A DNA stretch of 64,000 bases, taken from a virus. The translations under genes and the position numbers were made by a program. The stretch is from positions 64,001-128,000 of the IMG/VR virus record IMGVR_UViG_3300045988_100686. One strand, 5' to 3'. Below are positions 1 to 64,000 of the stretch, in pieces. Position 1 is the stretch's first letter. Every line of letters starts with the position of its first letter. The notes beneath the pieces are model-generated. The model ran no database searches. It was not told where the DNA came from and worked only from the letters and a program-made list of their open reading frames with translations.

Positions 1-769
1 TTTAATGGGTTGAGTTCCTCCGCCAATGCGGCAGTCTTTTGATTCTCCCAATAACCAGGTTTATACTTTCGTATATATGGCTTTATGGATTTCCTAAACT
101 TTTGAAGTTCTTTTCTGTACTTTTTATCTGCAAGGGTATCACCATTCATAGCTTTAATTCGCAGTGTATTTAAGTTACTAAATACTTTGGGAGTTACAGT
201 TTGATCATAGCGCTTCTGAAAATCAGCTTTATATGCATCCTGTATCGGATCTAGTTGTTTTTGCAAGGCATCATTATTATTAATTGCTGTATGATATTGT
301 TTATCATAAGCGTCAAACTTCCTAGTATCAGAAGAAGGAAATTTTTTACTTAACACGGCAGCGCCTAGCATTCCCATTCCACCAATAGCTGCCTTAACAC
401 CAATATCAGATACCTTTTTATTCGGAATATGCGCTGCCAATGCACCTGCAGCGGTTAAACCTAGACCACCAGCAGTAAGTCTAAAAGCCCAATCAGGTTT
501 GTTGACGTCTATATCCGGAAAATCTGGAGGCTTTTTATACCCAGGCATATCAGATACATATGCTGGTACACCGCTTTCTTCACCTGCATAAGCAAATTCG
601 TTACGTAGAACACGATTCATGAAATAAGGATCTTCATCTTCATACTGGATATCTTTACCAATTTCTGGATTAAAGTTTAGCTTGTGCTCTTCTAATACTT
701 TAGGATCCTTACTCCAAGAAGGTTCCAAGACTGGCAAATAAGTTGCAACCTTCATCATGTATAAGTCTT
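1..769 (-). CDS. Gly/Ala-rich virion protein paralog (3' end lies outside window)
   Basis: ATG at 769..767 with GGTGGG SD 6 nt upstream; frame open to window edge; GxxxG-rich segments (LTAGGLGLTAAGALAAH, AAIGGMGMLGAAVL) resemble ORFs at 5734-10428. Confidence 0.5.
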
Positions 770-828
770 TGTTTACCATTAATTACCCACCTTTATAAAA
801 GATTCCCTCCTCTGAGCCAGAACCCAGA

Positions 829-837
829 GGGGGGGGG
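829..837. repeat. G9 homopolymer (C9 on minus strand) in intergenic spacer between 849..2822 and the partial gene
   Basis: nine consecutive G directly visible; lies 12 nt downstream of the stop of 849..2822 and upstream of an AGGAGG/GGTGGG RBS region. Confidence 0.9.
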
Positions 838-848
838 ATATAGATCCG

Positions 849-2822
849 TTATACCTGGAGAACTACGTCTACAGCGTTAACAGGATATGGGATTTCAATC
901 TTAATGGTAGGCTTAATAGTATCAGCCTTAGTTTCAACGGATACTAGGGTGCCACCGAGAAGAATAGGTCCAATGTACTGATAAGATGTACCAGTCATGT
1001 CAGTAGTGCACGAATTGATAACGTTCTTAACAAGGGTCACAGAAATGTTATTTACGTTGTATTTACCAAGAACTGGTTTCAGATTATCTTTGTAGTACTT
1101 AGATGCATAGTCTACAACCGCTACACAGCTGCTCTCACATGTTTCAAGCTGAGTAGTATCAGTAGTTGTCTGATAGAGTACATATGGTAGTTCCTCTGGT
1201 TCATCTTGGAGTACCCAGAATACACCTTGTCCAGCCATTTCATCCAGCTGGTCTTTAGTAAACAATTTATTAGCACGTAGTACACGTTTAATACCACTCA
1301 AGCTAATAGTTGAGAAACCTTGATGTGGTGGGTAGCCTGCACGCATAGCGCCAAGTGTTACACACAGATAATAAGATGGAACCATTACGTCAACCGAGTT
1401 AACGTTCAGCATAATGGTATCAGGCATTACGTAGTGCAAACGTTTGTTGCTGTAAGACTTCGCAATAGCACCAATTGCGTCTGCTACACCTTGAGTGTCC
1501 AGTACACGAACGATCTCATAATTTACAGATGTAGCTGATGCAACAGTTAATTTTTCCTCGGTTTCTACGTATCCTTCAGATGTGCGTTGCCACTTCATTG
1601 TGCTGAAGGAAGCAACACTATCATTAAGAATTTCAGTAAGCTGGAGGGAATACTGATATTCGTTCTTGGTATCATAAACATCCATGAAATCAGTTACTCT
1701 AGCTCCAGAGGATACGAACATGCCGTTTGCAATATCCTTCAAATAGCAGGAATCAGCATTTAATCCAGCTACAAGGGATCCCTCATTAATCTCAATCATA
1801 ACTTTGGTGCTAGGCATCGGACCACTACCAAACATTGTGCGCCACATGCTCTTCTCAGGTTTACTCATTGTAGCACAATGGCTTGCGTATGCACTAATAA
1901 CATCTTTATCTTGTGTGAGAGGTACAATTACATATATTTTTTCGTTAGTTGAAAGAATGTCCAGTGCCTTAATATAACCGTTGTTATCATCAGACTCAAT
2001 AGGAAGAATACGGTAACTCATATCACTCACAGCGGCAGATACAAGTCTAGCAGCTACTGACATTGGGTTATTGATATTCAAGCTACCAATTTTTGCTGTT
2101 GCTACACTCTGGCTAGTGATGGTCATAAAATCATTAGCAATATCTGTACGGAGTGCACGGTAACTTACCTTTGTGGTAGCAGACACAACTGTAGCAGCAG
2201 TTTCAAGTACTTCAGTAGCTACCTGTGCTCCTGCTAAAATAGTGAATCCAGCTTTATCAGCCTTTACAAACTGCGACTCTAGAATGTGGGTTTCGTTTGT
2301 AGGGCGCTTAATTACGGCTGTAACTGTAGCCCCACTATCAGGGTTTGGTAGGTTGCGTTTCAAAGTGATGGTTTTACCATCTTCACTTACTGTTTGAATT
2401 GAGGACGAATAAGTCAATTCTTCAGCTGCTGTCTTATATGTAATGTCAATAAAATCGCCTGCTTTTACAACTGCGTCAGAAAACTCCAGGCTGGGGGTTC
2501 CATTTACAACAGTTACAGGAGAAGAATTACTAACAACTACTGCACTGTTTAGTACAGTTGATGTTTTTGGCCAAACTTTTACATAAACGTCAGACAGAGA
2601 TATAGAAACAGAAGCAGGGTCAATAATAGAACCCAGCATCTGATTTACATACTTGCTAGTATAGTTCTCAGTGGATAGAGTATAATCGTTTACTTTAACG
2701 TTCTCTTCTACTTGGTACACTGGGCCTACAATGCATAGGTCAAAAAAAGGAGTGGTAATAGAAGGATTGGTGGTAAGTAGTTCTTGATATACTCTAACCG
2801 ACGGAGTACGGAAAGTTGACAT
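849..2822 (-). CDS. large virion structural protein (possibly tail sheath)
   Basis: 657-aa ORF in structural operon; N-terminal TPSVRVYQE...GPVYQV loosely resembles sheath N-termini; C-terminal beta-rich; assignment tentative. Confidence 0.4.
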   Translation of the reverse strand: MSTFRTPSVRVYQELLTTNPSITTPFFDLCIVGPVYQVEENVKVNDYTLSTENYTSKYVNQMLGSIIDPASVSISLSDVYVKVWPKTSTVLNSAVVVSNSSPVTVVNGTPSLEFSDAVVKAGDFIDITYKTAAEELTYSSSIQTVSEDGKTITLKRNLPNPDSGATVTAVIKRPTNETHILESQFVKADKAGFTILAGAQVATEVLETAATVVSATTKVSYRALRTDIANDFMTITSQSVATAKIGSLNINNPMSVAARLVSAAVSDMSYRILPIESDDNNGYIKALDILSTNEKIYVIVPLTQDKDVISAYASHCATMSKPEKSMWRTMFGSGPMPSTKVMIEINEGSLVAGLNADSCYLKDIANGMFVSSGARVTDFMDVYDTKNEYQYSLQLTEILNDSVASFSTMKWQRTSEGYVETEEKLTVASATSVNYEIVRVLDTQGVADAIGAIAKSYSNKRLHYVMPDTIMLNVNSVDVMVPSYYLCVTLGAMRAGYPPHQGFSTISLSGIKRVLRANKLFTKDQLDEMAGQGVFWVLQDEPEELPYVLYQTTTDTTQLETCESSCVAVVDYASKYYKDNLKPVLGKYNVNNISVTLVKNVINSCTTDMTGTSYQYIGPILLGGTLVSVETKADTIKPTIKIEIPYPVNAVDVVLQV

Positions 2823-2892
2823 TAAGTTTTCACCGCCTTTTAAGAATGAAAGATGTTTGAGAAGTTCTTTCGTATGATAATATTATACCTAA

Positions 2893-3741
2893 TTATGTCT
2901 CTGGCTCTCCTGGCTGGTATCCCTTAGTAGAATCTTTTGTCACTTTAAAACGCAGGTTTACCACATTGTCATCAATGCCGTCTGCAGTGTAATCACTAGA
3001 TACTCCACCAGTGCCACCCCAGTTACCATTTTGTCCACCAGAATTAGTGCCGCCAACATTGCCAATATTAATATCGTTACCTTTTTCATCTTTGTCTCCT
3101 GGTTTTGGTGTAGTTCTGCCGTTTACAGGGGTAAGTACAGTTTCAATGCTCTTCAGTAGTTCTCCCGAGTCTACTGGTTGCCACATTCTAGCTAATGTGT
3201 AAGAGTATGAGAAATTTACCATAGCCGTAAATTGAGAGTTCCAGCCAGTCTGTCCTGTTTTAGCAGCAGGGCTAATTTGGGCGTCACTGATATTTTGGAT
3301 TTGCAGGATATTGGCAATCAGTGGTCTACAGAGTTCAATAGCAATGGCTACCTCGTATGCCAACTCATCAGCATCATCCTTGTTGGGGGAATGTACATGA
3401 ATGCTAGTTGAACTATTTATATTGAACTGCTGTTTCATATCCCATATGTACTCTTTTTCTATAAGTTTGCCATTGACATACCCTAGTTGGTTAAATACTC
3501 GGTCGGTGCCTCCATTGAATCCCGCAGGAGAAACCATTGTTGCCCCGTTTTCAACCACTATCAGCGGCATCCCCTTTTGCAAATTATCATCCTCTGCATA
3601 CTCAGGAGCGATATCAATCTGGGTAAGGCTCGCATCTGGGTCCCAGACGTATTCAACATGATTCCTAAAATAATTTTGGAGAAAACATAGAAAAAGAGTA
3701 TTTATAATTCTAGGAGATAGTCTAGAAAACGATTTCCCCAT
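2893..3741 (-). CDS. virion structural protein, Gly/Asn-rich C-terminus
   Basis: 282-aa ORF, co-oriented, C-terminal GNVGGTNSGGQNGNWGGTGG low-complexity tail. Confidence 0.5.
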   Translation of the reverse strand: MGKSFSRLSPRIINTLFLCFLQNYFRNHVEYVWDPDASLTQIDIAPEYAEDDNLQKGMPLIVVENGATMVSPAGFNGGTDRVFNQLGYVNGKLIEKEYIWDMKQQFNINSSTSIHVHSPNKDDADELAYEVAIAIELCRPLIANILQIQNISDAQISPAAKTGQTGWNSQFTAMVNFSYSYTLARMWQPVDSGELLKSIETVLTPVNGRTTPKPGDKDEKGNDINIGNVGGTNSGGQNGNWGGTGGVSSDYTADGIDDNVVNLRFKVTKDSTKGYQPGEPET

Positions 3742-4582
3742 GTCTAGAGTCCTCCTTTTTTGGATTGAACGGTATTCTATCTAGTAGTTTATAAATGCTT
3801 AAATCATCTTCCTGTGACTGTAGTACTAAGTCTTGTTTTGTTACTACACGTTTATGCGTAGATAGACCTATTTGAGCTACATGCCAAATTTCACGAGTAT
3901 TAGCATCCACAAGGACATCCCCTAGACTTATCCTGGGAAACCCGGTTGTCCACCCCTGTATATTTCCTGGTACCTCGGTATCATCTAATGATTGGTTAAC
4001 AGTAGTATGTTCTCCAGATAGCGATACGTAGATTCCTATTGGATCATAATATCCATTTAGGTAACCTGTCCCTAGGCATACTGGGCAGTTAGACATTGAC
4101 CTAGTACCGCGTAAAGTATCATAACACTTGGGGCATCTTTCCTTGAGTCTTCGACGTATAAATAGATACATTAAGTTCCCAGCATGTCCCTCTCTCAGCA
4201 TGATAGCGTGGCGTCTGGAAATCTCCATTCCATATAAGTTTGGTTCATGTTCGTTAGATACTACTCTGCTACACTTGTCTACTGCTGGAAAGCGGAGTCT
4301 ATAATACACCATGGGACTACGATAATATGTAGCCATGCTGTGGTCATCTAGGAAATAAGGTGGAGAGAATAAATGTAGTGTTGCTACCGGGATAAATTCA
4401 GAAAGAGGGGAATCAGATACCTCCAAGTATGCTTCTTCTTCTCCGTTTCCAAAGTATTCTGCAGGAATTTCTGACCAAACTATAATAAGCTTTCTAGCGG
4501 ATTCTTTATAAACTACTATCTTAATACTAGGGTCAGTAAGCTGTTTATTTTCACCAAAGATAGTATTATCTAGGCTACTCAT
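3722..4582 (-). CDS. structural protein with C4 zinc ribbon
   Basis: 286 aa; CPKC-x15-CPVC zinc-ribbon motif; start/stop overlap with flanking genes. Confidence 0.55.
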   Translation of the reverse strand: MSSLDNTIFGENKQLTDPSIKIVVYKESARKLIIVWSEIPAEYFGNGEEEAYLEVSDSPLSEFIPVATLHLFSPPYFLDDHSMATYYRSPMVYYRLRFPAVDKCSRVVSNEHEPNLYGMEISRRHAIMLREGHAGNLMYLFIRRRLKERCPKCYDTLRGTRSMSNCPVCLGTGYLNGYYDPIGIYVSLSGEHTTVNQSLDDTEVPGNIQGWTTGFPRISLGDVLVDANTREIWHVAQIGLSTHKRVVTKQDLVLQSQEDDLSIYKLLDRIPFNPKKEDSRHGEIVF

Positions 4583-5322
4583 TATGTATCATCCTCTCGT
4601 TTGTTCAGCCATAGTGGCAACGCTGGACCATCGAAGCACGCTAAGGCCATGTATCTTTCTGTATAGTAGCTCTGTATATCCTCAATCGTAGCTTCTGTGC
4701 CTCTATACCTTGCATTTATTGTGTAACTACCCTTTAGATACGTATACGCTAAGCCTGCTACAGGAGCCCAAGCATCTACAAGTAATTGCTTGTGAATAAA
4801 ACCTTCTTGACCATACAATGGATCACCATAAGGACCATGTCCATAAGGTCTGCCAGCCGGAGCGTTATCATCGTGTGGGGTCTCAGTATAGTTTAATTTA
4901 TGTTTTGGTGTTGTATATCCCTGGCTGACATAATCAGGAATAGGTTTGGGAAGAGTAGAATATTCAATAGTATAGTCTACAATTCCTGACCCTGGATCGG
5001 TGTTCTTAGGGATAATAGTGTGGAGAATAAACCACGTTATCTCCCCAGGTGCTAGATTTCCAAGTTCTCCCAAAATAGACTGATATCTATTCGTTGGCGT
5101 AGATATTTTAAAGTAATCAGAGATATCACCGACTTCTTTAATCTGTATATTCTGTGCAGGAGTGTCACCCTCATTCCGGATATATATAGTTTGATTGACT
5201 ATCTCTCCGGTATCACCATTCAATCCAGATTTTGGCCCCATGTCTAGTGTGTATGAGATAACATCAAAGAATACCGGTAGGGTGCATTGTTCATCATAGT
5301 AACACTTTATCAGTGCACTCAT
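4582..5322 (-). CDS. hypothetical protein, paralog of 5319..5732 (beta-sandwich-like)
   Basis: 246 aa; shares FxDxxCT..(L/F)..(K)xGxNGxTGE(I/V) N-terminal module with the next ORF. Confidence 0.55.
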   Translation of the reverse strand: MSALIKCYYDEQCTLPVFFDVISYTLDMGPKSGLNGDTGEIVNQTIYIRNEGDTPAQNIQIKEVGDISDYFKISTPTNRYQSILGELGNLAPGEITWFILHTIIPKNTDPGSGIVDYTIEYSTLPKPIPDYVSQGYTTPKHKLNYTETPHDDNAPAGRPYGHGPYGDPLYGQEGFIHKQLLVDAWAPVAGLAYTYLKGSYTINARYRGTEATIEDIQSYYTERYMALACFDGPALPLWLNKREDDT

Positions 5323-5732
5323 ACTGCCACCTCCCTGGTATCTGTATACGGGTTATGAAAAGTCTCATCAATTTCTGGAAGAGTGTAATAGTCGAATACT
5401 AGCTGGAAATTGCAGTCAGTCGCAGGTGTCCAGCGAGGCACGTATACTATCATTTTTACTTCTCTAACTTCTAGCTCTTTCAGGTCACCAATAAATGGTT
5501 CCTCAATGGTTAGGTAATCTTGCCCGTGTTTTACATCCTGCAAGAATATTTTAGTGTGCAGTGCTGCACGTGTCCCTACGTTTTTTACGTAGACAGATGA
5601 TCTCCATACCTCTCCAGTATTACCATTGATACCTTTTTTAGTACCTAGAAACAATAGAGGATTATTGTTTGCTGATAAAGGTAGTTCTTGCGTACACTCT
5701 TTATCTACAAATATTTTAAGTTGTGCTGCCAT
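5319..5732 (-). CDS. hypothetical protein, paralog of 4582..5322
   Basis: 137 aa; KKGINGNTGEVWRSSVYVKNVG aligns with KSGLNGDTGEIVNQTIYIRNEG of the neighbour. Confidence 0.55.
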   Translation of the reverse strand: MAAQLKIFVDKECTQELPLSANNNPLLFLGTKKGINGNTGEVWRSSVYVKNVGTRAALHTKIFLQDVKHGQDYLTIEEPFIGDLKELEVREVKMIVYVPRWTPATDCNFQLVFDYYTLPEIDETFHNPYTDTREVAV

Positions 5733-5733
5733 T

Positions 5734-6393
5734 TTAATGAAAACCTGGATTTGGAATCTTGTGTTGAGATTTAGCGTTAGCTCTATCTAGTTTTTCAGTA
5801 GCATCATTTTTTGCAATTACTGCACCCATAATAGGAGTCGCAAGACTGCCAGCAGCACTCAAAGCTCCTGCAATCTTTTCAGGGTTTTCCTCTGCATATA
5901 CGTTTGCTGCCACTAATTTCATAGCCACTTTGTCCATCCCTGGTTGCACTGCGTTGTACAATCCAATAGTTATAGCTTCTCTGTTTTCATCAGGCAACTC
6001 ATTGTATAGCAGATATGCATTATAAGCATACTTTGTAGGAACAGTATATGCTTCAGAACCCATTGTGGCTGCTGCTATTTTTACAAATTCTTGTAGTCCA
6101 GTGTTGTCAAAGTATTCATTATTTGCCATTTTTTTAATTTTTCCCTTTTCTTCAATTAAGTCACGCTCGTGCTGCTTAGCCCTATTATAAAATCTACGGT
6201 TTACAAGCAGCCCTAAACCTGCAAGCCCACTTCCAATTACACCTGCGCGGGTAATACGTTGCAGTCTATTCAACGGGAGCTTTGAAAAATGCTTATCAAT
6301 TTTATATTGGGCAATTCCTGCACCTATTCCCGTACCAGCAGCAATAAGCTGGTTTATTTTGTTCTGTTTTTCAACTCGTGTCTCCGCTGCCAT
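5734..6393 (-). CDS. Gly/Ala-rich (glycine-zipper) virion protein
   Basis: 219 aa; AGTGIGAGIA and GVIGSGLAGLGLL segments. Confidence 0.55.
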   Translation of the reverse strand: MAAETRVEKQNKINQLIAAGTGIGAGIAQYKIDKHFSKLPLNRLQRITRAGVIGSGLAGLGLLVNRRFYNRAKQHERDLIEEKGKIKKMANNEYFDNTGLQEFVKIAAATMGSEAYTVPTKYAYNAYLLYNELPDENREAITIGLYNAVQPGMDKVAMKLVAANVYAEENPEKIAGALSAAGSLATPIMGAVIAKNDATEKLDRANAKSQHKIPNPGFH

Positions 6394-6407
6394 AGTATCA
6401 CCTCATA

Positions 6408-6890
6408 CTAGCATAAGTGTCCATAGCACTCATTGATATTCAGAGTTCTTTTAATTGCCGTAGTCTCTTGAGACACCTTTGCTTCTAGTTCTTGTCTTAG
6501 AGCGGAAAATTGCTGGCTCTTATAATATATAGTAGACTGGATTCCGCCATCAGAATATTGCATTTCGCCACGTAATTCAATCAATGCAGTGAGTTTCAAT
6601 GCCTCTACCATTGCGGAGTCTAACAGAAGTTTACGTCTTGGAAAATCTTCCATGGTATATTGGCGATATATGTGTGGAGGAGTATCATTGAACAATGTTA
6701 CTGCCCAGTCAATACATTTCCAAAGCTGTTCATCTGTTAGGTGCTCCTGATATAGTGGTATATTCTTAGTGGCAAAGTCCATCAATGCTAGACGTAGATC
6801 TGAAGGTGTTACAACAGATTTTTGTTCCAGAGTCTTGCTAATTGCTAAAACCTTAGGATCTATGTCTTCGGTTTTTAAGGTATCACTCAT
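6408..6890 (-). CDS. acidic helical hypothetical protein
   Basis: 160-aa ORF, co-oriented. Confidence 0.5.
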   Translation of the reverse strand: MSDTLKTEDIDPKVLAISKTLEQKSVVTPSDLRLALMDFATKNIPLYQEHLTDEQLWKCIDWAVTLFNDTPPHIYRQYTMEDFPRRKLLLDSAMVEALKLTALIELRGEMQYSDGGIQSTIYYKSQQFSALRQELEAKVSQETTAIKRTLNINECYGHLC

Positions 6891-6904
6891 TTAACCTCCT
6901 AAAT

Positions 6905-6945
6905 AAGAAAAAGACCGCCGCCGAAATAGCGACGGCCTTAATGGC
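6905..6945 (-). terminator. putative rho-independent terminator downstream of 6980..7291
   Basis: minus-strand RNA GGCCGUCGCUAUUUCGGCGGCGGUC stem (with G-U pairs) followed by UUUUUCUU. Confidence 0.4.
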
Positions 6946-6979
6946 CTAAGCCGTATAATGAGGAGCTACTTATCAGGGG

Positions 6980-7291
6980 TTAGCGGATAGTAGCTACAAA
7001 TGTTTCAAGTGCTGATGCTGTTTTCTCTGGACGTGTAGCATATTGTTTATACGCATCATATAAACCACGTACACCGTAGCCGGTACCTGCAAGACCTGCA
7101 AGGGATCCAAGGCCGCCTGCTGCAAGTGCAAGGTTAGTATGACCTTTTAACCCTAGTGGTATTGCAGCGCTATTGAGTGCACCTGAGGCTAGACCCATGC
7201 CGAAACCCATTCCGATGTCTCTTGAGAGTCTATTGGAGTAGAATTGATTATCTTTATCTGCTGCACATTTATATAGATAATATGGATTCAT
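6980..7291 (-). CDS. small glycine-zipper protein with C-terminal ASALETFVATIR motif
   Basis: 103 aa; GMGFGMGLASGALNSAAIPLGLKG...LAAGGLGSLAGLAGTGYG; C-terminus nearly identical to that of 7319..8836. Confidence 0.55.
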   Translation of the reverse strand: MNPYYLYKCAADKDNQFYSNRLSRDIGMGFGMGLASGALNSAAIPLGLKGHTNLALAAGGLGSLAGLAGTGYGVRGLYDAYKQYATRPEKTASALETFVATIR

Positions 7292-7318
7292 TGCATTAAT
7301 CTCCTTATTCTAATACAG

Positions 7319-8836
7319 TTACTGACGAGAAGTAGCTACAAAGTTCTCTAAAGCTGATGCAGCAGGACCACCAACAGCGCCACCAATAGCAGCTCCAATG
7401 CCTGCGCCTACGCGGGGAGCATTAAATCTACCACCAATCATTGCACCTGCAGTTGCACCTGCAGCGGAGCCTAGAGCGGATCCTGCAATAGGAACGAATT
7501 CATTAGCCTGCTTTTCCATATAGTCGCAGTAATCTAGATAATCTGCAGCGTCTGTATAGAGTTCCTCTGCATATGCCATTTTTTCAAGGCAGTCATCATA
7601 GAGAGCTTCTGCAGAGTCCATTGCATATGCTGCTTCTTCTGGGTAAATACCAGTGTAATCTACAGAAGCTAGTTTATCCATGTAGTCTTCATACGGATCA
7701 TAGTCATAAATGCTAGCTTGTTTTTCTTTATATTTCTTGTAGCCGTAAGCTGCGCCCCCAAGAGCTGCAGTAGCTCCTGCACCATAAGCCAGTTGTTTAT
7801 TGGACACCGGAATCGTGTTGCGAGTCATCTGCAGTGCGGTCTTAACATCTTTCCAGCTTCTATTTTTAATGCCTTGTCCAATAAGACTTAATCCTGCTTT
7901 AAAGTCACCAATTCCTGCAGTTTTAGCGAATGGGTCAATACCATTTTGATACATATTAACTGCTTCATCCATAGTTAGGCCTCTGGATGCTAATTCAGCT
8001 TTGGCGTTTCTGTAGCGATTATGTACGTATGCGGCTGCACCACCAAGAGCTGCTGCACCTGCCACACCAGCGCCGACACGACCAGGATGATTCTTTGTGT
8101 ATCCCCAAGCAGCCTTGCCTTTACCCTTCACATAATTGTAACCCTTGCCGACGGTGTCTTTTACGGACTGCCAACGGCTTTTGTCTTCTGCAGCTTGCTT
8201 AGCCATTTCACACGCAGCTATCTGCTTAGCCTTTGCGAGTTGCATCTGCTCAGATGGGCTAGCATATACACTTGCACCCTGAGAGGTAGGACTTAGAGTT
8301 GCATTATTGGTCATTCCCAGTACTCCCTCAGAGCCAGCTTCTGGTGCTGGTTGTGCTTCCAGAGGGATACTCATATCTGCAGCGTATTTTGCGAGTTCAC
8401 AAACATTATATAAATCATTATTCATTGATACTTCATTCTCCTCTATTCTTGCAGTCTTTTCAGCATTTTGTCCAGCTTTATGCCTTTTATATGCAATAGC
8501 GCCTGCGGAACCAATAGCACCTGCGGAACCTGCTGTTAGTGCAATTTTTTTACGTATGCTAGATGTTCTAGCTTTTTCAACCTGAAGTTTATGTTTTGCA
8601 GCTTGTAATAATGGAGAAAGCTCTTTGAGTTTATTAGCAGCGGATTGTCTTAATCCAGTGCCAATAGTAGGTGTAGTAGCAAAAGCCTTAGTAATATCTA
8701 CATCCTGCTGTATTCTTGCAACTTGTTTCTGAGCTGCCCTTACATTCTTACCACGGGCAACTCTTATAAGTTTAGTAACAGAATCTCGAAACCCAGCTTC
8801 CTTTTGCATATCATTTAATGTATTTGATAATTCCAT
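7319..8836 (-). CDS. Gly/Ala-rich virion protein with C-terminal ASALENFVATSRQ motif
   Basis: 505 aa; repeated GSAGAIGSAGAIA / GAGVAGAAALGGAAAY / GGAVGGPAASALENFVATSRQ. Confidence 0.55.
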   Translation of the reverse strand: MELSNTLNDMQKEAGFRDSVTKLIRVARGKNVRAAQKQVARIQQDVDITKAFATTPTIGTGLRQSAANKLKELSPLLQAAKHKLQVEKARTSSIRKKIALTAGSAGAIGSAGAIAYKRHKAGQNAEKTARIEENEVSMNNDLYNVCELAKYAADMSIPLEAQPAPEAGSEGVLGMTNNATLSPTSQGASVYASPSEQMQLAKAKQIAACEMAKQAAEDKSRWQSVKDTVGKGYNYVKGKGKAAWGYTKNHPGRVGAGVAGAAALGGAAAYVHNRYRNAKAELASRGLTMDEAVNMYQNGIDPFAKTAGIGDFKAGLSLIGQGIKNRSWKDVKTALQMTRNTIPVSNKQLAYGAGATAALGGAAYGYKKYKEKQASIYDYDPYEDYMDKLASVDYTGIYPEEAAYAMDSAEALYDDCLEKMAYAEELYTDAADYLDYCDYMEKQANEFVPIAGSALGSAAGATAGAMIGGRFNAPRVGAGIGAAIGGAVGGPAASALENFVATSRQ

Positions 8837-8865
8837 GTCATCTTGTTTATCTACGATAGTATTAA

Positions 8866-10428
8866 TTAGTCTCTGTTGCGGGGTATAGGATTAGAAAACT
8901 TTTTGTATCCATCATACACGGTTTTACCAAGTAACGCCCCACCCAGAGCGTTTGCTGCAGCTCCCGCAAGATATACCTTGCCTACGGCACCGGGCTTCGT
9001 TGCTCCTGGGGATCCGGCTGCGTATCGCAAGAAATTACCTGCGCCTGTAAGCCCTGCCCCTATAAGACCATTTCTAATTAAATGGGTCTCACCAATGTTT
9101 TCTGGAGCATAATTTTCGTTATATTTTTGACGTAGCTTGTGCGCACCATATATACCACCAGCTAAAGCTCCAGCTCCTAGGCCGATTTTCCACTTATTTG
9201 CTTTTAGCCAAGGTTTCGCGTTCTCATATCCCCAAGAACGAATCATTCGGGATTCTTCATCTAGTCCTCCTAAGGCTGTAGCTACACGTTTTAGTTCTTC
9301 ACTTTCTGTTGACGCCTTTTTTTCTCTAGGTTTATATTTTACAGCTTTATAAGCATTATAAAGTCCTTTGGTTGCATCAACTGTGGCTAAGCCTTGAAGT
9401 GCACGCCCAGCATTGTTGCTGATAGCCCCTAAAATTGGATGTTCCTTTTTGATGAACTTACCAGTCAGACGAAGCGCGTCACCGGATATTCCATGCTTAA
9501 GGTACTGTTTAAGATTTGACTTAAAATTTGCTGAGTATGGGTTTGTTTCACTACTGAATTCAACAGGAATACCATTTCTTTTAGCGTAAGCATTTGCTCC
9601 CATTCCCAAGGCTCCAGCTCCTAGGAAAGCGGTTTCTATTGGATTCTTCCTTGCGTAGGCTGCCAATATATTCCCCACCCCAGCAACTTTTTCTGGCTGA
9701 TTATTTTGAGGCTGAGGAGCAAGCATATGACCTGCGAGGTATCCAGCACCTAGGGCACCTACAGCAGTACTAACAGGATGACGTTGGATGAAAGATTTAT
9801 TTGGTGTTGTAGAAGCTGCCGTATTTGCAGTTTCACTAACACCTGAAGTGTTCTTAAGAAACTTCGATTTATACTTTTGAGCAACATCACCAATACCGTT
9901 TTTTATCTGAGTCCCAGTAAATTTGGTGGAGCCTTTAAATGCTCTCCAACTTTTATCTTTAAACACAGAATCTTTCATCATGTTAAGTCCATGCTTAAAT
10001 GATGTCCACCCTGCTTGTTTTTCCAATGCTAGCATTGCTAGCTCTGGGTAAAGCTGTGAAGCTGTTTTTTCTGAAGGTTCTAAAGTGTTTCGCTTTGATA
10101 ACGCATATCCTGCACCTGAAAGTCCCAGTCCAGTAGTACCAACTTTATCTATGTAATTATTGTTATTCATTTCGTTGTTACATGAAGCTTGAATTGGGGT
10201 CGACCTAGGTTTCTTATTAATAAAAGATCCCCCCAATCCTCCCACAAGTGCTCCAAAACCTGCAGAGGCTAGACTGCTTGTAGCTAGATGCCCATAACCC
10301 TTGAACTTACTTGCTAATAATTGTTTTCCAATGTTAGCAGCTGTGAATCCAAGTGCTCCTGCTGCAGCTCCTGGAAGCATCATGGTTCCAGTGTCTGCTG
10401 GAGTAATTGTAGAAACTTGCCTTTCCAT
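8866..10428 (-). CDS. Gly/Ala-rich virion protein
   Basis: 520 aa; LPGAAAGALGFTAANIG, GALGAGYLAGHML, GLGAGALAGGIYGAH segments. Confidence 0.55.
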   Translation of the reverse strand: MERQVSTITPADTGTMMLPGAAAGALGFTAANIGKQLLASKFKGYGHLATSSLASAGFGALVGGLGGSFINKKPRSTPIQASCNNEMNNNNYIDKVGTTGLGLSGAGYALSKRNTLEPSEKTASQLYPELAMLALEKQAGWTSFKHGLNMMKDSVFKDKSWRAFKGSTKFTGTQIKNGIGDVAQKYKSKFLKNTSGVSETANTAASTTPNKSFIQRHPVSTAVGALGAGYLAGHMLAPQPQNNQPEKVAGVGNILAAYARKNPIETAFLGAGALGMGANAYAKRNGIPVEFSSETNPYSANFKSNLKQYLKHGISGDALRLTGKFIKKEHPILGAISNNAGRALQGLATVDATKGLYNAYKAVKYKPREKKASTESEELKRVATALGGLDEESRMIRSWGYENAKPWLKANKWKIGLGAGALAGGIYGAHKLRQKYNENYAPENIGETHLIRNGLIGAGLTGAGNFLRYAAGSPGATKPGAVGKVYLAGAAANALGGALLGKTVYDGYKKFSNPIPRNRD

Positions 10429-10802
10429 TATTCTTGGGTAGCCTCTTCTGCTGTTGGAGCAGGAGTAGCTTTTCGTGTTCTAGTAGTTTTAGTTGATTTA
10501 GAAGTACTTTGTACTACTGGGGGTTCAGGTGTTTGCTTCGGTGCTGCCTTTACAGCACTACGTGGGCCATTGGAAACAGCGCCAGCATCAAAGCTTACAG
10601 CTTTTACAACGTTACCAGTAATACCAGTTTTTACTAAACCGGGATCATTGGAAATAGAAACTAACTTAGCACTTTCTAGTTCTTTTACGCGAGTAACTAG
10701 TTCAATGTTGGAGTCATCAATATAATGATTGATTTCACCGACTGCTAGGTTTAATCTTCCATCAATGCCCAGGATAGCATTATGTAGATTAGAAATAAAC
10801 AC
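10428..10802 (-). CDS. hypothetical protein with basic Pro/Thr-rich C-terminal tail
   Basis: 124 aa; ATG overlaps stop of downstream gene. Confidence 0.5.
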   Translation of the reverse strand: MFISNLHNAILGIDGRLNLAVGEINHYIDDSNIELVTRVKELESAKLVSISNDPGLVKTGITGNVVKAVSFDAGAVSNGPRSAVKAAPKQTPEPPVVQSTSKSTKTTRTRKATPAPTAEEATQE

Positions 10803-10838
10803 TAGGGTTATCCCTCTCTTTCTTAAAGTATAGTAATG

Positions 10839-10859
10839 AGGGAGGGGTAACCTCCCTCT
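10839..10859 (-). promoter_or_regulatory. stem-loop between candidate capsid gene and next gene (attenuator/terminator-like)
   Basis: GAGGGAGG-ggtaa-CCTCCCTC perfect 8-bp inverted repeat in the 63-nt spacer. Confidence 0.35.
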
Positions 10860-10865
10860 AATGAG

Positions 10866-11804
10866 TTAGTCTTCGTAACCAGCGCCAGTCAGTTTAATCT
10901 TTGCGACACCGTTATCGTTACCAATTGAAATACCAATGTTCTCCCACAGATGGAAGGTAAACTTGTTGGCTTTGGTTTCCATAAATGCTTTAACGTCAGT
11001 CAGGACGTCAAATACACCAAGGTATTCAGGGGTAGAGAACAGATAAATGTGACCCGGTTTTACAATTTCATTCTTGATGGAACGAACGAAGTTGTAACCC
11101 AACAGCTTAGTATAGCTGTAACCATTATGGATGATATCTTCCATAACCTGAGAACCAGCTGCAGGCTGTTGCAGTTTCAGCAGGTCCATCCAGTCAGATT
11201 CACTGATCAAAATAGTGCCGATAGGTACTTGACGTTTAACCAGGAGTTTCAGGCCTTCAGCCAGGATAGACGGAGTAAACGGACCAGCTGCAGTGTAAAC
11301 TGCGGTACCAGCTTTTTCCGCTTCTTTCTTCTTCAGAATATCATCCACAGTAGAAATAAATAGTTTATCTTCTGTAGCCTGAATATCTTTCAGATAGTTC
11401 TCTTGGATAATTTGTTTAATAGGTACTCTGTAGGTCATCAACTCTTCAGTGAGTTTGTGGAATTCCTCAGACTGAATATGAGTATAGAATACCTGGAATT
11501 TATCACCGATATAGTATCTCTGTTGAGCTTGCTCACTGAAAGTTACAGGGTAAGCCTCAGATACTTTATCTTTGTGGATAATACGCATCGGGGAATCTGA
11601 ATCAACAGCTTGGTCCAGATCTGCTGCGGTAATTTGTTTCGGGGGAATAATTTTACGAGTGAAGGAACCTTCACGGATTTTTACACGGCAGAACTCAGTA
11701 GCACTACCTGCAACCTTTTCCAAACCTTCCTGAGAAGAAATCTTTTGGACAAAGGAAGTGTTGTATAACATTGCATCATTTGCGTTGTCGAGAATTACGC
11801 TCAT
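10866..11804 (-). CDS. candidate major capsid protein (highly expressed structural protein)
   Basis: 312 aa; codon usage visibly shifted to CTG/CGT/GGT/GAA/CAG unlike neighbours; sits after protease and scaffold-like genes; no motif-level proof of HK97 fold. Confidence 0.4.
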   Translation of the reverse strand: MSVILDNANDAMLYNTSFVQKISSQEGLEKVAGSATEFCRVKIREGSFTRKIIPPKQITAADLDQAVDSDSPMRIIHKDKVSEAYPVTFSEQAQQRYYIGDKFQVFYTHIQSEEFHKLTEELMTYRVPIKQIIQENYLKDIQATEDKLFISTVDDILKKKEAEKAGTAVYTAAGPFTPSILAEGLKLLVKRQVPIGTILISESDWMDLLKLQQPAAGSQVMEDIIHNGYSYTKLLGYNFVRSIKNEIVKPGHIYLFSTPEYLGVFDVLTDVKAFMETKANKFTFHLWENIGISIGNDNGVAKIKLTGAGYED

Positions 11805-11832
11805 TCTATTTATACACCGTCCTTATTGTCTA

Positions 11833-12225
11833 TTAAGCAAACATAAAGGTTACGACACCGTTAGTCATATCTTTAATTGCGTAACCAATAACATCTGACT
11901 TATCAGCAGACTTATCCACTTTACCATCGTTTACAGTCAGAGCATCACCTGCTACAATTGATACTGCAGCAACTTTGTCTGTCTCCAAAACTCCTGATTT
12001 TGCAGTTACACAGTCTACACGATTCAGATAACGGGTATCATAGAAGCGACCATTACCACGATAAACTGGCACGCAGAGTCCTTGGGACGGATCCCATTGA
12101 CCTGTTTGTTTCTTTACGGCACCACTATCAAATACTGCCCAATCACCCTGATCCAGGATTTCGCCGTCCTTAACTGGAAGGCTTTTGATATTTGCAGTTT
12201 CTTGACCACTTAAAATATTAAGCAT
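11833..12225 (-). CDS. hypothetical structural protein (130 aa)
   Basis: ORF with strong SD context, co-oriented. Confidence 0.5.
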   Translation of the reverse strand: MLNILSGQETANIKSLPVKDGEILDQGDWAVFDSGAVKKQTGQWDPSQGLCVPVYRGNGRFYDTRYLNRVDCVTAKSGVLETDKVAAVSIVAGDALTVNDGKVDKSADKSDVIGYAIKDMTNGVVTFMFA

Positions 12226-12246
12226 TCGGGAATTCTCCTCCTTATA

Positions 12247-12564
12247 TTAACCTAAAATTGCTTTATCCAGAGGATCCATTGATCCTCCAAAATATCCACC
12301 AGTGGAGACTTCCCCAAGTGCGTCAACGCTACCAGTAGGTAGGTCATTGACCACGGATTTCATGGATGCAATTTTTTGTGGGTTTTTAGTTAAAAATTCT
12401 ATATAATCATTACGTTGAGATTCTTTAACCATACCATGTTGAATCATCAAATTAGTTGTTTCTGCTGCTTCTTTTTGTAGGTTATTAGAATACTCCATTA
12501 CACTTGCGGCTTTTTCAAGTAAGGTTGCCGCATTCAAAAGTTCTTGTTGGATATCAGAACCCAT
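12247..12564 (-). CDS. hypothetical protein (105 aa)
   Basis: ORF, co-oriented. Confidence 0.5.
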   Translation of the reverse strand: MGSDIQQELLNAATLLEKAASVMEYSNNLQKEAAETTNLMIQHGMVKESQRNDYIEFLTKNPQKIASMKSVVNDLPTGSVDALGEVSTGGYFGGSMDPLDKAILG

Positions 12565-12576
12565 GTGGGCACCTCC

Positions 12577-13098
12577 TTATTGTTCCTGTGGTTTGCTACG
12601 AAGTTTATCAAGAAGCTCTGTGCCTTTCATTTGAGCAAGTATACCTGTTGCCAATGCTCCTGCACCTGCTACTGGCTTCATTATACTCGGACGTTCAATC
12701 TCTCGATAAAGAACCTTTCCATCTTTACCAGCACCTGGAACCAGAACATTTTTGCCATTCTTTGTTTCCATGTGAACTTTGTATTTTGATTTGCTCGTCC
12801 ACATGTCATGCCAGAGACCAGATTTTGACCTGCCACGTATCATAGCACCTAATCCAGTGTCTGCAGCAGTAAGCCCAGAGTCTAATTTATTTAAGGCTTT
12901 AGAAACAGTCGGAGCACCAAAAGCATCAGCTTTAGCAAGCCCGTCTATTATGTTCCTATGAATTGCCAGTCCTCCGACTTCCCCTGACTGCCGTATGTAG
13001 GGTGTTGCTCGCTGAATTTCTCGCTTAGCATACCGGAGTCTGTTCTTTGCAAAATTGGCTATACCGTTTAGAAAAGCAGCTTCTTTTTCAATAGACAT
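12577..13098 (-). CDS. hypothetical protein with Gly/Ala-rich segment
   Basis: 173 aa; KPVAGAGALATGILAQ. Confidence 0.5.
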   Translation of the reverse strand: MSIEKEAAFLNGIANFAKNRLRYAKREIQRATPYIRQSGEVGGLAIHRNIIDGLAKADAFGAPTVSKALNKLDSGLTAADTGLGAMIRGRSKSGLWHDMWTSKSKYKVHMETKNGKNVLVPGAGKDGKVLYREIERPSIMKPVAGAGALATGILAQMKGTELLDKLRSKPQEQ

Positions 13099-13274
13099 TA
13101 ATCTTCTAGTGCAAAGCCAGCCAGCAAGCCATCCATGTACTCTGCGCGAGCAGTAGAGGCAGGGGCAGTCGCACTAGCTACTTTGTCAAGCGAATATGAT
13201 TCTTCTGTAGCAAACTGGCGTAAAAGGGATGCACAGTCACGCATGTCCTGAACCAGTTGTTCATTGTCGTTCAT
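13098..13274 (-). CDS. unlisted small acidic protein (58 aa)
   Basis: ATG 13274..13272 preceded by AAAGGAGA at 7-nt spacing; stop TAA overlaps ATG of 12577..13098 (TAATG); below the 60-aa cutoff of the ORF track. Confidence 0.5.
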   Translation of the reverse strand: MNDNEQLVQDMRDCASLLRQFATEESYSLDKVASATAPASTARAEYMDGLLAGFALED

Positions 13275-13296
13275 GTAAAGTCTCCTTTACTGAGAG

Positions 13297-13896
13297 TTAC
13301 GCAATACCTTGAATAGCCTGTGCTGCGCTACCAACAGCTTGGCTTGCCTGAGCAACGTATGCTTCGAGTTCTGGATCTGCTACTGCTTCATGAGCTTGGC
13401 GCGCCAGTGTCATGTTCTCAGCAGCGGTTGCCATAGATTGTGCAGCAGTATTTGGATCACCTTGATCAGCAGATGCAATGGCGTCATTTGCAGCCTGAAC
13501 TGCTAGTTCTGCATGAGCTTTACCTGCTTCACGCAGTTGATCTGCGGATGCTTGTTGGGTGCTTACAAGGTTAGCGCCACCAGATTGTGGGGAATAAGTT
13601 TCAGCGATTTTTTCAAGGCTAGCGTATACTGCAGTGTCAATCATGTCTGCAATAGAAGCTTGCTTTACAATTTCTTCCTCCGGATCAAAACCAAGAGATG
13701 CGGACAATCTATAGTGGAAAGTATCATATGCCTGATTGCCCATGATGTCGCCAGTGATGCTAGCAACTTTAGTTACGCGTTCTGCGTCCGCAATGCCTTG
13801 TTCATGTGCGGTCTTCAACAAAGAATTATCTTCTAGATTTACTCGTGCACTCGCTTGTTTAACAAGGTCTGCAATAGTAGTTTTTTGGTTTGACAT
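13297..13896 (-). CDS. scaffold-like Ala/Gln-rich helical protein
   Basis: 199 aa, predicted all-helical low-complexity (AQASQAVGSAAQAIQGIA), directly downstream of the protease-like gene. Confidence 0.45.
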   Translation of the reverse strand: MSNQKTTIADLVKQASARVNLEDNSLLKTAHEQGIADAERVTKVASITGDIMGNQAYDTFHYRLSASLGFDPEEEIVKQASIADMIDTAVYASLEKIAETYSPQSGGANLVSTQQASADQLREAGKAHAELAVQAANDAIASADQGDPNTAAQSMATAAENMTLARQAHEAVADPELEAYVAQASQAVGSAAQAIQGIA

Positions 13897-13957
13897 TGTC
13901 GTCTTGCACCATCCTTTACGAAATGAGTAGAATTTGTCGATTATCTACTTGTGGTAT

Positions 13958-13986
13958 ATTATACCTGATTTTATTTATTAGACTAA
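13958..13986 (-). promoter_or_regulatory. putative sigma-A-like promoter upstream of scaffold-like gene
   Basis: minus strand TTAGTC-17nt-TATAAT in AT-rich spacer. Confidence 0.3.
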
Positions 13987-13987
13987 T

Positions 13988-15910
13988 TTATTTCATGGTT
14001 CTATCAATCAATGCATTATCTATTGCATTTCCTGCTAGACTTGATACTAGTGATTGACCTCTTCCTCTGAATATTATACCGTTAAGTAATGTTGTGCCAA
14101 CATTTGCAACGGTGTCTCCAAATGCTGCCAATTTTTCATGAAATTCTACGTTTCCTGCTGTTTTTAACATGCTCTGCTCTACATTAGAATGTTTCTGTAA
14201 TGCAATATTTACTGCTACAGGAGCAACTAGAGATATAATATCATCTGTTTCTGCTGCACATTTCTCTAGATTATTATAGTTATCTGTGGATATAAAATGA
14301 CTCATCACAAATGGTATCACAGGTTCGTTTATACTCGATGTTTTCTGCATCTGTAGTTCCTGCGGGGTTGGTGTTGCTTTCTTAGAGTGGAGTAAAGCTG
14401 CTGCTGCCGTTAAAATTGCCCAAACCTTAGGATCAGTTAGTAGCTTCTTGACCGTCGGTACATTATTGTACGCTGCGTAAAGTGCCCCAAGAGTATATCC
14501 AGTTACTGCAGGGTTTAGTGGCGGCTTTTTGTTTCGCAAGTACATCTCATACTGCTGAGGTGTCATTTGTACTGGCACAGTAGCATAGGGATCTTGTTGA
14601 ACTAAAATTGTTCCCGGCACTTGATCTCCTGCGATATTGGTACAGCTCTCCGGAATGCGAACTTGTCCGAAAGTTAGAGCAGGATTCATAGCCCATGCAG
14701 TACTCGGAATATCAATGTTTAATGCAGCTAACTTCTCTACACTGTCCATTACTGCAGGAAGGAAAGATGAACGCTTAATTAGGAATGGTTCAACTAATCT
14801 GCTTACCTGCTTTATGGTTTCTCCTCCAGGATTTGATACTGGTTTCGCTGCCAATAATCCTGACAATACTTCTCCAAATGAATCCAAGGGCAGGCCACGT
14901 TGAACGATAATTATTCTTGTAGCTTCACGAGGTTTCAACTGGATGGCATTTGCGAATAAACTCTTTAAAATGTCTGGGAAAGAATATCTTAATGCAAGAT
15001 GATCAAGCAGCGGAATAGGCAAATCTGGTTGCATTTCTTTTATCACCGGGTTGACCCCTGCTATTCCTGCGTTCATTACTCTTACTGCACCAGAGTTTAT
15101 TCGTTTAATCATTGCCAACTTATTAAAACTTGGTGTTGACGCTGTTTTTAGGAGTTCGTCGTCTTCAATATCAAAAGTACGTGCTACCTGAGCAACTGGA
15201 ATACAATTACCTAGATTTTCAAAGTAATCTGCACATTCATCTTGTAGACTGCGTTGATCTGCGCTGGCTACTTTTGATAACACATATGCAATTCTGTCAG
15301 CACGGTGGCGCACGATAGAAATATCAAAGAACGTTGGATTATAATTTATCATAAACGGTTGTTTGCCGTCGGGGTAAATCTTTTTCTTGTCATACTTTAT
15401 ATGAGAACAGTAGTCTGATTTTCTACGTGCTTTATTGCCACAGATGGAGCACACATCATAGGCTACTCTGCAACCCATACTTACTTCAAGCTGTTCCCCA
15501 GCTTCCTGCCTGCGAACAAACTCTGCACCCTTGATTTTATCAATGGCTAGAATAAGTTCTACGCGATGCATTTTTGGATTGTACCATGAGAATACTACTT
15601 TGCCATAATCTTGACTAGTAGGCTTATTGTCATGCTCTTTAAATACTTTTGCTGTTGTAACAAAGGTGTTGTGTCTAGCAATCAGGTCCTTTTCGGGGAA
15701 GTAGTCACCGTTAATATTGCAACCATAGTATTCACCAGCGCCCATAGCTATTACATGCAAATACATGAAACCTGGATCAGGGGTAAAAGTAGACAAGAAT
15801 TCTGTTATTTCAGGACTCTGTCCTCGTAGTTCATCAAAGTTCGCAAGTTTTACTCTTGCTTCACCTGTATTCTCAAAGGTACTTCCTAGAGAATATTGTT
15901 TACCAAGCAT
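13988..15910 (-). CDS. prohead serine protease (HK97/S78-like) fused to zinc ribbon and long C-terminal extension
   Basis: N-terminal YLHVIAMGAGEYYG...FKEHDNKP...GKVV...LEVSMGCRV matches the His (HD) and Ser (SMG) blocks of HK97-type prohead proteases; followed by CSICGN-x10-CSH. Confidence 0.5.
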   Translation of the reverse strand: MLGKQYSLGSTFENTGEARVKLANFDELRGQSPEITEFLSTFTPDPGFMYLHVIAMGAGEYYGCNINGDYFPEKDLIARHNTFVTTAKVFKEHDNKPTSQDYGKVVFSWYNPKMHRVELILAIDKIKGAEFVRRQEAGEQLEVSMGCRVAYDVCSICGNKARRKSDYCSHIKYDKKKIYPDGKQPFMINYNPTFFDISIVRHRADRIAYVLSKVASADQRSLQDECADYFENLGNCIPVAQVARTFDIEDDELLKTASTPSFNKLAMIKRINSGAVRVMNAGIAGVNPVIKEMQPDLPIPLLDHLALRYSFPDILKSLFANAIQLKPREATRIIIVQRGLPLDSFGEVLSGLLAAKPVSNPGGETIKQVSRLVEPFLIKRSSFLPAVMDSVEKLAALNIDIPSTAWAMNPALTFGQVRIPESCTNIAGDQVPGTILVQQDPYATVPVQMTPQQYEMYLRNKKPPLNPAVTGYTLGALYAAYNNVPTVKKLLTDPKVWAILTAAAALLHSKKATPTPQELQMQKTSSINEPVIPFVMSHFISTDNYNNLEKCAAETDDIISLVAPVAVNIALQKHSNVEQSMLKTAGNVEFHEKLAAFGDTVANVGTTLLNGIIFRGRGQSLVSSLAGNAIDNALIDRTMK

Positions 15911-15922
15911 CTCTTAGCCTCC

Positions 15923-16138
15923 TTATTTATCAAGGAGCATTCTGCCTATAAAGTCGTTCATGATTTCTCTTCCAGCTGCTTGGCTTGCTACCTTTCCAAA
16001 CTCAAGATTGTCTCCGTAGAAGCTGTCTTCAAAGCCAGCAAGGTAGGCTGGGAGAGTTAGGTCTTCATTAGCTCTTTCGGCAGCTGTTTTCTCATTTAAT
16101 TGAGAAACAAATAGTCCTAGCCCAAACCAATCTTCCAT
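15923..16138 (-). CDS. small acidic hypothetical protein (71 aa)
   Basis: ORF with ATG overlapping upstream stop. Confidence 0.45.
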   Translation of the reverse strand: MEDWFGLGLFVSQLNEKTAAERANEDLTLPAYLAGFEDSFYGDNLEFGKVASQAAGREIMNDFIGRMLLDK

Positions 16139-16833
16139 TATTTTACTCCTTTGAATGCCTCTCTACCAACAGCTTCTGCACCACTACGGATTACTGCACC
16201 CGTAAGCTGTGTTCCAAGAGAGCTGAAGTTACTCTTGTTAGCCTCACGATTGCGGAGCACTTGTCCTTCAAGACCCAGTAGCTCTCCCATTGTTGCCATG
16301 TTTAGATGGCCCTCAGCATCAAGCATAGATTCTAAGTAATTTGCAAGCAGTCTAGGTTCTGCCGCAACTGTTGGAGATGCCTTGATGATCATTGGCATAT
16401 ATCCTTTTAGAACTTCATATCCATGACGTTGAAGAGTCGGAGACATTTGGATTGCTGTGCGTAGAGATTCATCATATTTAGAAGCATTCATTTGGTTAGC
16501 AATGTAGTCAATTCCTTTTGCTGCGCCCGCTGCTACTGCTGCTGCACCTAAGGCACCCACACCCTGAAGAAACCCATTCTTGAGAGCCGGACTGACAGAG
16601 AATCCTGCTGCTGTTTTTTCTTGACCAACGGAGTATCCTCTTTGCCATTCCACGGGGCCAGAGTACTCTGTATTTGAACTGGCAGTTTTTTCGGCTTCAG
16701 CGGACTTATTTTGCTGAAATTCAATTGGGCCAGCATTTGCGCCTTTGAAAAGCATTTTTCTGCTCACTCTCCCTGTTAATTTTGTATTAAACCCACTATA
16801 TGGGGATTTTGGTATTGTTATTTTAGGTATCAT
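16138..16833 (-). CDS. hypothetical protein with Gly/Ala-rich segment
   Basis: 231 aa; GVGALGAAAVAAGAAKGIDY. Confidence 0.5.
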   Translation of the reverse strand: MIPKITIPKSPYSGFNTKLTGRVSRKMLFKGANAGPIEFQQNKSAEAEKTASSNTEYSGPVEWQRGYSVGQEKTAAGFSVSPALKNGFLQGVGALGAAAVAAGAAKGIDYIANQMNASKYDESLRTAIQMSPTLQRHGYEVLKGYMPMIIKASPTVAAEPRLLANYLESMLDAEGHLNMATMGELLGLEGQVLRNREANKSNFSSLGTQLTGAVIRSGAEAVGREAFKGVK

Positions 16834-16835
16834 AG

Positions 16836-17078
16836 TTAATTGTTGCTATTCAGTATCATGTGTTTTGCAAGCTCAGCGGCTGCTCCAACTGAAATTGCCC
16901 CTATGCCCTGAAGCATTCCTTGTCTAACTGCAGGATTAAGATGTACTTCTAGGTGCCTATTAGCATCATGATCAAACTCTACTGGACCGTTGTTAAGTAC
17001 GTATGTCCCTGCTGTTTTTATGGTGTGCTTGCTTTGGAATTCAATTGGAGTATTCATATCAGTCGCCAATTTCTGCAC
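16836..17078 (-). CDS. small hypothetical protein (80 aa)
   Basis: ORF; GIGAISVGAAAELAKH segment. Confidence 0.45.
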   Translation of the reverse strand: MQKLATDMNTPIEFQSKHTIKTAGTYVLNNGPVEFDHDANRHLEVHLNPAVRQGMLQGIGAISVGAAAELAKHMILNSNN

Positions 17079-17904
17079 CGTATGCTTGCAATACTCGTTT
17101 ACATGCTTCAGTTACATCAGAGGATGCTGCAATCTTAGTGTTCCATACATCTTCAGATCTTCCCAGTAAATCTGGGTCAACATACTCACTTGCAAGCTTT
17201 TCGGTGAATTGATTAAAAATTTCACGTATTGCAGGTTGTTGCTCAGGGAACATATTGAGGCATTCGTATTCAGACTCAGCTAATGATTTGTCTTCTGACA
17301 GGGAAGCCTGTTTTACAATTCTGTACATGTCGGTTAGAGCAGTCTCCTGGTCTAGCTCTGCTTTCATTGCAGCAACCCCCACATCTGAAGCGTTCTTTTC
17401 CATGTCACAAATTATTCTGCACATCTCACGTGAATCTGCATCAATCGCTGGTGCGTAAGCAGTATCACTTGCAGTCTTCTTAAAATCCTCGTTTATCCCG
17501 AAGATATCATCAGCAGACACTGCAGCTAGTTTTTCTTGGAAAGACTTTGAAAACCTTGAAACAGTGGAAATTCTAGGAAGACTAGATTCTACACTTGCGG
17601 CCTTAAAAAGTCCTGTTGTAGGAGCTTCAACTTTTACATCGTTAGCCTTTGGAAGCACGGATGATGTTTTAACTCCTAAAATTACTTCAGGACTAGCAAC
17701 TTCAAAGTCTGTTTCACCAGGGTATACTCTAAGAAATGCTTCTGTGTTTGTGCGTTCAATCAATCTTTGAGTTTGATCTGTATTTAGCCCTAAGTCGCCT
17801 GCTTTCTTTATGACTCCAGTATTTAGTGATACATGGTTGTCCATGAAATCTGTTACGATTTCTTGAGCGGCAGTCAACAGAGAGCTATCTGATACACTGG
17901 ACAA
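17059..17904 (-). CDS. hypothetical acidic protein (281 aa)
   Basis: ORF, co-oriented. Confidence 0.5.
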   Translation of the reverse strand: MSSVSDSSLLTAAQEIVTDFMDNHVSLNTGVIKKAGDLGLNTDQTQRLIERTNTEAFLRVYPGETDFEVASPEVILGVKTSSVLPKANDVKVEAPTTGLFKAASVESSLPRISTVSRFSKSFQEKLAAVSADDIFGINEDFKKTASDTAYAPAIDADSREMCRIICDMEKNASDVGVAAMKAELDQETALTDMYRIVKQASLSEDKSLAESEYECLNMFPEQQPAIREIFNQFTEKLASEYVDPDLLGRSEDVWNTKIAASSDVTEACKRVLQAYGAEIGD

Positions 17905-17920
17905 TATAGTGCCCTCCTTT

Positions 17921-26793: not shown

Positions 26794-27607
26794 TTATACA
26801 ATGGCTATGAATATTAAAAAGATAGAATTTGAAGACAATTCTGCTGTAGTAACCATGAGGGATCCTGACGAACTTATTGGTCTTGTACGTAAAAGAGTGT
26901 CGATTGATGCTCTAATTCAAGCCCTTGGAAAGATTAGTACATCCCAATCTATGCTTATTCCTCCTAACTGCAGGGGCATTTGGGAGACTAAAAACAATAA
27001 GTATTTCCTGTTTATCATCCCGGCACACATGGGCAAGACTGCCGTAGTGTGGTATAAAACTGACACTGATAACTATGGAGCTCCGGGTAGTAGTACTAAG
27101 TTGGAGAACCAGCCTGAACATATTCAGTCAATGTATGAAGACTCAGAAGACAGTGACTACATTAGAGTGTTCAACACTCCATTCCCAGATGCGTGTGTGT
27201 TGATTAAAATGACAAAGGCTGGTAGCAATAAACTTATGTTTAATGATATCAGAGCATGGTCTATTAAGAGTACTATGCTTCCTCTAGATAAAACAGCAGT
27301 ATACCGCTGGCCGTTCTTTAATATGTATGGTGATGCAAGAGTATGCATTGGTGATATCCCCAGAGAGTATCCTAATGTAGAATCTGTTGCTAGTATTATT
27401 AATTACCTATATATTGGCGTAGGTAACCATGATCTTGATCATACTCCATATGTAATTCCTGATAATAAGTTTGGAATCAAAAATTCTTTTCAGTTGGTCA
27501 AATACCTTGATGAAAACAAGTTGACTGTATTTCCAAGGGAGTTACTGTGTAGTTTTGGTACATCGATCATTGAAACAGTAGAAAATATTGTTGCTAATGG
27601 AAATTAA
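26774..27607 (+). CDS. E2-like (UBC-like) ubiquitin-conjugating enzyme candidate
   Basis: 277 aa; WPFFNMYGDARVCIGDIP resembles the E2 HPN-x4-G-x-ICL active-site flap with catalytic Cys; start may be GTG 26774 or ATG 26801; sits immediately upstream of JAB and E1 genes. Confidence 0.4.
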   Translation: MLLKDGDYTMAMNIKKIEFEDNSAVVTMRDPDELIGLVRKRVSIDALIQALGKISTSQSMLIPPNCRGIWETKNNKYFLFIIPAHMGKTAVVWYKTDTDNYGAPGSSTKLENQPEHIQSMYEDSEDSDYIRVFNTPFPDACVLIKMTKAGSNKLMFNDIRAWSIKSTMLPLDKTAVYRWPFFNMYGDARVCIGDIPREYPNVESVASIINYLYIGVGNHDLDHTPYVIPDNKFGIKNSFQLVKYLDENKLTVFPRELLCSFGTSIIETVENIVANGN

Positions 27608-27621
27608 TGGAGGTAAAAATA

Positions 27622-29472
27622 ATGGCAGTTCCAAACCAATATAATAAATATGCTTCTTTATATACTGTGCCCAAAAAGCCAGAACTCACAGACGTCCAAA
27701 AACGTCTTATTGAACGTATGCAACGTAGTCGCTGCAAAATCTGGGAGTCCTATGCTGCGTATACTGCAGCTGATGAATCTGATAAGAAACCAGACAATTA
27801 CTTCCCAACTAAAACTGGTTGGGGTATTGCGCGCAAGCGTGTTCTCAATGGTAATAGTGTGGAGTTCGTTACAACTGTTCCAGAATGTCCGCTGGTTGAT
27901 GAAATCCAACCCAAAGTTGTTCTTGATATTCATAATAAAATCCCTGGATCTCTGCTCCAGGAGATTCTTGCAAACTTTAACAAAGTATGCGAGGACTCTA
28001 ATAATGAGTGTGCTGCTCAGATTTACCGTGAGCGAGATGGTGAAAGAAAGTATTTCATTTATTACCCTGAACAAAAGGTGTCTACTGCTCAAGTAACCTA
28101 TACTCATGATCCACAGCTCATGGAACTCGCAAAGGCATATGACCTCATCATGGAGCTGCATTCCCATGATTCTATGGGTGCATTCTGGTCTGGCACAGAT
28201 GACAGTAATGAGAACACTTGTGGATTCTACATGGTAATTGGCAGATTTAACTCTTCTGTAGTTGAGTACAAATGCCGTGCAAAACTTGATAAACTGTATG
28301 CTGATTTTAATTGCTCTGAAATCTTTGATTTCGGTGACACACCTGAAGAACAAATCCTTACTCGTGAAAACTTTATTGCTCCGAATGATGAACTGGATAA
28401 GAAGATCACAAAAGAAAGCCTTACTTATTATAATGGTGCGTATCAAGCTTGTTATGACATGTGGAACTATGGTGGTTATTCTTATCAAGGATACAATGAC
28501 TATAATTATGGTAAATCAACTAAGAAATCTCAGAGATACCTTGCTAAAACAGAACTGGCTGCACGTAAACGCTTGATGGCTAAATTGAAGAATGCTCCGG
28601 AATCCATCTTCCCGGAAGACGCTCTTTATAATGAGCTCTGGGATCATGCAGACTATATCAAAGCCAGAAAACGTTGGGAATGCTGTGGGTACTATGATAA
28701 CCAGGAGGCCATGAAGGAATGCTGGAAACGAATCCCAAAAAACCAGGCAGGCGCGGAAGAGGAGGTGAGTCAAGACGCCGTCGTTGCCTCTGATTATGTA
28801 ACTCGTATGAGCAAGTGCTACTCTGCAGATGGGTTCCAAAATACCCATACAGCTGGTGGAGTTGCCACTGGCATTGAAACTGCGGAATATCTTGCTGGTA
28901 ATGGAGATGAGGCAGCTGCACGTTATGGCACGCTTCCGGGCAAGATTCAACAATACAGTAATTTTGATTTAGATCTTGGCACTGCTGATGTGAATGACCA
29001 AGACTACAATGATAATCTTAATATGGCTGTGGCTAGCAGAACTGAGTCCCAGTCTAACATTGAGACATTCTTGCAGGAAGGAATGGGCGGGGTCCGTGAA
29101 GAGACTGAAAACAAATTTATTGCTAATGTAATGAATATTGCGTTTCTTCACACCCCGTCAGCCAGTATCAACGTCGGAGTGTTCTGGGAGTTGCTTACAC
29201 CGGTTGAGAAAACTAGACTGGCAAAAGCATTCCACTGCTCTGTTATGGATCTTGCTACTCTGCTTATTGGCAGCAGCGCTGTTGTTGCATCTCCTGATGT
29301 AGCAGAGTTCCTGTATAAGTGCATCCTTGGTGATGCTAAGTATGTAGAATGTAAGCTTGGTCTTATTACCAGTAAGGTCATGGCTGAAAAGCCGTCTACT
29401 GCTGCTCAATTTGTAGCACTCATCCATGAGATGCTTGAGGTTGAAAGAGATGTTAAGGAGGCAAAGGAATGA
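27622..29472 (+). CDS. JAMM/JAB (MPN+) metallopeptidase with long aromatic-rich C-terminal extension
   Basis: ELHSHDSMGAFWSGTDD = exact H-x-H-x7-S-x2-D JAMM motif; ATG 27622 has GGAGG at 8-nt spacing (track's 27607 start overlaps previous stop). Confidence 0.65.
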   Translation: MAVPNQYNKYASLYTVPKKPELTDVQKRLIERMQRSRCKIWESYAAYTAADESDKKPDNYFPTKTGWGIARKRVLNGNSVEFVTTVPECPLVDEIQPKVVLDIHNKIPGSLLQEILANFNKVCEDSNNECAAQIYRERDGERKYFIYYPEQKVSTAQVTYTHDPQLMELAKAYDLIMELHSHDSMGAFWSGTDDSNENTCGFYMVIGRFNSSVVEYKCRAKLDKLYADFNCSEIFDFGDTPEEQILTRENFIAPNDELDKKITKESLTYYNGAYQACYDMWNYGGYSYQGYNDYNYGKSTKKSQRYLAKTELAARKRLMAKLKNAPESIFPEDALYNELWDHADYIKARKRWECCGYYDNQEAMKECWKRIPKNQAGAEEEVSQDAVVASDYVTRMSKCYSADGFQNTHTAGGVATGIETAEYLAGNGDEAAARYGTLPGKIQQYSNFDLDLGTADVNDQDYNDNLNMAVASRTESQSNIETFLQEGMGGVREETENKFIANVMNIAFLHTPSASINVGVFWELLTPVEKTRLAKAFHCSVMDLATLLIGSSAVVASPDVAEFLYKCILGDAKYVECKLGLITSKVMAEKPSTAAQFVALIHEMLEVERDVKEAKE

Positions 29473-30974
29473 AGAAAACTGTGTTAGCTATCGGGCCTGC
29501 TAGTCCGTATGTGAATCTCTTGGCAACTGTTCAAGAGCATTTAAATGACTTAAGTGTCATTAAACCTAATTTTAATAACCTTCATATCATTCAGCTCGGT
29601 GCTGGTGGTACTGGCGGTTATGTAGCGTATGAAATACTTCGTATGCTTGGTAATATTCCAGAGGTGTTAAAACCGTATATCCATTATACACTGATAGATG
29701 GTGATACGTATGAGCCAAAGAATATTGGCAGACAACTTTGCTGTGAAGATGATATCGGTAAGTATAAAGCTCAGGTCCTCGTTGAAGAGTATGGAGAACT
29801 CTTTGGTGTTACTCCAGACCAAGCGTCTCATATCGATGAGTATTTTACTGCTATCAGCCAGCTGGCTGTTCTTCCAAAATTCCCTCTGCCAATCTGGTCT
29901 GTATTTGTAGACGATGAAGTAGAAAAGTTCTTCAAAGACTCTGAAGCTGCAGTTGCACTTAATTCTAAACAGCCACATATCAATGCAACAGCTACGTCAT
30001 TTATCATTATTGACTGTGTTGACAAAAATGCTCCGCGTAAACTATTACATGATTACTTTACAGATATCTCCAGTTTGCCCAGTACTTTGGCGCGTCTGAA
30101 CTATTGTTGCAATGCTGTTCCTGACTGTGATAAGATCACTGCTACTGGGCAGCAAATCATTGCACATAACAACGGTGGTAACAGCCTGCTTGGAAGTATG
30201 TACGGTGTCACCCCGATTCGTGATATCTACATCATCTCATCCGGCAATGGCAAGTATACTGGCCAAGTATCCTGGGGAAGAAAAAGCTTCCTTGGTAACT
30301 CCAGTGGTTCTATGCACTACAAGGATATCTTTGGTGACAAGGATGTATCTTCTATTATTGGACCTAAGATTAATACGAATGATGAAGTAGAGGCTGTCGA
30401 TATTACTCCGGGTATGACAGACGCTGATGTAAACCAGTTGCGGCTTAAAGCATTGGCTGAGGAGTATTTTACACCGTCTAATGTAAAGAGATTCCAGGAT
30501 AATGTATTCCAAGAAATTGTGGATCCTGCTACTGGCAGATTGTCAAATGGTTACATTAAGTCTATCCCGATTCCAATTACTAACCCAGAGGAACCTGAGC
30601 TTGAAACTGGACACCCGATGCTCAAAAACATGAATATGTTCATGTCTGCTTTTATGTCTACACCTACTCCGTATGACAGGTTCCCGGAGCTTACAGACCT
30701 TGAGATTGATGCAAGAGAAGAGGCGATGAGCTGCGCGGAGCGTGCAGAACATAATGTACAGTCTATCAATGCTAATAAAACTGCTGCAGCTCTTGTAGTA
30801 AATTACTTCACATCTATCTTTAATGGTATGTATATGTTTGAAAAGGAAGTACCCGTTCTTACTACTGAGACTACACGTTTCAACATATTAACGGGCGAGT
30901 ACTCTTCTGACCCGATTACTACGGATTCTCTGCGTATCCCTGTGGAAACACGCAAAAGAGTTCGCGCATTTTAA
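29469..30974 (+). CDS. E1-like (ThiF/MoeB/UBA-type) activating enzyme
   Basis: IIQLGAGGTGGYVAYEIL (Rossmann GxGxxG) followed by LIDGDTYEPKNIGRQL (E1 D-x-D-x-v-E-x-s-N-L-x-R-Q block); AGGAG RBS; overlaps JAB stop. Confidence 0.65.
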   Translation: MKKTVLAIGPASPYVNLLATVQEHLNDLSVIKPNFNNLHIIQLGAGGTGGYVAYEILRMLGNIPEVLKPYIHYTLIDGDTYEPKNIGRQLCCEDDIGKYKAQVLVEEYGELFGVTPDQASHIDEYFTAISQLAVLPKFPLPIWSVFVDDEVEKFFKDSEAAVALNSKQPHINATATSFIIIDCVDKNAPRKLLHDYFTDISSLPSTLARLNYCCNAVPDCDKITATGQQIIAHNNGGNSLLGSMYGVTPIRDIYIISSGNGKYTGQVSWGRKSFLGNSSGSMHYKDIFGDKDVSSIIGPKINTNDEVEAVDITPGMTDADVNQLRLKALAEEYFTPSNVKRFQDNVFQEIVDPATGRLSNGYIKSIPIPITNPEEPELETGHPMLKNMNMFMSAFMSTPTPYDRFPELTDLEIDAREEAMSCAERAEHNVQSINANKTAAALVVNYFTSIFNGMYMFEKEVPVLTTETTRFNILTGEYSSDPITTDSLRIPVETRKRVRAF

Positions 30975-30980
30975 GCTAAC

Positions 30981-31016
30981 GGTGGGCTCTTTGTGAGTCC
31001 ACCTTTTATTTTTTAT
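30981..31016 (+). terminator. rho-independent terminator after E1 gene
   Basis: GGTGGGCT-ctttgtg-AGTCCACC stem then TTTTATTTTTTAT. Confidence 0.6.
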
Positions 31017-31029
31017 GGAGGTATGCTAT

Positions 31030-32004
31030 ATGCAAATCCCAAGTTGGTTTATGGATAAGTATTTTCCAGAAGGTAGCGCACGCTCTGCTATAGTCTGTGA
31101 TGACGGAGAATTAAAATCATTCTTACGAATGGAAGCAGATGATAAGAATGCTGGGTGCGAAATCTTTGGTGATTATAGCTACGTGGAAGATATCATGGCA
31201 GTAATGTGTGAACCTGTTGTGGCCCATGAATTATCACTGCCAGCGCTTGAAGACTTAGTTCCTGATAAATATCATATATATAGGGTTATTCCACCATATT
31301 ATCTGCAGTTGTGGTACAAATATCAGCTGTCAAATAGGGGCATGACAAGTAGCTATACAGAAGATAAATTTAAGGTTGATTTTATTACTGCGTATATCAT
31401 TGAGTTCCCATGGGAACAGATGTCAAGTTGTAGCAGAAGAAAAACGAGATCAAAAAATGATGTAGACCACTGTATGTATGACAAAAATTTATTTAATGCT
31501 TGGTGTTATCAAAAAGATACTATTGAGGCTGTAGCACAGTTTCTTAATATCTGTAGAATCCCTGCATCTGAGGAAGAGATTGCGAAACTATTTATATCTA
31601 GGTTTATCTGGTATAGCTTTGTGACTCAATTGGATCTGCTGGATAGCATAGAAATAGGGGAATGGCTTGATTTTTATAATGGAGCACCGTATAGATCAAG
31701 ATGCGTTGATAGAAACTATGAGTTGAATTCTAGAAAAAGTTGTGGCCACTGGGGTGGTCTCATGGCTGCAGGGATTAAGATAAGCCGTATCCTGGAATAT
31801 CCTAGAAATGCTGATTCAGTAAAATCTAGAGTCTTGCAAAGGGCTAGGCTCTTAGTTGTAATGTTTTGTATGTCCCAGTCACCCAGAACGGTGAAGCTGA
31901 TCATTGAAGGTCTTATGACGTTTTCTGCGTCAATATCAGGTACATGGATGTTAAGCATCATTGAACCACTGGTAAGGGAGGTGGAGCCTTCATGGCTAAA
32001 ATAA
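31030..32004 (+). CDS. Cys/Trp-rich hypothetical protein
   Basis: start moved to ATG 31030 (GGAGG at 8-nt spacing; the track's 31015 ATG lies in the terminator T-tract); 325 aa. Confidence 0.5.
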   Translation: MQIPSWFMDKYFPEGSARSAIVCDDGELKSFLRMEADDKNAGCEIFGDYSYVEDIMAVMCEPVVAHELSLPALEDLVPDKYHIYRVIPPYYLQLWYKYQLSNRGMTSSYTEDKFKVDFITAYIIEFPWEQMSSCSRRKTRSKNDVDHCMYDKNLFNAWCYQKDTIEAVAQFLNICRIPASEEEIAKLFISRFIWYSFVTQLDLLDSIEIGEWLDFYNGAPYRSRCVDRNYELNSRKSCGHWGGLMAAGIKISRILEYPRNADSVKSRVLQRARLLVVMFCMSQSPRTVKLIIEGLMTFSASISGTWMLSIIEPLVREVEPSWLK

Positions 32005-33824
32005 ATGAGTTTACTATAGTGAGTGAGCTGAATGATGAGTTTAGTCTACGGGTATTTATGGAGTCGGGACAAAAGGTTGCTCAAGTTAATAATGTCTCTC
32101 ATGATTTCTTAAGAGAGGCAATGCCTACTAGCAGGCTTGGAATAAGAACTCCAGGACTTGCTCCCTGGCCATCTAAATTTAAGGAAAATCCAGTTCCTGA
32201 TGGATACTCTATTGCACTAAGTCATAAGTATACATTTGGGTCGATGTGTCTTAAGATGCTCTTGAACAAGCAAGCCAGACACAGATATTTTGCGTTATTA
32301 CTCGCGTTGTTTGGTAATAATGAAAATACCAGGGAACTTCTCACTGTAATGTTGTTAAGAACGAAGTTTACTGATGAATTACGATATTTATGTGAGCAGC
32401 TTGACATTTCTCGTATGTCTGTTAGAACCTGGGATAGTGTGGCTATAGACAACAAGCCTGGCAGTGTAAAGTTTAATGATGTTAGAAATTCTCCATGTAG
32501 TTGGTCGAGTGCACTTAGAAATGGATGTCTTGCTGACGGATATGTACCTCATCCGAACATATGGTTCAGAGATGTGAAAAATAAAAGTTTGTTTACTAAG
32601 ATATCCGCTTGTGAGATGTTCCCTAATCTTGCTCCAAAGATCCTGGCAAGCATCCCTAAGTACCCTAAAGGAGGCAAGGTAGATAGAATTGTAGATATAA
32701 GGACTCAGATTCTGTTCAATATGCTGAGAAATGCATATGGACTCAAGTATGAGGATATCATTGTTGATAAGCAGCTAGATCTTAATACATATGAAGTTCT
32801 ATCTTCTCTCTGTGCTATTCTTACTGCTGCTGCAGGATTAGGCGGCAGGGTTTCTATTACTGATATCAGAGGAGTTGATCCAGACTTAGATGTAAAATTA
32901 AGGTTTAGTCTCTGGTATCGTAATGTAAGATCAAGGATACTGACACTTCAAGGGAATTATGGTGTGGCAGGTGATGCCTGGCTTATGGACAAACTGCTTA
33001 CTTCATTAGCTGTTGTAATGAATGCGGGGGATAAACAGGAAAGTGAATTGCTAACGTCGTGTGTACGAGCTGCAGTTGATGAAAATGATCTCCAGGAAAC
33101 CCTTGAGGGATGGGTGTCTAAGAGGAATATCAATATGTATCTTGGTGATACGAATACTTTAAACGCGGTGAATGTTCCCGCATCTACCTTGAGGAGCATT
33201 GAAGATGGGATAGATGACATTGTACAATCACTGTCTGACAAGGATAACATTGTTAAATGCCTAAAAGAACTGGTGCAGCTTCAGGAGTCTTCTATTAGTG
33301 GGAAGGCATTTGATCCTGTCACTACTACTAACTATACAAATATACAGTATAACAACAATGGACTTGTAACTGCGAGCCTGATTCCAATGATTACAAACAG
33401 ATTCCAACTACTGGACTACATTTATAGAATGAGTACGTATAGAGAAAACGAGTTTATCTATGATACTATGGGAATCGTAAACAGATGCTCTAGGACTATA
33501 AGTTCCCATGTAAGTTCTTATGAATATAGTATAGGTATTTTGAAGAAATGGGAAGAGTTGCGGGATATTGCACTTGATCAGGTCTCACACAACGGTTCCG
33601 GGTATTTTTCAACTGAAATGTTGTATTGGAGTGCACTGGCTAGAGTTCTGGTAACCGACTGGCAACACTTCTGCAGAATCAATGCAGGGAAATCCAGAGA
33701 TGAGCTGTTTGAGATGTCAGTACTTACGGATAATCCATTCGCTGATATTGAGAACAGTGTCTGCCAAGAAATTGATGAGTATAAATCTGGATATGCAAGA
33801 TGGCGTGAAAACAGGTTTAAATGA
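31992..33824 (+). CDS. large hypothetical protein (610 aa)
   Basis: ORF overlapping previous stop by 13 nt. Confidence 0.5.
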   Translation: MAKINEFTIVSELNDEFSLRVFMESGQKVAQVNNVSHDFLREAMPTSRLGIRTPGLAPWPSKFKENPVPDGYSIALSHKYTFGSMCLKMLLNKQARHRYFALLLALFGNNENTRELLTVMLLRTKFTDELRYLCEQLDISRMSVRTWDSVAIDNKPGSVKFNDVRNSPCSWSSALRNGCLADGYVPHPNIWFRDVKNKSLFTKISACEMFPNLAPKILASIPKYPKGGKVDRIVDIRTQILFNMLRNAYGLKYEDIIVDKQLDLNTYEVLSSLCAILTAAAGLGGRVSITDIRGVDPDLDVKLRFSLWYRNVRSRILTLQGNYGVAGDAWLMDKLLTSLAVVMNAGDKQESELLTSCVRAAVDENDLQETLEGWVSKRNINMYLGDTNTLNAVNVPASTLRSIEDGIDDIVQSLSDKDNIVKCLKELVQLQESSISGKAFDPVTTTNYTNIQYNNNGLVTASLIPMITNRFQLLDYIYRMSTYRENEFIYDTMGIVNRCSRTISSHVSSYEYSIGILKKWEELRDIALDQVSHNGSGYFSTEMLYWSALARVLVTDWQHFCRINAGKSRDELFEMSVLTDNPFADIENSVCQEIDEYKSGYARWRENRFK

Positions 33825-33834
33825 TTTGTACTTA

Positions 33835-33868
33835 GACGAGAGTGAAATACCTCTCGTCGTTTTTTTTA
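33835..33868 (+). terminator. rho-independent terminator ending plus-strand island
   Basis: GACGAGAG-tgaaatac-CTCTCGTC then T8. Confidence 0.7.
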
Positions 33869-33908
33869 GTTATCTAGAATTTAAAGGTTGGACAATGTTG
33901 AACATGCT

Positions 33909-34026
33909 TCTCTCAGAGCCTACAGTGTACCTAGATTTGATTTTTATGTAGGGGTGTATGTAGTTATATACCCTGTTGTAAAAAGTCTCTCAAAGTTAAT
34001 CCTAGGAGCTCTGAGATATATGTGTG
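33909..34026 (+). repeat. left copy of ~118-bp diverged direct repeat flanking non-coding region
   Basis: CTCTCAGAGCCTACAGTGTACCTAG ... AAAGTCTCTCAAAGTTAATCCTAGGAGCTCTGAGATATATGTG aligns with 34894..35012. Confidence 0.6.
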
Positions 34027-34093
34027 CATTTTAAGCAGAATATGGAGGCTGTTTGAGCACTGGATAACAAGGTCATAAAGTACCTAAAAACCA

Positions 34094-34497
34094 GTGTAAC
34101 CTCTGCAGCCCTTACATAGCAAGGGTTTCAAGCTCTGGTTACACTTGTCTACTTATCAGACAATTTAAAGTGTAACCACAAAAATCTCGATAGACTGGGG
34201 CCTCAGATACCTCAAAATATACTGGTTACACTTTCTACACTAAAAAATATATATATATTATATACGATATACGATACGCGCACCCGCGCCTTAGGGGATT
34301 ATTTATATAATAAATATATAAAGATACACACATAATTATATATATATTATATGTCTATCCAAAAAGGTGTAGAAAGTGTAACCAGGGCCTTTTTGTAGTC
34401 ATACGCCCCCAGTTCATCGAGGTTCACGCGGTTACACCTTTTCAAAAAATAGGTGTAGAAAGGTGTAGATAAGTGTAGAGAGTTGTCAGACAATTTT
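34094..34497. repeat. iteron cluster: alternating GTGTAACC/GGTTACAC octamers, tandem (A/G)GGTGTAGA decamers, TCAGACAATTT pair
   Basis: GTGTAACC at 34094, 34170, 34376; GGTTACAC at 34137, 34224, 34430; AGGTGTAGAA/AGGTGTAGAT/AAGTGTAGAG at 34451-34480; TATCAGACAATTT 34154 and TGTCAGACAATTT 34484. Confidence 0.7.
34246..34335. repeat. AT-rich (TA)n core with TACGATA tandem and GC-rich knot CGCGCACCCGCGCC
   Basis: atatatatatattatatacgatatacgatacgcgcacccgcgcc...ataattatatatatattatatg. Confidence 0.6.
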
Positions 34498-34893
34498 AAA
34501 AGGCACCATAAATCCAGGTAAACGTCGTTAGTCCCAGTACTGTCCTTGTAAAACTATGATTTTCGTAGTACTCAACATACGAGTGTCCATTAGTTCAAAC
34601 TTTTGACACACTCTGATTTTTCTGAAAATTATTACCTATCTTGCTACTATGTTTATAAAATATAAAATAGTATGCAACATATAAATTAACTTTTAACTTT
34701 AATAAACACATCCAAGCAGACTACGTTACACAAAGTTGTGACACTTAAGTGACATTGTAATATATCTTTCAATTCTAACAAATCAGATAATTAAGATTTT
34801 TCATAGTTTATAATAAAATTCAGACAGCTATCCATGTCAGTCTTTGTCTTTCATAGCTAAACATAACTAACCATAGCTAACAAGCATACATAG

Positions 34894-35012
34894 CTCTCAG
34901 AGCATATAGAGTACCTACATTCATTTTTTTAAATCATCTCCTATACAATATACTAATAGCAAACAAAGTCTTCTCAAAACTAATTCTAGAGCCTCTCAGA
35001 CATATATGAACA
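34894..35012 (+). repeat. right copy of ~118-bp diverged direct repeat
   Basis: CTCTCAGAGCATATAGAGTACCTAC ... CAAAGTCTTCTCAAAACTAATTCTAGAGCCTCTCAGACATATATGAAC. Confidence 0.6.
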
Positions 35013-35013
35013 T

Positions 35014-35049
35014 AAAAGAGCACCAGACGGCCACAGTCGTCCAGTGCTC
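35014..35049 (-). terminator. possible terminator hairpin after minus-strand tail block
   Basis: GAGCAC..GACG-loop-CGTC..GTGCTC imperfect stem followed (minus strand) by UUUUAU. Confidence 0.35.
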
Positions 35050-35056
35050 TCATTGT

Positions 35057-35722
35057 TCACCATTGTATCATCTCATACGCTACACGTCCCTCAAGATGAT
35101 TGTCACCATCAACACCCACCTGGTACGTCATACGGTTGTTACGGTAGTGGACACCGTAGCTCTTGCCAACACCTTCGTTGTAACCGACGTAGACACCAAG
35201 ACCCACGGTTTTCTTTATATTTTTAATTGAATATATAGTGGTTCCGGGTTTGACATTGCTCTCTTTGTCCACAATAACCTTATCTCCATTACGGCGTTCA
35301 AGCTCTTTATCAATGTTTTCCTTTGAGCTCTCTTCAGGAGTAAAGTATGCGCGGTCATATCTCTTATCTAGCTTAAGAGTACTGGAGTTCAGGCTCTGAT
35401 GAGACTTTAGTTCTTTAGAAATCTGTTCCGCCTCTTCCAGCTTCTTGATCTCAGTGATCTCCTTGTAGACTTCGTTCTTTTTGTTTCCCATGGCCTTGTC
35501 CACAGTTTCCTGCGTAACTCCACCGTTAACCACCATTATTTTGCCTCTGCTTGTATACCAGTTCCACAATAGCAGGTAAAAAATAAGCAGCAGAGTGATA
35601 AACAGGATCAGCATTGATATGAAGCGGTGTTCACTACACCATTCATAGACTTCCTTTAGTTTCCCGTTTGCCATCTTCAGTAATGTCTTTATCTTTGTCA
35701 ACATATTGTAAGTGCTCCTCAC
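35057..35722 (-). CDS. bitopic membrane protein (N-terminal TM)
   Basis: 221 aa; FISMLILFITLLLIFYLLLWNWY TM helix. Confidence 0.5.
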   Translation of the reverse strand: MRSTYNMLTKIKTLLKMANGKLKEVYEWCSEHRFISMLILFITLLLIFYLLLWNWYTSRGKIMVVNGGVTQETVDKAMGNKKNEVYKEITEIKKLEEAEQISKELKSHQSLNSSTLKLDKRYDRAYFTPEESSKENIDKELERRNGDKVIVDKESNVKPGTTIYSIKNIKKTVGLGVYVGYNEGVGKSYGVHYRNNRMTYQVGVDGDNHLEGRVAYEMIQW

Positions 35723-36212
35723 TAATATCTTCTAAATTGAGTTTTTCTCGTCTGGTCACAGATACCCATACGTTTGTCCATGTTCTCACAGCCTTTTCCA
35801 TGCCCCATGCACCTAGTGTGTGTGTAACAATAAGCACCACAACGGAGATAAAGCATATAGCTGAGAAATCATGGTTGCCAAGCATCATTACAGCGAGCAT
35901 CGGGGTTACCGCACAGTTCACGATACCTGATGCCATTGCCACACGCCATTTGAATACGTATTTCTTTGATTGACGTCGATCAGATAGCATATTTCGTTGC
36001 AGATTGATATACGCTATATATAGAATCATGCCAAGAATAAAGCATATCATGTGCGCTATCACTGTTAGCACCGATTCAACCGTAAGATACTCATGAACAA
36101 GTGCCTCACTGACCAGCACTGTTATACTATTTTCCGGTATCTGATTCAAGCTCACCACCCATCCTTGCTGCGAGTTTTCGTTGCCTGGATCTGAGTACCG
36201 TGTAGGTAACAC
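35643..36212 (-). CDS. polytopic membrane protein (holin-like, 3-4 TM)
   Basis: 189 aa with several hydrophobic helices; overlaps neighbours so true start may be internal. Confidence 0.45.
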   Translation of the reverse strand: MLPTRYSDPGNENSQQGWVVSLNQIPENSITVLVSEALVHEYLTVESVLTVIAHMICFILGMILYIAYINLQRNMLSDRRQSKKYVFKWRVAMASGIVNCAVTPMLAVMMLGNHDFSAICFISVVVLIVTHTLGAWGMEKAVRTWTNVWVSVTRREKLNLEDISEEHLQYVDKDKDITEDGKRETKGSL

Positions 36213-37083
36213 CCAGGATGACCATGAGACCTACCGTAAATCCAATATTCACAAGGCCTCTAGCTATGATTGAACTAGTTTCCTTCAAATGGTCCTTTCC
36301 TAAAGCAGCACTAAAATCGTTTATTCTATGTATAGTCTCTGTTGACAGCGGCTGGACAGCGACAATCACAGCCAACGTAGAGTTTGCTGACTGCGTACCA
36401 TCAGGGTTAGTATTGGCATTCCCGAACATATCAGCGTGATCATAGATATACGCAGGAGTAAGCAGATACACAGCCGACAGGTCTTTAACGCTGTTTACTA
36501 CTTCTCCCGGCTGCATGACACTGATATCCCCTGTAACCTTGTCAATCATTGCTACACTCCCCTGTGGCATATTGAACAACTGCGTCAGGTTTCTTTGAAT
36601 ACGTATAGGGTCAGAGCTGTCAGATGTAAAGTAAACACGCGTTTTGCTTATTACTGCCAAACGCACGTTCATACCTCCAGAGCACCATTTGTCAATATAC
36701 TCATAGCAAGCCTTGGAAATATCCTTGTAAACTACATTATTATTGTTATCCAGAACAAAATAGTTATCAATGTCTTTACGCAGCTGTCCTTGATTACCTG
36801 CATAATCACGTTCCAATTGCTCTGACACATCATCCCGTAGATTCCTGGAGTGGACAACTGAAAGTCTGATACTACTTTCTACAAGCTCGTTCTGGTAGTA
36901 CTTACTAGCAGTCATAGCCTGAGCTTGCAGCTCTTTGTAATCCTCGTTTGTATGCTCAAGCTCAGACATCATTGTGTACGCTGCAAACACTGCCACTACT
37001 GCAGTCATAAGCAACAAATATAAACAGTTACGGCGAATACCTACATTATGCCTATCAATATACTTCAATATATAACCTTTCAT
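36127..37083 (-). CDS. membrane-anchored protein with N- and C-terminal TM helices
   Basis: 318 aa; LYLLLMTAVVAVFAAYTMM and IGFTVGLMVILGVTYTVL. Confidence 0.5.
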   Translation of the reverse strand: MKGYILKYIDRHNVGIRRNCLYLLLMTAVVAVFAAYTMMSELEHTNEDYKELQAQAMTASKYYQNELVESSIRLSVVHSRNLRDDVSEQLERDYAGNQGQLRKDIDNYFVLDNNNNVVYKDISKACYEYIDKWCSGGMNVRLAVISKTRVYFTSDSSDPIRIQRNLTQLFNMPQGSVAMIDKVTGDISVMQPGEVVNSVKDLSAVYLLTPAYIYDHADMFGNANTNPDGTQSANSTLAVIVAVQPLSTETIHRINDFSAALGKDHLKETSSIIARGLVNIGFTVGLMVILGVTYTVLRSRQRKLAARMGGELESDTGK

Positions 37084-37095
37084 AGTCTCATCCCC

Positions 37096-38052
37096 TTAAG
37101 TCATAGCTTTCTTTGCCATAGATACTACCTTAGTGTCCTCATATACATACATTATTACATCCTCAGAAGACCGCTTATCATTGATGTAGATTCCATCTGC
37201 AACATATGCTTTAGGGTTATTCACTGACATACTTAGTATTAACTGACTGCCCTTGTTTACTTTGTATATCCCTGGTTTACCAAGGTTTGACTGAATAATA
37301 GTACCTTCTCCTGCTTCTATACTAACAGTACATGTTTCTCGTTTTCCTCCCTGTGAACTAGGGAGTCTCATAATATAATATTTGCATACATACGGTGTGA
37401 TTACATTGAATTGTACCACTGATTGGCTAGCCGTACCAGTTTCTGATGAATCTTCCTTGTAACAGTACATCTGCCCACCAGTACCCGTAGGATAAATTTC
37501 TTTATCCCACTGTCCGAATTTTTTATATGCTTCATACCTGCCATTGCTAGAATACACACCAACAATATTGTGAAATTTATGTACATGGTTTCTCATAATC
37601 GCTGTGGAGTTTACACTATGTACAAATGAGCCACCTTCTTTTCCTATTGGACATGCTCCACTCCAGCAAACAGCAATCCTCTGGCGTAGGTCCGGTGTTC
37701 CATTAACACCATCACAGATAACCCAGTTAGTTGGTACATCACCTAGTTCACCCGCCCATATAGCTATAGAATAGGGAGGAAAATCATCTTCGCTTAACAA
37801 GGATTCTATAAGATCTAGCTCTTTTATATATCCATCAATGAGATCTAGGAGCTCTGGGTAAAAAAATCCATTTTCCGTAGTTGTTACCCTTGCATGTTCA
37901 TGGTCTCCCCTTGTACCAGCATGGCGATCCAGCGCTGTAACAGTAGTCTGTACATTGTCTCTCAGTTCTGTAACAAATTCTTTCTTGATCAGGATATTGT
38001 GATACAGTGTTTTATCTGTGTACTCATTGAGTACTACGTCTGAATTTGCCAT
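37096..38052 (-). CDS. tail fibre protein with phage tail-collar domain
   Basis: IAIWAGELGDVPTNWVICDGVNGTPDLRQR matches the collar consensus (..W.lCdG...tPdLRg); N-terminal HEHARVTTTENGFFYPELL module shared with next two genes. Confidence 0.6.
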   Translation of the reverse strand: MANSDVVLNEYTDKTLYHNILIKKEFVTELRDNVQTTVTALDRHAGTRGDHEHARVTTTENGFFYPELLDLIDGYIKELDLIESLLSEDDFPPYSIAIWAGELGDVPTNWVICDGVNGTPDLRQRIAVCWSGACPIGKEGGSFVHSVNSTAIMRNHVHKFHNIVGVYSSNGRYEAYKKFGQWDKEIYPTGTGGQMYCYKEDSSETGTASQSVVQFNVITPYVCKYYIMRLPSSQGGKRETCTVSIEAGEGTIIQSNLGKPGIYKVNKGSQLILSMSVNNPKAYVADGIYINDKRSSEDVIMYVYEDTKVVSMAKKAMT

Positions 38053-39626
38053 TACTGACTCACTCCTATTTCTCTAACCTGCACAGTTCCTCCAATTATT
38101 TGAGCTACTAGTGACGCTGAGGCCGCTGTTGCCTCAAGCTTAATAGTAACCAAATGTTTACCTTTATTTAAAGTCATAGATGAATACACAGAATTAACCA
38201 GCATTTCCCCACTATCTACGTAAGAAAGAGTGTTCGATGCTTCTGTATGTCCATCCAACAGAACATCAACGTTAACTTCTGCGTCGTCTCTACGATATCC
38301 ATAGAAATTACTAAAGACTTTCGGTGTGATTTTTACTCTATACGTACCAGATGAAGGTATTTCAAAGTTTACATTGGTCAAAACATACTTTGTATCCTTG
38401 CTCTTTACCTCAACAGTCTCAGAGAAAGGGATAGATATATTGACAATAGGTCCTGGGTCTACACCTATAGATTGAACAGCACCATTACTACGTGGATCAT
38501 AAACCCTTCCTGACCATCCACGTTCGGTCACCGTGTAGTCAAGCACTTGCATACCAGGTATGTCATGATCGCTATCAACAGTTAGCTTCGTACCATACAA
38601 GTAATCCTCATCAGTTACATACTCACCATCGATATAAGTTTTAACTAATTCATTCTGGTTGACTTTAACATTGATGATCTTGATACCTGTAACACCCACA
38701 ACGTCCATATCGTCGTAAACCCTGACATAACATGGTGTACCACGACTTTCGCCAGCTACTGTTAGGCTGAGCATCTCATGTGCTTCATCAGCACTGAATT
38801 CAATAAGTATTATCGTTCCAGATTTAACAGTCTTAGACTCTACTACAGCTCCGTCGATACTGATCTGCCCACCCTCTGTAGGCTGGTGAACTGTGATAAC
38901 ACAATCTTTGATATTATCATCCCCGCGCATGATAAACGGGACTTTGATGGTTCTAGGAAGCAACTTGTCAATGGTAAAGCTTGCATTGCCACCAACATAG
39001 TCAAACTCATCTTCAAAGTAGCAACTAGAGTTATCCCAGTCCCATGAGCTCAAACGAAGATCATTTGGGATTGGGTTTCTAAAACCTTCTCCCTTTTCTG
39101 TATCATTTGGATAACAGCACCAGCAATTATAAAACGTATGATGATGTGGGACAATTCCTGATGATTTTGCAAGAGTTTCATTTATATTTGTTTCACCATT
39201 GGAGGAAGAATGGAGGGGATATGTCGCTGTAACACTACCACCTAATACATATTTACCACGTATATCAGGGGTTCCATTTTGGCCATTACAATAAAACCAC
39301 TTATCAGGAGGAGCACTCGGCAGTCCATCATACATAACTATAATCCTAGCAGGTACACGTTGATCAACCCTGGATTCTAGCTCTGATAGCCTATTTTCTA
39401 TATCACTGATTTCCTTGACTATCTCTGGAGTAATAAATCCAGGCTGCGTGAGAGTTACAGCTTTATGCGCTTCATAGCTCTCTAGGTTACGGTGATACTC
39501 AAGGTCTACATCAATTAATTTTATGTTATTTTCTAATTCAACAAAATGTTTTTCTGATACGGGAGTTTCACCCGAATATATTGGGTTGTCTATCCAGGTG
39601 ACAACACCAGATATTTGTCTTGCCAT
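38052..39626 (-). CDS. tail fibre protein with tail-collar domain (paralog 2)
   Basis: IIVMYDGLPSAPPDKWFYCNGQNGTPDIRGKYV; N-terminal HKAVTLTQPGFITPEIV module. Confidence 0.6.
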   Translation of the reverse strand: MARQISGVVTWIDNPIYSGETPVSEKHFVELENNIKLIDVDLEYHRNLESYEAHKAVTLTQPGFITPEIVKEISDIENRLSELESRVDQRVPARIIVMYDGLPSAPPDKWFYCNGQNGTPDIRGKYVLGGSVTATYPLHSSSNGETNINETLAKSSGIVPHHHTFYNCWCCYPNDTEKGEGFRNPIPNDLRLSSWDWDNSSCYFEDEFDYVGGNASFTIDKLLPRTIKVPFIMRGDDNIKDCVITVHQPTEGGQISIDGAVVESKTVKSGTIILIEFSADEAHEMLSLTVAGESRGTPCYVRVYDDMDVVGVTGIKIINVKVNQNELVKTYIDGEYVTDEDYLYGTKLTVDSDHDIPGMQVLDYTVTERGWSGRVYDPRSNGAVQSIGVDPGPIVNISIPFSETVEVKSKDTKYVLTNVNFEIPSSGTYRVKITPKVFSNFYGYRRDDAEVNVDVLLDGHTEASNTLSYVDSGEMLVNSVYSSMTLNKGKHLVTIKLEATAASASLVAQIIGGTVQVREIGVSQ

Positions 39627-39638
39627 GTGTTGTCCTCC

Positions 39639-41219
39639 TTAACATCCTGTAATATAATAAGTTATCGTATCTGTACTAAGATGATCACCGAGATTAACAA
39701 CGATAGACTCCAGAGTAAACGACTTAATTGTTGGCTGATCGCTGTCTGGATTAGTATTCCGCAGTTTAACATTGAGTATCTTTGTTTTCATCGCTCTAGG
39801 TAACACGATTGTTTCAGAAACACCCTGGCTTCCCCATACACTAAGCGTACCATCAGAGTTCTCTACCCAGTTATCACCTATAGAATCAGGATCCGATGAT
39901 ATCGTAGCAGCTGCTTTGGTAGTCATTGCAGAAAGTGCAATAACTGTGTTTTCAGCTTCAGCATCAATTGTCACATATTCTGGGTGATATGCACGAATAG
40001 CGAATGTGAGGTTATTCGTATCACATACTTTCCCATTACCAGGATTTCCAATATCTATATTTTCCGATGTAATACACTGCCCCACCGTTGGCGGGTCTCC
40101 AGAACCCGGGCCATAATTATTTCCGCTACCATTCCACCCAATCCCAGTACTACCTGTAGGATATGTTGCATTAGAGTAATCGAACCAGCCCCAAGTACCA
40201 TTGTTGTTTGACCAGCTTCCAATTGCATGATAATGTTTAGAAACTTTCTGCTCAGTAGTACTTAGTTCACCATAGATCTCATTCACCGCCATACAGCTAT
40301 TCTGTATAACAGGTAATCGTATCATTCCAGCAGTAGATGATTCTCCAAAGTACGGTACACTGCCATACTTGTTTTTATACGAAGTCCATGCAGACTCAGA
40401 TATTACGAGGTTTGTATTCATTGCATACTGATACAGGCCTCTGTATAACTTTTTTGATACAAGTGACCCATTAAGCTCCAATAGTCCTTCAGGGGTATTC
40501 TTAGACAATACAATGTGTATAGTGCCAACACCATCAGTAACTTCAGGTGCAATCTGTGATGTTTTCTTTATAACTGCAAGTGACTTATACGGTGGCACAA
40601 TGTCTACAGATTTTTGACCTCCATTAACATAAGGTATTACAGTCGTCACCGTAGAATCATAATACGCTGACGGCCATACTGGAGTTGACCTATCTGAATC
40701 AGTTCCAAGTCTATTGCCATAGTATTTTAGTTGCACACCTGTATAACCTGAAATTTCTTTCCAACTTTCTGAGAAAACATAGTTATTAAAAGAATGTGTA
40801 TGTCTTGGGACAGGGAATTCTGTAATATCAACAGAATCCCTGCCAGATACCTCAGTGTACTCACTGTCAGACTTTGCTTCCATGACGAATTTCCCACGCA
40901 TATCCAGGGTATCATTACTGCCGTTACAAAGCACAAACCCCTCTGGAATTTCAGTCTCACTTTTTGACCAGTACAACATAGAACCTTCTGGTAGCACAGC
41001 CTCTTCAGTTCGTTTACGCAGGTCTGCTATTTGCAGCTTGAATCCTAGCAGCTTGTTATACAAGTCTTTATCCATGAATCCTGGGTGCTCCGTAGTTCCT
41101 ACCACATGAGCATCACCCCCGGAACCAATGTGGTCACGTATCTTTTGTGCGATGCCTTCAAGGCTGTTTCGTAGTTCAGGTATTTTCTCCTTGATAACTA
41201 CCTTGTCTTTCACTGTCAT
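39639..41219 (-). CDS. tail fibre protein with tail-collar domain (paralog 3)
   Basis: SMLYWSKSETEIPEGFVLCNGSNDTLDMRGKFV; N-terminal DAHVVGTTEHPGFMDKDLY module. Confidence 0.6.
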   Translation of the reverse strand: MTVKDKVVIKEKIPELRNSLEGIAQKIRDHIGSGGDAHVVGTTEHPGFMDKDLYNKLLGFKLQIADLRKRTEEAVLPEGSMLYWSKSETEIPEGFVLCNGSNDTLDMRGKFVMEAKSDSEYTEVSGRDSVDITEFPVPRHTHSFNNYVFSESWKEISGYTGVQLKYYGNRLGTDSDRSTPVWPSAYYDSTVTTVIPYVNGGQKSVDIVPPYKSLAVIKKTSQIAPEVTDGVGTIHIVLSKNTPEGLLELNGSLVSKKLYRGLYQYAMNTNLVISESAWTSYKNKYGSVPYFGESSTAGMIRLPVIQNSCMAVNEIYGELSTTEQKVSKHYHAIGSWSNNNGTWGWFDYSNATYPTGSTGIGWNGSGNNYGPGSGDPPTVGQCITSENIDIGNPGNGKVCDTNNLTFAIRAYHPEYVTIDAEAENTVIALSAMTTKAAATISSDPDSIGDNWVENSDGTLSVWGSQGVSETIVLPRAMKTKILNVKLRNTNPDSDQPTIKSFTLESIVVNLGDHLSTDTITYYITGC

Positions 41220-41231
41220 CCTAATCCCTCC

Positions 41232-43193
41232 TTAGTAATACAGGGCATACCCTGCACCAGAGTCATCAGAGAACAGCGTTGCATCACCCATCTCAAACTT
41301 AAGTTTGCTCCATGTAAGACGTAGCGTGTTCAGGTTCGGCATCACATACATAAACACCTTTGCACTTACAGCGTTAGACGGAGCAACTGCAGCTGTAGAC
41401 ACGTATTTCGGCTGATATACATGTGTTATGTTAGCTTTAGTCGTAGAAATTTCAGCGCCTTCAGAGTTATACCATGTTATACCAATACCTGCTTCTCCAG
41501 AAGAGCCTTCCTGAGAGTACATTACCGCACGGAACGTATACAGTTGTGATGGCTTGATGCCTATAGTATCAGAGTACACTCTTGATTCTTCAGGAGGCGT
41601 ACCAACCCACAGGAAACAGTTACCAGCATACGTATCATTATGCACTGGGCTAAAAAACTCTTTATTATAATCATTCCAGCCAATATATGCCAACCTAGCA
41701 GTAGGATTGAGAATAAGATTAACACCAACCTTGTCTAACACATCTTGCACTGACTCACCTGCGTCAGCTGCACCGAGGTCGTTAGACTTTTTAAAGCTAA
41801 ATGCTTTTTTAGCTAGTGAAATGATATACAACTCAATATCATTAATCCATTCCCGATCATAGCGTACTTCAGTTACAGGTCCATTAAAGTAATCGGCGTT
41901 AATACGATCGGTACCAAGTATAATATCACCCTTGATAATCTTTGAAGTATCTATGAGCAGCTGAGCTGAATAGATTTTAGGTCCAGCAACGATTGCATAT
42001 TCTACAATGCTTTTCTCTGGATTCTCTTCCTGAGGGCGTATACGCAGGCAGTTAAGCAAATACTCGCCCATATACTTATCAGGAACAGTAAACTCATCAC
42101 TATATGTAACAGTACCATCATCATAGATATACAATGAGAAAACAAGGTTTGTACCATCCTTACTACGGTGTACACCGCCAATCTTGACATTTCCCATACT
42201 GATAAACGCTGGCCCAATCGGTCCAGAATGTGTAGCAAGGGAATACGGTTTATATATTGACCAATTAAGCAAACTAATGTTTCCTAGGTCTGGTTGAATA
42301 ATATTTTTATATTCACAAGTACACTGCTGACGTGTTGTCATAGTATACGGGGATAAAATTCCGCCAGCCTGAATCATAACATTTTTAAACGTAAACAAAG
42401 CACGACTCTCTGACTCTTTAAACCGAACAGCTATTTGTACTTGAAAATACTTGCCAGAGCTTGGTACATCAATGTTCTCTATGCCTACAACGCCATCATA
42501 GCTACCCTTGATAACCGAGGTATCATGAGAAGCCACCTGGGTTGTTTGGTCACTGGCAAGGATTTTAAATCTATACTGAACTTCAGTAGCAGTGGAAACC
42601 ATGTTTGATGAAGTTGTAAGTGTAAGTCCGCCAGAAACTTTGTTTAAAGCGTTTTCAATGCCAGTCAATGGGATTATTGGAGAAGTAATAGTAACATCAC
42701 CTGGAACAACACCATCATAGATATCCATTGTTGATACCTGTAAATACGTATCAGCAGACGCCATTACACTAGCCTCTAGGCCATCAGTCACATTAACAGT
42801 CCAGCCAGTCAGCGTCTTCAATGAGGAATCCGCGGATCCGTAGCTCATCATATTAGTAGCAGCACGTTGCGGCCATGCTGCACCGATAAACGTAGAATCA
42901 GCTAGGAATACATCTTCTGGACTTGTTGTAAGCTCAGGAGCTTGCAGACCTATTACATCAATACCTTTTCCTTCACAATGTGACAGAAATCGTGTGTTAT
43001 TAGTAGTAAACAAGGAAGAACTGCGAGCCATGTAGGTCATCGCTGCTTCCATTTTAATGTCCCTGTTAATTGAGTCCACAACAGATCTATTAAAGTTTTC
43101 CGTAGTGGCTGCTTCACCACTTTTTATCTTAATTTTATCATAGTCAGTTGCTGTAATTACAGGGGTATTACTTGAAAAATCTTCAAATGCCAT
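41232..43193 (-). CDS. large tail fibre / receptor-binding protein candidate
   Basis: 653 aa, beta-rich Ser/Thr/Asn-rich, GGAGG RBS, first gene after a terminator. Confidence 0.45.
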   Translation of the reverse strand: MAFEDFSSNTPVITATDYDKIKIKSGEAATTENFNRSVVDSINRDIKMEAAMTYMARSSSLFTTNNTRFLSHCEGKGIDVIGLQAPELTTSPEDVFLADSTFIGAAWPQRAATNMMSYGSADSSLKTLTGWTVNVTDGLEASVMASADTYLQVSTMDIYDGVVPGDVTITSPIIPLTGIENALNKVSGGLTLTTSSNMVSTATEVQYRFKILASDQTTQVASHDTSVIKGSYDGVVGIENIDVPSSGKYFQVQIAVRFKESESRALFTFKNVMIQAGGILSPYTMTTRQQCTCEYKNIIQPDLGNISLLNWSIYKPYSLATHSGPIGPAFISMGNVKIGGVHRSKDGTNLVFSLYIYDDGTVTYSDEFTVPDKYMGEYLLNCLRIRPQEENPEKSIVEYAIVAGPKIYSAQLLIDTSKIIKGDIILGTDRINADYFNGPVTEVRYDREWINDIELYIISLAKKAFSFKKSNDLGAADAGESVQDVLDKVGVNLILNPTARLAYIGWNDYNKEFFSPVHNDTYAGNCFLWVGTPPEESRVYSDTIGIKPSQLYTFRAVMYSQEGSSGEAGIGITWYNSEGAEISTTKANITHVYQPKYVSTAAVAPSNAVSAKVFMYVMPNLNTLRLTWSKLKFEMGDATLFSDDSGAGYALYY

Positions 43194-43239
43194 AAGGGCA
43201 ATACCTCCTCTCTATGTCTACTCATATTATACCTGGGAT

Positions 43240-43272
43240 ATAAGAAAACCTCCCCAGAAATCCAGGGAGGTT
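43240..43272 (-). terminator. rho-independent terminator downstream of 43317 gene
   Basis: minus strand AACCTCCC-loop-GGGAGGTT then UUUUCUUAU. Confidence 0.5.
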
Positions 43273-43316
43273 ATAGTTAAGCCAGGTCAGACAAGGAGAG
43301 ACGGTACTGCCACTAC

Positions 43317-44075
43317 TTACGGAGTAGTGGTGGTAGTAGTTGTCTTTGCAGCAATAGCTGCCAGTACTTCTTGAGTAGACAGGCGGTTCTTGAGGTCAGA
43401 GATCTCACTGTTTTGACGGTCAATAATACGAGACTGCTCACGCATCTCCAGTTGACAGAATTTATCATTGATAATCTGAGTCTGTGCATCAATCTTAGCA
43501 CCAAGAATGTTGGTTTGCTGTTGCATCTGAGTGCTCAGAGCATTAGTTTGATTGATTATCTGCAGCTGATTTTCATAGTTAGATGTGGTAATCGCATTTT
43601 TAATTTCGCAGCAGCAAGCCTGCATACGGCTCATCATATCTGCATTTCCAGACTGAATAGCATTGACAACCTGTTGAGTAGACATACCTACTTGTCCAGC
43701 AACTTTATCAATACCACATTGGATAGCATTAAGTGCAGTAGGTACAGAGTTCATATCACAGTTAAGAGCTGAGCTGATACGTTCAATAGCTTCTTTGTTG
43801 CCATTAACAGCTTGGAGCATTAACTGGTCACTTACTCCGGCAGCTTGAGCCTTAGCTATAGCAGTTTCTACTGCGCCGGTAATAGCTGCGTCATTAATTG
43901 CTGCACCAGCGGCATTCTGACCTCTGTTTCCAAACAGTCCACCATTACCGTAGCCAAATAGCAGAAGCAGGAAAATCCATAAGAAGCCGTTGTTTCCACC
44001 AATTCCATTGTTGTCATTGTTTTTCACTGCATTTTGCAAAAAGTTCGCCAGGTCAAGGGACATATTCTCATTCAT
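43317..44075 (-). CDS. membrane-anchored Gln-rich coiled-coil protein with C-terminal poly-Thr
   Basis: start reassigned to ATG 44075 (TAGGAGGAAA RBS 6 nt upstream; the track's 44123 start is 16 codons further 5'); TM FLWIFLLLLFGY; C-terminus TTTTTTTTP encoded by (ACT/ACC)8. Confidence 0.5.
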   Translation of the reverse strand: MNENMSLDLANFLQNAVKNNDNNGIGGNNGFLWIFLLLLFGYGNGGLFGNRGQNAAGAAINDAAITGAVETAIAKAQAAGVSDQLMLQAVNGNKEAIERISSALNCDMNSVPTALNAIQCGIDKVAGQVGMSTQQVVNAIQSGNADMMSRMQACCCEIKNAITTSNYENQLQIINQTNALSTQMQQQTNILGAKIDAQTQIINDKFCQLEMREQSRIIDRQNSEISDLKNRLSTQEVLAAIAAKTTTTTTTP

Positions 44076-44221
44076 AGTCAGTTTCCTCCTATACGTAGAC
44101 GATAGTGCACTGGATCCATTCACTTTATGAGTCTAGTATAGCATACAAAGAGTACCAAAGTTGACTATTAAATCACCTGGTTTTCATCACTGGTCACAGT
44201 TAAAACATTCTTAACCTTTGA

Positions 44222-44262
44222 AATAATAAAAAGCCCGTTACCCCAGGAGAGGGCAACGGACT
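44222..44262 (-). terminator. rho-independent terminator downstream of sigma-r4-like gene
   Basis: minus strand CCGTTGCCC-tctcct-GGGGTAACGG then GCUUUUUAUUAUUU. Confidence 0.6.
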
Positions 44263-44265
44263 TCT

Positions 44266-44541
44266 CTATAGATTTGACATACATAGCAGCTTTTGCGCAA
44301 ATTTGTCAATCCGCTTTAACAATGATTTGACATGCCTGTCAAGTGTCGAGGGCGACATTCCCAGTTCTTCTGCTACAAATTCTCTCGTAGGCTTGAAATC
44401 ACGTTGACGGTAGCGTAGCTCTAGAATCTTACGCTCCTCTGGTACCATACCCAGAAAGTTGCATAGACTTTCATAGTCTAGCTGTGGGATTTCCCTGAGC
44501 ATCTGCTCAATTGCCTTACGATTTTGTTTTGTTAAGGCCAT
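44266..44541 (-). CDS. sigma-70 region-4-like HTH protein (putative late transcription regulator)
   Basis: 91 aa; ERKILELRYRQRDFKPTREFVAEELGMSPSTLDRHVKSLLKRI resembles ECF-sigma region 4.2 (L..REVF.LRY..G.S..EIA..LG.S.GTVKSRL.RA). Confidence 0.5.
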   Translation of the reverse strand: MALTKQNRKAIEQMLREIPQLDYESLCNFLGMVPEERKILELRYRQRDFKPTREFVAEELGMSPSTLDRHVKSLLKRIDKFAQKLLCMSNL

Positions 44542-44542
44542 T

Positions 44543-44833
44543 TTAAGCCTCCTTGAACGCGGCTTCCAGAGGTTTCAGTAATACATTTTCCAGTCTGCTA
44601 ACACGTTTTTCTAAAACGACCACCGGGTCTTCACTACCTGCATGTATATTCTGTGTTGTCTGTGATACATAAACGTATTCTTGCCCACCTAAGAATAGAT
44701 GCAGGCTGTCATTCTCCTTACAATGATAGCCTTGTGGAGCTGTGAAACTTGATTGTCTAGCCGTTTGAGGGATAAGAGTTTCATTGTTAACTGTAAAAAT
44801 TGTTAGGGTTTGAGGCCCTGTAAGATTAAGCAT
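44543..44833 (-). CDS. hypothetical protein (96 aa)
   Basis: ORF; ATG 2 nt after upstream stop. Confidence 0.45.
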   Translation of the reverse strand: MLNLTGPQTLTIFTVNNETLIPQTARQSSFTAPQGYHCKENDSLHLFLGGQEYVYVSQTTQNIHAGSEDPVVVLEKRVSRLENVLLKPLEAAFKEA

Positions 44834-44878
44834 ACGGAATCACACTCCTTAATGGATGTATGTCCCAGTTGACCCAGC

Positions 44879-45946
44879 TTAACGGTCTAATTTCACTTCA
44901 TCAAACTTCAGTTTTACAGTGTCAACATTGAGTCCCTCAGGAATCTCAATATTAACGGTAGGATAAGCGGATAAATCTATGTGAACAGTGCTAATATCAA
45001 CGCTCTCTGCCTCCTGTAGAGCGCTTCCAGAAACACTGTCATTTGCTATGATGCAATCTGCATATTTTTTAACTACTGAGCTGTAGTCTAAATCGTCTAC
45101 AACATCAGAATATGGGAATTTAAAGGACAACGTATACCCGGACTCAGGGTCTAGCCCTTCGATTTCCATGATAACCTCTGCCCCTACCACGTTTAACTCA
45201 GTTACACTGAATTTCCATGGTATTTCAAGGTCAGGTATGTCTTCATTCTTAGTATTATCGTGTATTTTTACCGGGATTTCAGTAGCATATACTGTAGGAG
45301 TACTCTTGGATAACTCGTCAAAATCAGCTTGAAGGTTTTTAACCATTGTCTGATAAAGGAAATACACATCATATGACTTGAGTTTGGGCCAGTCAATAGG
45401 CCTAATCCCTGTGTCATACACGCGTAAATCGAGAGCTTCCGTTGTAATTACTGAGTAGTCACCTGTTCTTGCTACTGCAATAGCGGAGCACTTAACTAAT
45501 CCAGGTAGTAAGATGTCTGCAGGTATTGGCACTGGTTTACCAAGTTTGATAACTGGGACCATAGCTTGTCGTCCACTTGCTGCATGTTGGAAAATAATAG
45601 AAACATCTCTGTTTCTCCATGCTTCATCAAGTGAATCTAGTTGTACGTAAAACGAGTTAATCTGATGTGCAAGAAGCTTGACATACTCTTGGTTAGTCAA
45701 GATAGTTCGTTGTACAACAAGTTTTAAGATGCGCTCGGGGGATATTTCTGCGGTTGTCTGTGCAGACTGTGCAGATATCTCTTCTTGACGTTTTTTCTCA
45801 GCTGCCTGACGATTTTGTTCCCACACGGGGAGTTCAATCTCATTAGAATCAGGACTTTCATATTGAGGTAAATATGGGCGGGGATCAATAAATTTCTCAA
45901 TGCCAGTCACACACTGACAGTCAGAACTGCTATACGGCCATGTCAC
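44879..45946 (-). CDS. hypothetical protein (355 aa)
   Basis: ORF, co-oriented. Confidence 0.5.
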   Translation of the reverse strand: MTWPYSSSDCQCVTGIEKFIDPRPYLPQYESPDSNEIELPVWEQNRQAAEKKRQEEISAQSAQTTAEISPERILKLVVQRTILTNQEYVKLLAHQINSFYVQLDSLDEAWRNRDVSIIFQHAASGRQAMVPVIKLGKPVPIPADILLPGLVKCSAIAVARTGDYSVITTEALDLRVYDTGIRPIDWPKLKSYDVYFLYQTMVKNLQADFDELSKSTPTVYATEIPVKIHDNTKNEDIPDLEIPWKFSVTELNVVGAEVIMEIEGLDPESGYTLSFKFPYSDVVDDLDYSSVVKKYADCIIANDSVSGSALQEAESVDISTVHIDLSAYPTVNIEIPEGLNVDTVKLKFDEVKLDR

Positions 45947-46359
45947 CTATCATTCCCTCCCATGTTATTTGTTTTCTTTACTACAGTGTTAAGTACTGCA
46001 ACTACCTTTTCATTGGGCTCTGCTGGTCCAAGAGGTTTACCAGGAGCACCAGGGTCTGTGTTATACTTAGAATTAGTTATCTTATTACCTGTAAGCCATG
46101 TAGCACATATACCAACCGCAGTCATATATGCAGTACATAGCTCCCCATATCCAGACCACGCACTAGGTGTAATCTTAGATGAAACAAGGTACAGGGTAAC
46201 TCCAATAAATAACACTGTTAAAATGATGATTAATCCGCCAGGTAATACACGATTAATACTATATACCCCGGCTTCTTTAAACATCTCCAATAACTTATTG
46301 AAACTTTTATTTAAGCTTTTCCACATCTTTTCTATAGTCTTCACAAATTGTAACTCCAT
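45943..46359 (-). CDS. small membrane protein with one TM helix
   Basis: 138 aa; LPGGLIIILTVLFIGVTLYLV. Confidence 0.45.
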   Translation of the reverse strand: MELQFVKTIEKMWKSLNKSFNKLLEMFKEAGVYSINRVLPGGLIIILTVLFIGVTLYLVSSKITPSAWSGYGELCTAYMTAVGICATWLTGNKITNSKYNTDPGAPGKPLGPAEPNEKVVAVLNTVVKKTNNMGGNDR

Positions 46360-46681
46360 AATCTACAGCAGCTTGATGCTCTAGTCTACATCCACGAGCA
46401 TTTTCCCAGCCATCTGCAAAGTAAGCAAAGTCACACCCTGAAAGTACTTGAAGTGAGTAGCCTAAGCAGTAGAGCCCTGATGACTTAATAAACGTAGGTA
46501 CATCATCGTGCATAACAGAATCTGCAACATGAAACTCTGGCAGCACAGTATGACCTGTGTCTACCAAGAACTGCTTAGCAGACTCAATAGCTTGTTCTTT
46601 TAGCCCTTCAAACTTAGTCTCTATTTCCTCACTCGTCATACCATTCATGGGCATGGAAATGAAAATAAAGTAATGGTTCAA
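46307..46681 (-). CDS. nucleoside 2-deoxyribosyltransferase-like / DUF4406-like small Rossmann protein (tentative)
   Basis: 124 aa; FIFISMPMNGMT...GYSLQVLSGCDFAYFADGWENARGCRLEHQAAVDYG pattern resembles that family; low certainty. Confidence 0.3.
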   Translation of the reverse strand: MNHYFIFISMPMNGMTSEEIETKFEGLKEQAIESAKQFLVDTGHTVLPEFHVADSVMHDDVPTFIKSSGLYCLGYSLQVLSGCDFAYFADGWENARGCRLEHQAAVDYGVTICEDYRKDVEKLK

Positions 46682-46703
46682 ATTATTTCCTTCTTTCTAT
46701 ATA

Positions 46704-47018
46704 CTACTTTGCGAATCCAAATACAGTCCAGAACCCAGTAGCACTACCCTTATAGCTGCTTCCGCCTTGTCCCCATGCACATATGTCAAACGACGTATTC
46801 TTTTTGTTATATGTATTTATCGAGACTGAGCTACTATCATAGCTATCAGTATTTTTACTGGTTAATATCGTGTAATTAGTATCCTTCATTGGAACTAAAA
46901 GCTCAACTGTAGCGTCTCGTGCACCAGATACATAACCACCTTGTTCTACCCAGCCATTGGAATACTTTCTATACCATTTTCTGTTTTCAGAATAAGTATC
47001 GGTTATATAAATATTCAT
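46704..47018 (-). CDS. stand-alone WxxW-DGWxEQGG module protein
   Basis: 104 aa; NRKWYRKYSNGWVEQGGY...; paralog of 47029..47556 and of C-terminal or internal modules in 55399..56694 and 57223..58614. Confidence 0.55.
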   Translation of the reverse strand: MNIYITDTYSENRKWYRKYSNGWVEQGGYVSGARDATVELLVPMKDTNYTILTSKNTDSYDSSSVSINTYNKKNTSFDICAWGQGGSSYKGSATGFWTVFGFAK

Positions 47019-47028
47019 AGATTAATAA

Positions 47029-47556
47029 TCACTCCACCGTCATAGTAATAGAACGTAGTTTTTCAACTCCAGGCTTAGGTACTGCTTCTACTTTCAGCTT
47101 TGTATTAACAAGTTTTACGTACTCACCAGCAGGTACAGCAACATCATTTACTTGCCATACATAATCTGCAGAATCCTTGAGGGTTAATGTATACTGTGCC
47201 ATCCAACCACATACATACCAGTGTCCAGTTGCATTAGAACCATAACCCTTGCCACCTTGACCCCGACCATTTACAACAAAGTTCCTAGAAGTTTTTGTAT
47301 ATGTATTGATAACATAGGAGCTACTATCATAGCTACTAGTATACTTAGATGTAAACAATGCATACTTCTCATCTCTCATAGGTATAGGTAACGTTACAGT
47401 TCCATCATATAGTCCTTTAAAGTAGCCGCCTTGCTCAACCCAGCCATCTGACCATATTTTCCACCATTCAGTGCCATTCTGGGTAATCTCAATGATATAC
47501 GGTGATAATACTGGAGTTATGGTTATATCTTGTTTAGGAATTAGTACTGTACTCAT
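47029..47556 (-). CDS. WxxW-DGWxEQGG module protein with extra C-terminal domain
   Basis: 175 aa; TEWWKIWSDGWVEQGGYFKGLYDGTVTLPIPM. Confidence 0.55.
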   Translation of the reverse strand: MSTVLIPKQDITITPVLSPYIIEITQNGTEWWKIWSDGWVEQGGYFKGLYDGTVTLPIPMRDEKYALFTSKYTSSYDSSSYVINTYTKTSRNFVVNGRGQGGKGYGSNATGHWYVCGWMAQYTLTLKDSADYVWQVNDVAVPAGEYVKLVNTKLKVEAVPKPGVEKLRSITMTVE

Positions 47557-47566
47557 CTAGCACTTA

Positions 47567-47749
47567 TCATGCCTCTGTTTTTACCTTTGGCTTACGCTGA
47601 TGTTTCTTTTTAAGCTCAAGGATCTGAGCCTTGAGTTCTTTGTTTTCTTTAATTAAACGTTTAACCTGGTCTTGCATAGAAAGAAACTTTTTAGTAACTT
47701 CTGAACCAAGGTTAAACATCTGTTTTCTTTTATCTGCCCAGTTGTTCAT
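47567..47749 (-). CDS. small basic coiled-coil protein (60 aa)
   Basis: ORF; leucine-zipper-like KELKAQILELKKK. Confidence 0.4.
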   Translation of the reverse strand: MNNWADKRKQMFNLGSEVTKKFLSMQDQVKRLIKENKELKAQILELKKKHQRKPKVKTEA

Positions 47750-47787
47750 TTCATATCACCATCTTTATCAACTGACTATATAAACAT

Positions 47788-48162
47788 TTATTGTTCCTGT
47801 TTTCTATTAAGATTCCAGGGATATACAAGCAAACTGTTAGAGTTGCGTTGATTAATCCCAGTTATCTCAGTTTGTCGCTGTTGTACTCCGTTATCTGTAG
47901 CTCCACTTCCTACACCGTGCTCATTATTTTCCTCAACCACATCTTGCAGTATAGCCTTGATATAGCTAAGTTTTCTTGTTAACTCACGGATAGTATCATC
48001 ATAACGCAGCTCATTCATTTGGAGCTCAAAGTTTTCATTTTCTAACTTTGCAGCTTTTACTTTCCAGTCATTCAGATCTCTTTCTAGTTGATCCTGTTTA
48101 ACTATGTGTGACCCAAATGCCTTGTCTATCCACTTCCCAATCATTGCCCTCATAACAGACAC
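47788..48162 (-). CDS. coiled-coil hypothetical protein (124 aa)
   Basis: ORF. Confidence 0.45.
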   Translation of the reverse strand: MSVMRAMIGKWIDKAFGSHIVKQDQLERDLNDWKVKAAKLENENFELQMNELRYDDTIRELTRKLSYIKAILQDVVEENNEHGVGSGATDNGVQQRQTEITGINQRNSNSLLVYPWNLNRKQEQ

Positions 48163-48297
48163 ACCTTTCCATTTTTATTTCTACTATCATTATACCTCAT
48201 TGTAGACATGGTCGTCAAGAGAAAATTAAATTTATTTCTTAGTAATCTTCTACATCTACAGCGTGAGCATTAATTTCATTAGAATATGTACTAGAGG

Positions 48298-48519
48298 TTA
48301 TACCGGGATCTGATTCAATAATTTCAGCAAATAATATACTTTTACTACATTGACTCCCCTTGGTATTGTGAGATTTATGAACTTTATGTTAAGCCACTCA
48401 TCAGCCTCATAGAGTATAGTTTCTTTATCTGGAAAAACAGTGTTTATCGTTGTACTGAACGAAACATTGTTATCAATATTAAAGGTATAGGGGTTAGATA
48501 CTATTGTTTTATTAGCCAT
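48298..48519 (-). CDS. small hypothetical protein (73 aa)
   Basis: ORF. Confidence 0.4.
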   Translation of the reverse strand: MANKTIVSNPYTFNIDNNVSFSTTINTVFPDKETILYEADEWLNIKFINLTIPRGVNVVKVYYLLKLLNQIPV

Positions 48520-48576
48520 AGTTAGTCATTAGCTATGACCTAAGTTTATTCTAAGTTAATCCATATAAATATACAT

Positions 48577-49128
48577 TTAGATGCCTTCACCATAAGCTAT
48601 CAAGACAAACCCGCTGGTTCCTTTATAACCTGTAAGATTTCTGCTCCTTCCAGGAACGCCTCCACTTCCAACTACTACTTTATAAGATTTTCCAGCAGTT
48701 ACGTTAACATATGTACTATTATATCCTCCCGAATCTCCAACTGTATTAAGACTGCCGCCATAACCGCCTTTCCCATAATTTCCATTAGAAGCGGTAAAAG
48801 AAAGGGCAAAACCAGTATTATTGTTTTTGCCATTTGGCGTACCTCCCTTTCCTCGTTCATACCAACAATACGGAGTTTCAGTTTCGCCTTCTATAGTTTT
48901 TCCACTCGAGTAGTCTCCCGCCGTTCCACCAGTTGCAGAAACTCCATTAAAAGATGATGGGTCACCATCATCCTCAATATAATATCTACTATTGCCACCC
49001 CAATCTTCTCCTGGGAAATTACAGCCTGTGCCACCGCCACCACAAACTGCCACACGAACTCTAGTAATTCCTACAGGGGCAGTCCATGTATAAGTTCCGG
49101 GGGTAGTATAAGAATTCTCTGTATACAT
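48577..49128 (-). CDS. glycine-rich fibre-domain protein; likely 3' part of a longer gene frameshifted at a homopolymer
   Basis: 183 aa; VAVCGGGGTG...GG...G motif family shared with 53337..55418; the track's ATG 49128 has no RBS; the same frame stays open upstream to the C9 tract (see 49354..49362). Confidence 0.5.
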   Translation of the reverse strand: MYTENSYTTPGTYTWTAPVGITRVRVAVCGGGGTGCNFPGEDWGGNSRYYIEDDGDPSSFNGVSATGGTAGDYSSGKTIEGETETPYCWYERGKGGTPNGKNNNTGFALSFTASNGNYGKGGYGGSLNTVGDSGGYNSTYVNVTAGKSYKVVVGSGGVPGRSRNLTGYKGTSGFVLIAYGEGI

Positions 49129-49353
49129 TAGTGTAGGATCAGCACTAAAAGATGTATTTCCTTGAATACTGAAAGTATAAGGATTAGTTACGTTAGTGCT
49201 CGCATGGAGCTGTAGATTTAAATCCTTGAATTGACTTGATAGAAGAGGAAAGTCTATGTCTGAGTTGTTGAAACAGTTGTCTAAACCAGTTAACCCAGAT
49301 GTCTTTCCTCCTCTTTGTAATTTTGTGGAATTCTCCGAGTACCCACCCTGTAT

Positions 49354-49362
49354 GGGGGGGGG
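49354..49362. repeat. G9 (C9 on coding strand) homopolymer separating an RBS-equipped 5' ORF from the glycine-rich domain frame
   Basis: ATG 49387..49385 (GGAGGA upstream, overlaps the TAA of 49380..49871) opens MNKKLLAAAPP..., reads through C9 and is out of frame by one nucleotide with the 48577..49128 frame. Confidence 0.8.
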
Positions 49363-49379
49363 CAGCGGCTAGTAATTTT

Positions 49380-49871
49380 TTATTCATGACTTTCAGGTTC
49401 CTCCGTGTCTGACATTGTAAGACTAGGATATAACTTGTCATTCTTATCATAAACAGCGACAGTTACAGGAGTTCCTTTTAATAGCTGAATACAGTCATCT
49501 TCAATGACCTGGCCATTAATAACGACCTTATCACCGGTTTCCCTACGAACAAACAGGTCAACAATGTGTTTATCCTGTTTCATATCGTTCAACTCAGCTT
49601 GCAGCTTTTCGATAACCTCTCGTGCTGCAACTAAGTCTTTCTTATACTCCTCAACCTGTTTACGTGCATAATCACGTTCAGCTTCCAGAAACATAATTTT
49701 AGATTTAGGCACACCGCCTAACCATGAAAGTATAGTATGTTTGAGAGACATTACATCATCGTTCCTTTCCAAAAAAAACATATCACAAGCAAATTTAATG
49801 AGTAACATGGAAGATACTAAGTATGCAATCCCTGCCAATAATTCCGTTCCAAATCTTATATCAGTAAACAT
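49380..49871 (-). CDS. hypothetical coiled-coil protein (163 aa)
   Basis: ORF; stop overlaps ATG 49387 of the frameshifted fibre gene (ATGAATAA). Confidence 0.5.
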   Translation of the reverse strand: MFTDIRFGTELLAGIAYLVSSMLLIKFACDMFFLERNDDVMSLKHTILSWLGGVPKSKIMFLEAERDYARKQVEEYKKDLVAAREVIEKLQAELNDMKQDKHIVDLFVRRETGDKVVINGQVIEDDCIQLLKGTPVTVAVYDKNDKLYPSLTMSDTEEPESHE

Positions 49872-50044
49872 TATTTTTACCTATACTGAATTTAATATAA
49901 TTTTTGCTAAACTTTTGCTTGGTATCAAAATGTTTTTACCGCATATTTCACGCTATATCTATATTTTCGTTACCACTATCATGTTGTTCTGAGAATAGAT
50001 GCTAGGTAAGTAGTAAAAACACGAAGAATCATGGCCTTAACTAT

Positions 50045-50380
50045 TTATACACTTAAGGTAATAGCTTCAACTTCAGCAGTAGTTGTTGTAGCCTCAACCT
50101 TATTCTTAGCTACTCTATAAGCAACATGAAGAGCATTAGATCTTTGAGCTACAGAAGCAATAACCATACAAAGATCATCTGCAGTAACTTTTACGTCCTT
50201 GTTATCTGCAGTAGTCCAATCTATAGAAGCTATTGATTTAGCTAAATTAGATTGAACGTCTAAAGCAATAATGGCCGCATTAATGCGGTCACGTGCTTTT
50301 TCATCGTAGTCAAAGCTATTATGTGGGGATAAAATGTCCCCACCAACTATTTGCCCTTGCAGCCGCCTTTTTCTTTTCAA
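50045..50380 (-). CDS. small protein, paralog of C-terminal domain of 52770..53318
   Basis: 111 aa; DYDEKARDRINAAIIALDVQ...VASVAQRSNALHVAYRVAKNKV vs DYDERARDRINAAIIALELQ...VGCVAQRSNLLHVKYRQLRDNV. Confidence 0.55.
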   Translation of the reverse strand: MKRKRRLQGQIVGGDILSPHNSFDYDEKARDRINAAIIALDVQSNLAKSIASIDWTTADNKDVKVTADDLCMVIASVAQRSNALHVAYRVAKNKVEATTTTAEVEAITLSV

Positions 50381-50508
50381 AAGTCATCATCTACACCCTC
50401 TTCTAATAAACAGCATCAGCAGGAAAAGCACCTAATTCTTTCATGGCATGAACAGGAGTACCAGAAGTATCAGCTAATAAATTGGGTATTACCACTCCAA
50501 TTTAAACA

Positions 50509-51687
50509 CTATTTTCTCCCGTCATAACCCAAAGCCGGGATTAACAACGCAAGCACAGTAAATATCCAATTACCGCCGCTTACAATGAATCCCAATGGCG
50601 CAACAGTAACTGATAATATGGTTGAATACAGTAATCGTTGCGGATTATATCTGTTTAAAATGATTAGTATTGTCGGTAGTGCCACACAAGTACGTATAGT
50701 GCCATAAATCAAGAACATATCTGTAATGCCTAAGTTTGTCATAACCATTACGGCAGATGCTACAACAAGCAATGCTATCATAGATAATCTGCCAATGCTG
50801 ATTGACTGTTTCATATCAGCACAAACAATAGATGACAAGGCGCATAGATTACTGTCAAGTGTCGAAACCAAGGCACATAATACACATATAGCAAGAATGA
50901 CTTTCAACGGAAATGACTGAAAAGCCGTCGCAATCGACCATTCTGTACCACCAACACTACAAAAACCAATTAAACCAAAAATGGCAGGGATGATGCCGAA
51001 CATCAACGCACTACTGATAAAAGTAGATTTTATTTTTTCGTTGTCTATACTGAAAACTCTCTGCCAGAAAGTCTGGTCAACATACGGTGCTGACAACAAA
51101 CCGATAATAGTAGGTATACCGAATGCCCCTAACAGCTCCATGAAAGGTATGGGTTTTCTGCCCATAATATTCAAAGAACCGCCGTCTGCCAGCACTGCCG
51201 CAAGCAATATCAGCCCACCAAAAAGCATTAGGAAATACTTGTTGTAATCAGCAAGAATACTGCCCTTGATGCCATCACGCCAAACCATAGCCAACGCCAT
51301 AATTGACACAGTGAGTGCTGACAGCCATTTCGGTATATCACCCCACGCCACAAACAGCGTATGCAGTCCCATAAGTTGGACGCACGTCGAGCAAATCAGT
51401 ATAGTACATGATACTGCAAGGTGTAACCTCTGTTGCCCTTTTCCAGCACCTTTGATAGCATCTGTAAGAGTAAATCCATCAGTCTTTTGTCTTACCACCG
51501 ATGCAAAATATGCAAATAGCATAAGCGCAAGGATGTTAGGGATAAGGAACAGCAGGAATCCACCTAAGCCACTGTAATATGCTTTCTCACTGCTGACGAA
51601 TATAGCGGGAGTCCATATCCACGTAGCAGCTATGGATGATGCGTAAAATAATGTTTTAGCGTTTTTCCATAGTAAAAAATCTTTCAC
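50509..51687 (-). CDS. polytopic membrane protein (~10-12 TM; sodium:solute-symporter-like transporter candidate)
   Basis: 392 aa, hydrophobic throughout; N-terminal YASSIAATWIWTPAIFVSS..YYSGLGGFLLF resembles the SSS-family signature region; assignment tentative. Confidence 0.4.
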   Translation of the reverse strand: MKDFLLWKNAKTLFYASSIAATWIWTPAIFVSSEKAYYSGLGGFLLFLIPNILALMLFAYFASVVRQKTDGFTLTDAIKGAGKGQQRLHLAVSCTILICSTCVQLMGLHTLFVAWGDIPKWLSALTVSIMALAMVWRDGIKGSILADYNKYFLMLFGGLILLAAVLADGGSLNIMGRKPIPFMELLGAFGIPTIIGLLSAPYVDQTFWQRVFSIDNEKIKSTFISSALMFGIIPAIFGLIGFCSVGGTEWSIATAFQSFPLKVILAICVLCALVSTLDSNLCALSSIVCADMKQSISIGRLSMIALLVVASAVMVMTNLGITDMFLIYGTIRTCVALPTILIILNRYNPQRLLYSTILSVTVAPLGFIVSGGNWIFTVLALLIPALGYDGRK

Positions 51688-51738
51688 GATATTTTCTACT
51701 TCCTAACTAAAGTTTAAAGAAATTTTTCTTAAATAGAT

Positions 51739-52779
51739 TTACAATATTTTTGCTTTAGTTGGAACTTTTTTTACTCCGTCATGATAGAAGCTTATAGACA
51801 GGCTAGGCTCTTTTAGTTTACTGTTCATATAATGATCGTCACCTAAGAACTTGTAAATGTATTCCTTAAAAGGCATTTTATAATCTGTCTCTTTAATATA
51901 AGCACAGTTTTCTTTATAGTGGCTCATAGACCATTGCTGGAATTTGACTGTATTATAAAAATGATATGTATTTTGTCTATCGCCTGTGAAATAGAGACCT
52001 ACTTGGTGTAATCTCAACAAAACTAACATATACTTAAATATAAAATTTAATGCCCACAAAAATTCTGATAGAGTAGTATTCTTCCTATTAGTGCCTAAAA
52101 ATTCGTAGATAGATTTTTCGCAAAATTTTATAGCAGATTCGGTACCGTTCATTTTGCCTGTAAGGATAGGCTTATATTTATTTTCATATTCTGGCTTCTC
52201 ATAAGGCTTCATGAACAAATCTTTTTCTATGACTTCCTGCATCATAATATTTCTTTGCTCATAGGTAAACCTCATTGTAACCATACTACCAGTAAGTTGG
52301 TCACCTATTTCTCCTGTGACAAACAGAATATCTTTATCATCTTTTAATGACAATAAGTCAACTAGCCCACGCTCATTAAATAGTCTATAATCACAGTTGA
52401 ACTCCTTGTTTACTATTTTGTCATATAGCATGGGATATTCATTACGAGAATTATTATCCATGAAGACGTAGAAGAAGATACCGGATTTTACTAAAGCACA
52501 GAATACTAGAGTAGAGTCAATGCCTCCACTCCATAGCAGACATACTTTTTTGCCTTTGCTTTGTTCAAGCAATTGTTTAAGTGAATCATTAAATGCATCT
52601 TCTAGCGTTACGTCAGCTTTTTCTGGAATAGGTATAATATATGGCGATTTATGGGATTCCTTAAAACGGTCTATTGTTCTACGTTGTACTCCTGTAAATC
52701 TTTCTAAGTTTTCTTCATCTACAGATATACTCTTCATTCTAAATATATGAAGAATAAGATTATCTAAACTTACTCCCAT
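51739..52779 (-). CDS. PP-loop ATP pyrophosphatase (asparagine-synthetase-like amidotransferase domain)
   Basis: 346 aa; KKVCLLWSGGIDSTLVFCAL contains the SGGxDS PP-loop. Confidence 0.55.
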   Translation of the reverse strand: MGVSLDNLILHIFRMKSISVDEENLERFTGVQRRTIDRFKESHKSPYIIPIPEKADVTLEDAFNDSLKQLLEQSKGKKVCLLWSGGIDSTLVFCALVKSGIFFYVFMDNNSRNEYPMLYDKIVNKEFNCDYRLFNERGLVDLLSLKDDKDILFVTGEIGDQLTGSMVTMRFTYEQRNIMMQEVIEKDLFMKPYEKPEYENKYKPILTGKMNGTESAIKFCEKSIYEFLGTNRKNTTLSEFLWALNFIFKYMLVLLRLHQVGLYFTGDRQNTYHFYNTVKFQQWSMSHYKENCAYIKETDYKMPFKEYIYKFLGDDHYMNSKLKEPSLSISFYHDGVKKVPTKAKIL

Positions 52780-53318
52780 GATACACTCTCCACCTCTTCC
52801 TTACTTGTAGCAGACAAAACATTATCTCTAAGCTGTCTATACTTTACATGAAGAAGATTAGAACGCTGTGCTACGCACCCTACTATATTCTTTAAGTCTT
52901 GGGCGGAAAGTTCTACATTACAATCATCAGCAGTTGTCCAAGGGATTGTAGCATCTGCCCCCTGTAGTTCAAGTGCGATAATTGCCGCATTTATTCTATC
53001 TCTTGCTCGCTCGTCATAATCATAGATGTTAAAATCGTATTCAATAGGTTTTGTTTCTTCTGTATTTCTGTCGTTTTTAAGAAGAGTGATTTTATGCTCC
53101 TTAAATTTTTCGAGCGTCATTTCTCCTGTGTCAGCCGCAATGATAGTTAAGCCGACACCTTCTTGAAATTTAATAACGTCTCCTACTTTACACTCAATAT
53201 TAGTAACGTCTATCCAATAGATTTCTGGTGAGTGGATATTTTTCCAATTGGAAAAAGACATTGTCTCTTCATAAATTGCTTTTATCTGACCGTATAATAC
53301 TTCTGCATATCTGTTCAT
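52770..53318 (-). CDS. hypothetical protein, C-terminal domain paralogous to 50045..50380
   Basis: 182 aa; see alignment above. Confidence 0.55.
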   Translation of the reverse strand: MNRYAEVLYGQIKAIYEETMSFSNWKNIHSPEIYWIDVTNIECKVGDVIKFQEGVGLTIIAADTGEMTLEKFKEHKITLLKNDRNTEETKPIEYDFNIYDYDERARDRINAAIIALELQGADATIPWTTADDCNVELSAQDLKNIVGCVAQRSNLLHVKYRQLRDNVLSATSKEEVESVSWE

Positions 53319-53336
53319 TCTTTTATCTTCCTTTTG

Positions 53337-55418
53337 TCATAAACAGGGGGTCTGATTATTTATATTATAATCCCAACTAATAAGTGGTAGAGAAGCCATA
53401 CTAGAAGAATTAACTGTTAACGAATATGTTTCTCCAGAATTTACTCTAATATAATTATTTACTGTACTCGTTACCCAATTAGTACTTTCACTATCTCCAT
53501 TATCCCACATAGCAGCAGAGCACCAAGTGTTACTTGTTTCTGTATTTACAACAGATTGAGATTGGCTTCTGCTACTATTATAGCCACCTGCTTGTACATA
53601 AATAACTTTTACACCTTTAGGTACTGTAAATGTAATATTGCCTGTAGACGTAAATCTGTAACTTCCTGCGGTCAACGGTCTCAATAATAGTCTGTCATAC
53701 TCAACAACTGCTTTTGTATGGTCTGATGCAGTCCCAGTAGTTAACTGAGTTGCAGTTATAGCTAGTTCTGTACAGTGAGCTTGGGCTGAAGTCATACACT
53801 TAACTTCTACTTTATAGTATTTGTAAAACTCTGTGTTAGAAGACAAGTCTATATCCCAAGAAGCTTTACTTGTATAGTTAGTATTTCTTACAATTTTTAT
53901 AGGAACCCATGTATTATTATTGTAACTACCGTACACAGCTACTAGAATAGGATATACGGTCCAATTTTTGTAAGAAATCTTTGTTACTTTTAGCGGATTA
54001 GGATTATAAAATATTAAGTATCCACTGCCAGTATTAGCAGCCCAGTATTTAGTATCTGTTCCATCAAAAGCCATCCAAGGCATATATGAAGTGCTGTATT
54101 GAGCAGATGCTGATACCGCAAATGAACTACCACCAAGAGTTCCATTAGCAGTTAGTGTAGGTTGCGTCCAAGCTGTTTCTTTATAATATTTAGTAGAATA
54201 TAATTTTGTAGGTACTTTACAGTTAATAGTAGATGCAAAAGGATTTTCTCTATTTGCATATACTCCGTATACATTTCTTTTTGAATGCTTAATAGGAGCA
54301 CCATTATTAGATAAATTTTTAATAATTACCCAACCATCCTGCCCTTTTTTACCATTGGCGGCTTCATTAGTATAATTATAAGATGCACCACCTACGCCTC
54401 CTATACCTCCAAGACCATAGGATTTGCATGGAGAACCGCCATATGCTCCATAGGAAACCGAGTGTGCTTTTGTTCCACCATCTCCTCCTTGAGCCTCTAT
54501 CCCAAAGAATGAAGAAGTTCCACCTTTTGAACCAGGTTTTGAATCACAATCTGAGCCATTTCCATAAACACCTGGACTTCCTGCACCACCCTCTCCTACT
54601 ACTATTTGATAGGTTCCAGCAGGAACATAAATTATTGAATTTATTAATGCACCTCTACCTCCAGACCCCCCACCTGCTGATTTATCTCCAGCTTTTTGTG
54701 CAGCACCTGAACCTCCGCCACCGGCTCCTGCTATTTCTACCTCTAGATATTTATCAGAACTTAAAGTTAATGTGTATGTTCCAGGGGAATCATAATATTT
54801 ATCAACTAACTCTTCACTATTTTCAGTTAATAACTCTGGGTCGCTTGTTCTGGTATAGAGAGGAATTTCTACAGTTTCTGGATTTCTCCATATACCGTTA
54901 ATAGTTAAGAATCCCATAGATGCATAAGTCTGACTATTTGTAGAAGTAATCTTATAACGATAATATCTATACCATCCTTGCTTAGTAGACGGTATATATA
55001 CTGTCCACATCGCATTGACAGTATCATTTGTATTTTGATACGTTGTAAGTGTAGTCCAATGGGAATCGTCATTAGAGCCTTGCAATTCTAAGTCTTTAGC
55101 CATACCCATATGCTGACTTCTATTTCTATGAGTTATAGAATATAATTTTGCCCCTTTAGGGAAATACATAGTATAGTAATAAGGGTCAGACGTAGTTGGC
55201 GCAGAATTTTTTGAAATAGCACAATTTGTTCCCTCAAAATACTGGAAAGAATGGTGTGCATAATAATCTCCATTATAATAGCTACTAGCTCTTACGGCGA
55301 ATTTATCTCCGCCTACTGTTCCGTCCTCTGTAAGAATAGGCTGTATAAATACTTCCTCTCTACCAGAGTAGTGCATAGCATTTCTAAATTCTGGCATATT
55401 ACCATACCTCCAAACCAC
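53337..55418 (-). CDS. tail fibre protein with glycine-rich domain
   Basis: 693 aa; EVEIAGAGGGGSGAAQKAGDKSAGGGSGGRGALINSIIYVPAGTYQIVVGEGGAGSPG...GQDGWVIIK glycine-rich module; N-terminal beta-rich domains. Confidence 0.55.
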   Translation of the reverse strand: MVWRYGNMPEFRNAMHYSGREEVFIQPILTEDGTVGGDKFAVRASSYYNGDYYAHHSFQYFEGTNCAISKNSAPTTSDPYYYTMYFPKGAKLYSITHRNRSQHMGMAKDLELQGSNDDSHWTTLTTYQNTNDTVNAMWTVYIPSTKQGWYRYYRYKITSTNSQTYASMGFLTINGIWRNPETVEIPLYTRTSDPELLTENSEELVDKYYDSPGTYTLTLSSDKYLEVEIAGAGGGGSGAAQKAGDKSAGGGSGGRGALINSIIYVPAGTYQIVVGEGGAGSPGVYGNGSDCDSKPGSKGGTSSFFGIEAQGGDGGTKAHSVSYGAYGGSPCKSYGLGGIGGVGGASYNYTNEAANGKKGQDGWVIIKNLSNNGAPIKHSKRNVYGVYANRENPFASTINCKVPTKLYSTKYYKETAWTQPTLTANGTLGGSSFAVSASAQYSTSYMPWMAFDGTDTKYWAANTGSGYLIFYNPNPLKVTKISYKNWTVYPILVAVYGSYNNNTWVPIKIVRNTNYTSKASWDIDLSSNTEFYKYYKVEVKCMTSAQAHCTELAITATQLTTGTASDHTKAVVEYDRLLLRPLTAGSYRFTSTGNITFTVPKGVKVIYVQAGGYNSSRSQSQSVVNTETSNTWCSAAMWDNGDSESTNWVTSTVNNYIRVNSGETYSLTVNSSSMASLPLISWDYNINNQTPCL

Positions 55419-56694
55419 TAGGTAAAATTAAGTGATTGTCAGTAGTCAATAGTCCTCCTATTTTTTCGGACATATCAGATACATCTATTGCAGACTTATT
55501 AGTTATACCTGTAGCTGTTAATTTGTATCCCCATACTCTACGGGGATAAACTTTACTATTAGACTTTCTAATCCAAGTAGTTTCTGAAGATGTATTAAAA
55601 TTAAAATTCCAGTACCACCCATCTACTCCAGTGTTGACATAAAAATAATAACTAGTTACTCCTGAGTCTTTTGATTTTTGTATTTCTTCTTGTAATTTCT
55701 TAGTATTTATATAGTCTGTATAACACATTACACCACTTACATCATAAGTAGTAGCAAATTCTATTTTTAAGAAATCATAATTTCTCCAAGAATCACTGAA
55801 TGTAATATCTCCAGTCCAACCAGAACTATTTCCTAAGACATCAAATAATTTCGTTTCCGTCATTTGGTCAGCAAAGTAACTCTGCATCTTAGCGATAGCA
55901 GTAGCATGAGTATTAAGAGTACCCGCTACAAAGTTGTCTACTTTTGTATTAAGGGCTGTACTATTGTTTACTACATTGGTAACGTTTGTGCTGCCAGTAG
56001 TTTCTTCAATATTACCAAAAGCTTTTACGCACCATAGTGGTCTAGTAACGTGTGGAGTATTTGCTCCTTGCCCGCAAGCGTACCAACTAGCATATCCATT
56101 AGTATTACGGGTATTAGTAAATGTAGCAGACGACTCATTTCTAGTAGCAAGAGTAGCTGCAGAAAGATTGCCATCATATGATTGTGTAAATTCTACATGA
56201 TATAGTGTATTCTTAAATCGTTTTGGAAATGCAATAGTTTTCTTAGTATAAGCATTATAAGCGTCTAATCTACCACCTTGTTCTACCCAGCCACTTTTCC
56301 AAATTCTCCACCAATTATAGCTGTCTTTGCCTTCGTCTATTACGAAGTCCATAGTCATAGTATCCCGACCTAGATTTAAGCAAGTAGGAACACGGAAATT
56401 AGTAGAGCCATCTCCGTCTGAGTAGTAGGGAACATGACCGTTGTTTTTTAGGTATTTAGTCTGCCAAGCAGATTCACTTAATAATTGCTCAGAGTGAGTA
56501 TTTACATAATTCCAAAGGTCGGAATAAGTGCTTCTAGAATAAAGTAAGCCAGTCAAAGGCAGACTGCCTGAAGGCGCTGTACTACCCATAGTAATATAGA
56601 CATGACCTACTGGCAATAATCCATTACCACTACTAGTTTGAGGAGTAGTTACACTTAGCACCTCCCATTTAGCTGTATTATCTGTAATAGCCAT
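55399..56694 (-). CDS. tail fibre / receptor-binding protein with internal WxxW-DGWxEQGG module
   Basis: 431 aa; YNWWRIWKSGWVEQGGRLDAYN. Confidence 0.5.
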   Translation of the reverse strand: MAITDNTAKWEVLSVTTPQTSSGNGLLPVGHVYITMGSTAPSGSLPLTGLLYSRSTYSDLWNYVNTHSEQLLSESAWQTKYLKNNGHVPYYSDGDGSTNFRVPTCLNLGRDTMTMDFVIDEGKDSYNWWRIWKSGWVEQGGRLDAYNAYTKKTIAFPKRFKNTLYHVEFTQSYDGNLSAATLATRNESSATFTNTRNTNGYASWYACGQGANTPHVTRPLWCVKAFGNIEETTGSTNVTNVVNNSTALNTKVDNFVAGTLNTHATAIAKMQSYFADQMTETKLFDVLGNSSGWTGDITFSDSWRNYDFLKIEFATTYDVSGVMCYTDYINTKKLQEEIQKSKDSGVTSYYFYVNTGVDGWYWNFNFNTSSETTWIRKSNSKVYPRRVWGYKLTATGITNKSAIDVSDMSEKIGGLLTTDNHLILPSGLEVW

Positions 56695-56696
56695 AC

Positions 56697-57218
56697 TTAA
56701 TTCTCCTTGTTAAATAATGCGTCTAATTCTTCTACTGTTGTGCAGTTATTAACCTGTTCTTGCATTGTCCACCCCTCTTGCTTGCAGAGACCGATATGCA
56801 TAGATAAATCAGCGCACCATTGCATTACCTGTTCAGCAGATAGCATAAAAATAGATTTATTAATAGCCCCATCTGCATAACCTCGCACAGGACAACCATC
56901 TGGATATTTTTCAGCGAACAAAGAAGTATTTACGTTAAGAGCAATACCTTGCATAGTAAGTTGGGTATCTTTGTCAGAATCATATTTTACAGATTCTCCG
57001 CTAGCAGTACTCGTAAATCCACCTACTATTTTATCAGCGGTTAATTTATCTACTAATTTGAGTTTTTCTGCTTTTAATTCATCAAGTGTAGGGCTAGGAA
57101 TGGCTACTACTTCATAGTAATTACCTTTATCCTGTATAGTAGCATTATTAGAATTACACCATACTGCAAGGTCAGCATATTTACTCATATCATTTTTATA
57201 AATTTTAGTGCCTAACAT
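56697..57218 (-). CDS. possible tail fibre assembly/chaperone-like protein
   Basis: 173 aa, located between two fibre genes; assignment by position and size only. Confidence 0.3.
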   Translation of the reverse strand: MLGTKIYKNDMSKYADLAVWCNSNNATIQDKGNYYEVVAIPSPTLDELKAEKLKLVDKLTADKIVGGFTSTASGESVKYDSDKDTQLTMQGIALNVNTSLFAEKYPDGCPVRGYADGAINKSIFMLSAEQVMQWCADLSMHIGLCKQEGWTMQEQVNNCTTVEELDALFNKEN

Positions 57219-57222
57219 TTAT

Positions 57223-58614
57223 TTACGCTCCTTGTCCTTCAACTTTCCAAAACAGTGTTTTATATCCTCCAGCACTATTGTACACAGAAAAACTTGTAGT
57301 TGTTGGGACTGAATTTATCCATACATTTTCATTGTTGGAGTCAGTTGTAATATTATCTGCACGTTCTGTAAAAATAATTGTGTAGTCAATATTCTTCATA
57401 GGTTGATGAAGAGTTATTGTTGTTGTAACATTGTCTGGAAGTATTTTAGAAATATATCCGCCTTGTTCTAACCATCCGTCAGACCATTTTCTATACCAAT
57501 TGGCTCTGTTTTGATAGGTTTTTACTACGAATTTACTATTACTCTCGTGAGTATTCATTCTAGTAGAGATACTTTCAATTCCGGTCAATACGTTTTTTAA
57601 GTCTGTATTGTTGCTATTTACTATAGTACCGAATGCTTTAATTACCCATACACCATTCATTGTGTCTGGATTAATTGCAATAGTTCCTGAAACACTACTT
57701 CCGCTAGCACTTAAAGGCATAGAGGTTATCATATTACCAACATAAGAAGTTACGTCTCCTGAGTAGCCACCGCCCCCACCAGAACCATTCCAACTACGAG
57801 AGCCAGATGTAGGTTTCAATGGGAAAGATTGTAGGGCACTTGTAGCTAAGAATGAACCTGAATTATTAGCAGTATTGTAACCGAAACCGTGATAGTGATT
57901 ACTAATTAAATCAGCAACACCAGCAGAAGAGTCTGCTTTAAATGTTCCAATCTTACTATTATCTGTGTTTCCTTTTGCGTATCCTGCTAGTAACGGAGTT
58001 CTAAACGTAGAAGAACCGTCGCCGCTGGAATAGTAAGGTACAAATTTACCTCCAGACGCTGTATATTTCTTCTGCCACTCTGTTTCTGTAATAACTAAGC
58101 CAGACTTACTTTGAGCATAAGCCCATAAAGCAGAGTATGTAGAGCGACTATACGCAACACCCGTAGCTAAAATTTCGTCCTCGTCTTTTTCTGCTATATT
58201 ATAAATCCATCTTACGGCGCCTATTCTATACACAGAAGAAAAATCAGCCAAAATTGCATCAGAAGTTATAGAAGGTTGAGAAGAACCTGTGGTACCAGCT
58301 TGTACACATTTTAATATTTTGCCTGTATTAGCTCTACCTGCCGGAATTCTAATATCTCCTACTTTAACAGCTTCGCTAGCTTTCCAGTAAAATTCTCCTG
58401 TATCAAAGGAAAAGGGACCCCACGAACTATCTGTCCGTTTAATTAGAAACTCACTGGAGTCTGAAGAACTTCCTGCCTCACTAGGGTTAATCCAGATAGC
58501 GTTAACCGGCAGGTTTGCTGGAGGATTCGTACCCACATAAACATAATTAGAGAATTTTGATTTTAGCTTCCCATAGAAATATGAGAGACCGTTTTCATCT
58601 AAAAATTTAGCCAC
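57223..58614 (-). CDS. tail fibre / receptor-binding protein with C-terminal WxxW-DGWxEQGG module
   Basis: 463 aa; NWYRKWSDGWLEQGGYISKILPDNVTTT. Confidence 0.5.
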   Translation of the reverse strand: MAKFLDENGLSYFYGKLKSKFSNYVYVGTNPPANLPVNAIWINPSEAGSSSDSSEFLIKRTDSSWGPFSFDTGEFYWKASEAVKVGDIRIPAGRANTGKILKCVQAGTTGSSQPSITSDAILADFSSVYRIGAVRWIYNIAEKDEDEILATGVAYSRSTYSALWAYAQSKSGLVITETEWQKKYTASGGKFVPYYSSGDGSSTFRTPLLAGYAKGNTDNSKIGTFKADSSAGVADLISNHYHGFGYNTANNSGSFLATSALQSFPLKPTSGSRSWNGSGGGGGYSGDVTSYVGNMITSMPLSASGSSVSGTIAINPDTMNGVWVIKAFGTIVNSNNTDLKNVLTGIESISTRMNTHESNSKFVVKTYQNRANWYRKWSDGWLEQGGYISKILPDNVTTTITLHQPMKNIDYTIIFTERADNITTDSNNENVWINSVPTTTSFSVYNSAGGYKTLFWKVEGQGA

Positions 58615-58668
58615 GTTTTGCTCCTTTTCTTCGTCAGCAGTACCTGCCAGACGAGATTTAATTATAGT

Positions 58669-58839
58669 TTATACTTCATGAGAATAGACTATCTCTTTAC
58701 ATTCCTGATAAAGCTTTTCCATTCCATCATTTACCTTTAGTCTGTTCTTTATTACTGCATCATGAATCTGGCGTATAGCAAACCAGTTGTGTTCAAAACC
58801 ATGAGTAAGCAGCCACCACATAGCCAAATTAAGGCGCAT
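58669..58839 (-). CDS. possible small ORF (56 aa) in 450-bp fibre intergenic spacer
   Basis: ATG 58839..58837 to TAA 58671..58669; no convincing RBS; below ORF-track cutoff. Confidence 0.2.
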   Translation of the reverse strand: MRLNLAMWWLLTHGFEHNWFAIRQIHDAVIKNRLKVNDGMEKLYQECKEIVYSHEV

Positions 58840-59064
58840 CCAGGTGTGGTTGCTCTGTTAATTCAGCTTTTGGTTTAAGAATACTCGTATAGGCATTAAT
58901 TATTGATGCTAACATAGTTTATAATCGCCTCTACTTTCACTAAATATTATACCTTACTGTATTAACCCGTGGTTCATCTTCTAATTTTTTATACCTAAGC
59001 CAAAAATATAGAGCCTAAGCAGTTTGAAATAAACCACCAGACTCTATATAATATCTATACCAGA

Positions 59065-60270
59065 TTAAGCAAGCAAACCATCAATAGTGTCATTATCAAT
59101 AACACTTGTTTCATTTACCGGGGTATAACCTAATGCTGCTACTACATTAGCTTTAGTTAAGCTAATAGTACCAGAAGACACAGTTAAGTTAGAGCCAATT
59201 TTTACACCACCTTTAACAGATGCTGTAGCATCAGGCAAAGAATATGCAGCTGGAATTGTCGGTTTATTAGTTAAATCGTTATAACTGCCGCTAGTAGCAA
59301 CAGTTGATAGACCTGTAATCATAGAAGCTGGATGATTAGTAGGATGCGTATAGACTGTATCCGTAAATTTAGCGTTTTTGGGTACGGACGTTTCTACTGT
59401 TAAATTGTTTACCTTTGAAGCATTTACTGCCGTATCGTTTTTACCTAATTTACCATCTAAGGCTACTTTGATAACCTTGTTCTGTACAGGGTTAGTAGAG
59501 GATGAGGACAGCTCACTGTCCACCGTCGATGGTGCAGGTATTGTCGGTTTGTCTGTAAGGTCATTATAACTTCCGCTTGTTGCCACACTTGCAAGACCTG
59601 TAATCATGCTTGCCGGGTGCGTTGACGGATGTATATACACGGTATCTGTAAATTTAGCTCCGCTTGGAACAGAAGTACCCAATGTATATGTTGTAGCAAC
59701 AGGGATACCATTATTAAAGTATACTGGCTGTGTAGCAGAGCCAGCATTGGTGTTCAACTTGTTTGCACTTGTAGCAGCAGCAGTTTTACCCAAGTATGTA
59801 GTAGATGCATCAGTTTTAGTCAGGTAGTCACTCATGTCCATCTTTTGGGTGCCAAGAGTTTCCCACTTACTGTCTACATAGATATATTCTGTGTATAGGT
59901 TGTTAGTTTCACTACCAGTTTTCAGCAGATATATAGTTGTATTAGATATATCAGACGTTGGTAGCGCGTCAACTACTAAAATTGCAAATTTAGGAATCGC
60001 AGATACCCTACTATCAACTTCAGTCTTTGTATAATAATTGTCTAAGGATTGGTGGCTTGTTAAGGGTGTAATTGTTGTGCTACCCAACGTAATTACGCCA
60101 TTACTAATCTTAGCATCAGTGATACCATATCCATCTATGGTATTAGCTTTATCAGCTTTATTTGAAACCTTAGTATCAATAGCTGTACTAACCTGAGCAG
60201 ACGTAGTAAAGTTCGCCTTAATATTTGCGACCAACCTTTCAAGTCCTGTTTGGTCTAGATAAGTTGTCAT
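59065..60270 (-). CDS. tail fibre protein with internal ~130-bp direct repeats
   Basis: 401 aa; FTDTVYIHPSTHPASMITGLASVATSGSYNDLTDKPTIPA and FTDTVYTHPTNHPASMITGLSTVATSGSYNDLTNKPTIPA repeats. Confidence 0.55.
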   Translation of the reverse strand: MTTYLDQTGLERLVANIKANFTTSAQVSTAIDTKVSNKADKANTIDGYGITDAKISNGVITLGSTTITPLTSHQSLDNYYTKTEVDSRVSAIPKFAILVVDALPTSDISNTTIYLLKTGSETNNLYTEYIYVDSKWETLGTQKMDMSDYLTKTDASTTYLGKTAAATSANKLNTNAGSATQPVYFNNGIPVATTYTLGTSVPSGAKFTDTVYIHPSTHPASMITGLASVATSGSYNDLTDKPTIPAPSTVDSELSSSSTNPVQNKVIKVALDGKLGKNDTAVNASKVNNLTVETSVPKNAKFTDTVYTHPTNHPASMITGLSTVATSGSYNDLTNKPTIPAAYSLPDATASVKGGVKIGSNLTVSSGTISLTKANVVAALGYTPVNETSVIDNDTIDGLLA

Positions 60271-60290
60271 ATTAAGTATCCATTCTTCAC

Positions 60291-60518
60291 TTATTTTTGT
60301 ATGTCTGCAAACAACGCATCAATTGTTTCATCCGAAATAATTGGGACGCCTGTGTAAGGGAGAAGGCGCCAAGGAGTGGCACCATCTCCTAGTTTGGAAA
60401 ACCCAGTATTAGTTTCATATCCTGTTTGTCCATCCTCTAATACTGGATTTTTTGCTCCCCAATTATCGGCAGTATCCCTGCGTTGTTGCATAATGACATT
60501 GAGCACATGTGTAGTCAT
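60291..60518 (-). CDS. stand-alone copy of fibre N-terminal (Mtd_N-like) domain
   Basis: 75 aa; RRDTADNWGAKNPVLEDGQTGYETNTGFSKLGDGATPWRLLPY parallels the N-terminus of 60534..61709. Confidence 0.5.
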   Translation of the reverse strand: MTTHVLNVIMQQRRDTADNWGAKNPVLEDGQTGYETNTGFSKLGDGATPWRLLPYTGVPIISDETIDALFADIQK

Positions 60519-60533
60519 TATGCCACTCCTTTA

Positions 60534-61709
60534 TTAGAGGGAAGCTGTGCCACCCTCTAGAACTAGAGTATCTCCAGCTGGAACAAAGAGTTTAGTTGTA
60601 CTGAGGCTTGCAGCTGCAATTTTATCATCAGTTACAGCTCCAATAGCCAATTTTGCAGTGTTCACAGCTTCATTAGCCAATTTTGCAGTGTTCACGGCTC
60701 CGTCAGTCAGTTTATCAGTGTTCACAACTCCAGCAGCAATACTTGGTGCAGCTACAGTGCCGGTCAAATCACCTGTAAGAACATCTTCTTTCTTTGCATA
60801 TGGGGTGAGATCTGCTGCATCCGTTACACTAATAGTACCATCATCAGTGACAGTTATATTCTTACCAATCTTCACGCTGCCAAGAGTATCCGCGGAAGCA
60901 GCTGGCAGAGTGTAACGCTCACTTGCAAGGACTACCTTATCTTCTACTTTTTTCAGAGCAGCATTAAGGGAGTCTGTTTCCTCAAAGTAGGTACCAGTAT
61001 AACCAGTCATTGCAGTGACATCACTGGATTTGTGTGTATGTGCCTCAGGTCTAAACTCAGTTGGCTTATTTTCTACTCCAGACCAGTCAATAGCAGTTGC
61101 ACGGCCAGCAGTGTATTCAGTGAACGCTTCAGCAGTACCAAGTTTAGTCTCATCAGAAACAAGGTACAGGATACCTGTCTCAGTTACTTTTACAGTATCA
61201 CCATTCTGTACATCTTTAGTAGTTAGTGCAAATCTTCCAGCATCATTAGTTACCAATACCAAATTATCCAGTGCACCCTTTGGCAGACGTGCAATATCAA
61301 TAGTACCAGTAGTAATCTTTGAAGCATCCAAATTTGCCAGAGTAGCATTGATTTCAATGTTTTTAGAGCCATCAAAAGTTGCAGCGCCAGTAACAGCACC
61401 ACTCAATGCAATATTTCTAGCAACAGCAAGTTTATCTGCAGTCTCTGCAGCATTAGCTTTACCGCCGTCGAACTTAGCTTCCAGTGCTGCAATAGCGTCC
61501 TCAAGACGTTTATCTACATATGGAAGGCCATTCCACGCAGTTGTACCATCACCGAATTTTACTCGGTTGGTATCTGTTTCTCTACCTGCTTCATTTTGCA
61601 GTAGGACAGGATTTACGTTTCTCCAATTTTCAGCAGTGTCACCACGGAACGTAAATCTAATTTTCAGGTTGTTTAAAGCCACTAGCATTTCCTCCTTGAA
61701 TGACCTCAA
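60534..61709 (-). CDS. tail fibre protein with Mtd_N-like N-terminus and 10-aa tandem repeats
   Basis: 391 aa; RGDTAENWRNVNPVLLQNEAGRETDTNRVKFGDGTTAWNGLPY; GAVNTAKLAN/EAVNTAKLAI/GAVTDDKIAA encoded by 30-bp tandem repeats. Confidence 0.55.
   Translation of the reverse strand: MRSFKEEMLVALNNLKIRFTFRGDTAENWRNVNPVLLQNEAGRETDTNRVKFGDGTTAWNGLPYVDKRLEDAIAALEAKFDGGKANAAETADKLAVARNIALSGAVTGAATFDGSKNIEINATLANLDASKITTGTIDIARLPKGALDNLVLVTNDAGRFALTTKDVQNGDTVKVTETGILYLVSDETKLGTAEAFTEYTAGRATAIDWSGVENKPTEFRPEAHTHKSSDVTAMTGYTGTYFEETDSLNAALKKVEDKVVLASERYTLPAASADTLGSVKIGKNITVTDDGTISVTDAADLTPYAKKEDVLTGDLTGTVAAPSIAAGVVNTDKLTDGAVNTAKLANEAVNTAKLAIGAVTDDKIAAASLSTTKLFVPAGDTLVLEGGTASL
60645..60734. repeat. 3 x 30-bp tandem repeat inside fibre gene
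   Basis: agccaattttgcagtgttcacagcttcatt / agccaattttgcagtgttcacggctccgtc / agtcagtttatcagtgttcacaactccagc. Confidence 0.8.
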
Positions 61710-62187
61710 TGGAATTTAAGATTTCTTCAACTTGATTAGTAATTTTATATTCTAATTCCTCAGCGCTCAAACCTGGAGCGCAAGGAACATAAGAAACAGC
61801 ATCATCGCTCCACCTGTACAGCTCATTGGTTTCCTTGATTATATATAACCCATTTTCAATACCAATAGCTGGAAGGTTAGCCTTTGTTTCTACCGCATTA
61901 ACACTACTATTATCACCTGTGACAGGAGAATACTCATTATCAACAAACGCATATAGACAACCATTAGATTTGTCTAAATATAAGTACCGAGGGTCACCCG
62001 TTAGCGGAAACTTATCAAAGCTTTCCGCAATAATCAACTGAGTAGTGTTACCCTGTTCACTGAGCCACTCTGTTAGGGTTTTGCCCGTTCGGTGATTTAT
62101 GACCACCTTATCTGCGCTAATTGCATTGAGATAGTTTTTCTTATTTAATGCGGAGAATGTGATATTTAATGTAGAAGTCAACCTCAA
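61657..62187 (-). CDS. hypothetical tail-associated protein (176 aa)
   Basis: ORF overlapping both neighbours. Confidence 0.45.
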   Translation of the reverse strand: MRLTSTLNITFSALNKKNYLNAISADKVVINHRTGKTLTEWLSEQGNTTQLIIAESFDKFPLTGDPRYLYLDKSNGCLYAFVDNEYSPVTGDNSSVNAVETKANLPAIGIENGLYIIKETNELYRWSDDAVSYVPCAPGLSAEELEYKITNQVEEILNSIEVIQGGNASGFKQPEN

Positions 62188-63047
62188 CCCTCCGCAACTA
62201 TTCTGTCTATAGTAGCAGTATCTATAGCTGTATTTACAGTTTCCCCACTGCCGCCACTTCCTGGTGTACCAACATATACCTTTCCAGTGCCAAGTATTTC
62301 GAGTGTTAGAGCATTAACTTTACCTATAGCTAGGTTTATATTATTCTCAACAACTTCTAATGTGCCACCAACAACAGTTGCAGTGATTGCAGCAGATACA
62401 CTACGTAAATCGATATACACACGCACTAAACGACTATACCCACTAACATATACACAGCCACTTACATCAATAGTTAAGTTTCCTGTTGGTGTTACATAAT
62501 ATACTGACGTAGTATCATTTACAGCCAACGTGTTATTAACTGATGTTAACTTATCATGCAATGGCGCATCTACCATTATGTATGAACTTATTGGAGAAAG
62601 TGTATTTATTTTGATAGTACTTATAGAATTACCAAACTCTTCAGTACCCTTGTAGAAAGTGTCAGTTTGAGGTGGCTTAGGTGTACCATACACAGTAATA
62701 TCCCCGTTATCATCCGGGGACTTTCCACAGATAGTTCTAACAATGCCTTTAAGTGTGCCACCTAGATCATCCCAAGTGGTACCATTCCAGGTAAAGTTCA
62801 TACCTGCAGCGTGAGTACCGTCACCATTTGTTACAGAATAGGTCCATCCAACAGCTGGATTCTCAGGGAGGTCAGAGTAGTTTTCAACCACTCCCTTCCA
62901 AACAAGCACAGACGCCAATCCTAGTTGAGCAGCTGTAACTTCATGCGGATTCTCAGTGTTAGCAGCGTGGGACTTTAAAACCTCAATAACTTCATCTACA
63001 GTGTGAACAGTGACTGCTTGTGTAGGAGTGCTTGTAAACTTATCCAC
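62184..63047 (-). CDS. tail/baseplate structural protein (287 aa)
   Basis: ORF, co-oriented, beta-rich. Confidence 0.45.
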   Translation of the reverse strand: MDKFTSTPTQAVTVHTVDEVIEVLKSHAANTENPHEVTAAQLGLASVLVWKGVVENYSDLPENPAVGWTYSVTNGDGTHAAGMNFTWNGTTWDDLGGTLKGIVRTICGKSPDDNGDITVYGTPKPPQTDTFYKGTEEFGNSISTIKINTLSPISSYIMVDAPLHDKLTSVNNTLAVNDTTSVYYVTPTGNLTIDVSGCVYVSGYSRLVRVYIDLRSVSAAITATVVGGTLEVVENNINLAIGKVNALTLEILGTGKVYVGTPGSGGSGETVNTAIDTATIDRIVAEG

Positions 63048-63058
63048 ATTATCACCCC

Positions 63059-63976
63059 TTAGTTAAGCTTAACTGCCAAAACAAGTACATTTCCGCCAGA
63101 TTTGATTGTATTTGCATCAAACCATAGTACGCAACTAGTATCTGTCTGATCCATGCGTTCCATCGCTAACGGTTTGTACACATTGGTATTTGCTACATAC
63201 AGTATGTTAACCGGCATTATGACTGCGTTTATTTGCATTCCGAGCAGATTATCCTGCGCAGAATCTACCTTCCAGAAATCTTTATTACTATTATACCTGG
63301 GTCCAGAATACATTTGCATAACAGGTATACGCGCAACATTTTCTGCGAGCGAGTTAACCTGTTCCTGCATATCAGCTACTGCTAGTTCTATATGACCATC
63401 AGAAAGCTTGTTTAGATATTTCTGCAAATCAAACTCTGCAGAAAAATTAAACAAATTAGCCATATATTCGGTCTGATTCTTTGTGTAGAAAACCCTCAAA
63501 TATGAATTTTCCGCTACAACAGGACCAGGAACAGTTGATACTATTTTAGTATATTCCTCTGCTAATGGATATGCTACCTCAATGTTTGCAAGTATAGTTG
63601 CATCTATATGTTCTGGGAAAGTAAATGTAAGCCTATCATTTAATGCTGATGATATTACTGTACCAACATTTGTCTGAATGTAATCACGTTTTGCAAGGTC
63701 TATTGGTGGCACAGTGATCATAGATGCCACATAGGTTATATCGTCTGCCCAGTATCCATCAAGATCTCCCACCTTGACTGAATGAATACACTTTTTAAGT
63801 GTAGCTCCGTGTCTATTTACAATTATCTGGTCACAAAGATTACCCAGTCTGTATAGCTTAAACCCAGTATATCCGATATTGGTAGCTACGCCTTTGCAAT
63901 CCTTGATATTGATACGAATAGCTTCAACAGGATCAAAGATTGCAGGGTCAGACAGCGTGCCACTGTTCATATTCAC
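63059..63976 (-). CDS. tail/baseplate structural protein (305 aa)
   Basis: ORF, co-oriented. Confidence 0.45.
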   Translation of the reverse strand: MNMNSGTLSDPAIFDPVEAIRINIKDCKGVATNIGYTGFKLYRLGNLCDQIIVNRHGATLKKCIHSVKVGDLDGYWADDITYVASMITVPPIDLAKRDYIQTNVGTVISSALNDRLTFTFPEHIDATILANIEVAYPLAEEYTKIVSTVPGPVVAENSYLRVFYTKNQTEYMANLFNFSAEFDLQKYLNKLSDGHIELAVADMQEQVNSLAENVARIPVMQMYSGPRYNSNKDFWKVDSAQDNLLGMQINAVIMPVNILYVANTNVYKPLAMERMDQTDTSCVLWFDANTIKSGGNVLVLAVKLN

Positions 63977-64000
63977 TTCATACGCAGAAAATATGATTTC

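Follow-up and report, generated by a model that had tools for sequence, protein, structure and literature searches.

The window analysed here is a stretch of 64,000 nucleotides, positions 64,001 to 128,000 of the IMG/VR virus record IMGVR_UViG_3300045988_100686. It comes from a phage lineage of about 150 kb that encodes an RNAP, and Salmonella phage Arash is a distant isolate with 30% RNAP identity. At positions 33825-35056 of the window, two convergent intrinsic terminators, three-way conserved at 94% (left) and 97% (right), enclose a region without a conserved ORF (Table 1). Structural and accessory genes surround it. The original prediction that no ORF of 60 aa or more is present on either strand holds for ORFs lying wholly inside the region and needs qualification for a mechanical 89-aa ORF (33682-33951) that begins within the upstream gene and reaches 83 nt into the region. 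Conservation of the small ORFs within the region was looked for in relatives of the phage and was not found.

The region is characterized by a cluster of short repeats, or iterons. The octamer GTGTAACC occurs seven times in the 64 kb compared with 1.74 expected occurrences, a number reached in 0 of 100 shuffles, and six of these copies are packed into 344 bp of the region. The only further copy is at 51421, and the window contains no second iteron cluster; a repeat scan of the non-coding stretches 44124-44878 and 23950-25330 likewise found no comparable repeat structure. The latter stretch contains two small called ORFs. Together with five GTGTAGA variants, the six copies make 11 sites of 8-9 bp, reading (A)GTGTAACC or the variant GTGTAGA(A), which form two opposed sets, five to the left and six to the right of an AT-rich core. 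Those nearest the core are oppositely directed tandem pairs, '- -' on the left (34224/34233) and '+ +' on the right (34367/34376), and the outer inverted pairs enclose spacers of about 35-45 bp, one of which holds a CCCTT..AAGGGTTT box. Units 2 and 3 are mutually inverted, resulting in an imperfect palindrome of about 275 bp centred on the core (ssDNA fold z = -7.75). No convincing DnaA box was found in the region, the single 8/9 match overlapping an iteron variant.

The repeats named in the original prediction were all recovered: the three GTGTAACC/GGTTACAC pairs (34094/34137, 34170/34224 and 34376/34430), the TATCAGACAATTT and TGTCAGACAATTT boxes, the three tandem 10-mers, the (TA)n tract with its two TACGATA copies and CGCGCACCCGCGCC, the CATAGCTAA repeats (34852 and 34872), and the inverted partners CTTTCTACAC/GTGTAGAAAG, which lie within a perfect 19-nt inverted repeat (34222-34240/34367-34385). 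Overlooked there were two direct repeats of about 120 bp, DR-L and DR-R, which are offset by 984 bp, bracket the core and carry no iterons.

Table 1. Features of the iteron region, with positions given in the window.
Feature	Position	Strand	Remarks
Left terminator (hairpin 33835-33858 and T-run)	33835-33866	+	Ends E2/JAB/E1 operon; left limit of element
DR-L, left ~120-bp direct repeat	33910-34029	+	CTCTCAGAGC..GTACCTA..ATTTTT ... TCTCAAA..CTAG..CTCTSAGA
Unit 1, inverted iteron pair around conserved box CCCTTACATAGCAAGGGTTTCAAG	34093-34145	+	Clustering; profile match
Unit 1 iterons	34094-34101; 34137-34144	+; -	GTGTAACC; GGTTACAC
TATCAGACAATTT box	34154-34166	+	Between units 1 and 2; second copy TGTCAGACAATTT at 34484-34496
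Unit 2 and core-proximal tandem pair	34167-34240	+	Left arm of large inverted repeat
Unit 2 iterons	34170-34177; 34224-34231; 34233-34240	+; -; -	Third is the GTGTAGAA variant
AT-rich core, presumed unwinding element	34241-34362	.	(TA)n tracts, two TACGATA, GC hairpin
Unit 3 and core-proximal tandem pair	34363-34441	-	Right arm of large inverted repeat
Unit 3 iterons	34367-34374; 34376-34383; 34430-34437	+; +; -	First is GTGTAGAA
Tandem 10-bp iteron variants	34451-34480	+	AGGTGTAGAA / AGGTGTAGAT / AAGTGTAGAG
AT-rich right arm, iteron-free	34500-34893	.	Conserved blocks 34585-34625, 34645-34665, 34725-34800
DR-R, right ~120-bp direct repeat	34894-35013	+	
Right terminator	35016-35051	-	Ends tail-fibre operon; right limit of element

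The core has an AT content of 76% overall, rising to 90% in a 60-nt window and to 89% and 83% beside a GC hairpin (GCGC-ACCC-GCGC, 34276-34290), compared with 60% for the whole window. The stem of this hairpin is retained in relatives and its loop is variable, and ATTATTTATATAATAAA in the core is invariant across all of them. The right arm has sigma-70-like matches, for example TTGCTA-16-TAAAAT at 34641-34668 on the plus strand.

In relatives of the phage, all iterons and the core are retained and the spacers have drifted. The iterons show 95% three-way conservation and the core 88%, against 55-73% in the unit interiors and 47% in neutral spacer; the iteron sites and the core are under purifying selection. 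The stretch around the TATCAGACAATTT box (34146-34166) is 100% conserved and that around its second copy (34481-34500) 80%, and some positions of the tandem 10-mers carry GTGTAACC in the relatives L131 and L135. The position of the element is fixed in all relatives, and the cluster is retained even in L135, although the flanking protein is only 52% identical there. Both direct repeats are also present in all relatives, those of L135 being more like each other than like the window copies. Exact-protein look-ups returned mostly identical short contigs that end inside the region, and one end protein had no record. For the 221-aa neighbouring protein, relatives were sought in IMG/VR and not found, and PADLOC gave only weak E1-E2 hits in the neighbouring island, for the ThiF protein.

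A DNA similarity search against isolate phages gave no match for the region or for the comparator origin regions described below, and scanning viral contigs for an exact 19-mer yielded 0 hits. Clusters of the same octamer, with the consensus A-GTGTAACC, are present in more than 50 unrelated IMG/VR loci. They share a layout in which (x)GTAACC iterons form inverted pairs around a CCYTT..AAGGGTTT box as well as tandem pairs next to the core, with a window of 80-98% AT dividing the sites into two sets; tandem core-proximal pairs of opposite polarity also occur in L107, L012, BMBtp15 and Sfi21. In all 19 informative loci the cluster lies directly 3' of a helicase gene, of D5 type in eight, VapE type in eight and DUF927/Cch type in three. 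The isolates BMBtp15, LincolnB and phiST9-C have a similar layout with variant iterons, again 3' of a primase gene. The D5 proteins that adjoin GTGTAACC clusters carry the Pox_D5 C-terminal domain, and they share with the adjoining VapE proteins a C-terminal tail, ..F[ST]K.L..GF..V.K.NGK.VR.F; it is plausible that this winged-helix-like tail is the common reader of the iterons. In about 17 comparator loci, less than 100 bp separate the cluster from a downstream Terminase_2 small-subunit gene (terS); the cluster lies between terS and a GcrA-like/sigma-r4-like gene, with no helicase in view. Because this one comparator group is placed just upstream of terS without a helicase, the motif family may have a packaging or late-promoter role. 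Literature searched by motif sequence returned only primer noise, and matches to the RA3 plasmid were coincidental.

The closest characterized homolog is found in the Streptococcus thermophilus phage Sfi21, in whose GenBank record (NC_000872) positions 34487-34784 are annotated as 'origin of replication, 302 bp non-coding region, phage inhibitory sequence'. PMC6356513 sums up the experimental evidence for its origin and for phage-encoded resistance (PER) (Foley et al., 1998). Like the window element, the Sfi21 origin has (x)GTAAC(C) iterons in two sets and both orientations, '- -' and '+ +' tandem pairs about an AT-rich centre of ~65-120 bp, and inverted iteron pairs around a CC(Y)TT..AAGGGTTT box. 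However, there are also differences. The Sfi21 iteron is AGTAACC, as opposed to GTGTAACC; its two units repeat in direct orientation, those numbered 2 and 3 in the window in inverted orientation; and it lies directly 3' of a D5-like primase gene, whereas no initiator gene is near the window element. The latter is also four times longer, adding the core GC hairpin, the 120-bp direct repeats and the terminators.

Origins of Staphylococcus aureus pathogenicity islands (SaPIs) consist of 6-12 short iterons on the two sides of a central AT-rich region, at least two per side and pointing in opposite directions (PMC9371898), and the window element, with its 11 sites in both orientations on each side, has the same anatomy. 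SaPI iterons are penta- or hexanucleotides of other sequence, and the SaPI origin is directly downstream of rep. As in the window, the iterons at the ori of satellite phage P4 are octameric and occur in direct and inverted orientation; they have the sequence TGTTCACC, and the D5-family alpha primase-helicase binds them with its C-terminal winged-helix domain. P4 needs a second cis site, crr, which is several kb away from the ori and comprises two 120-bp direct repeats that bear iterons, unlike the 120-bp repeats of the window. Theta plasmids (RK2, pPS10, F and P1) and the lambda ori also have repeated initiator sites next to an AT-rich unwinding element; these, however, are direct iterons of 17-22 bp on one side, with DnaA boxes and loading of the host DnaB, whereas the window sites are 8-9 bp long, opposed, and on both sides of the core.

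The original prediction had read the locus as a replication origin on the grounds that iterons flank an AT tract, and this reading gains support from a layout shared with helicase-gene-associated origin regions, including the annotated Sfi21 origin. It gains further support from a unit profile built from other phages only, whose best match in the 64-kb window is 34094-34143 (E = 6.6e-7, 24.9 bits), that is, specifically unit 1; units 2 and 3 gave weak partial matches (E = 0.19 and 0.67), the latter on the minus strand. The element resembles origins of an already known type and is probably an iteron-type replication origin of the Sfi21/SaPI/P4-like kind, which is served by a self-loading SF3 primase-helicase. 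Against this reading, replication in large phages is often initiated by other routes, and the element is placed among structural and accessory genes. GC skew was rejected as evidence for an origin, as the turns that it makes at 24 and 34 kb just track gene orientation.

The mechanism that we propose follows that of the SaPIs, in which the C-terminal winged-helix domain of the SF3 Rep, a self-loading helicase, binds the iterons and the DNA is melted (PMC9371898). An initiator, whose gene would be in another part of the ~150-kb genome or which would be provided in trans, would bind the sites through its winged-helix domain; two helicase rings would then load, one at either side of the core, and melt it, after which the primase would begin bidirectional synthesis. 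The origin may be activated via transcription from two sigma-70-like promoters directed at the core (34234-34261 on the plus strand and 34373-34346 on the minus strand), and the flanking direct repeats and the right arm would play an accessory part.

The search for such an initiator covered about 74 kb of the ~150-kb genome, with Pfam and PHROGs used on the window proteins. Neither homologs of D5, VapE or DUF927 nor an ORF with a helicase-type Walker A motif were found in the window and the flanks scanned; an HMM of the winged-helix tail had no match in the window, in 10 kb past its left end or in the ~20-kb loci of three relatives; and a tblastn search of the window with every comparator neighbour protein revealed no helicase, primase or terminase homolog. 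A cognate Rep with a C-terminal winged-helix domain directly upstream, as in SaPIs, was likewise not found in the ~74 kb. The 610-aa ORF directly 5' of the element was considered as a divergent initiator and rejected, having no P-loop, no recognizable domain and only lineage-specific homologs; its AF2 model was unusable (pLDDT 33). With such a 5' neighbour, the element departs from the rule of placement directly 3' of the initiator gene. Because these ~74 kb contain no recognized cognate helicase or winged-helix protein, origin function is a property that we infer.

To our knowledge, metagenomic phage genomes hardly ever have their replication origins annotated. An origin that can be recognized by its layout alone would provide a practical signature for uncultured phages, namely (x)GTAACC iterons arranged as a '- -' pair, an AT core and a '+ +' pair, plus a unit with the AAGGGTTT box. 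This signature would join the Sfi21 PER element of 1998, the self-loading helicases of the SaPI/P4 type and many marine, gut and soil phages in one origin family. For this ~150-kb phage, the element marks where DNA synthesis most likely starts, at a site uncoupled from any initiator gene in the ~74 kb scanned. Since such origins, when cloned, block related phages, the element is also a candidate tool for studies of phage resistance and replication.

The arrangement of sites would also be compatible with an operator or regulatory array, in which GTGTAACC binds a phage transcription regulator or acts as a protein sink, and in this way controls either the two core-facing promoters or the converging operon ends. 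Both of these promoters overlap iteron variants, and the terS-adjacent comparator clusters are placed as a late-promoter region would be. However, promoter-like sites are not enriched (10 versus 6.5 +/- 2.9 in shuffles), which also weakens the dense early-promoter region offered as an alternative in the original prediction, and the region is downstream of both flanking operons, past their terminators, so that there is no gene to regulate. The invariable placement 3' of helicase genes in the informative loci and the AT-rich centre suit origins, and the Sfi21 homolog acts as one. We regard an operator array as unlikely.

Somewhat more improbable is a composite possibility in which the GTGTAACC/AAGGGTTT module is a cross-phage cassette used with at least three SF3 helicase families. 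Here it would be uncoupled from its initiator and bracketed by co-evolving 120-bp repeats, acting in trans either as a PER-like decoy or hijacker, aimed at initiators that belong to co-infecting small phages or satellites, or as an origin minicircle excised through recombination between the direct repeats.

A packaging signal or genome terminus (pac/cos), with terminase small-subunit sites flanking a cut in the AT core, ranks lower again. The terS-adjacent clusters would fit such a function, as would the fact that several assemblies of the lineage are interrupted within the region; one of them, a 148.7-kb contig, stops at window-equivalent 34167. The break points nevertheless vary between contigs (33877, 34085, 34167 and 34320) and correspond to the inverted repeat and (TA)n tract, as expected of assembler failures, while four other contigs of 40-151 kb run through the region uninterrupted. 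In addition, no terminase gene was recognized among the window proteins, and in Sfi21 the cos site (40722-40736) is apart from the origin. The pac site proposed as another alternative in the original prediction thus comes out weaker.

Quite improbable, in our estimate, is that the element serves simply as a decoy or trans-acting origin that titrates or exploits the initiators of co-infecting small phages or satellites using GTGTAACC. The lack of an initiator in the ~74 kb scanned, the occurrence of the octamer in many unrelated phages, and the titration by which the cloned Sfi21 origin inhibits heterologous phages (PMC6356513) would all agree with this role. However, the initiator may simply be in the other part of the genome, there is no evidence of co-infecting partners, and the conserved AT core and accessory parts suit a working origin.

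The inverted pairs could also be viewed as small structured RNAs or ssDNA hairpins, GTGTAACC..GGTTACAC forming the closing stem of a hairpin of about 55-70 nt. Units 1 and 2 do have stronger folds than shuffled sequences (z between -2.8 and -4.7), and in some inner hairpins both sides differ from one unrelated phage to another (for example, CCCTT/AAGGG versus CCGA/TCGG). Against this, Rfam 15 gave 0 matches at the gathering score, the best permissive match being to a generic long-hairpin miRNA model (31 bits versus a gathering score of 211), and a search for tRNA and tmRNA was negative. Pairing is impossible for the many sites that are direct tandem copies, such as the tandem 10-mers and those in L034 and L107; conservation is lowest inside the hairpins; the unit 2 inner palindrome that relatives keep is broken in the window; and both strands fold equally well, as DNA inverted repeats should. 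The ncRNA region that the original prediction had also entertained is thus weakened, and a role as hairpins is very improbable. Least probable of all is a plasmid-like partition (centromere) site or a mobile-element relic, for example a MITE with terminal inverted repeats: repeat arrays about an AT tract and the 275-bp imperfect palindrome look similar, but no ParA/ParB-like or transposase gene was recognized among the screened window proteins, all relatives have the element in the same place, even where flank identity drops to 52%, and the detailed match to origin regions is better.

The non-coding element at 33825-35056 is probably the phage's iteron-type replication origin, with a layout homologous to that of the Sfi21, SaPI and P4 class. 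The original prediction had read this junction as a candidate origin, with a pac site, an early-promoter region or an ncRNA region as alternatives, and the origin reading is supported by the layout of the Sfi21 and SaPI origins, by a unit-profile match and by conservation within the lineage. There are also unusual features: no initiator gene lies nearby in the searched sequence, the units are inverted and not direct, the AT core carries a conserved GC hairpin, and co-evolving direct repeats occupy the flanks.

All motifs previously listed for the junction were recovered at their coordinates, no ORF of at least 60 aa lies wholly inside it, and relatives do not preserve its small ORFs. The clustering of the octamer GTGTAACC was likewise confirmed, as six of its seven window copies fall within 34094-34437, with 1.74 expected per 64 kb and none of 100 shuffles reaching seven. 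Because relatives show GTGTAACC at some positions of the GTGTAGA repeats, the latter are variants of the same site. Unit 1 has the order GTGTAACC - TCTGCAGCCCTTACATAGCAAGGGTTTCAAGCTCT - GGTTACAC. Unit 3 is an inverted copy of unit 2, and 34167-34441 is therefore an imperfect palindrome of ~275 bp centred on the AT core (ssDNA fold z = -7.75). Each copy of the ~120-bp direct repeats contains the near-palindrome CTCTSAGA twice and one GTACCTA box, and recombination between the copies would release the iterons on a 984-bp circle. The site variants, the palindrome and the direct repeats are new relative to the original prediction. A terminator hairpin, one per convergent operon, bounds the element on both sides.

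The right arm (34500-34893) is AT-rich and free of iterons; its blocks at 34585-34625, 34645-34665 and 34725-34800 are 90-100% conserved among close relatives. It contains a conserved -10-like TAAAAT (34663-34668) and a 38-aa ORF (34595-34711, - strand) that is open in two relatives and lacks its start codon in one.

Features of the window and their three-way conservation among relatives
Feature	Position	Strand	Remark
Major head protein	10866-11804	-	
Multisubunit-RNAP beta'-like gene	21290-23992	-	split
10-kb island	24150-33824	+	Prok-E2_D, Prok-JAB, ThiF (E1) and unknown proteins
Two small ORFs upstream in island	24529-24759, 25028-25312		76 and 94 aa
Prok-E2_D	26774-27607	+	island
Prok-JAB	27607-29472	+	island
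ThiF/E1	29469-30974	+	island
Four unknown proteins of conjugation island		+	494, 329 and 610 aa
~120-bp direct repeats	33910-34029 and 34894-35013		flank the whole array
Spacer	34030-34089		47% conserved
Iterons			94.7% conserved
Spacer with TATCAGACAATTT box	34146-34166		100% conserved
Unit interiors			55-73% conserved
AT core	34241-34362		87.7% conserved
Tail and tail-fibre genes	37096-41219 and 53337-56694		

Five syntenic loci (L131, L133, L134, L135 and L137) were reached via homologs of the 215-aa neighbour protein. In close relatives the non-coding region shares 81-85% identity with that of the window. For L135, with 52% identity in the flank protein, good alignment is confined to the surroundings of the core (57% across the aligned columns). 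In the core sequence GATATACGATACGCGCxCCxGCG the stem is kept in all relatives and the loop is variable, and ATTATTTATATAATAAA is invariant. The direct repeats are present in all relatives, and the two copies of L135 are closer to each other than to the window copies; the repeats co-evolve within each lineage, which suggests gene conversion or a common binder specific to the lineage.

This footprint would be expected from protein-binding sites plus a functional core, and not from a set of RNA hairpins.

The same layout recurs in other phages. When viral contigs were scanned for AGTGTAACC-N30-60-GGTTACAC, most returned loci showed motif clusters and not lone copies, with 59 loci having at least five sites within 600 bp. 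The site consensus A-GTGTAACC is identical in the window and all locus groups, and in the comparator clusters a window of 80-98% AT divides the sites into two sets. Neighbour-gene clustering and Pfam placed the cluster beside a D5-type gene (Prim-Pol/D5_N/DUF5906/Pox_D5) in eight loci, a VapE-type gene in eight and a DUF927/Cch-type helicase gene in three, and in all 19 it lies 3' of that gene.

Isolate-phage primases homologous to one D5-type protein were found by tblastn, and the layout recurs, with variant iterons, in the non-coding DNA 3' of their genes: CTGTAACC/GGTTACAG, units with TATCAAGGGTTTTAG and an AT core in Bacillus phage BMBtp15, GTAACAGA with TATATCAACGGTTTTCAGG in Paenibacillus phage LincolnB, and a similar layout in Staphylococcus phage phiST9-C. 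The corresponding 302 bp of Streptococcus phage Sfi21 are labelled in its record 'origin of replication, 302 bp non-coding region, phage inhibitory sequence', and run AAGTAACC - GTAAAACCCATTGAAAATAAAGGGTTTCGG.. - GTTACTTAGTTACT, AT core, GTGTAACTAAGTAACT - ..CCTTGATATATAAGGGGTTTGCGG - GGTTAC. Core-proximal tandem pairs ('- -' left, '+ +' right) are common to the window, L107, L012, BMBtp15 and Sfi21. An nhmmer unit profile from other phages only, searched against the whole window, gave its top match at 34094-34143 (+, E=6.6e-7), followed by units 2 and 3 (E 0.19 and 0.67). According to the summary in PMC6356513, the Sfi21 element is an origin activated on infection, which in multicopy blocks phage DNA accumulation (Foley et al., 1998). 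SaPI origins have the same anatomy as the window element, and their Rep is a self-loading helicase that reads the iterons through a C-terminal winged-helix domain (PMC9371898).

Among the alternatives, a packaging site (pac/cos) is a weaker reading: contig ends do occur inside the element, but their positions are scattered (33877, 34085, 34167, 34320) and match the palindrome and the (TA)n tract, the element lies unbroken within four contigs of 40-151 kb, and the Sfi21 cos site lies elsewhere in that genome. A promoter array is also weaker, as promoter-like sites are not enriched in the element. The same holds for an ncRNA, given that the element has no Rfam match, its tandem direct sites are incapable of pairing and conservation is low in the unit interiors. 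A decoy or trans-acting origin keeps a small probability because no initiator was found in the searched sequence.

Short-read assemblies of the window phage break repeatedly within the element (L001 9662-9707; ends of L002, L003, L134 and L136). The joining of a 46-nt piece of 33845-33890 after 34085 in L001 is most probably an artefact of assembly. Contig L134, of 148.7 kb, stops precisely where the large inverted repeat begins (window-equivalent 34167).

For an initiator, tblastn with all comparator neighbour proteins gave no match in the window, Pfam and PHROGs detected no replication helicase or primase among ~45 window proteins, and a Walker-A scan found the motif in two ORFs only, neither helicase-like. 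A winged-helix tail HMM had no match in the window, in the 10 kb adjoining it on the left or in the relatives' loci, L128 being among the sequences scanned. Immediately 5' of the element lies a 610-aa ORF, helical and restricted to the lineage, that has no P-loop. Together these searches covered roughly half of the ~150-kb genome. The element raises the testable question of where its initiator is, and gives a transferable signature for locating origins in uncultured phages.

The octamer and its AAGGGTTT-box unit recur beside three helicase families (D5, VapE and DUF927) in phages of very different environments, for example L107 6044-6405, L012 9052-9382, L053 6320-6596 and L044 3649-4047 among IMG/VR loci L005-L120. 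Iterons are usually initiator-specific, and such breadth is therefore unexpected. The D5 and VapE proteins beside GTGTAACC clusters have a common C-terminal tail, ..F[ST]K.L..GF..V.K.NGK.VR.F, which is plausibly the common reader of the site; this winged-helix-like tail (NGK.VR.F wing) may explain the breadth across helicase families.

In another group of comparator loci, a small cluster lies just upstream of a Terminase_2 small-subunit gene (terS), at the boundary of the replication and packaging modules. A group of marine-looking phages (L019, L029, L032, L042, L047, L056, L062, L091, L099 and L103; e.g., L019 3587-3668) has a compact version, a single unit between tandem GGTGTAACC sites that lies ~70 bp 5' of terS, with a GcrA-like/sigma-r4-like gene on one side, a terS-HNH-VRR-NUC-like block on the other and no primase-helicase in view. 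Its inner box, CCTTATCCAGC, agrees with the DnaA-box consensus at seven of nine positions. This version may be an origin, a cos site or a late promoter.

The window belongs to a novel large phage, with relatives' contigs reaching 148-151 kb and RNAP identity to the closest isolates of only ~30%. The element is located between the + strand E2/JAB/E1 island and the - strand tail-fibre operon. One lineage branch carries, upstream of its block of tail-fibre genes, an inserted TnpB/IS605 OrfB-type gene (HTH_OrfB_IS605, OrfB_IS605, Cas12f1-like_TNB; L131 1219-2376, L132 231-1388) that has no window counterpart. The island contains a ubiquitin-like conjugation operon kept in L131, L133, L135 and L137, down to ~52% flank identity; its two small upstream ORFs could encode ubiquitin-like proteins, and PADLOC gave no more than weak E1-E2 matches for the ThiF protein. 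Finally, the 900-aa RNAP beta'-like protein has a homolog in L137 (1-2007) with a weak Intein_splicing Pfam match beside RNA_pol_Rpb1_5, suggesting a possible intein in a phage RNAP subunit.

Follow-up and report, generated by a model that had tools for sequence, protein, structure and literature searches.

A C9 homopolymer near the 5′ end of a putative tail-tip gene of an uncultivated phage: a candidate phase-variable switch

The window analysed here, 64,000 nucleotides of the IMG/VR record IMGVR_UViG_3300045988_100686, comes from an uncultivated phage of about 150 kb. On its minus strand the stop codon of an upstream gene (49380–49871) overlaps the start codon of the gene under study, the ATG at 49387–49385, as is read directly from the sequence cATGAATAA. 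Translational coupling of the second gene to the upstream ORF via this overlap, ATGAATAA, is plausible. A GGAGGA Shine-Dalgarno-like motif is located within the 3′ end of the upstream gene (49399–49404), 11 nt 5′ of the ATG, a spacing longer than optimal for a ribosome-binding site. The start codon and a short leader (MNKKLLAA and the G of the ninth codon) occupy 49363–49387 and are followed by a run of nine C at 49354–49362 (G9 on the plus strand), which spans codons 9–12 of the ATG 49387 frame. With the tract in its C9 state this frame reads MNKKLLAAAPPHTGWVLGEFHKITKRRK... and ends after 64 residues at the stop codon 49195–49193; the part beyond the tract (49193–49353) completes a product, HTGWVLGEFHKITKRRK...CEH*, that is basic and unlike a protein. 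The similarity of this zero frame among relatives is attributable to DNA conservation of the real frame that overlaps it.

That other frame encodes a body of 258 codons that is free of any other lesion. It consists of a conserved N-terminal module (N-module; IQGGYSENSTKLQRGGKTSGLTGLDNC..DIDFPLLSSQFKDLNLQLHASTNVTNPYTFSIQGNTSFSA..., 49129–49353), followed by a glycine-rich C-terminal domain (48577–49128, stop codon included), which gene callers report by itself as a 183-aa ORF (P0001). The body frame is open upstream as far as a TAG at 49371–49369, and in this open part no ATG, GTG or TTG precedes ATG 49128, which itself has no Shine-Dalgarno sequence before it. Computed removal of one C fuses leader and body into a protein of 269 aa, and addition of two C into one of 270 aa, so that C8 and C11 are ON alleles and the C9 allele of the window is OFF. 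An earlier note on this DNA had described the same overlapping start, nine-C tract, non-protein-like 64-aa product, unassisted ATG 49128 and fusion at C8 or C11, and all of these are borne out by the minus-strand read and its translation. Two details require adjustment: the GGAGGA claimed as ribosome-binding site is present but stands rather far from its ATG, and the body frame does run up to a TAG, but this lies 6 nt before the tract and does not strictly abut it.

Other routes by which the body might be translated from the OFF allele were considered and rejected. An in-frame TTG that could serve many relatives as an internal start (MENSTKLQ...) is TCG in the window, and a second such site is TTC. 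The internal sequence AGAGGAGGA, examined as a ribosome-binding site, has no in-frame start downstream of it in this gene. Recoding of the TAG would not extend the body frame to a usable start, as a TGA is encountered just past it with no start codon between the two.

The tract is more than a chance occurrence. Runs of G or C of at least 7 nt occur only twice in the window, which has 40% G+C, and both are C9 on the minus strand; for runs of at least 9 nt about 0.06 are expected per window. The other C9 (829–837) was considered as a second coding switch and discarded, being intergenic, directly after the stop of a 657-aa ORF and inside a hairpin. All relatives examined have the tract under study at an identical codon position. 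These relatives comprise 34 protein clusters sharing the N-module (the window's P0001 included), and for 10 sequenced relatives from independent samples (L001–L010) the tract was read in the DNA. An exact look-up in the contig index returned no record for the 183-aa product of the window or for the neighboring 123-aa product.

Comparison of tract length among relatives, which the earlier note had proposed as a check on its contingency-locus reading, supports that reading. Lengths from C7 to C11 are found in DNA, and one protein, P0122, implies C13. The alleles at C7 (L003), C9 (L004 and L005) and C10 (L002, L007 and L008) are OFF, as is L001, which has C9 with an extra T 28 nt downstream, whereas C8 (L010), C11 (L009) and C10 with the extra T (L006) are ON. 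With the window included, 3 loci are thus ON and 8 OFF by DNA. Among the protein clusters 14 of 34 are ON, with in-frame sequences that begin MNKKLLTAAPP(P)IQGGY..., and the remaining 20 are OFF and were called from internal TTG or GTG starts. Frame offsets of 0, +1 and +2 are all present. In the window and in each of the 10 relatives, exactly one long frame (195–258 aa) lies open downstream of the tract for as far as the sequence allows it to be followed, which in L008 is only to the end of the locus. The ON fraction is roughly that expected for random tract lengths, both for this tract (14/34) and for other tracts of the relatives (3/12), and selection for the in-frame state is accordingly not demonstrated at the consensus level.

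Homopolymers of at least 9 nt are error-prone on several platforms, and their length is a classic sequencing or assembly error. The tract of the window falls in this class, and its true length might then be C8 (or C11) with C9 a miscall. We regard this as very unlikely. Most of the independent assemblies carry out-of-frame lengths, among them L008 (C10), assembled with SPAdes at 70x coverage, no single in-frame length dominates, an identical OFF product (P0028) is present on 8 contigs, and other tracts of the same loci vary likewise. Three relatives about 99% identical to one another and from three different SRA runs (L001, L002 and L006) differ by indels that all fall in homopolymers or at a T2/T3 site, except for one compensating pair (L001 4656/4658). 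Owing to the T2/T3 site, lengths of 7, 10 or 13 are in frame where otherwise 8 or 11 would be, and the extra-T lineage has its in-frame alleles at C10 and C13 and not at C8 or C11, which points to biology and not to random noise. Interrupted tracts are also found (AAPLIQ and CLPPIQ), in frame as if locked ON.

A different account leaves the DNA as it is and places the frame change in expression, with out-of-frame templates read through ribosomal slippage on the proline run or through stuttering of RNA polymerase on the C/G run. CCC_C and C_CCC_CCC are slippage-prone sequences; a +1 shift at the former would serve C9 and a –1 shift on the latter C10, so that the tract would tune the level of expression and its exact length in DNA would matter little. 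The CCC_CCC_C(AU) of the window lets tRNA-Pro re-pair in the +1 or –1 frame, and slippage by +1 on the second CCC yields exactly the ...AAAPPIQGGY... fusion. A near-random ON fraction combined with intact bodies under selection also fits a relaxed constraint on DNA length, and a subunit of a multisubunit-type RNA polymerase is among the genes of the phage itself. However, the direction of the required shift differs between relatives, and many of them require none; no single programmed event is conserved, and no fixed frame relation holds among them. No known frameshift element is found, Rfam giving no match up to E = 1, no upstream Shine-Dalgarno stimulator is present at prfB or dnaX spacing, and the hairpin that the C run could form with GGGTGGG is no more stable than in shuffled sequence (z = –0.66). 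The A-site codon CAU is not known as a pausing codon, which also counts against recoding. Expression by recoding is judged unlikely. Taken together, the comparative sequence data fit a genuine hypermutable switch better than an error of assembly or a programmed frameshift of fixed kind.

The bodies of the OFF relatives are intact wherever readable, across 1–15% amino-acid divergence. Their dN/dS is 0.28 at larger distance and, at short distance, exceeds 1 in hypervariable loops; between near-identical genomes it reaches 1.6–3.8 in the C-terminal domains, which implies that the relatives make these proteins, and that pressure to diversify acts on them, also where the consensus allele is OFF. 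In the N-module the variable sites number 10, 7 and 13 at codon positions 1, 2 and 3, a count drawn from few substitutions in DNA that is too conserved for more. The conservation extends upstream as a single block with the preceding gene: window positions 49875–49141 are 92.7% identical to L001 2471–3207 over 739 nt, beyond which the flanks diverge. This upstream neighbor (123–141 aa) is present in all relatives.

The state of the tip-gene array offers grounds for reading the locus as decay, in which the gene would be a pseudogene heading for loss and the frameshift just a disabling change at a site prone to mutation, and not a switch. In relatives the tip genes form a tandem array of 4–6 paralogues. 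The array of the window is reduced to the gene described here and a remnant of the last tip gene (MANKTIVSNPYTFNID..., 48298–48519, minus strand), in which tblastn reveals an internal deletion with a change of frame: against the 149-aa homologue of L001, residues 1–61 are encoded in one frame and the C-terminal YSNEINAHAVD.EDY in another, with ~50 codons missing. The OFF allele of the window could therefore be heading for loss. OFF is moreover the majority state among relatives, and the exact glycine-rich allele of the window occurs in a single protein cluster, which is also OFF. Yet the 258 codons of the body have remained intact in the window, the readable OFF relatives keep intact bodies with the signs of selection given above, and the tracts are maintained at 7–13 nt and are not eroded by substitutions save for the few interrupted alleles, which are in frame. 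Decay without a switch thus appears improbable.

That leader and body constitute one real gene is confirmed by distant relatives that have no tract and encode the N-module and glycine-rich domain in one continuous ORF. Two of these (P0051 and P0055, 39–43% identity) align over 93–96% of the fused protein. Tract-less homologues begin MNKNL.., MNDKV.. or MGNNL.., 8–13 residues ahead of the STKL motif, and those of 40–50% identity retain the motifs STKLxRGG, LxLQLH and NPYxFxI. The N-module is 85–96% identical to the N-termini of proteins that bear unrelated C-terminal domains. AlphaFold models give it pLDDT values of 40–60, and it is predicted to be disordered as a monomer. The glycine-rich domain is confidently folded in the model, with mean pLDDT of about 87–98 in most 10-residue blocks and 67 and 78 in two. 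Homologues at 40–50% identity carry PF21722 Gly_rich_2 (for P0051 the score is 27.1 bits and the cut-off 24.3), whereas the fused 269-aa protein itself matches no Pfam family at E up to 0.01, PF21722 included. Fold matches in BFVD are to glycine-rich, minor-tail and virion proteins of phages, with E values of about 1e-9 to 1e-4 (down to 4.5e-9); sequence and Foldseek searches of the PDB yield nothing significant.

The surroundings of the locus are those of a tail-fiber module, with DUF4376 twice, a 693-aa protein with Gly_rich_2 and F5/8-C domains, and one protein with gp53-like_C and collar domains. The description of the product as fiber-like in the earlier note is apt for this context, but less so for the protein, which is small, has a globular glycine-rich domain and displays no demonstrated fiber shaft. 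We infer that the product is a virion component with a receptor-binding function, and the tail-fiber context together with the diversifying substitutions in relatives suggests a determinant of host range. No tRNAs are found in the window, and a scan for promoters and terminators gives hits at chance level only. Comparison of the locus (megablast) and of the fused protein (tblastn) with 50,697 phage records yields no match, nor do scans of IMG/VR with peptide patterns and a 29-mer; a scan of GTDB genomes with a 22-mer also yields no match and hence no clue to the host.

Overlong repeat in 5′ coding sequence, length polymorphism between conserved flanks, and ON and OFF alleles that share an intact ORF are all found here, as is characteristic of contingency loci. 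The C9 tract is thus probably a hypermutable homopolymer through which translation of an accessory tail-tip protein is reversibly turned ON and OFF. A ribosome that starts at ATG 49387 would reach the tract nine codons on. With C8 or C11 the leader would be read in frame with the N-module (about 75 aa) and the glycine-rich domain to give the product of 269 or 270 aa, whereas with C9 translation would end in the 64-aa dead-end peptide, and little or no product would be expected since no start precedes Met 49128 and this has no ribosome-binding site. Slipped-strand mispairing during replication of the phage DNA would alter the tract length reversibly within a population, so that ON and OFF progeny would emerge from every burst, a form of bet-hedging on the make-up of the virion surface and on the receptors used.

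The relatives carry 1–2 further tracts (G8–G12 and one C8) at about codon 10–17 of paralogous genes of the array, 3 of them ON and 9 OFF. A larger arrangement may be entertained, although we hold it only tentatively and consider it somewhat less probable than its opposite. The tandem tip cassettes would be interchangeable, joined at NPY(T/S)F, with each N-extended member gated by its own poly-C or poly-G tract at ~codon 10–17, so that one genome could give rise to virions with differing combinations of tips. As the tips are themselves hypervariable (dN/dS >1 at 99% identity), this would amount to a two-layer combinatorial bet-hedging of host range, and such a multi-gate device, if real, is one not described outside Campylobacter phages. 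Genes with an Mtd_N domain are located near the locus in relatives. A diversity-generating retroelement (DGR) was considered as the origin of the tip hypervariability and rejected, as no repeat of the variable region is found within ±10 kb, in genomes of roughly 95–150 kb, and no credible reverse transcriptase-like ORF of at least 250 aa with a YxDD motif is found in the window.

Confirmation of the single switch would extend phase variation of receptor-binding genes to an uncultivated lineage that is represented only in metagenomes, beyond the Campylobacter phages and T-even models, and would imply that such switches can be recognized from public assemblies alone by tract-length polymorphism combined with intact ORFs. 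Gene callers systematically annotate these genes as N-terminally truncated (20 of the 34 clusters here), and as a consequence host-range predictions from metagenomes and catalogues of tail fibers miss their true architecture.

A few phages are already known to have mutational on/off switches of the type that this locus seems to represent. The locus also resembles bacterial contingency loci, the polyG or polyC tracts in genes for surface structures in Campylobacter, Neisseria and Haemophilus. It shares with these a 5′-proximal homopolymer in the ORF that is ON in one of three length classes, intact downstream ORFs, and occasional interrupted alleles that appear locked. The replicon here is viral, however, and the product is presumably a virion component, in contrast to the cell-surface enzymes or adhesins of the bacterial loci. 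Phages also switch tropism by other means, namely the invertible tail-fiber segments of Mu (Gin) and P1 (Cin) and the DGR of Bordetella phage BPP-1 that acts on Mtd. The proposed outcome is alike, with alternative or variable receptor-binding tips from one genome, and the Mtd_N-domain genes and hypervariable tip domains of the relatives recall BPP-1 in particular, but neither an invertase nor inverted repeats flank the locus, and neither a reverse transcriptase nor a template repeat is found within ±10 kb.

A close parallel is provided by Campylobacter Fletchervirus phages, for which hypermutable polyG tracts in receptor-binding-protein genes are reported (Sorensen et al., 2021, Cell Rep 35:109214, via PMC12823448 and PMC10877375). 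G/C homopolymers there are reported to lie inside tail or receptor-binding genes, several per genome, and changes in their length to shift the frame and yield phenotypically mixed progeny; mixed progeny is a proposal for the present phage, whose locus is known from sequence alone. No sequence homology to the window locus is detected by megablast or tblastn among the 50,697 phage records. The present lineage is distinct, with 40% G+C and its own RNA polymerase subunit, and its tract is located within the first 10–17 codons of a conserved leader common to swappable tip cassettes. In coliphages T2 and T4, simple-sequence repeats in ORFs undergo reversible ±1 frameshifts by polymerase slippage as a form of bet-hedging; the repeats are poly-A runs of 6–9 nt, for example in agt and rIIA, and affect evasion of host defense (Gomez, Barrick & Waters, bioRxiv 10.1101/2025.10.21.683753). 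Compared with these, the tracts described here are longer and made of C or G in an AT-rich genome, are confined to tail-tip genes, and vary naturally from 7 to 13 nt.

The start codon of the minus-strand tail-tip gene (49387-48577) is ATG 49387, which overlaps the stop of the upstream ORF (cATGAATAA) and lies 11 nt downstream of a GGAGGA motif (49404-49399). It opens a frame encoding MNKKLLAAAPP, the final codons of which fall within a run of nine C at 49362-49354. In this C9 state the frame ends in a basic 64-aa peptide (stop at 49195-49193), and removal of one C yields an ORF of 269 aa. The earlier note had described this start, overlap and tract, the basic product, the 269-aa fusion, and the lack of a ribosome-binding site at ATG 49128 of the 183-aa ORF (protein cluster P0001), all of which are borne out by reading of the sequence and its frames; no Shine-Dalgarno sequence precedes ATG 49128. 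It had also placed a TAG directly against the tract at the upper end of the neighbouring frame, the body. The body frame is indeed open from this TAG (49371-49369) down to the stop at 48577, although the TAG lies 6 nt before the tract, and scanning from it reveals no ATG, GTG, or TTG ahead of ATG 49128. At 40% G+C, the window contains only two C/G runs of at least 7 nt, both of them C9 on the minus strand, where ∼0.06 runs of at least 9 nt are expected. The second run (829-837) was rejected as a coding switch because it is intergenic, 12 nt past the stop of a 657-aa ORF (849-2822). It lies within a hairpin, CCC.CCUCUGGGU-ucug-GCUCAGAGG.GGG, that folds no better than shuffled sequence (z = -0.74) and is possibly a terminator.

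A search of a large protein collection with the 269-aa fusion returned two kinds of relatives. Those of the first kind, 160-380 aa long, are 85-96% identical to the first ∼85 residues only, with N-termini of the form MNKKLLTAAPP(P)IQGGY(S/L)ENSTKLQRGGKTSGLT.LDNC...DIDFPLLSSQFKDLNLQLHASTNVTNPYTFSIQGN.SFSA and widely differing C-terminal domains (several beta-rich types, BspA/LRR repeats, glycine-rich domains). Those of the second kind are tract-less glycine-rich proteins of 39-51% identity, whose alignments cover as much as 93-96% of the fusion (P0051, P0055) and in which STKLxRGG, LxLQLH, and NPYxFxI are all kept within one continuous ORF and the N-termini (MNKNL.., MNDKV.., MGNNL..) place 8-13 residues ahead of STKL. 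The fused frame is therefore the real gene, in which a conserved N-module links a short leader to a C-terminal domain that can be exchanged; the 183-aa ORF picked up by gene callers covers this last domain only.

Tract length was then compared among relatives, as the earlier note had proposed, using the DNA of ten such loci, drawn from Logan and ENA assemblies that are independent of one another. A locus is called ON if tract length joins the start codon to the body frame and OFF if it does not. Lengths range from C7 to C11: C7 in L003 (OFF); C8 in L010 (ON); C9 in the window, L004, L005, and, with an extra T 28 nt downstream, L001 (all OFF); C10 in L002, L007, and L008 (OFF) and, with the same extra T, in L006 (ON); and C11 in L009 (ON). 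Protein P0122 (…AAPPPPYRVG…) implies C13 plus the extra T, also ON. Each locus has exactly one long open downstream frame (195-258 aa) where readable, the sequence of L008 ending at the locus edge after 94 aa. Among protein clusters, 14 begin in frame at MNKKLL and 20, including P0001, are called from internal starts, with TTG/GTG just past the tract (MENSTKLQ.., MGTWRISTKLQ.., MQRGG.., MNNSD..); the resulting ON fraction of 41% is near the 33% expected from random lengths. In a small number of in-frame alleles the tract is interrupted (AAPLIQ, CLPPIQ), and these look like locked-ON forms. Assembly error is an unlikely source of the C9 state, since lengths vary across many assemblies, one of them a SPAdes contig at 70x.

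Indels were listed one by one for L001, L002, and L006, each of which comes from a separate sequencing run and which share ∼99% identity across 6.6 kb. Except for one compensating pair (L001 4656/4658, L001 vs L002), they are confined to five places: the C tract (C9 or C10), a second tract (G9, G10, or G11), a T6/T7 run, an A7/A8/A9 run, and a T2/T3 site just past the C tract. The T2/T3 change shifts the in-frame tract lengths from 8/11 to 7/10/13, and the in-frame alleles seen in the extra-T lineage are C10 and C13, a pattern that random miscalls around one fixed true length would not give. The poly-A run (A9 at L001 5526-5534, A7 in L002, A8 in L006) falls within a further NPYSF-motif paralogue (TPSIISNPYSFSTSKK...); this gene is disrupted in each of the three genomes and could be either a member in decay or one more switch.

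The best-supported reading is that the gene is a contingency locus, in which replication slippage would alter tract length and only one length class in three would join the start codon to the body; the window gene is OFF because its C9 state has no rescue start. Alternatively or additionally, leaky decoding may operate, by a +1 tRNA-Pro slip at CCC_C, a -1 slip on C_CCC_CCC, or polymerase stuttering, and could coexist with switching; however, no single frame relationship is conserved among the relatives, and a search for a stimulatory element found none.

Several observations are evidence that OFF alleles are not simply dead. Their bodies are intact wherever readable, across 1-15% amino-acid divergence, and dN/dS of the tip domains is 0.28 at larger distances and 1.6-3.8, concentrated in a few loops, between near-identical genomes. 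Together, intact bodies and these ratios imply that the proteins are expressed and are under diversifying pressure of the kind typical for receptor binding proteins. About half of all substitutions between L001 and the 99% identical L002/L006 fall within a 340-nt stretch of the C-terminal domain of gene A (L001 3250-3590), nearly all of them non-synonymous changes in the first or second codon position; three alleles often occur at one codon (CGC/GGC/AGC, GAA/ATA/CCA, AGC/AAC/TAC). This pattern resembles a DGR target; a search over +/-10 kb gave neither a template repeat nor a reverse transcriptase.

The tract-bearing gene is, in relatives, the first of four to six small paralogues arranged in tandem, each with NPY(T/S)F.I near the N-terminus. 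Short members start directly at this motif, with a strong ribosome-binding site of their own and no tract, and N-extended members each carry a homopolymer of their own at about codon 10-17; those seen are poly-G tracts of 8-12 nt in type B and type C genes and, in a type-D gene, C8. The 12 further tracts scored (L001 4229-4238; L002 4220-4230; L003 3215-3224 and 4455-4465; L004 4133-4142 and 5874-5881; L006 4271-4279; L007 4546-4553; L009 4498-4506 and 5759-5770; L010 4240-4249 and 5754-5761) comprise 3 ON and 9 OFF, each with one intact long downstream frame. Genes of types B and C share at their 5' ends (L001 4165-4200; L003 3143-3172; L010 4168-4197) a conserved inverted repeat, such as GTCATAATG-tatact-CATTATGAC; its 3' arm holds the ATG of the poly-G-gated genes, which have no Shine-Dalgarno sequence, and a short palindrome, CCCC-(GC)ATA-GGGG, takes in the tract. 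A DNA motif with a strong Shine-Dalgarno-like core, ACAAAAT.T.C.AAAG(A)GGAG(G)AA, occurs at window 49296-49320 and at the matching alignment positions of type B and type C genes in relatives. It is kept across paralogue types, yet the reading frames differ (KLQRGGK, NLERRNR, KSTKGED), and it is also like the ribosome-binding region of short paralogues (CAAAGAGGAGGTCTATAATG), which suggests descent from a 5' leader or a DNA-level constraint.

The window array is reduced relative to these relatives, a point in favor of decay in the window's own lineage, which is possible. The tract-bearing N-extended paralogues are absent, and the last array gene is only a deletion remnant, a 73-aa ORF (MANKTIVSNPYTFNID..., 48298-48519, minus strand) that, compared with its 149-aa homologue, has lost ∼50 codons and has the C-terminal YSNEINAHAVDVEDY shifted to another frame. 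The glycine-rich domain of the window gene resembles short-form genes of relatives (P0009: MSTSVSNPYTFNIQSNTSFSANPTLMYTERSYTTPGTY...) and is joined to the N-module at the NPYTF motif. The window copy would be a single OFF gate of a system that appears to be multi-gate in relatives.

In an AlphaFold prediction based on an alignment of 98 sequences, confidence is high for the fold of the glycine-rich part (pLDDT 87-98 in most 10-residue blocks); the pLDDT of 40-60 for the N-module is as would be expected for a segment that folds only when partner-bound or oligomerised. The product has no significant match among solved structures, and its best matches in a viral predicted-structure library are glycine-rich-domain, minor tail, and virion proteins of phages and giant viruses (E down to 4.5e-9). 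The fused protein reaches no Pfam family threshold, and its homologues carry PF21722. The genes nearby are consistent with a tail-fibre module: two encode DUF4376 proteins, another a protein of 693 aa that combines Gly_rich_2 and F5/8 type C domains, and a fourth a protein of 431 aa that has gp53-like C-terminal and collar domains. Between the two DUF4376 tail genes, inside the fibre module, lie two genes (50509-52779, minus), one for a multi-pass membrane protein of 392 aa (phrog_20720) that matches no Pfam family and one for a protein of 346 aa whose QueC-like match is weak; they look like an inserted cargo block, which is absent from the equivalent position in relatives such as L011. A few kb upstream of the tip array, relatives have two genes (L011 4918-6264) with Mtd_N, the N-terminal domain of the Bordetella phage tropism determinant. 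No close cultured relative of the phage was found. It appears to encode its own multisubunit-type polymerase, a 900-aa RNA-polymerase beta/beta'-like protein (21290-23992, minus; phrog_25354, phrog_3015) with ∼31% identity to its counterparts in Vibrio phage D69 and Salmonella phage Arash.

Hypermutable polyG tracts occur in receptor-binding genes of Campylobacter phages (Sorensen et al., 2021, as cited in PMC12823448 and PMC10877375), and repeat-driven contingency loci in T2 and T4 (bioRxiv 10.1101/2025.10.21.683753). This kind of system is thus already known; the proposed mechanism is common to all, whereas sequence and lineage differ. Particular to the present case are the location of the tract in a conserved leader common to swappable tip cassettes, the combination of poly-C and poly-G gates, and the presence of several gated paralogues in one array.
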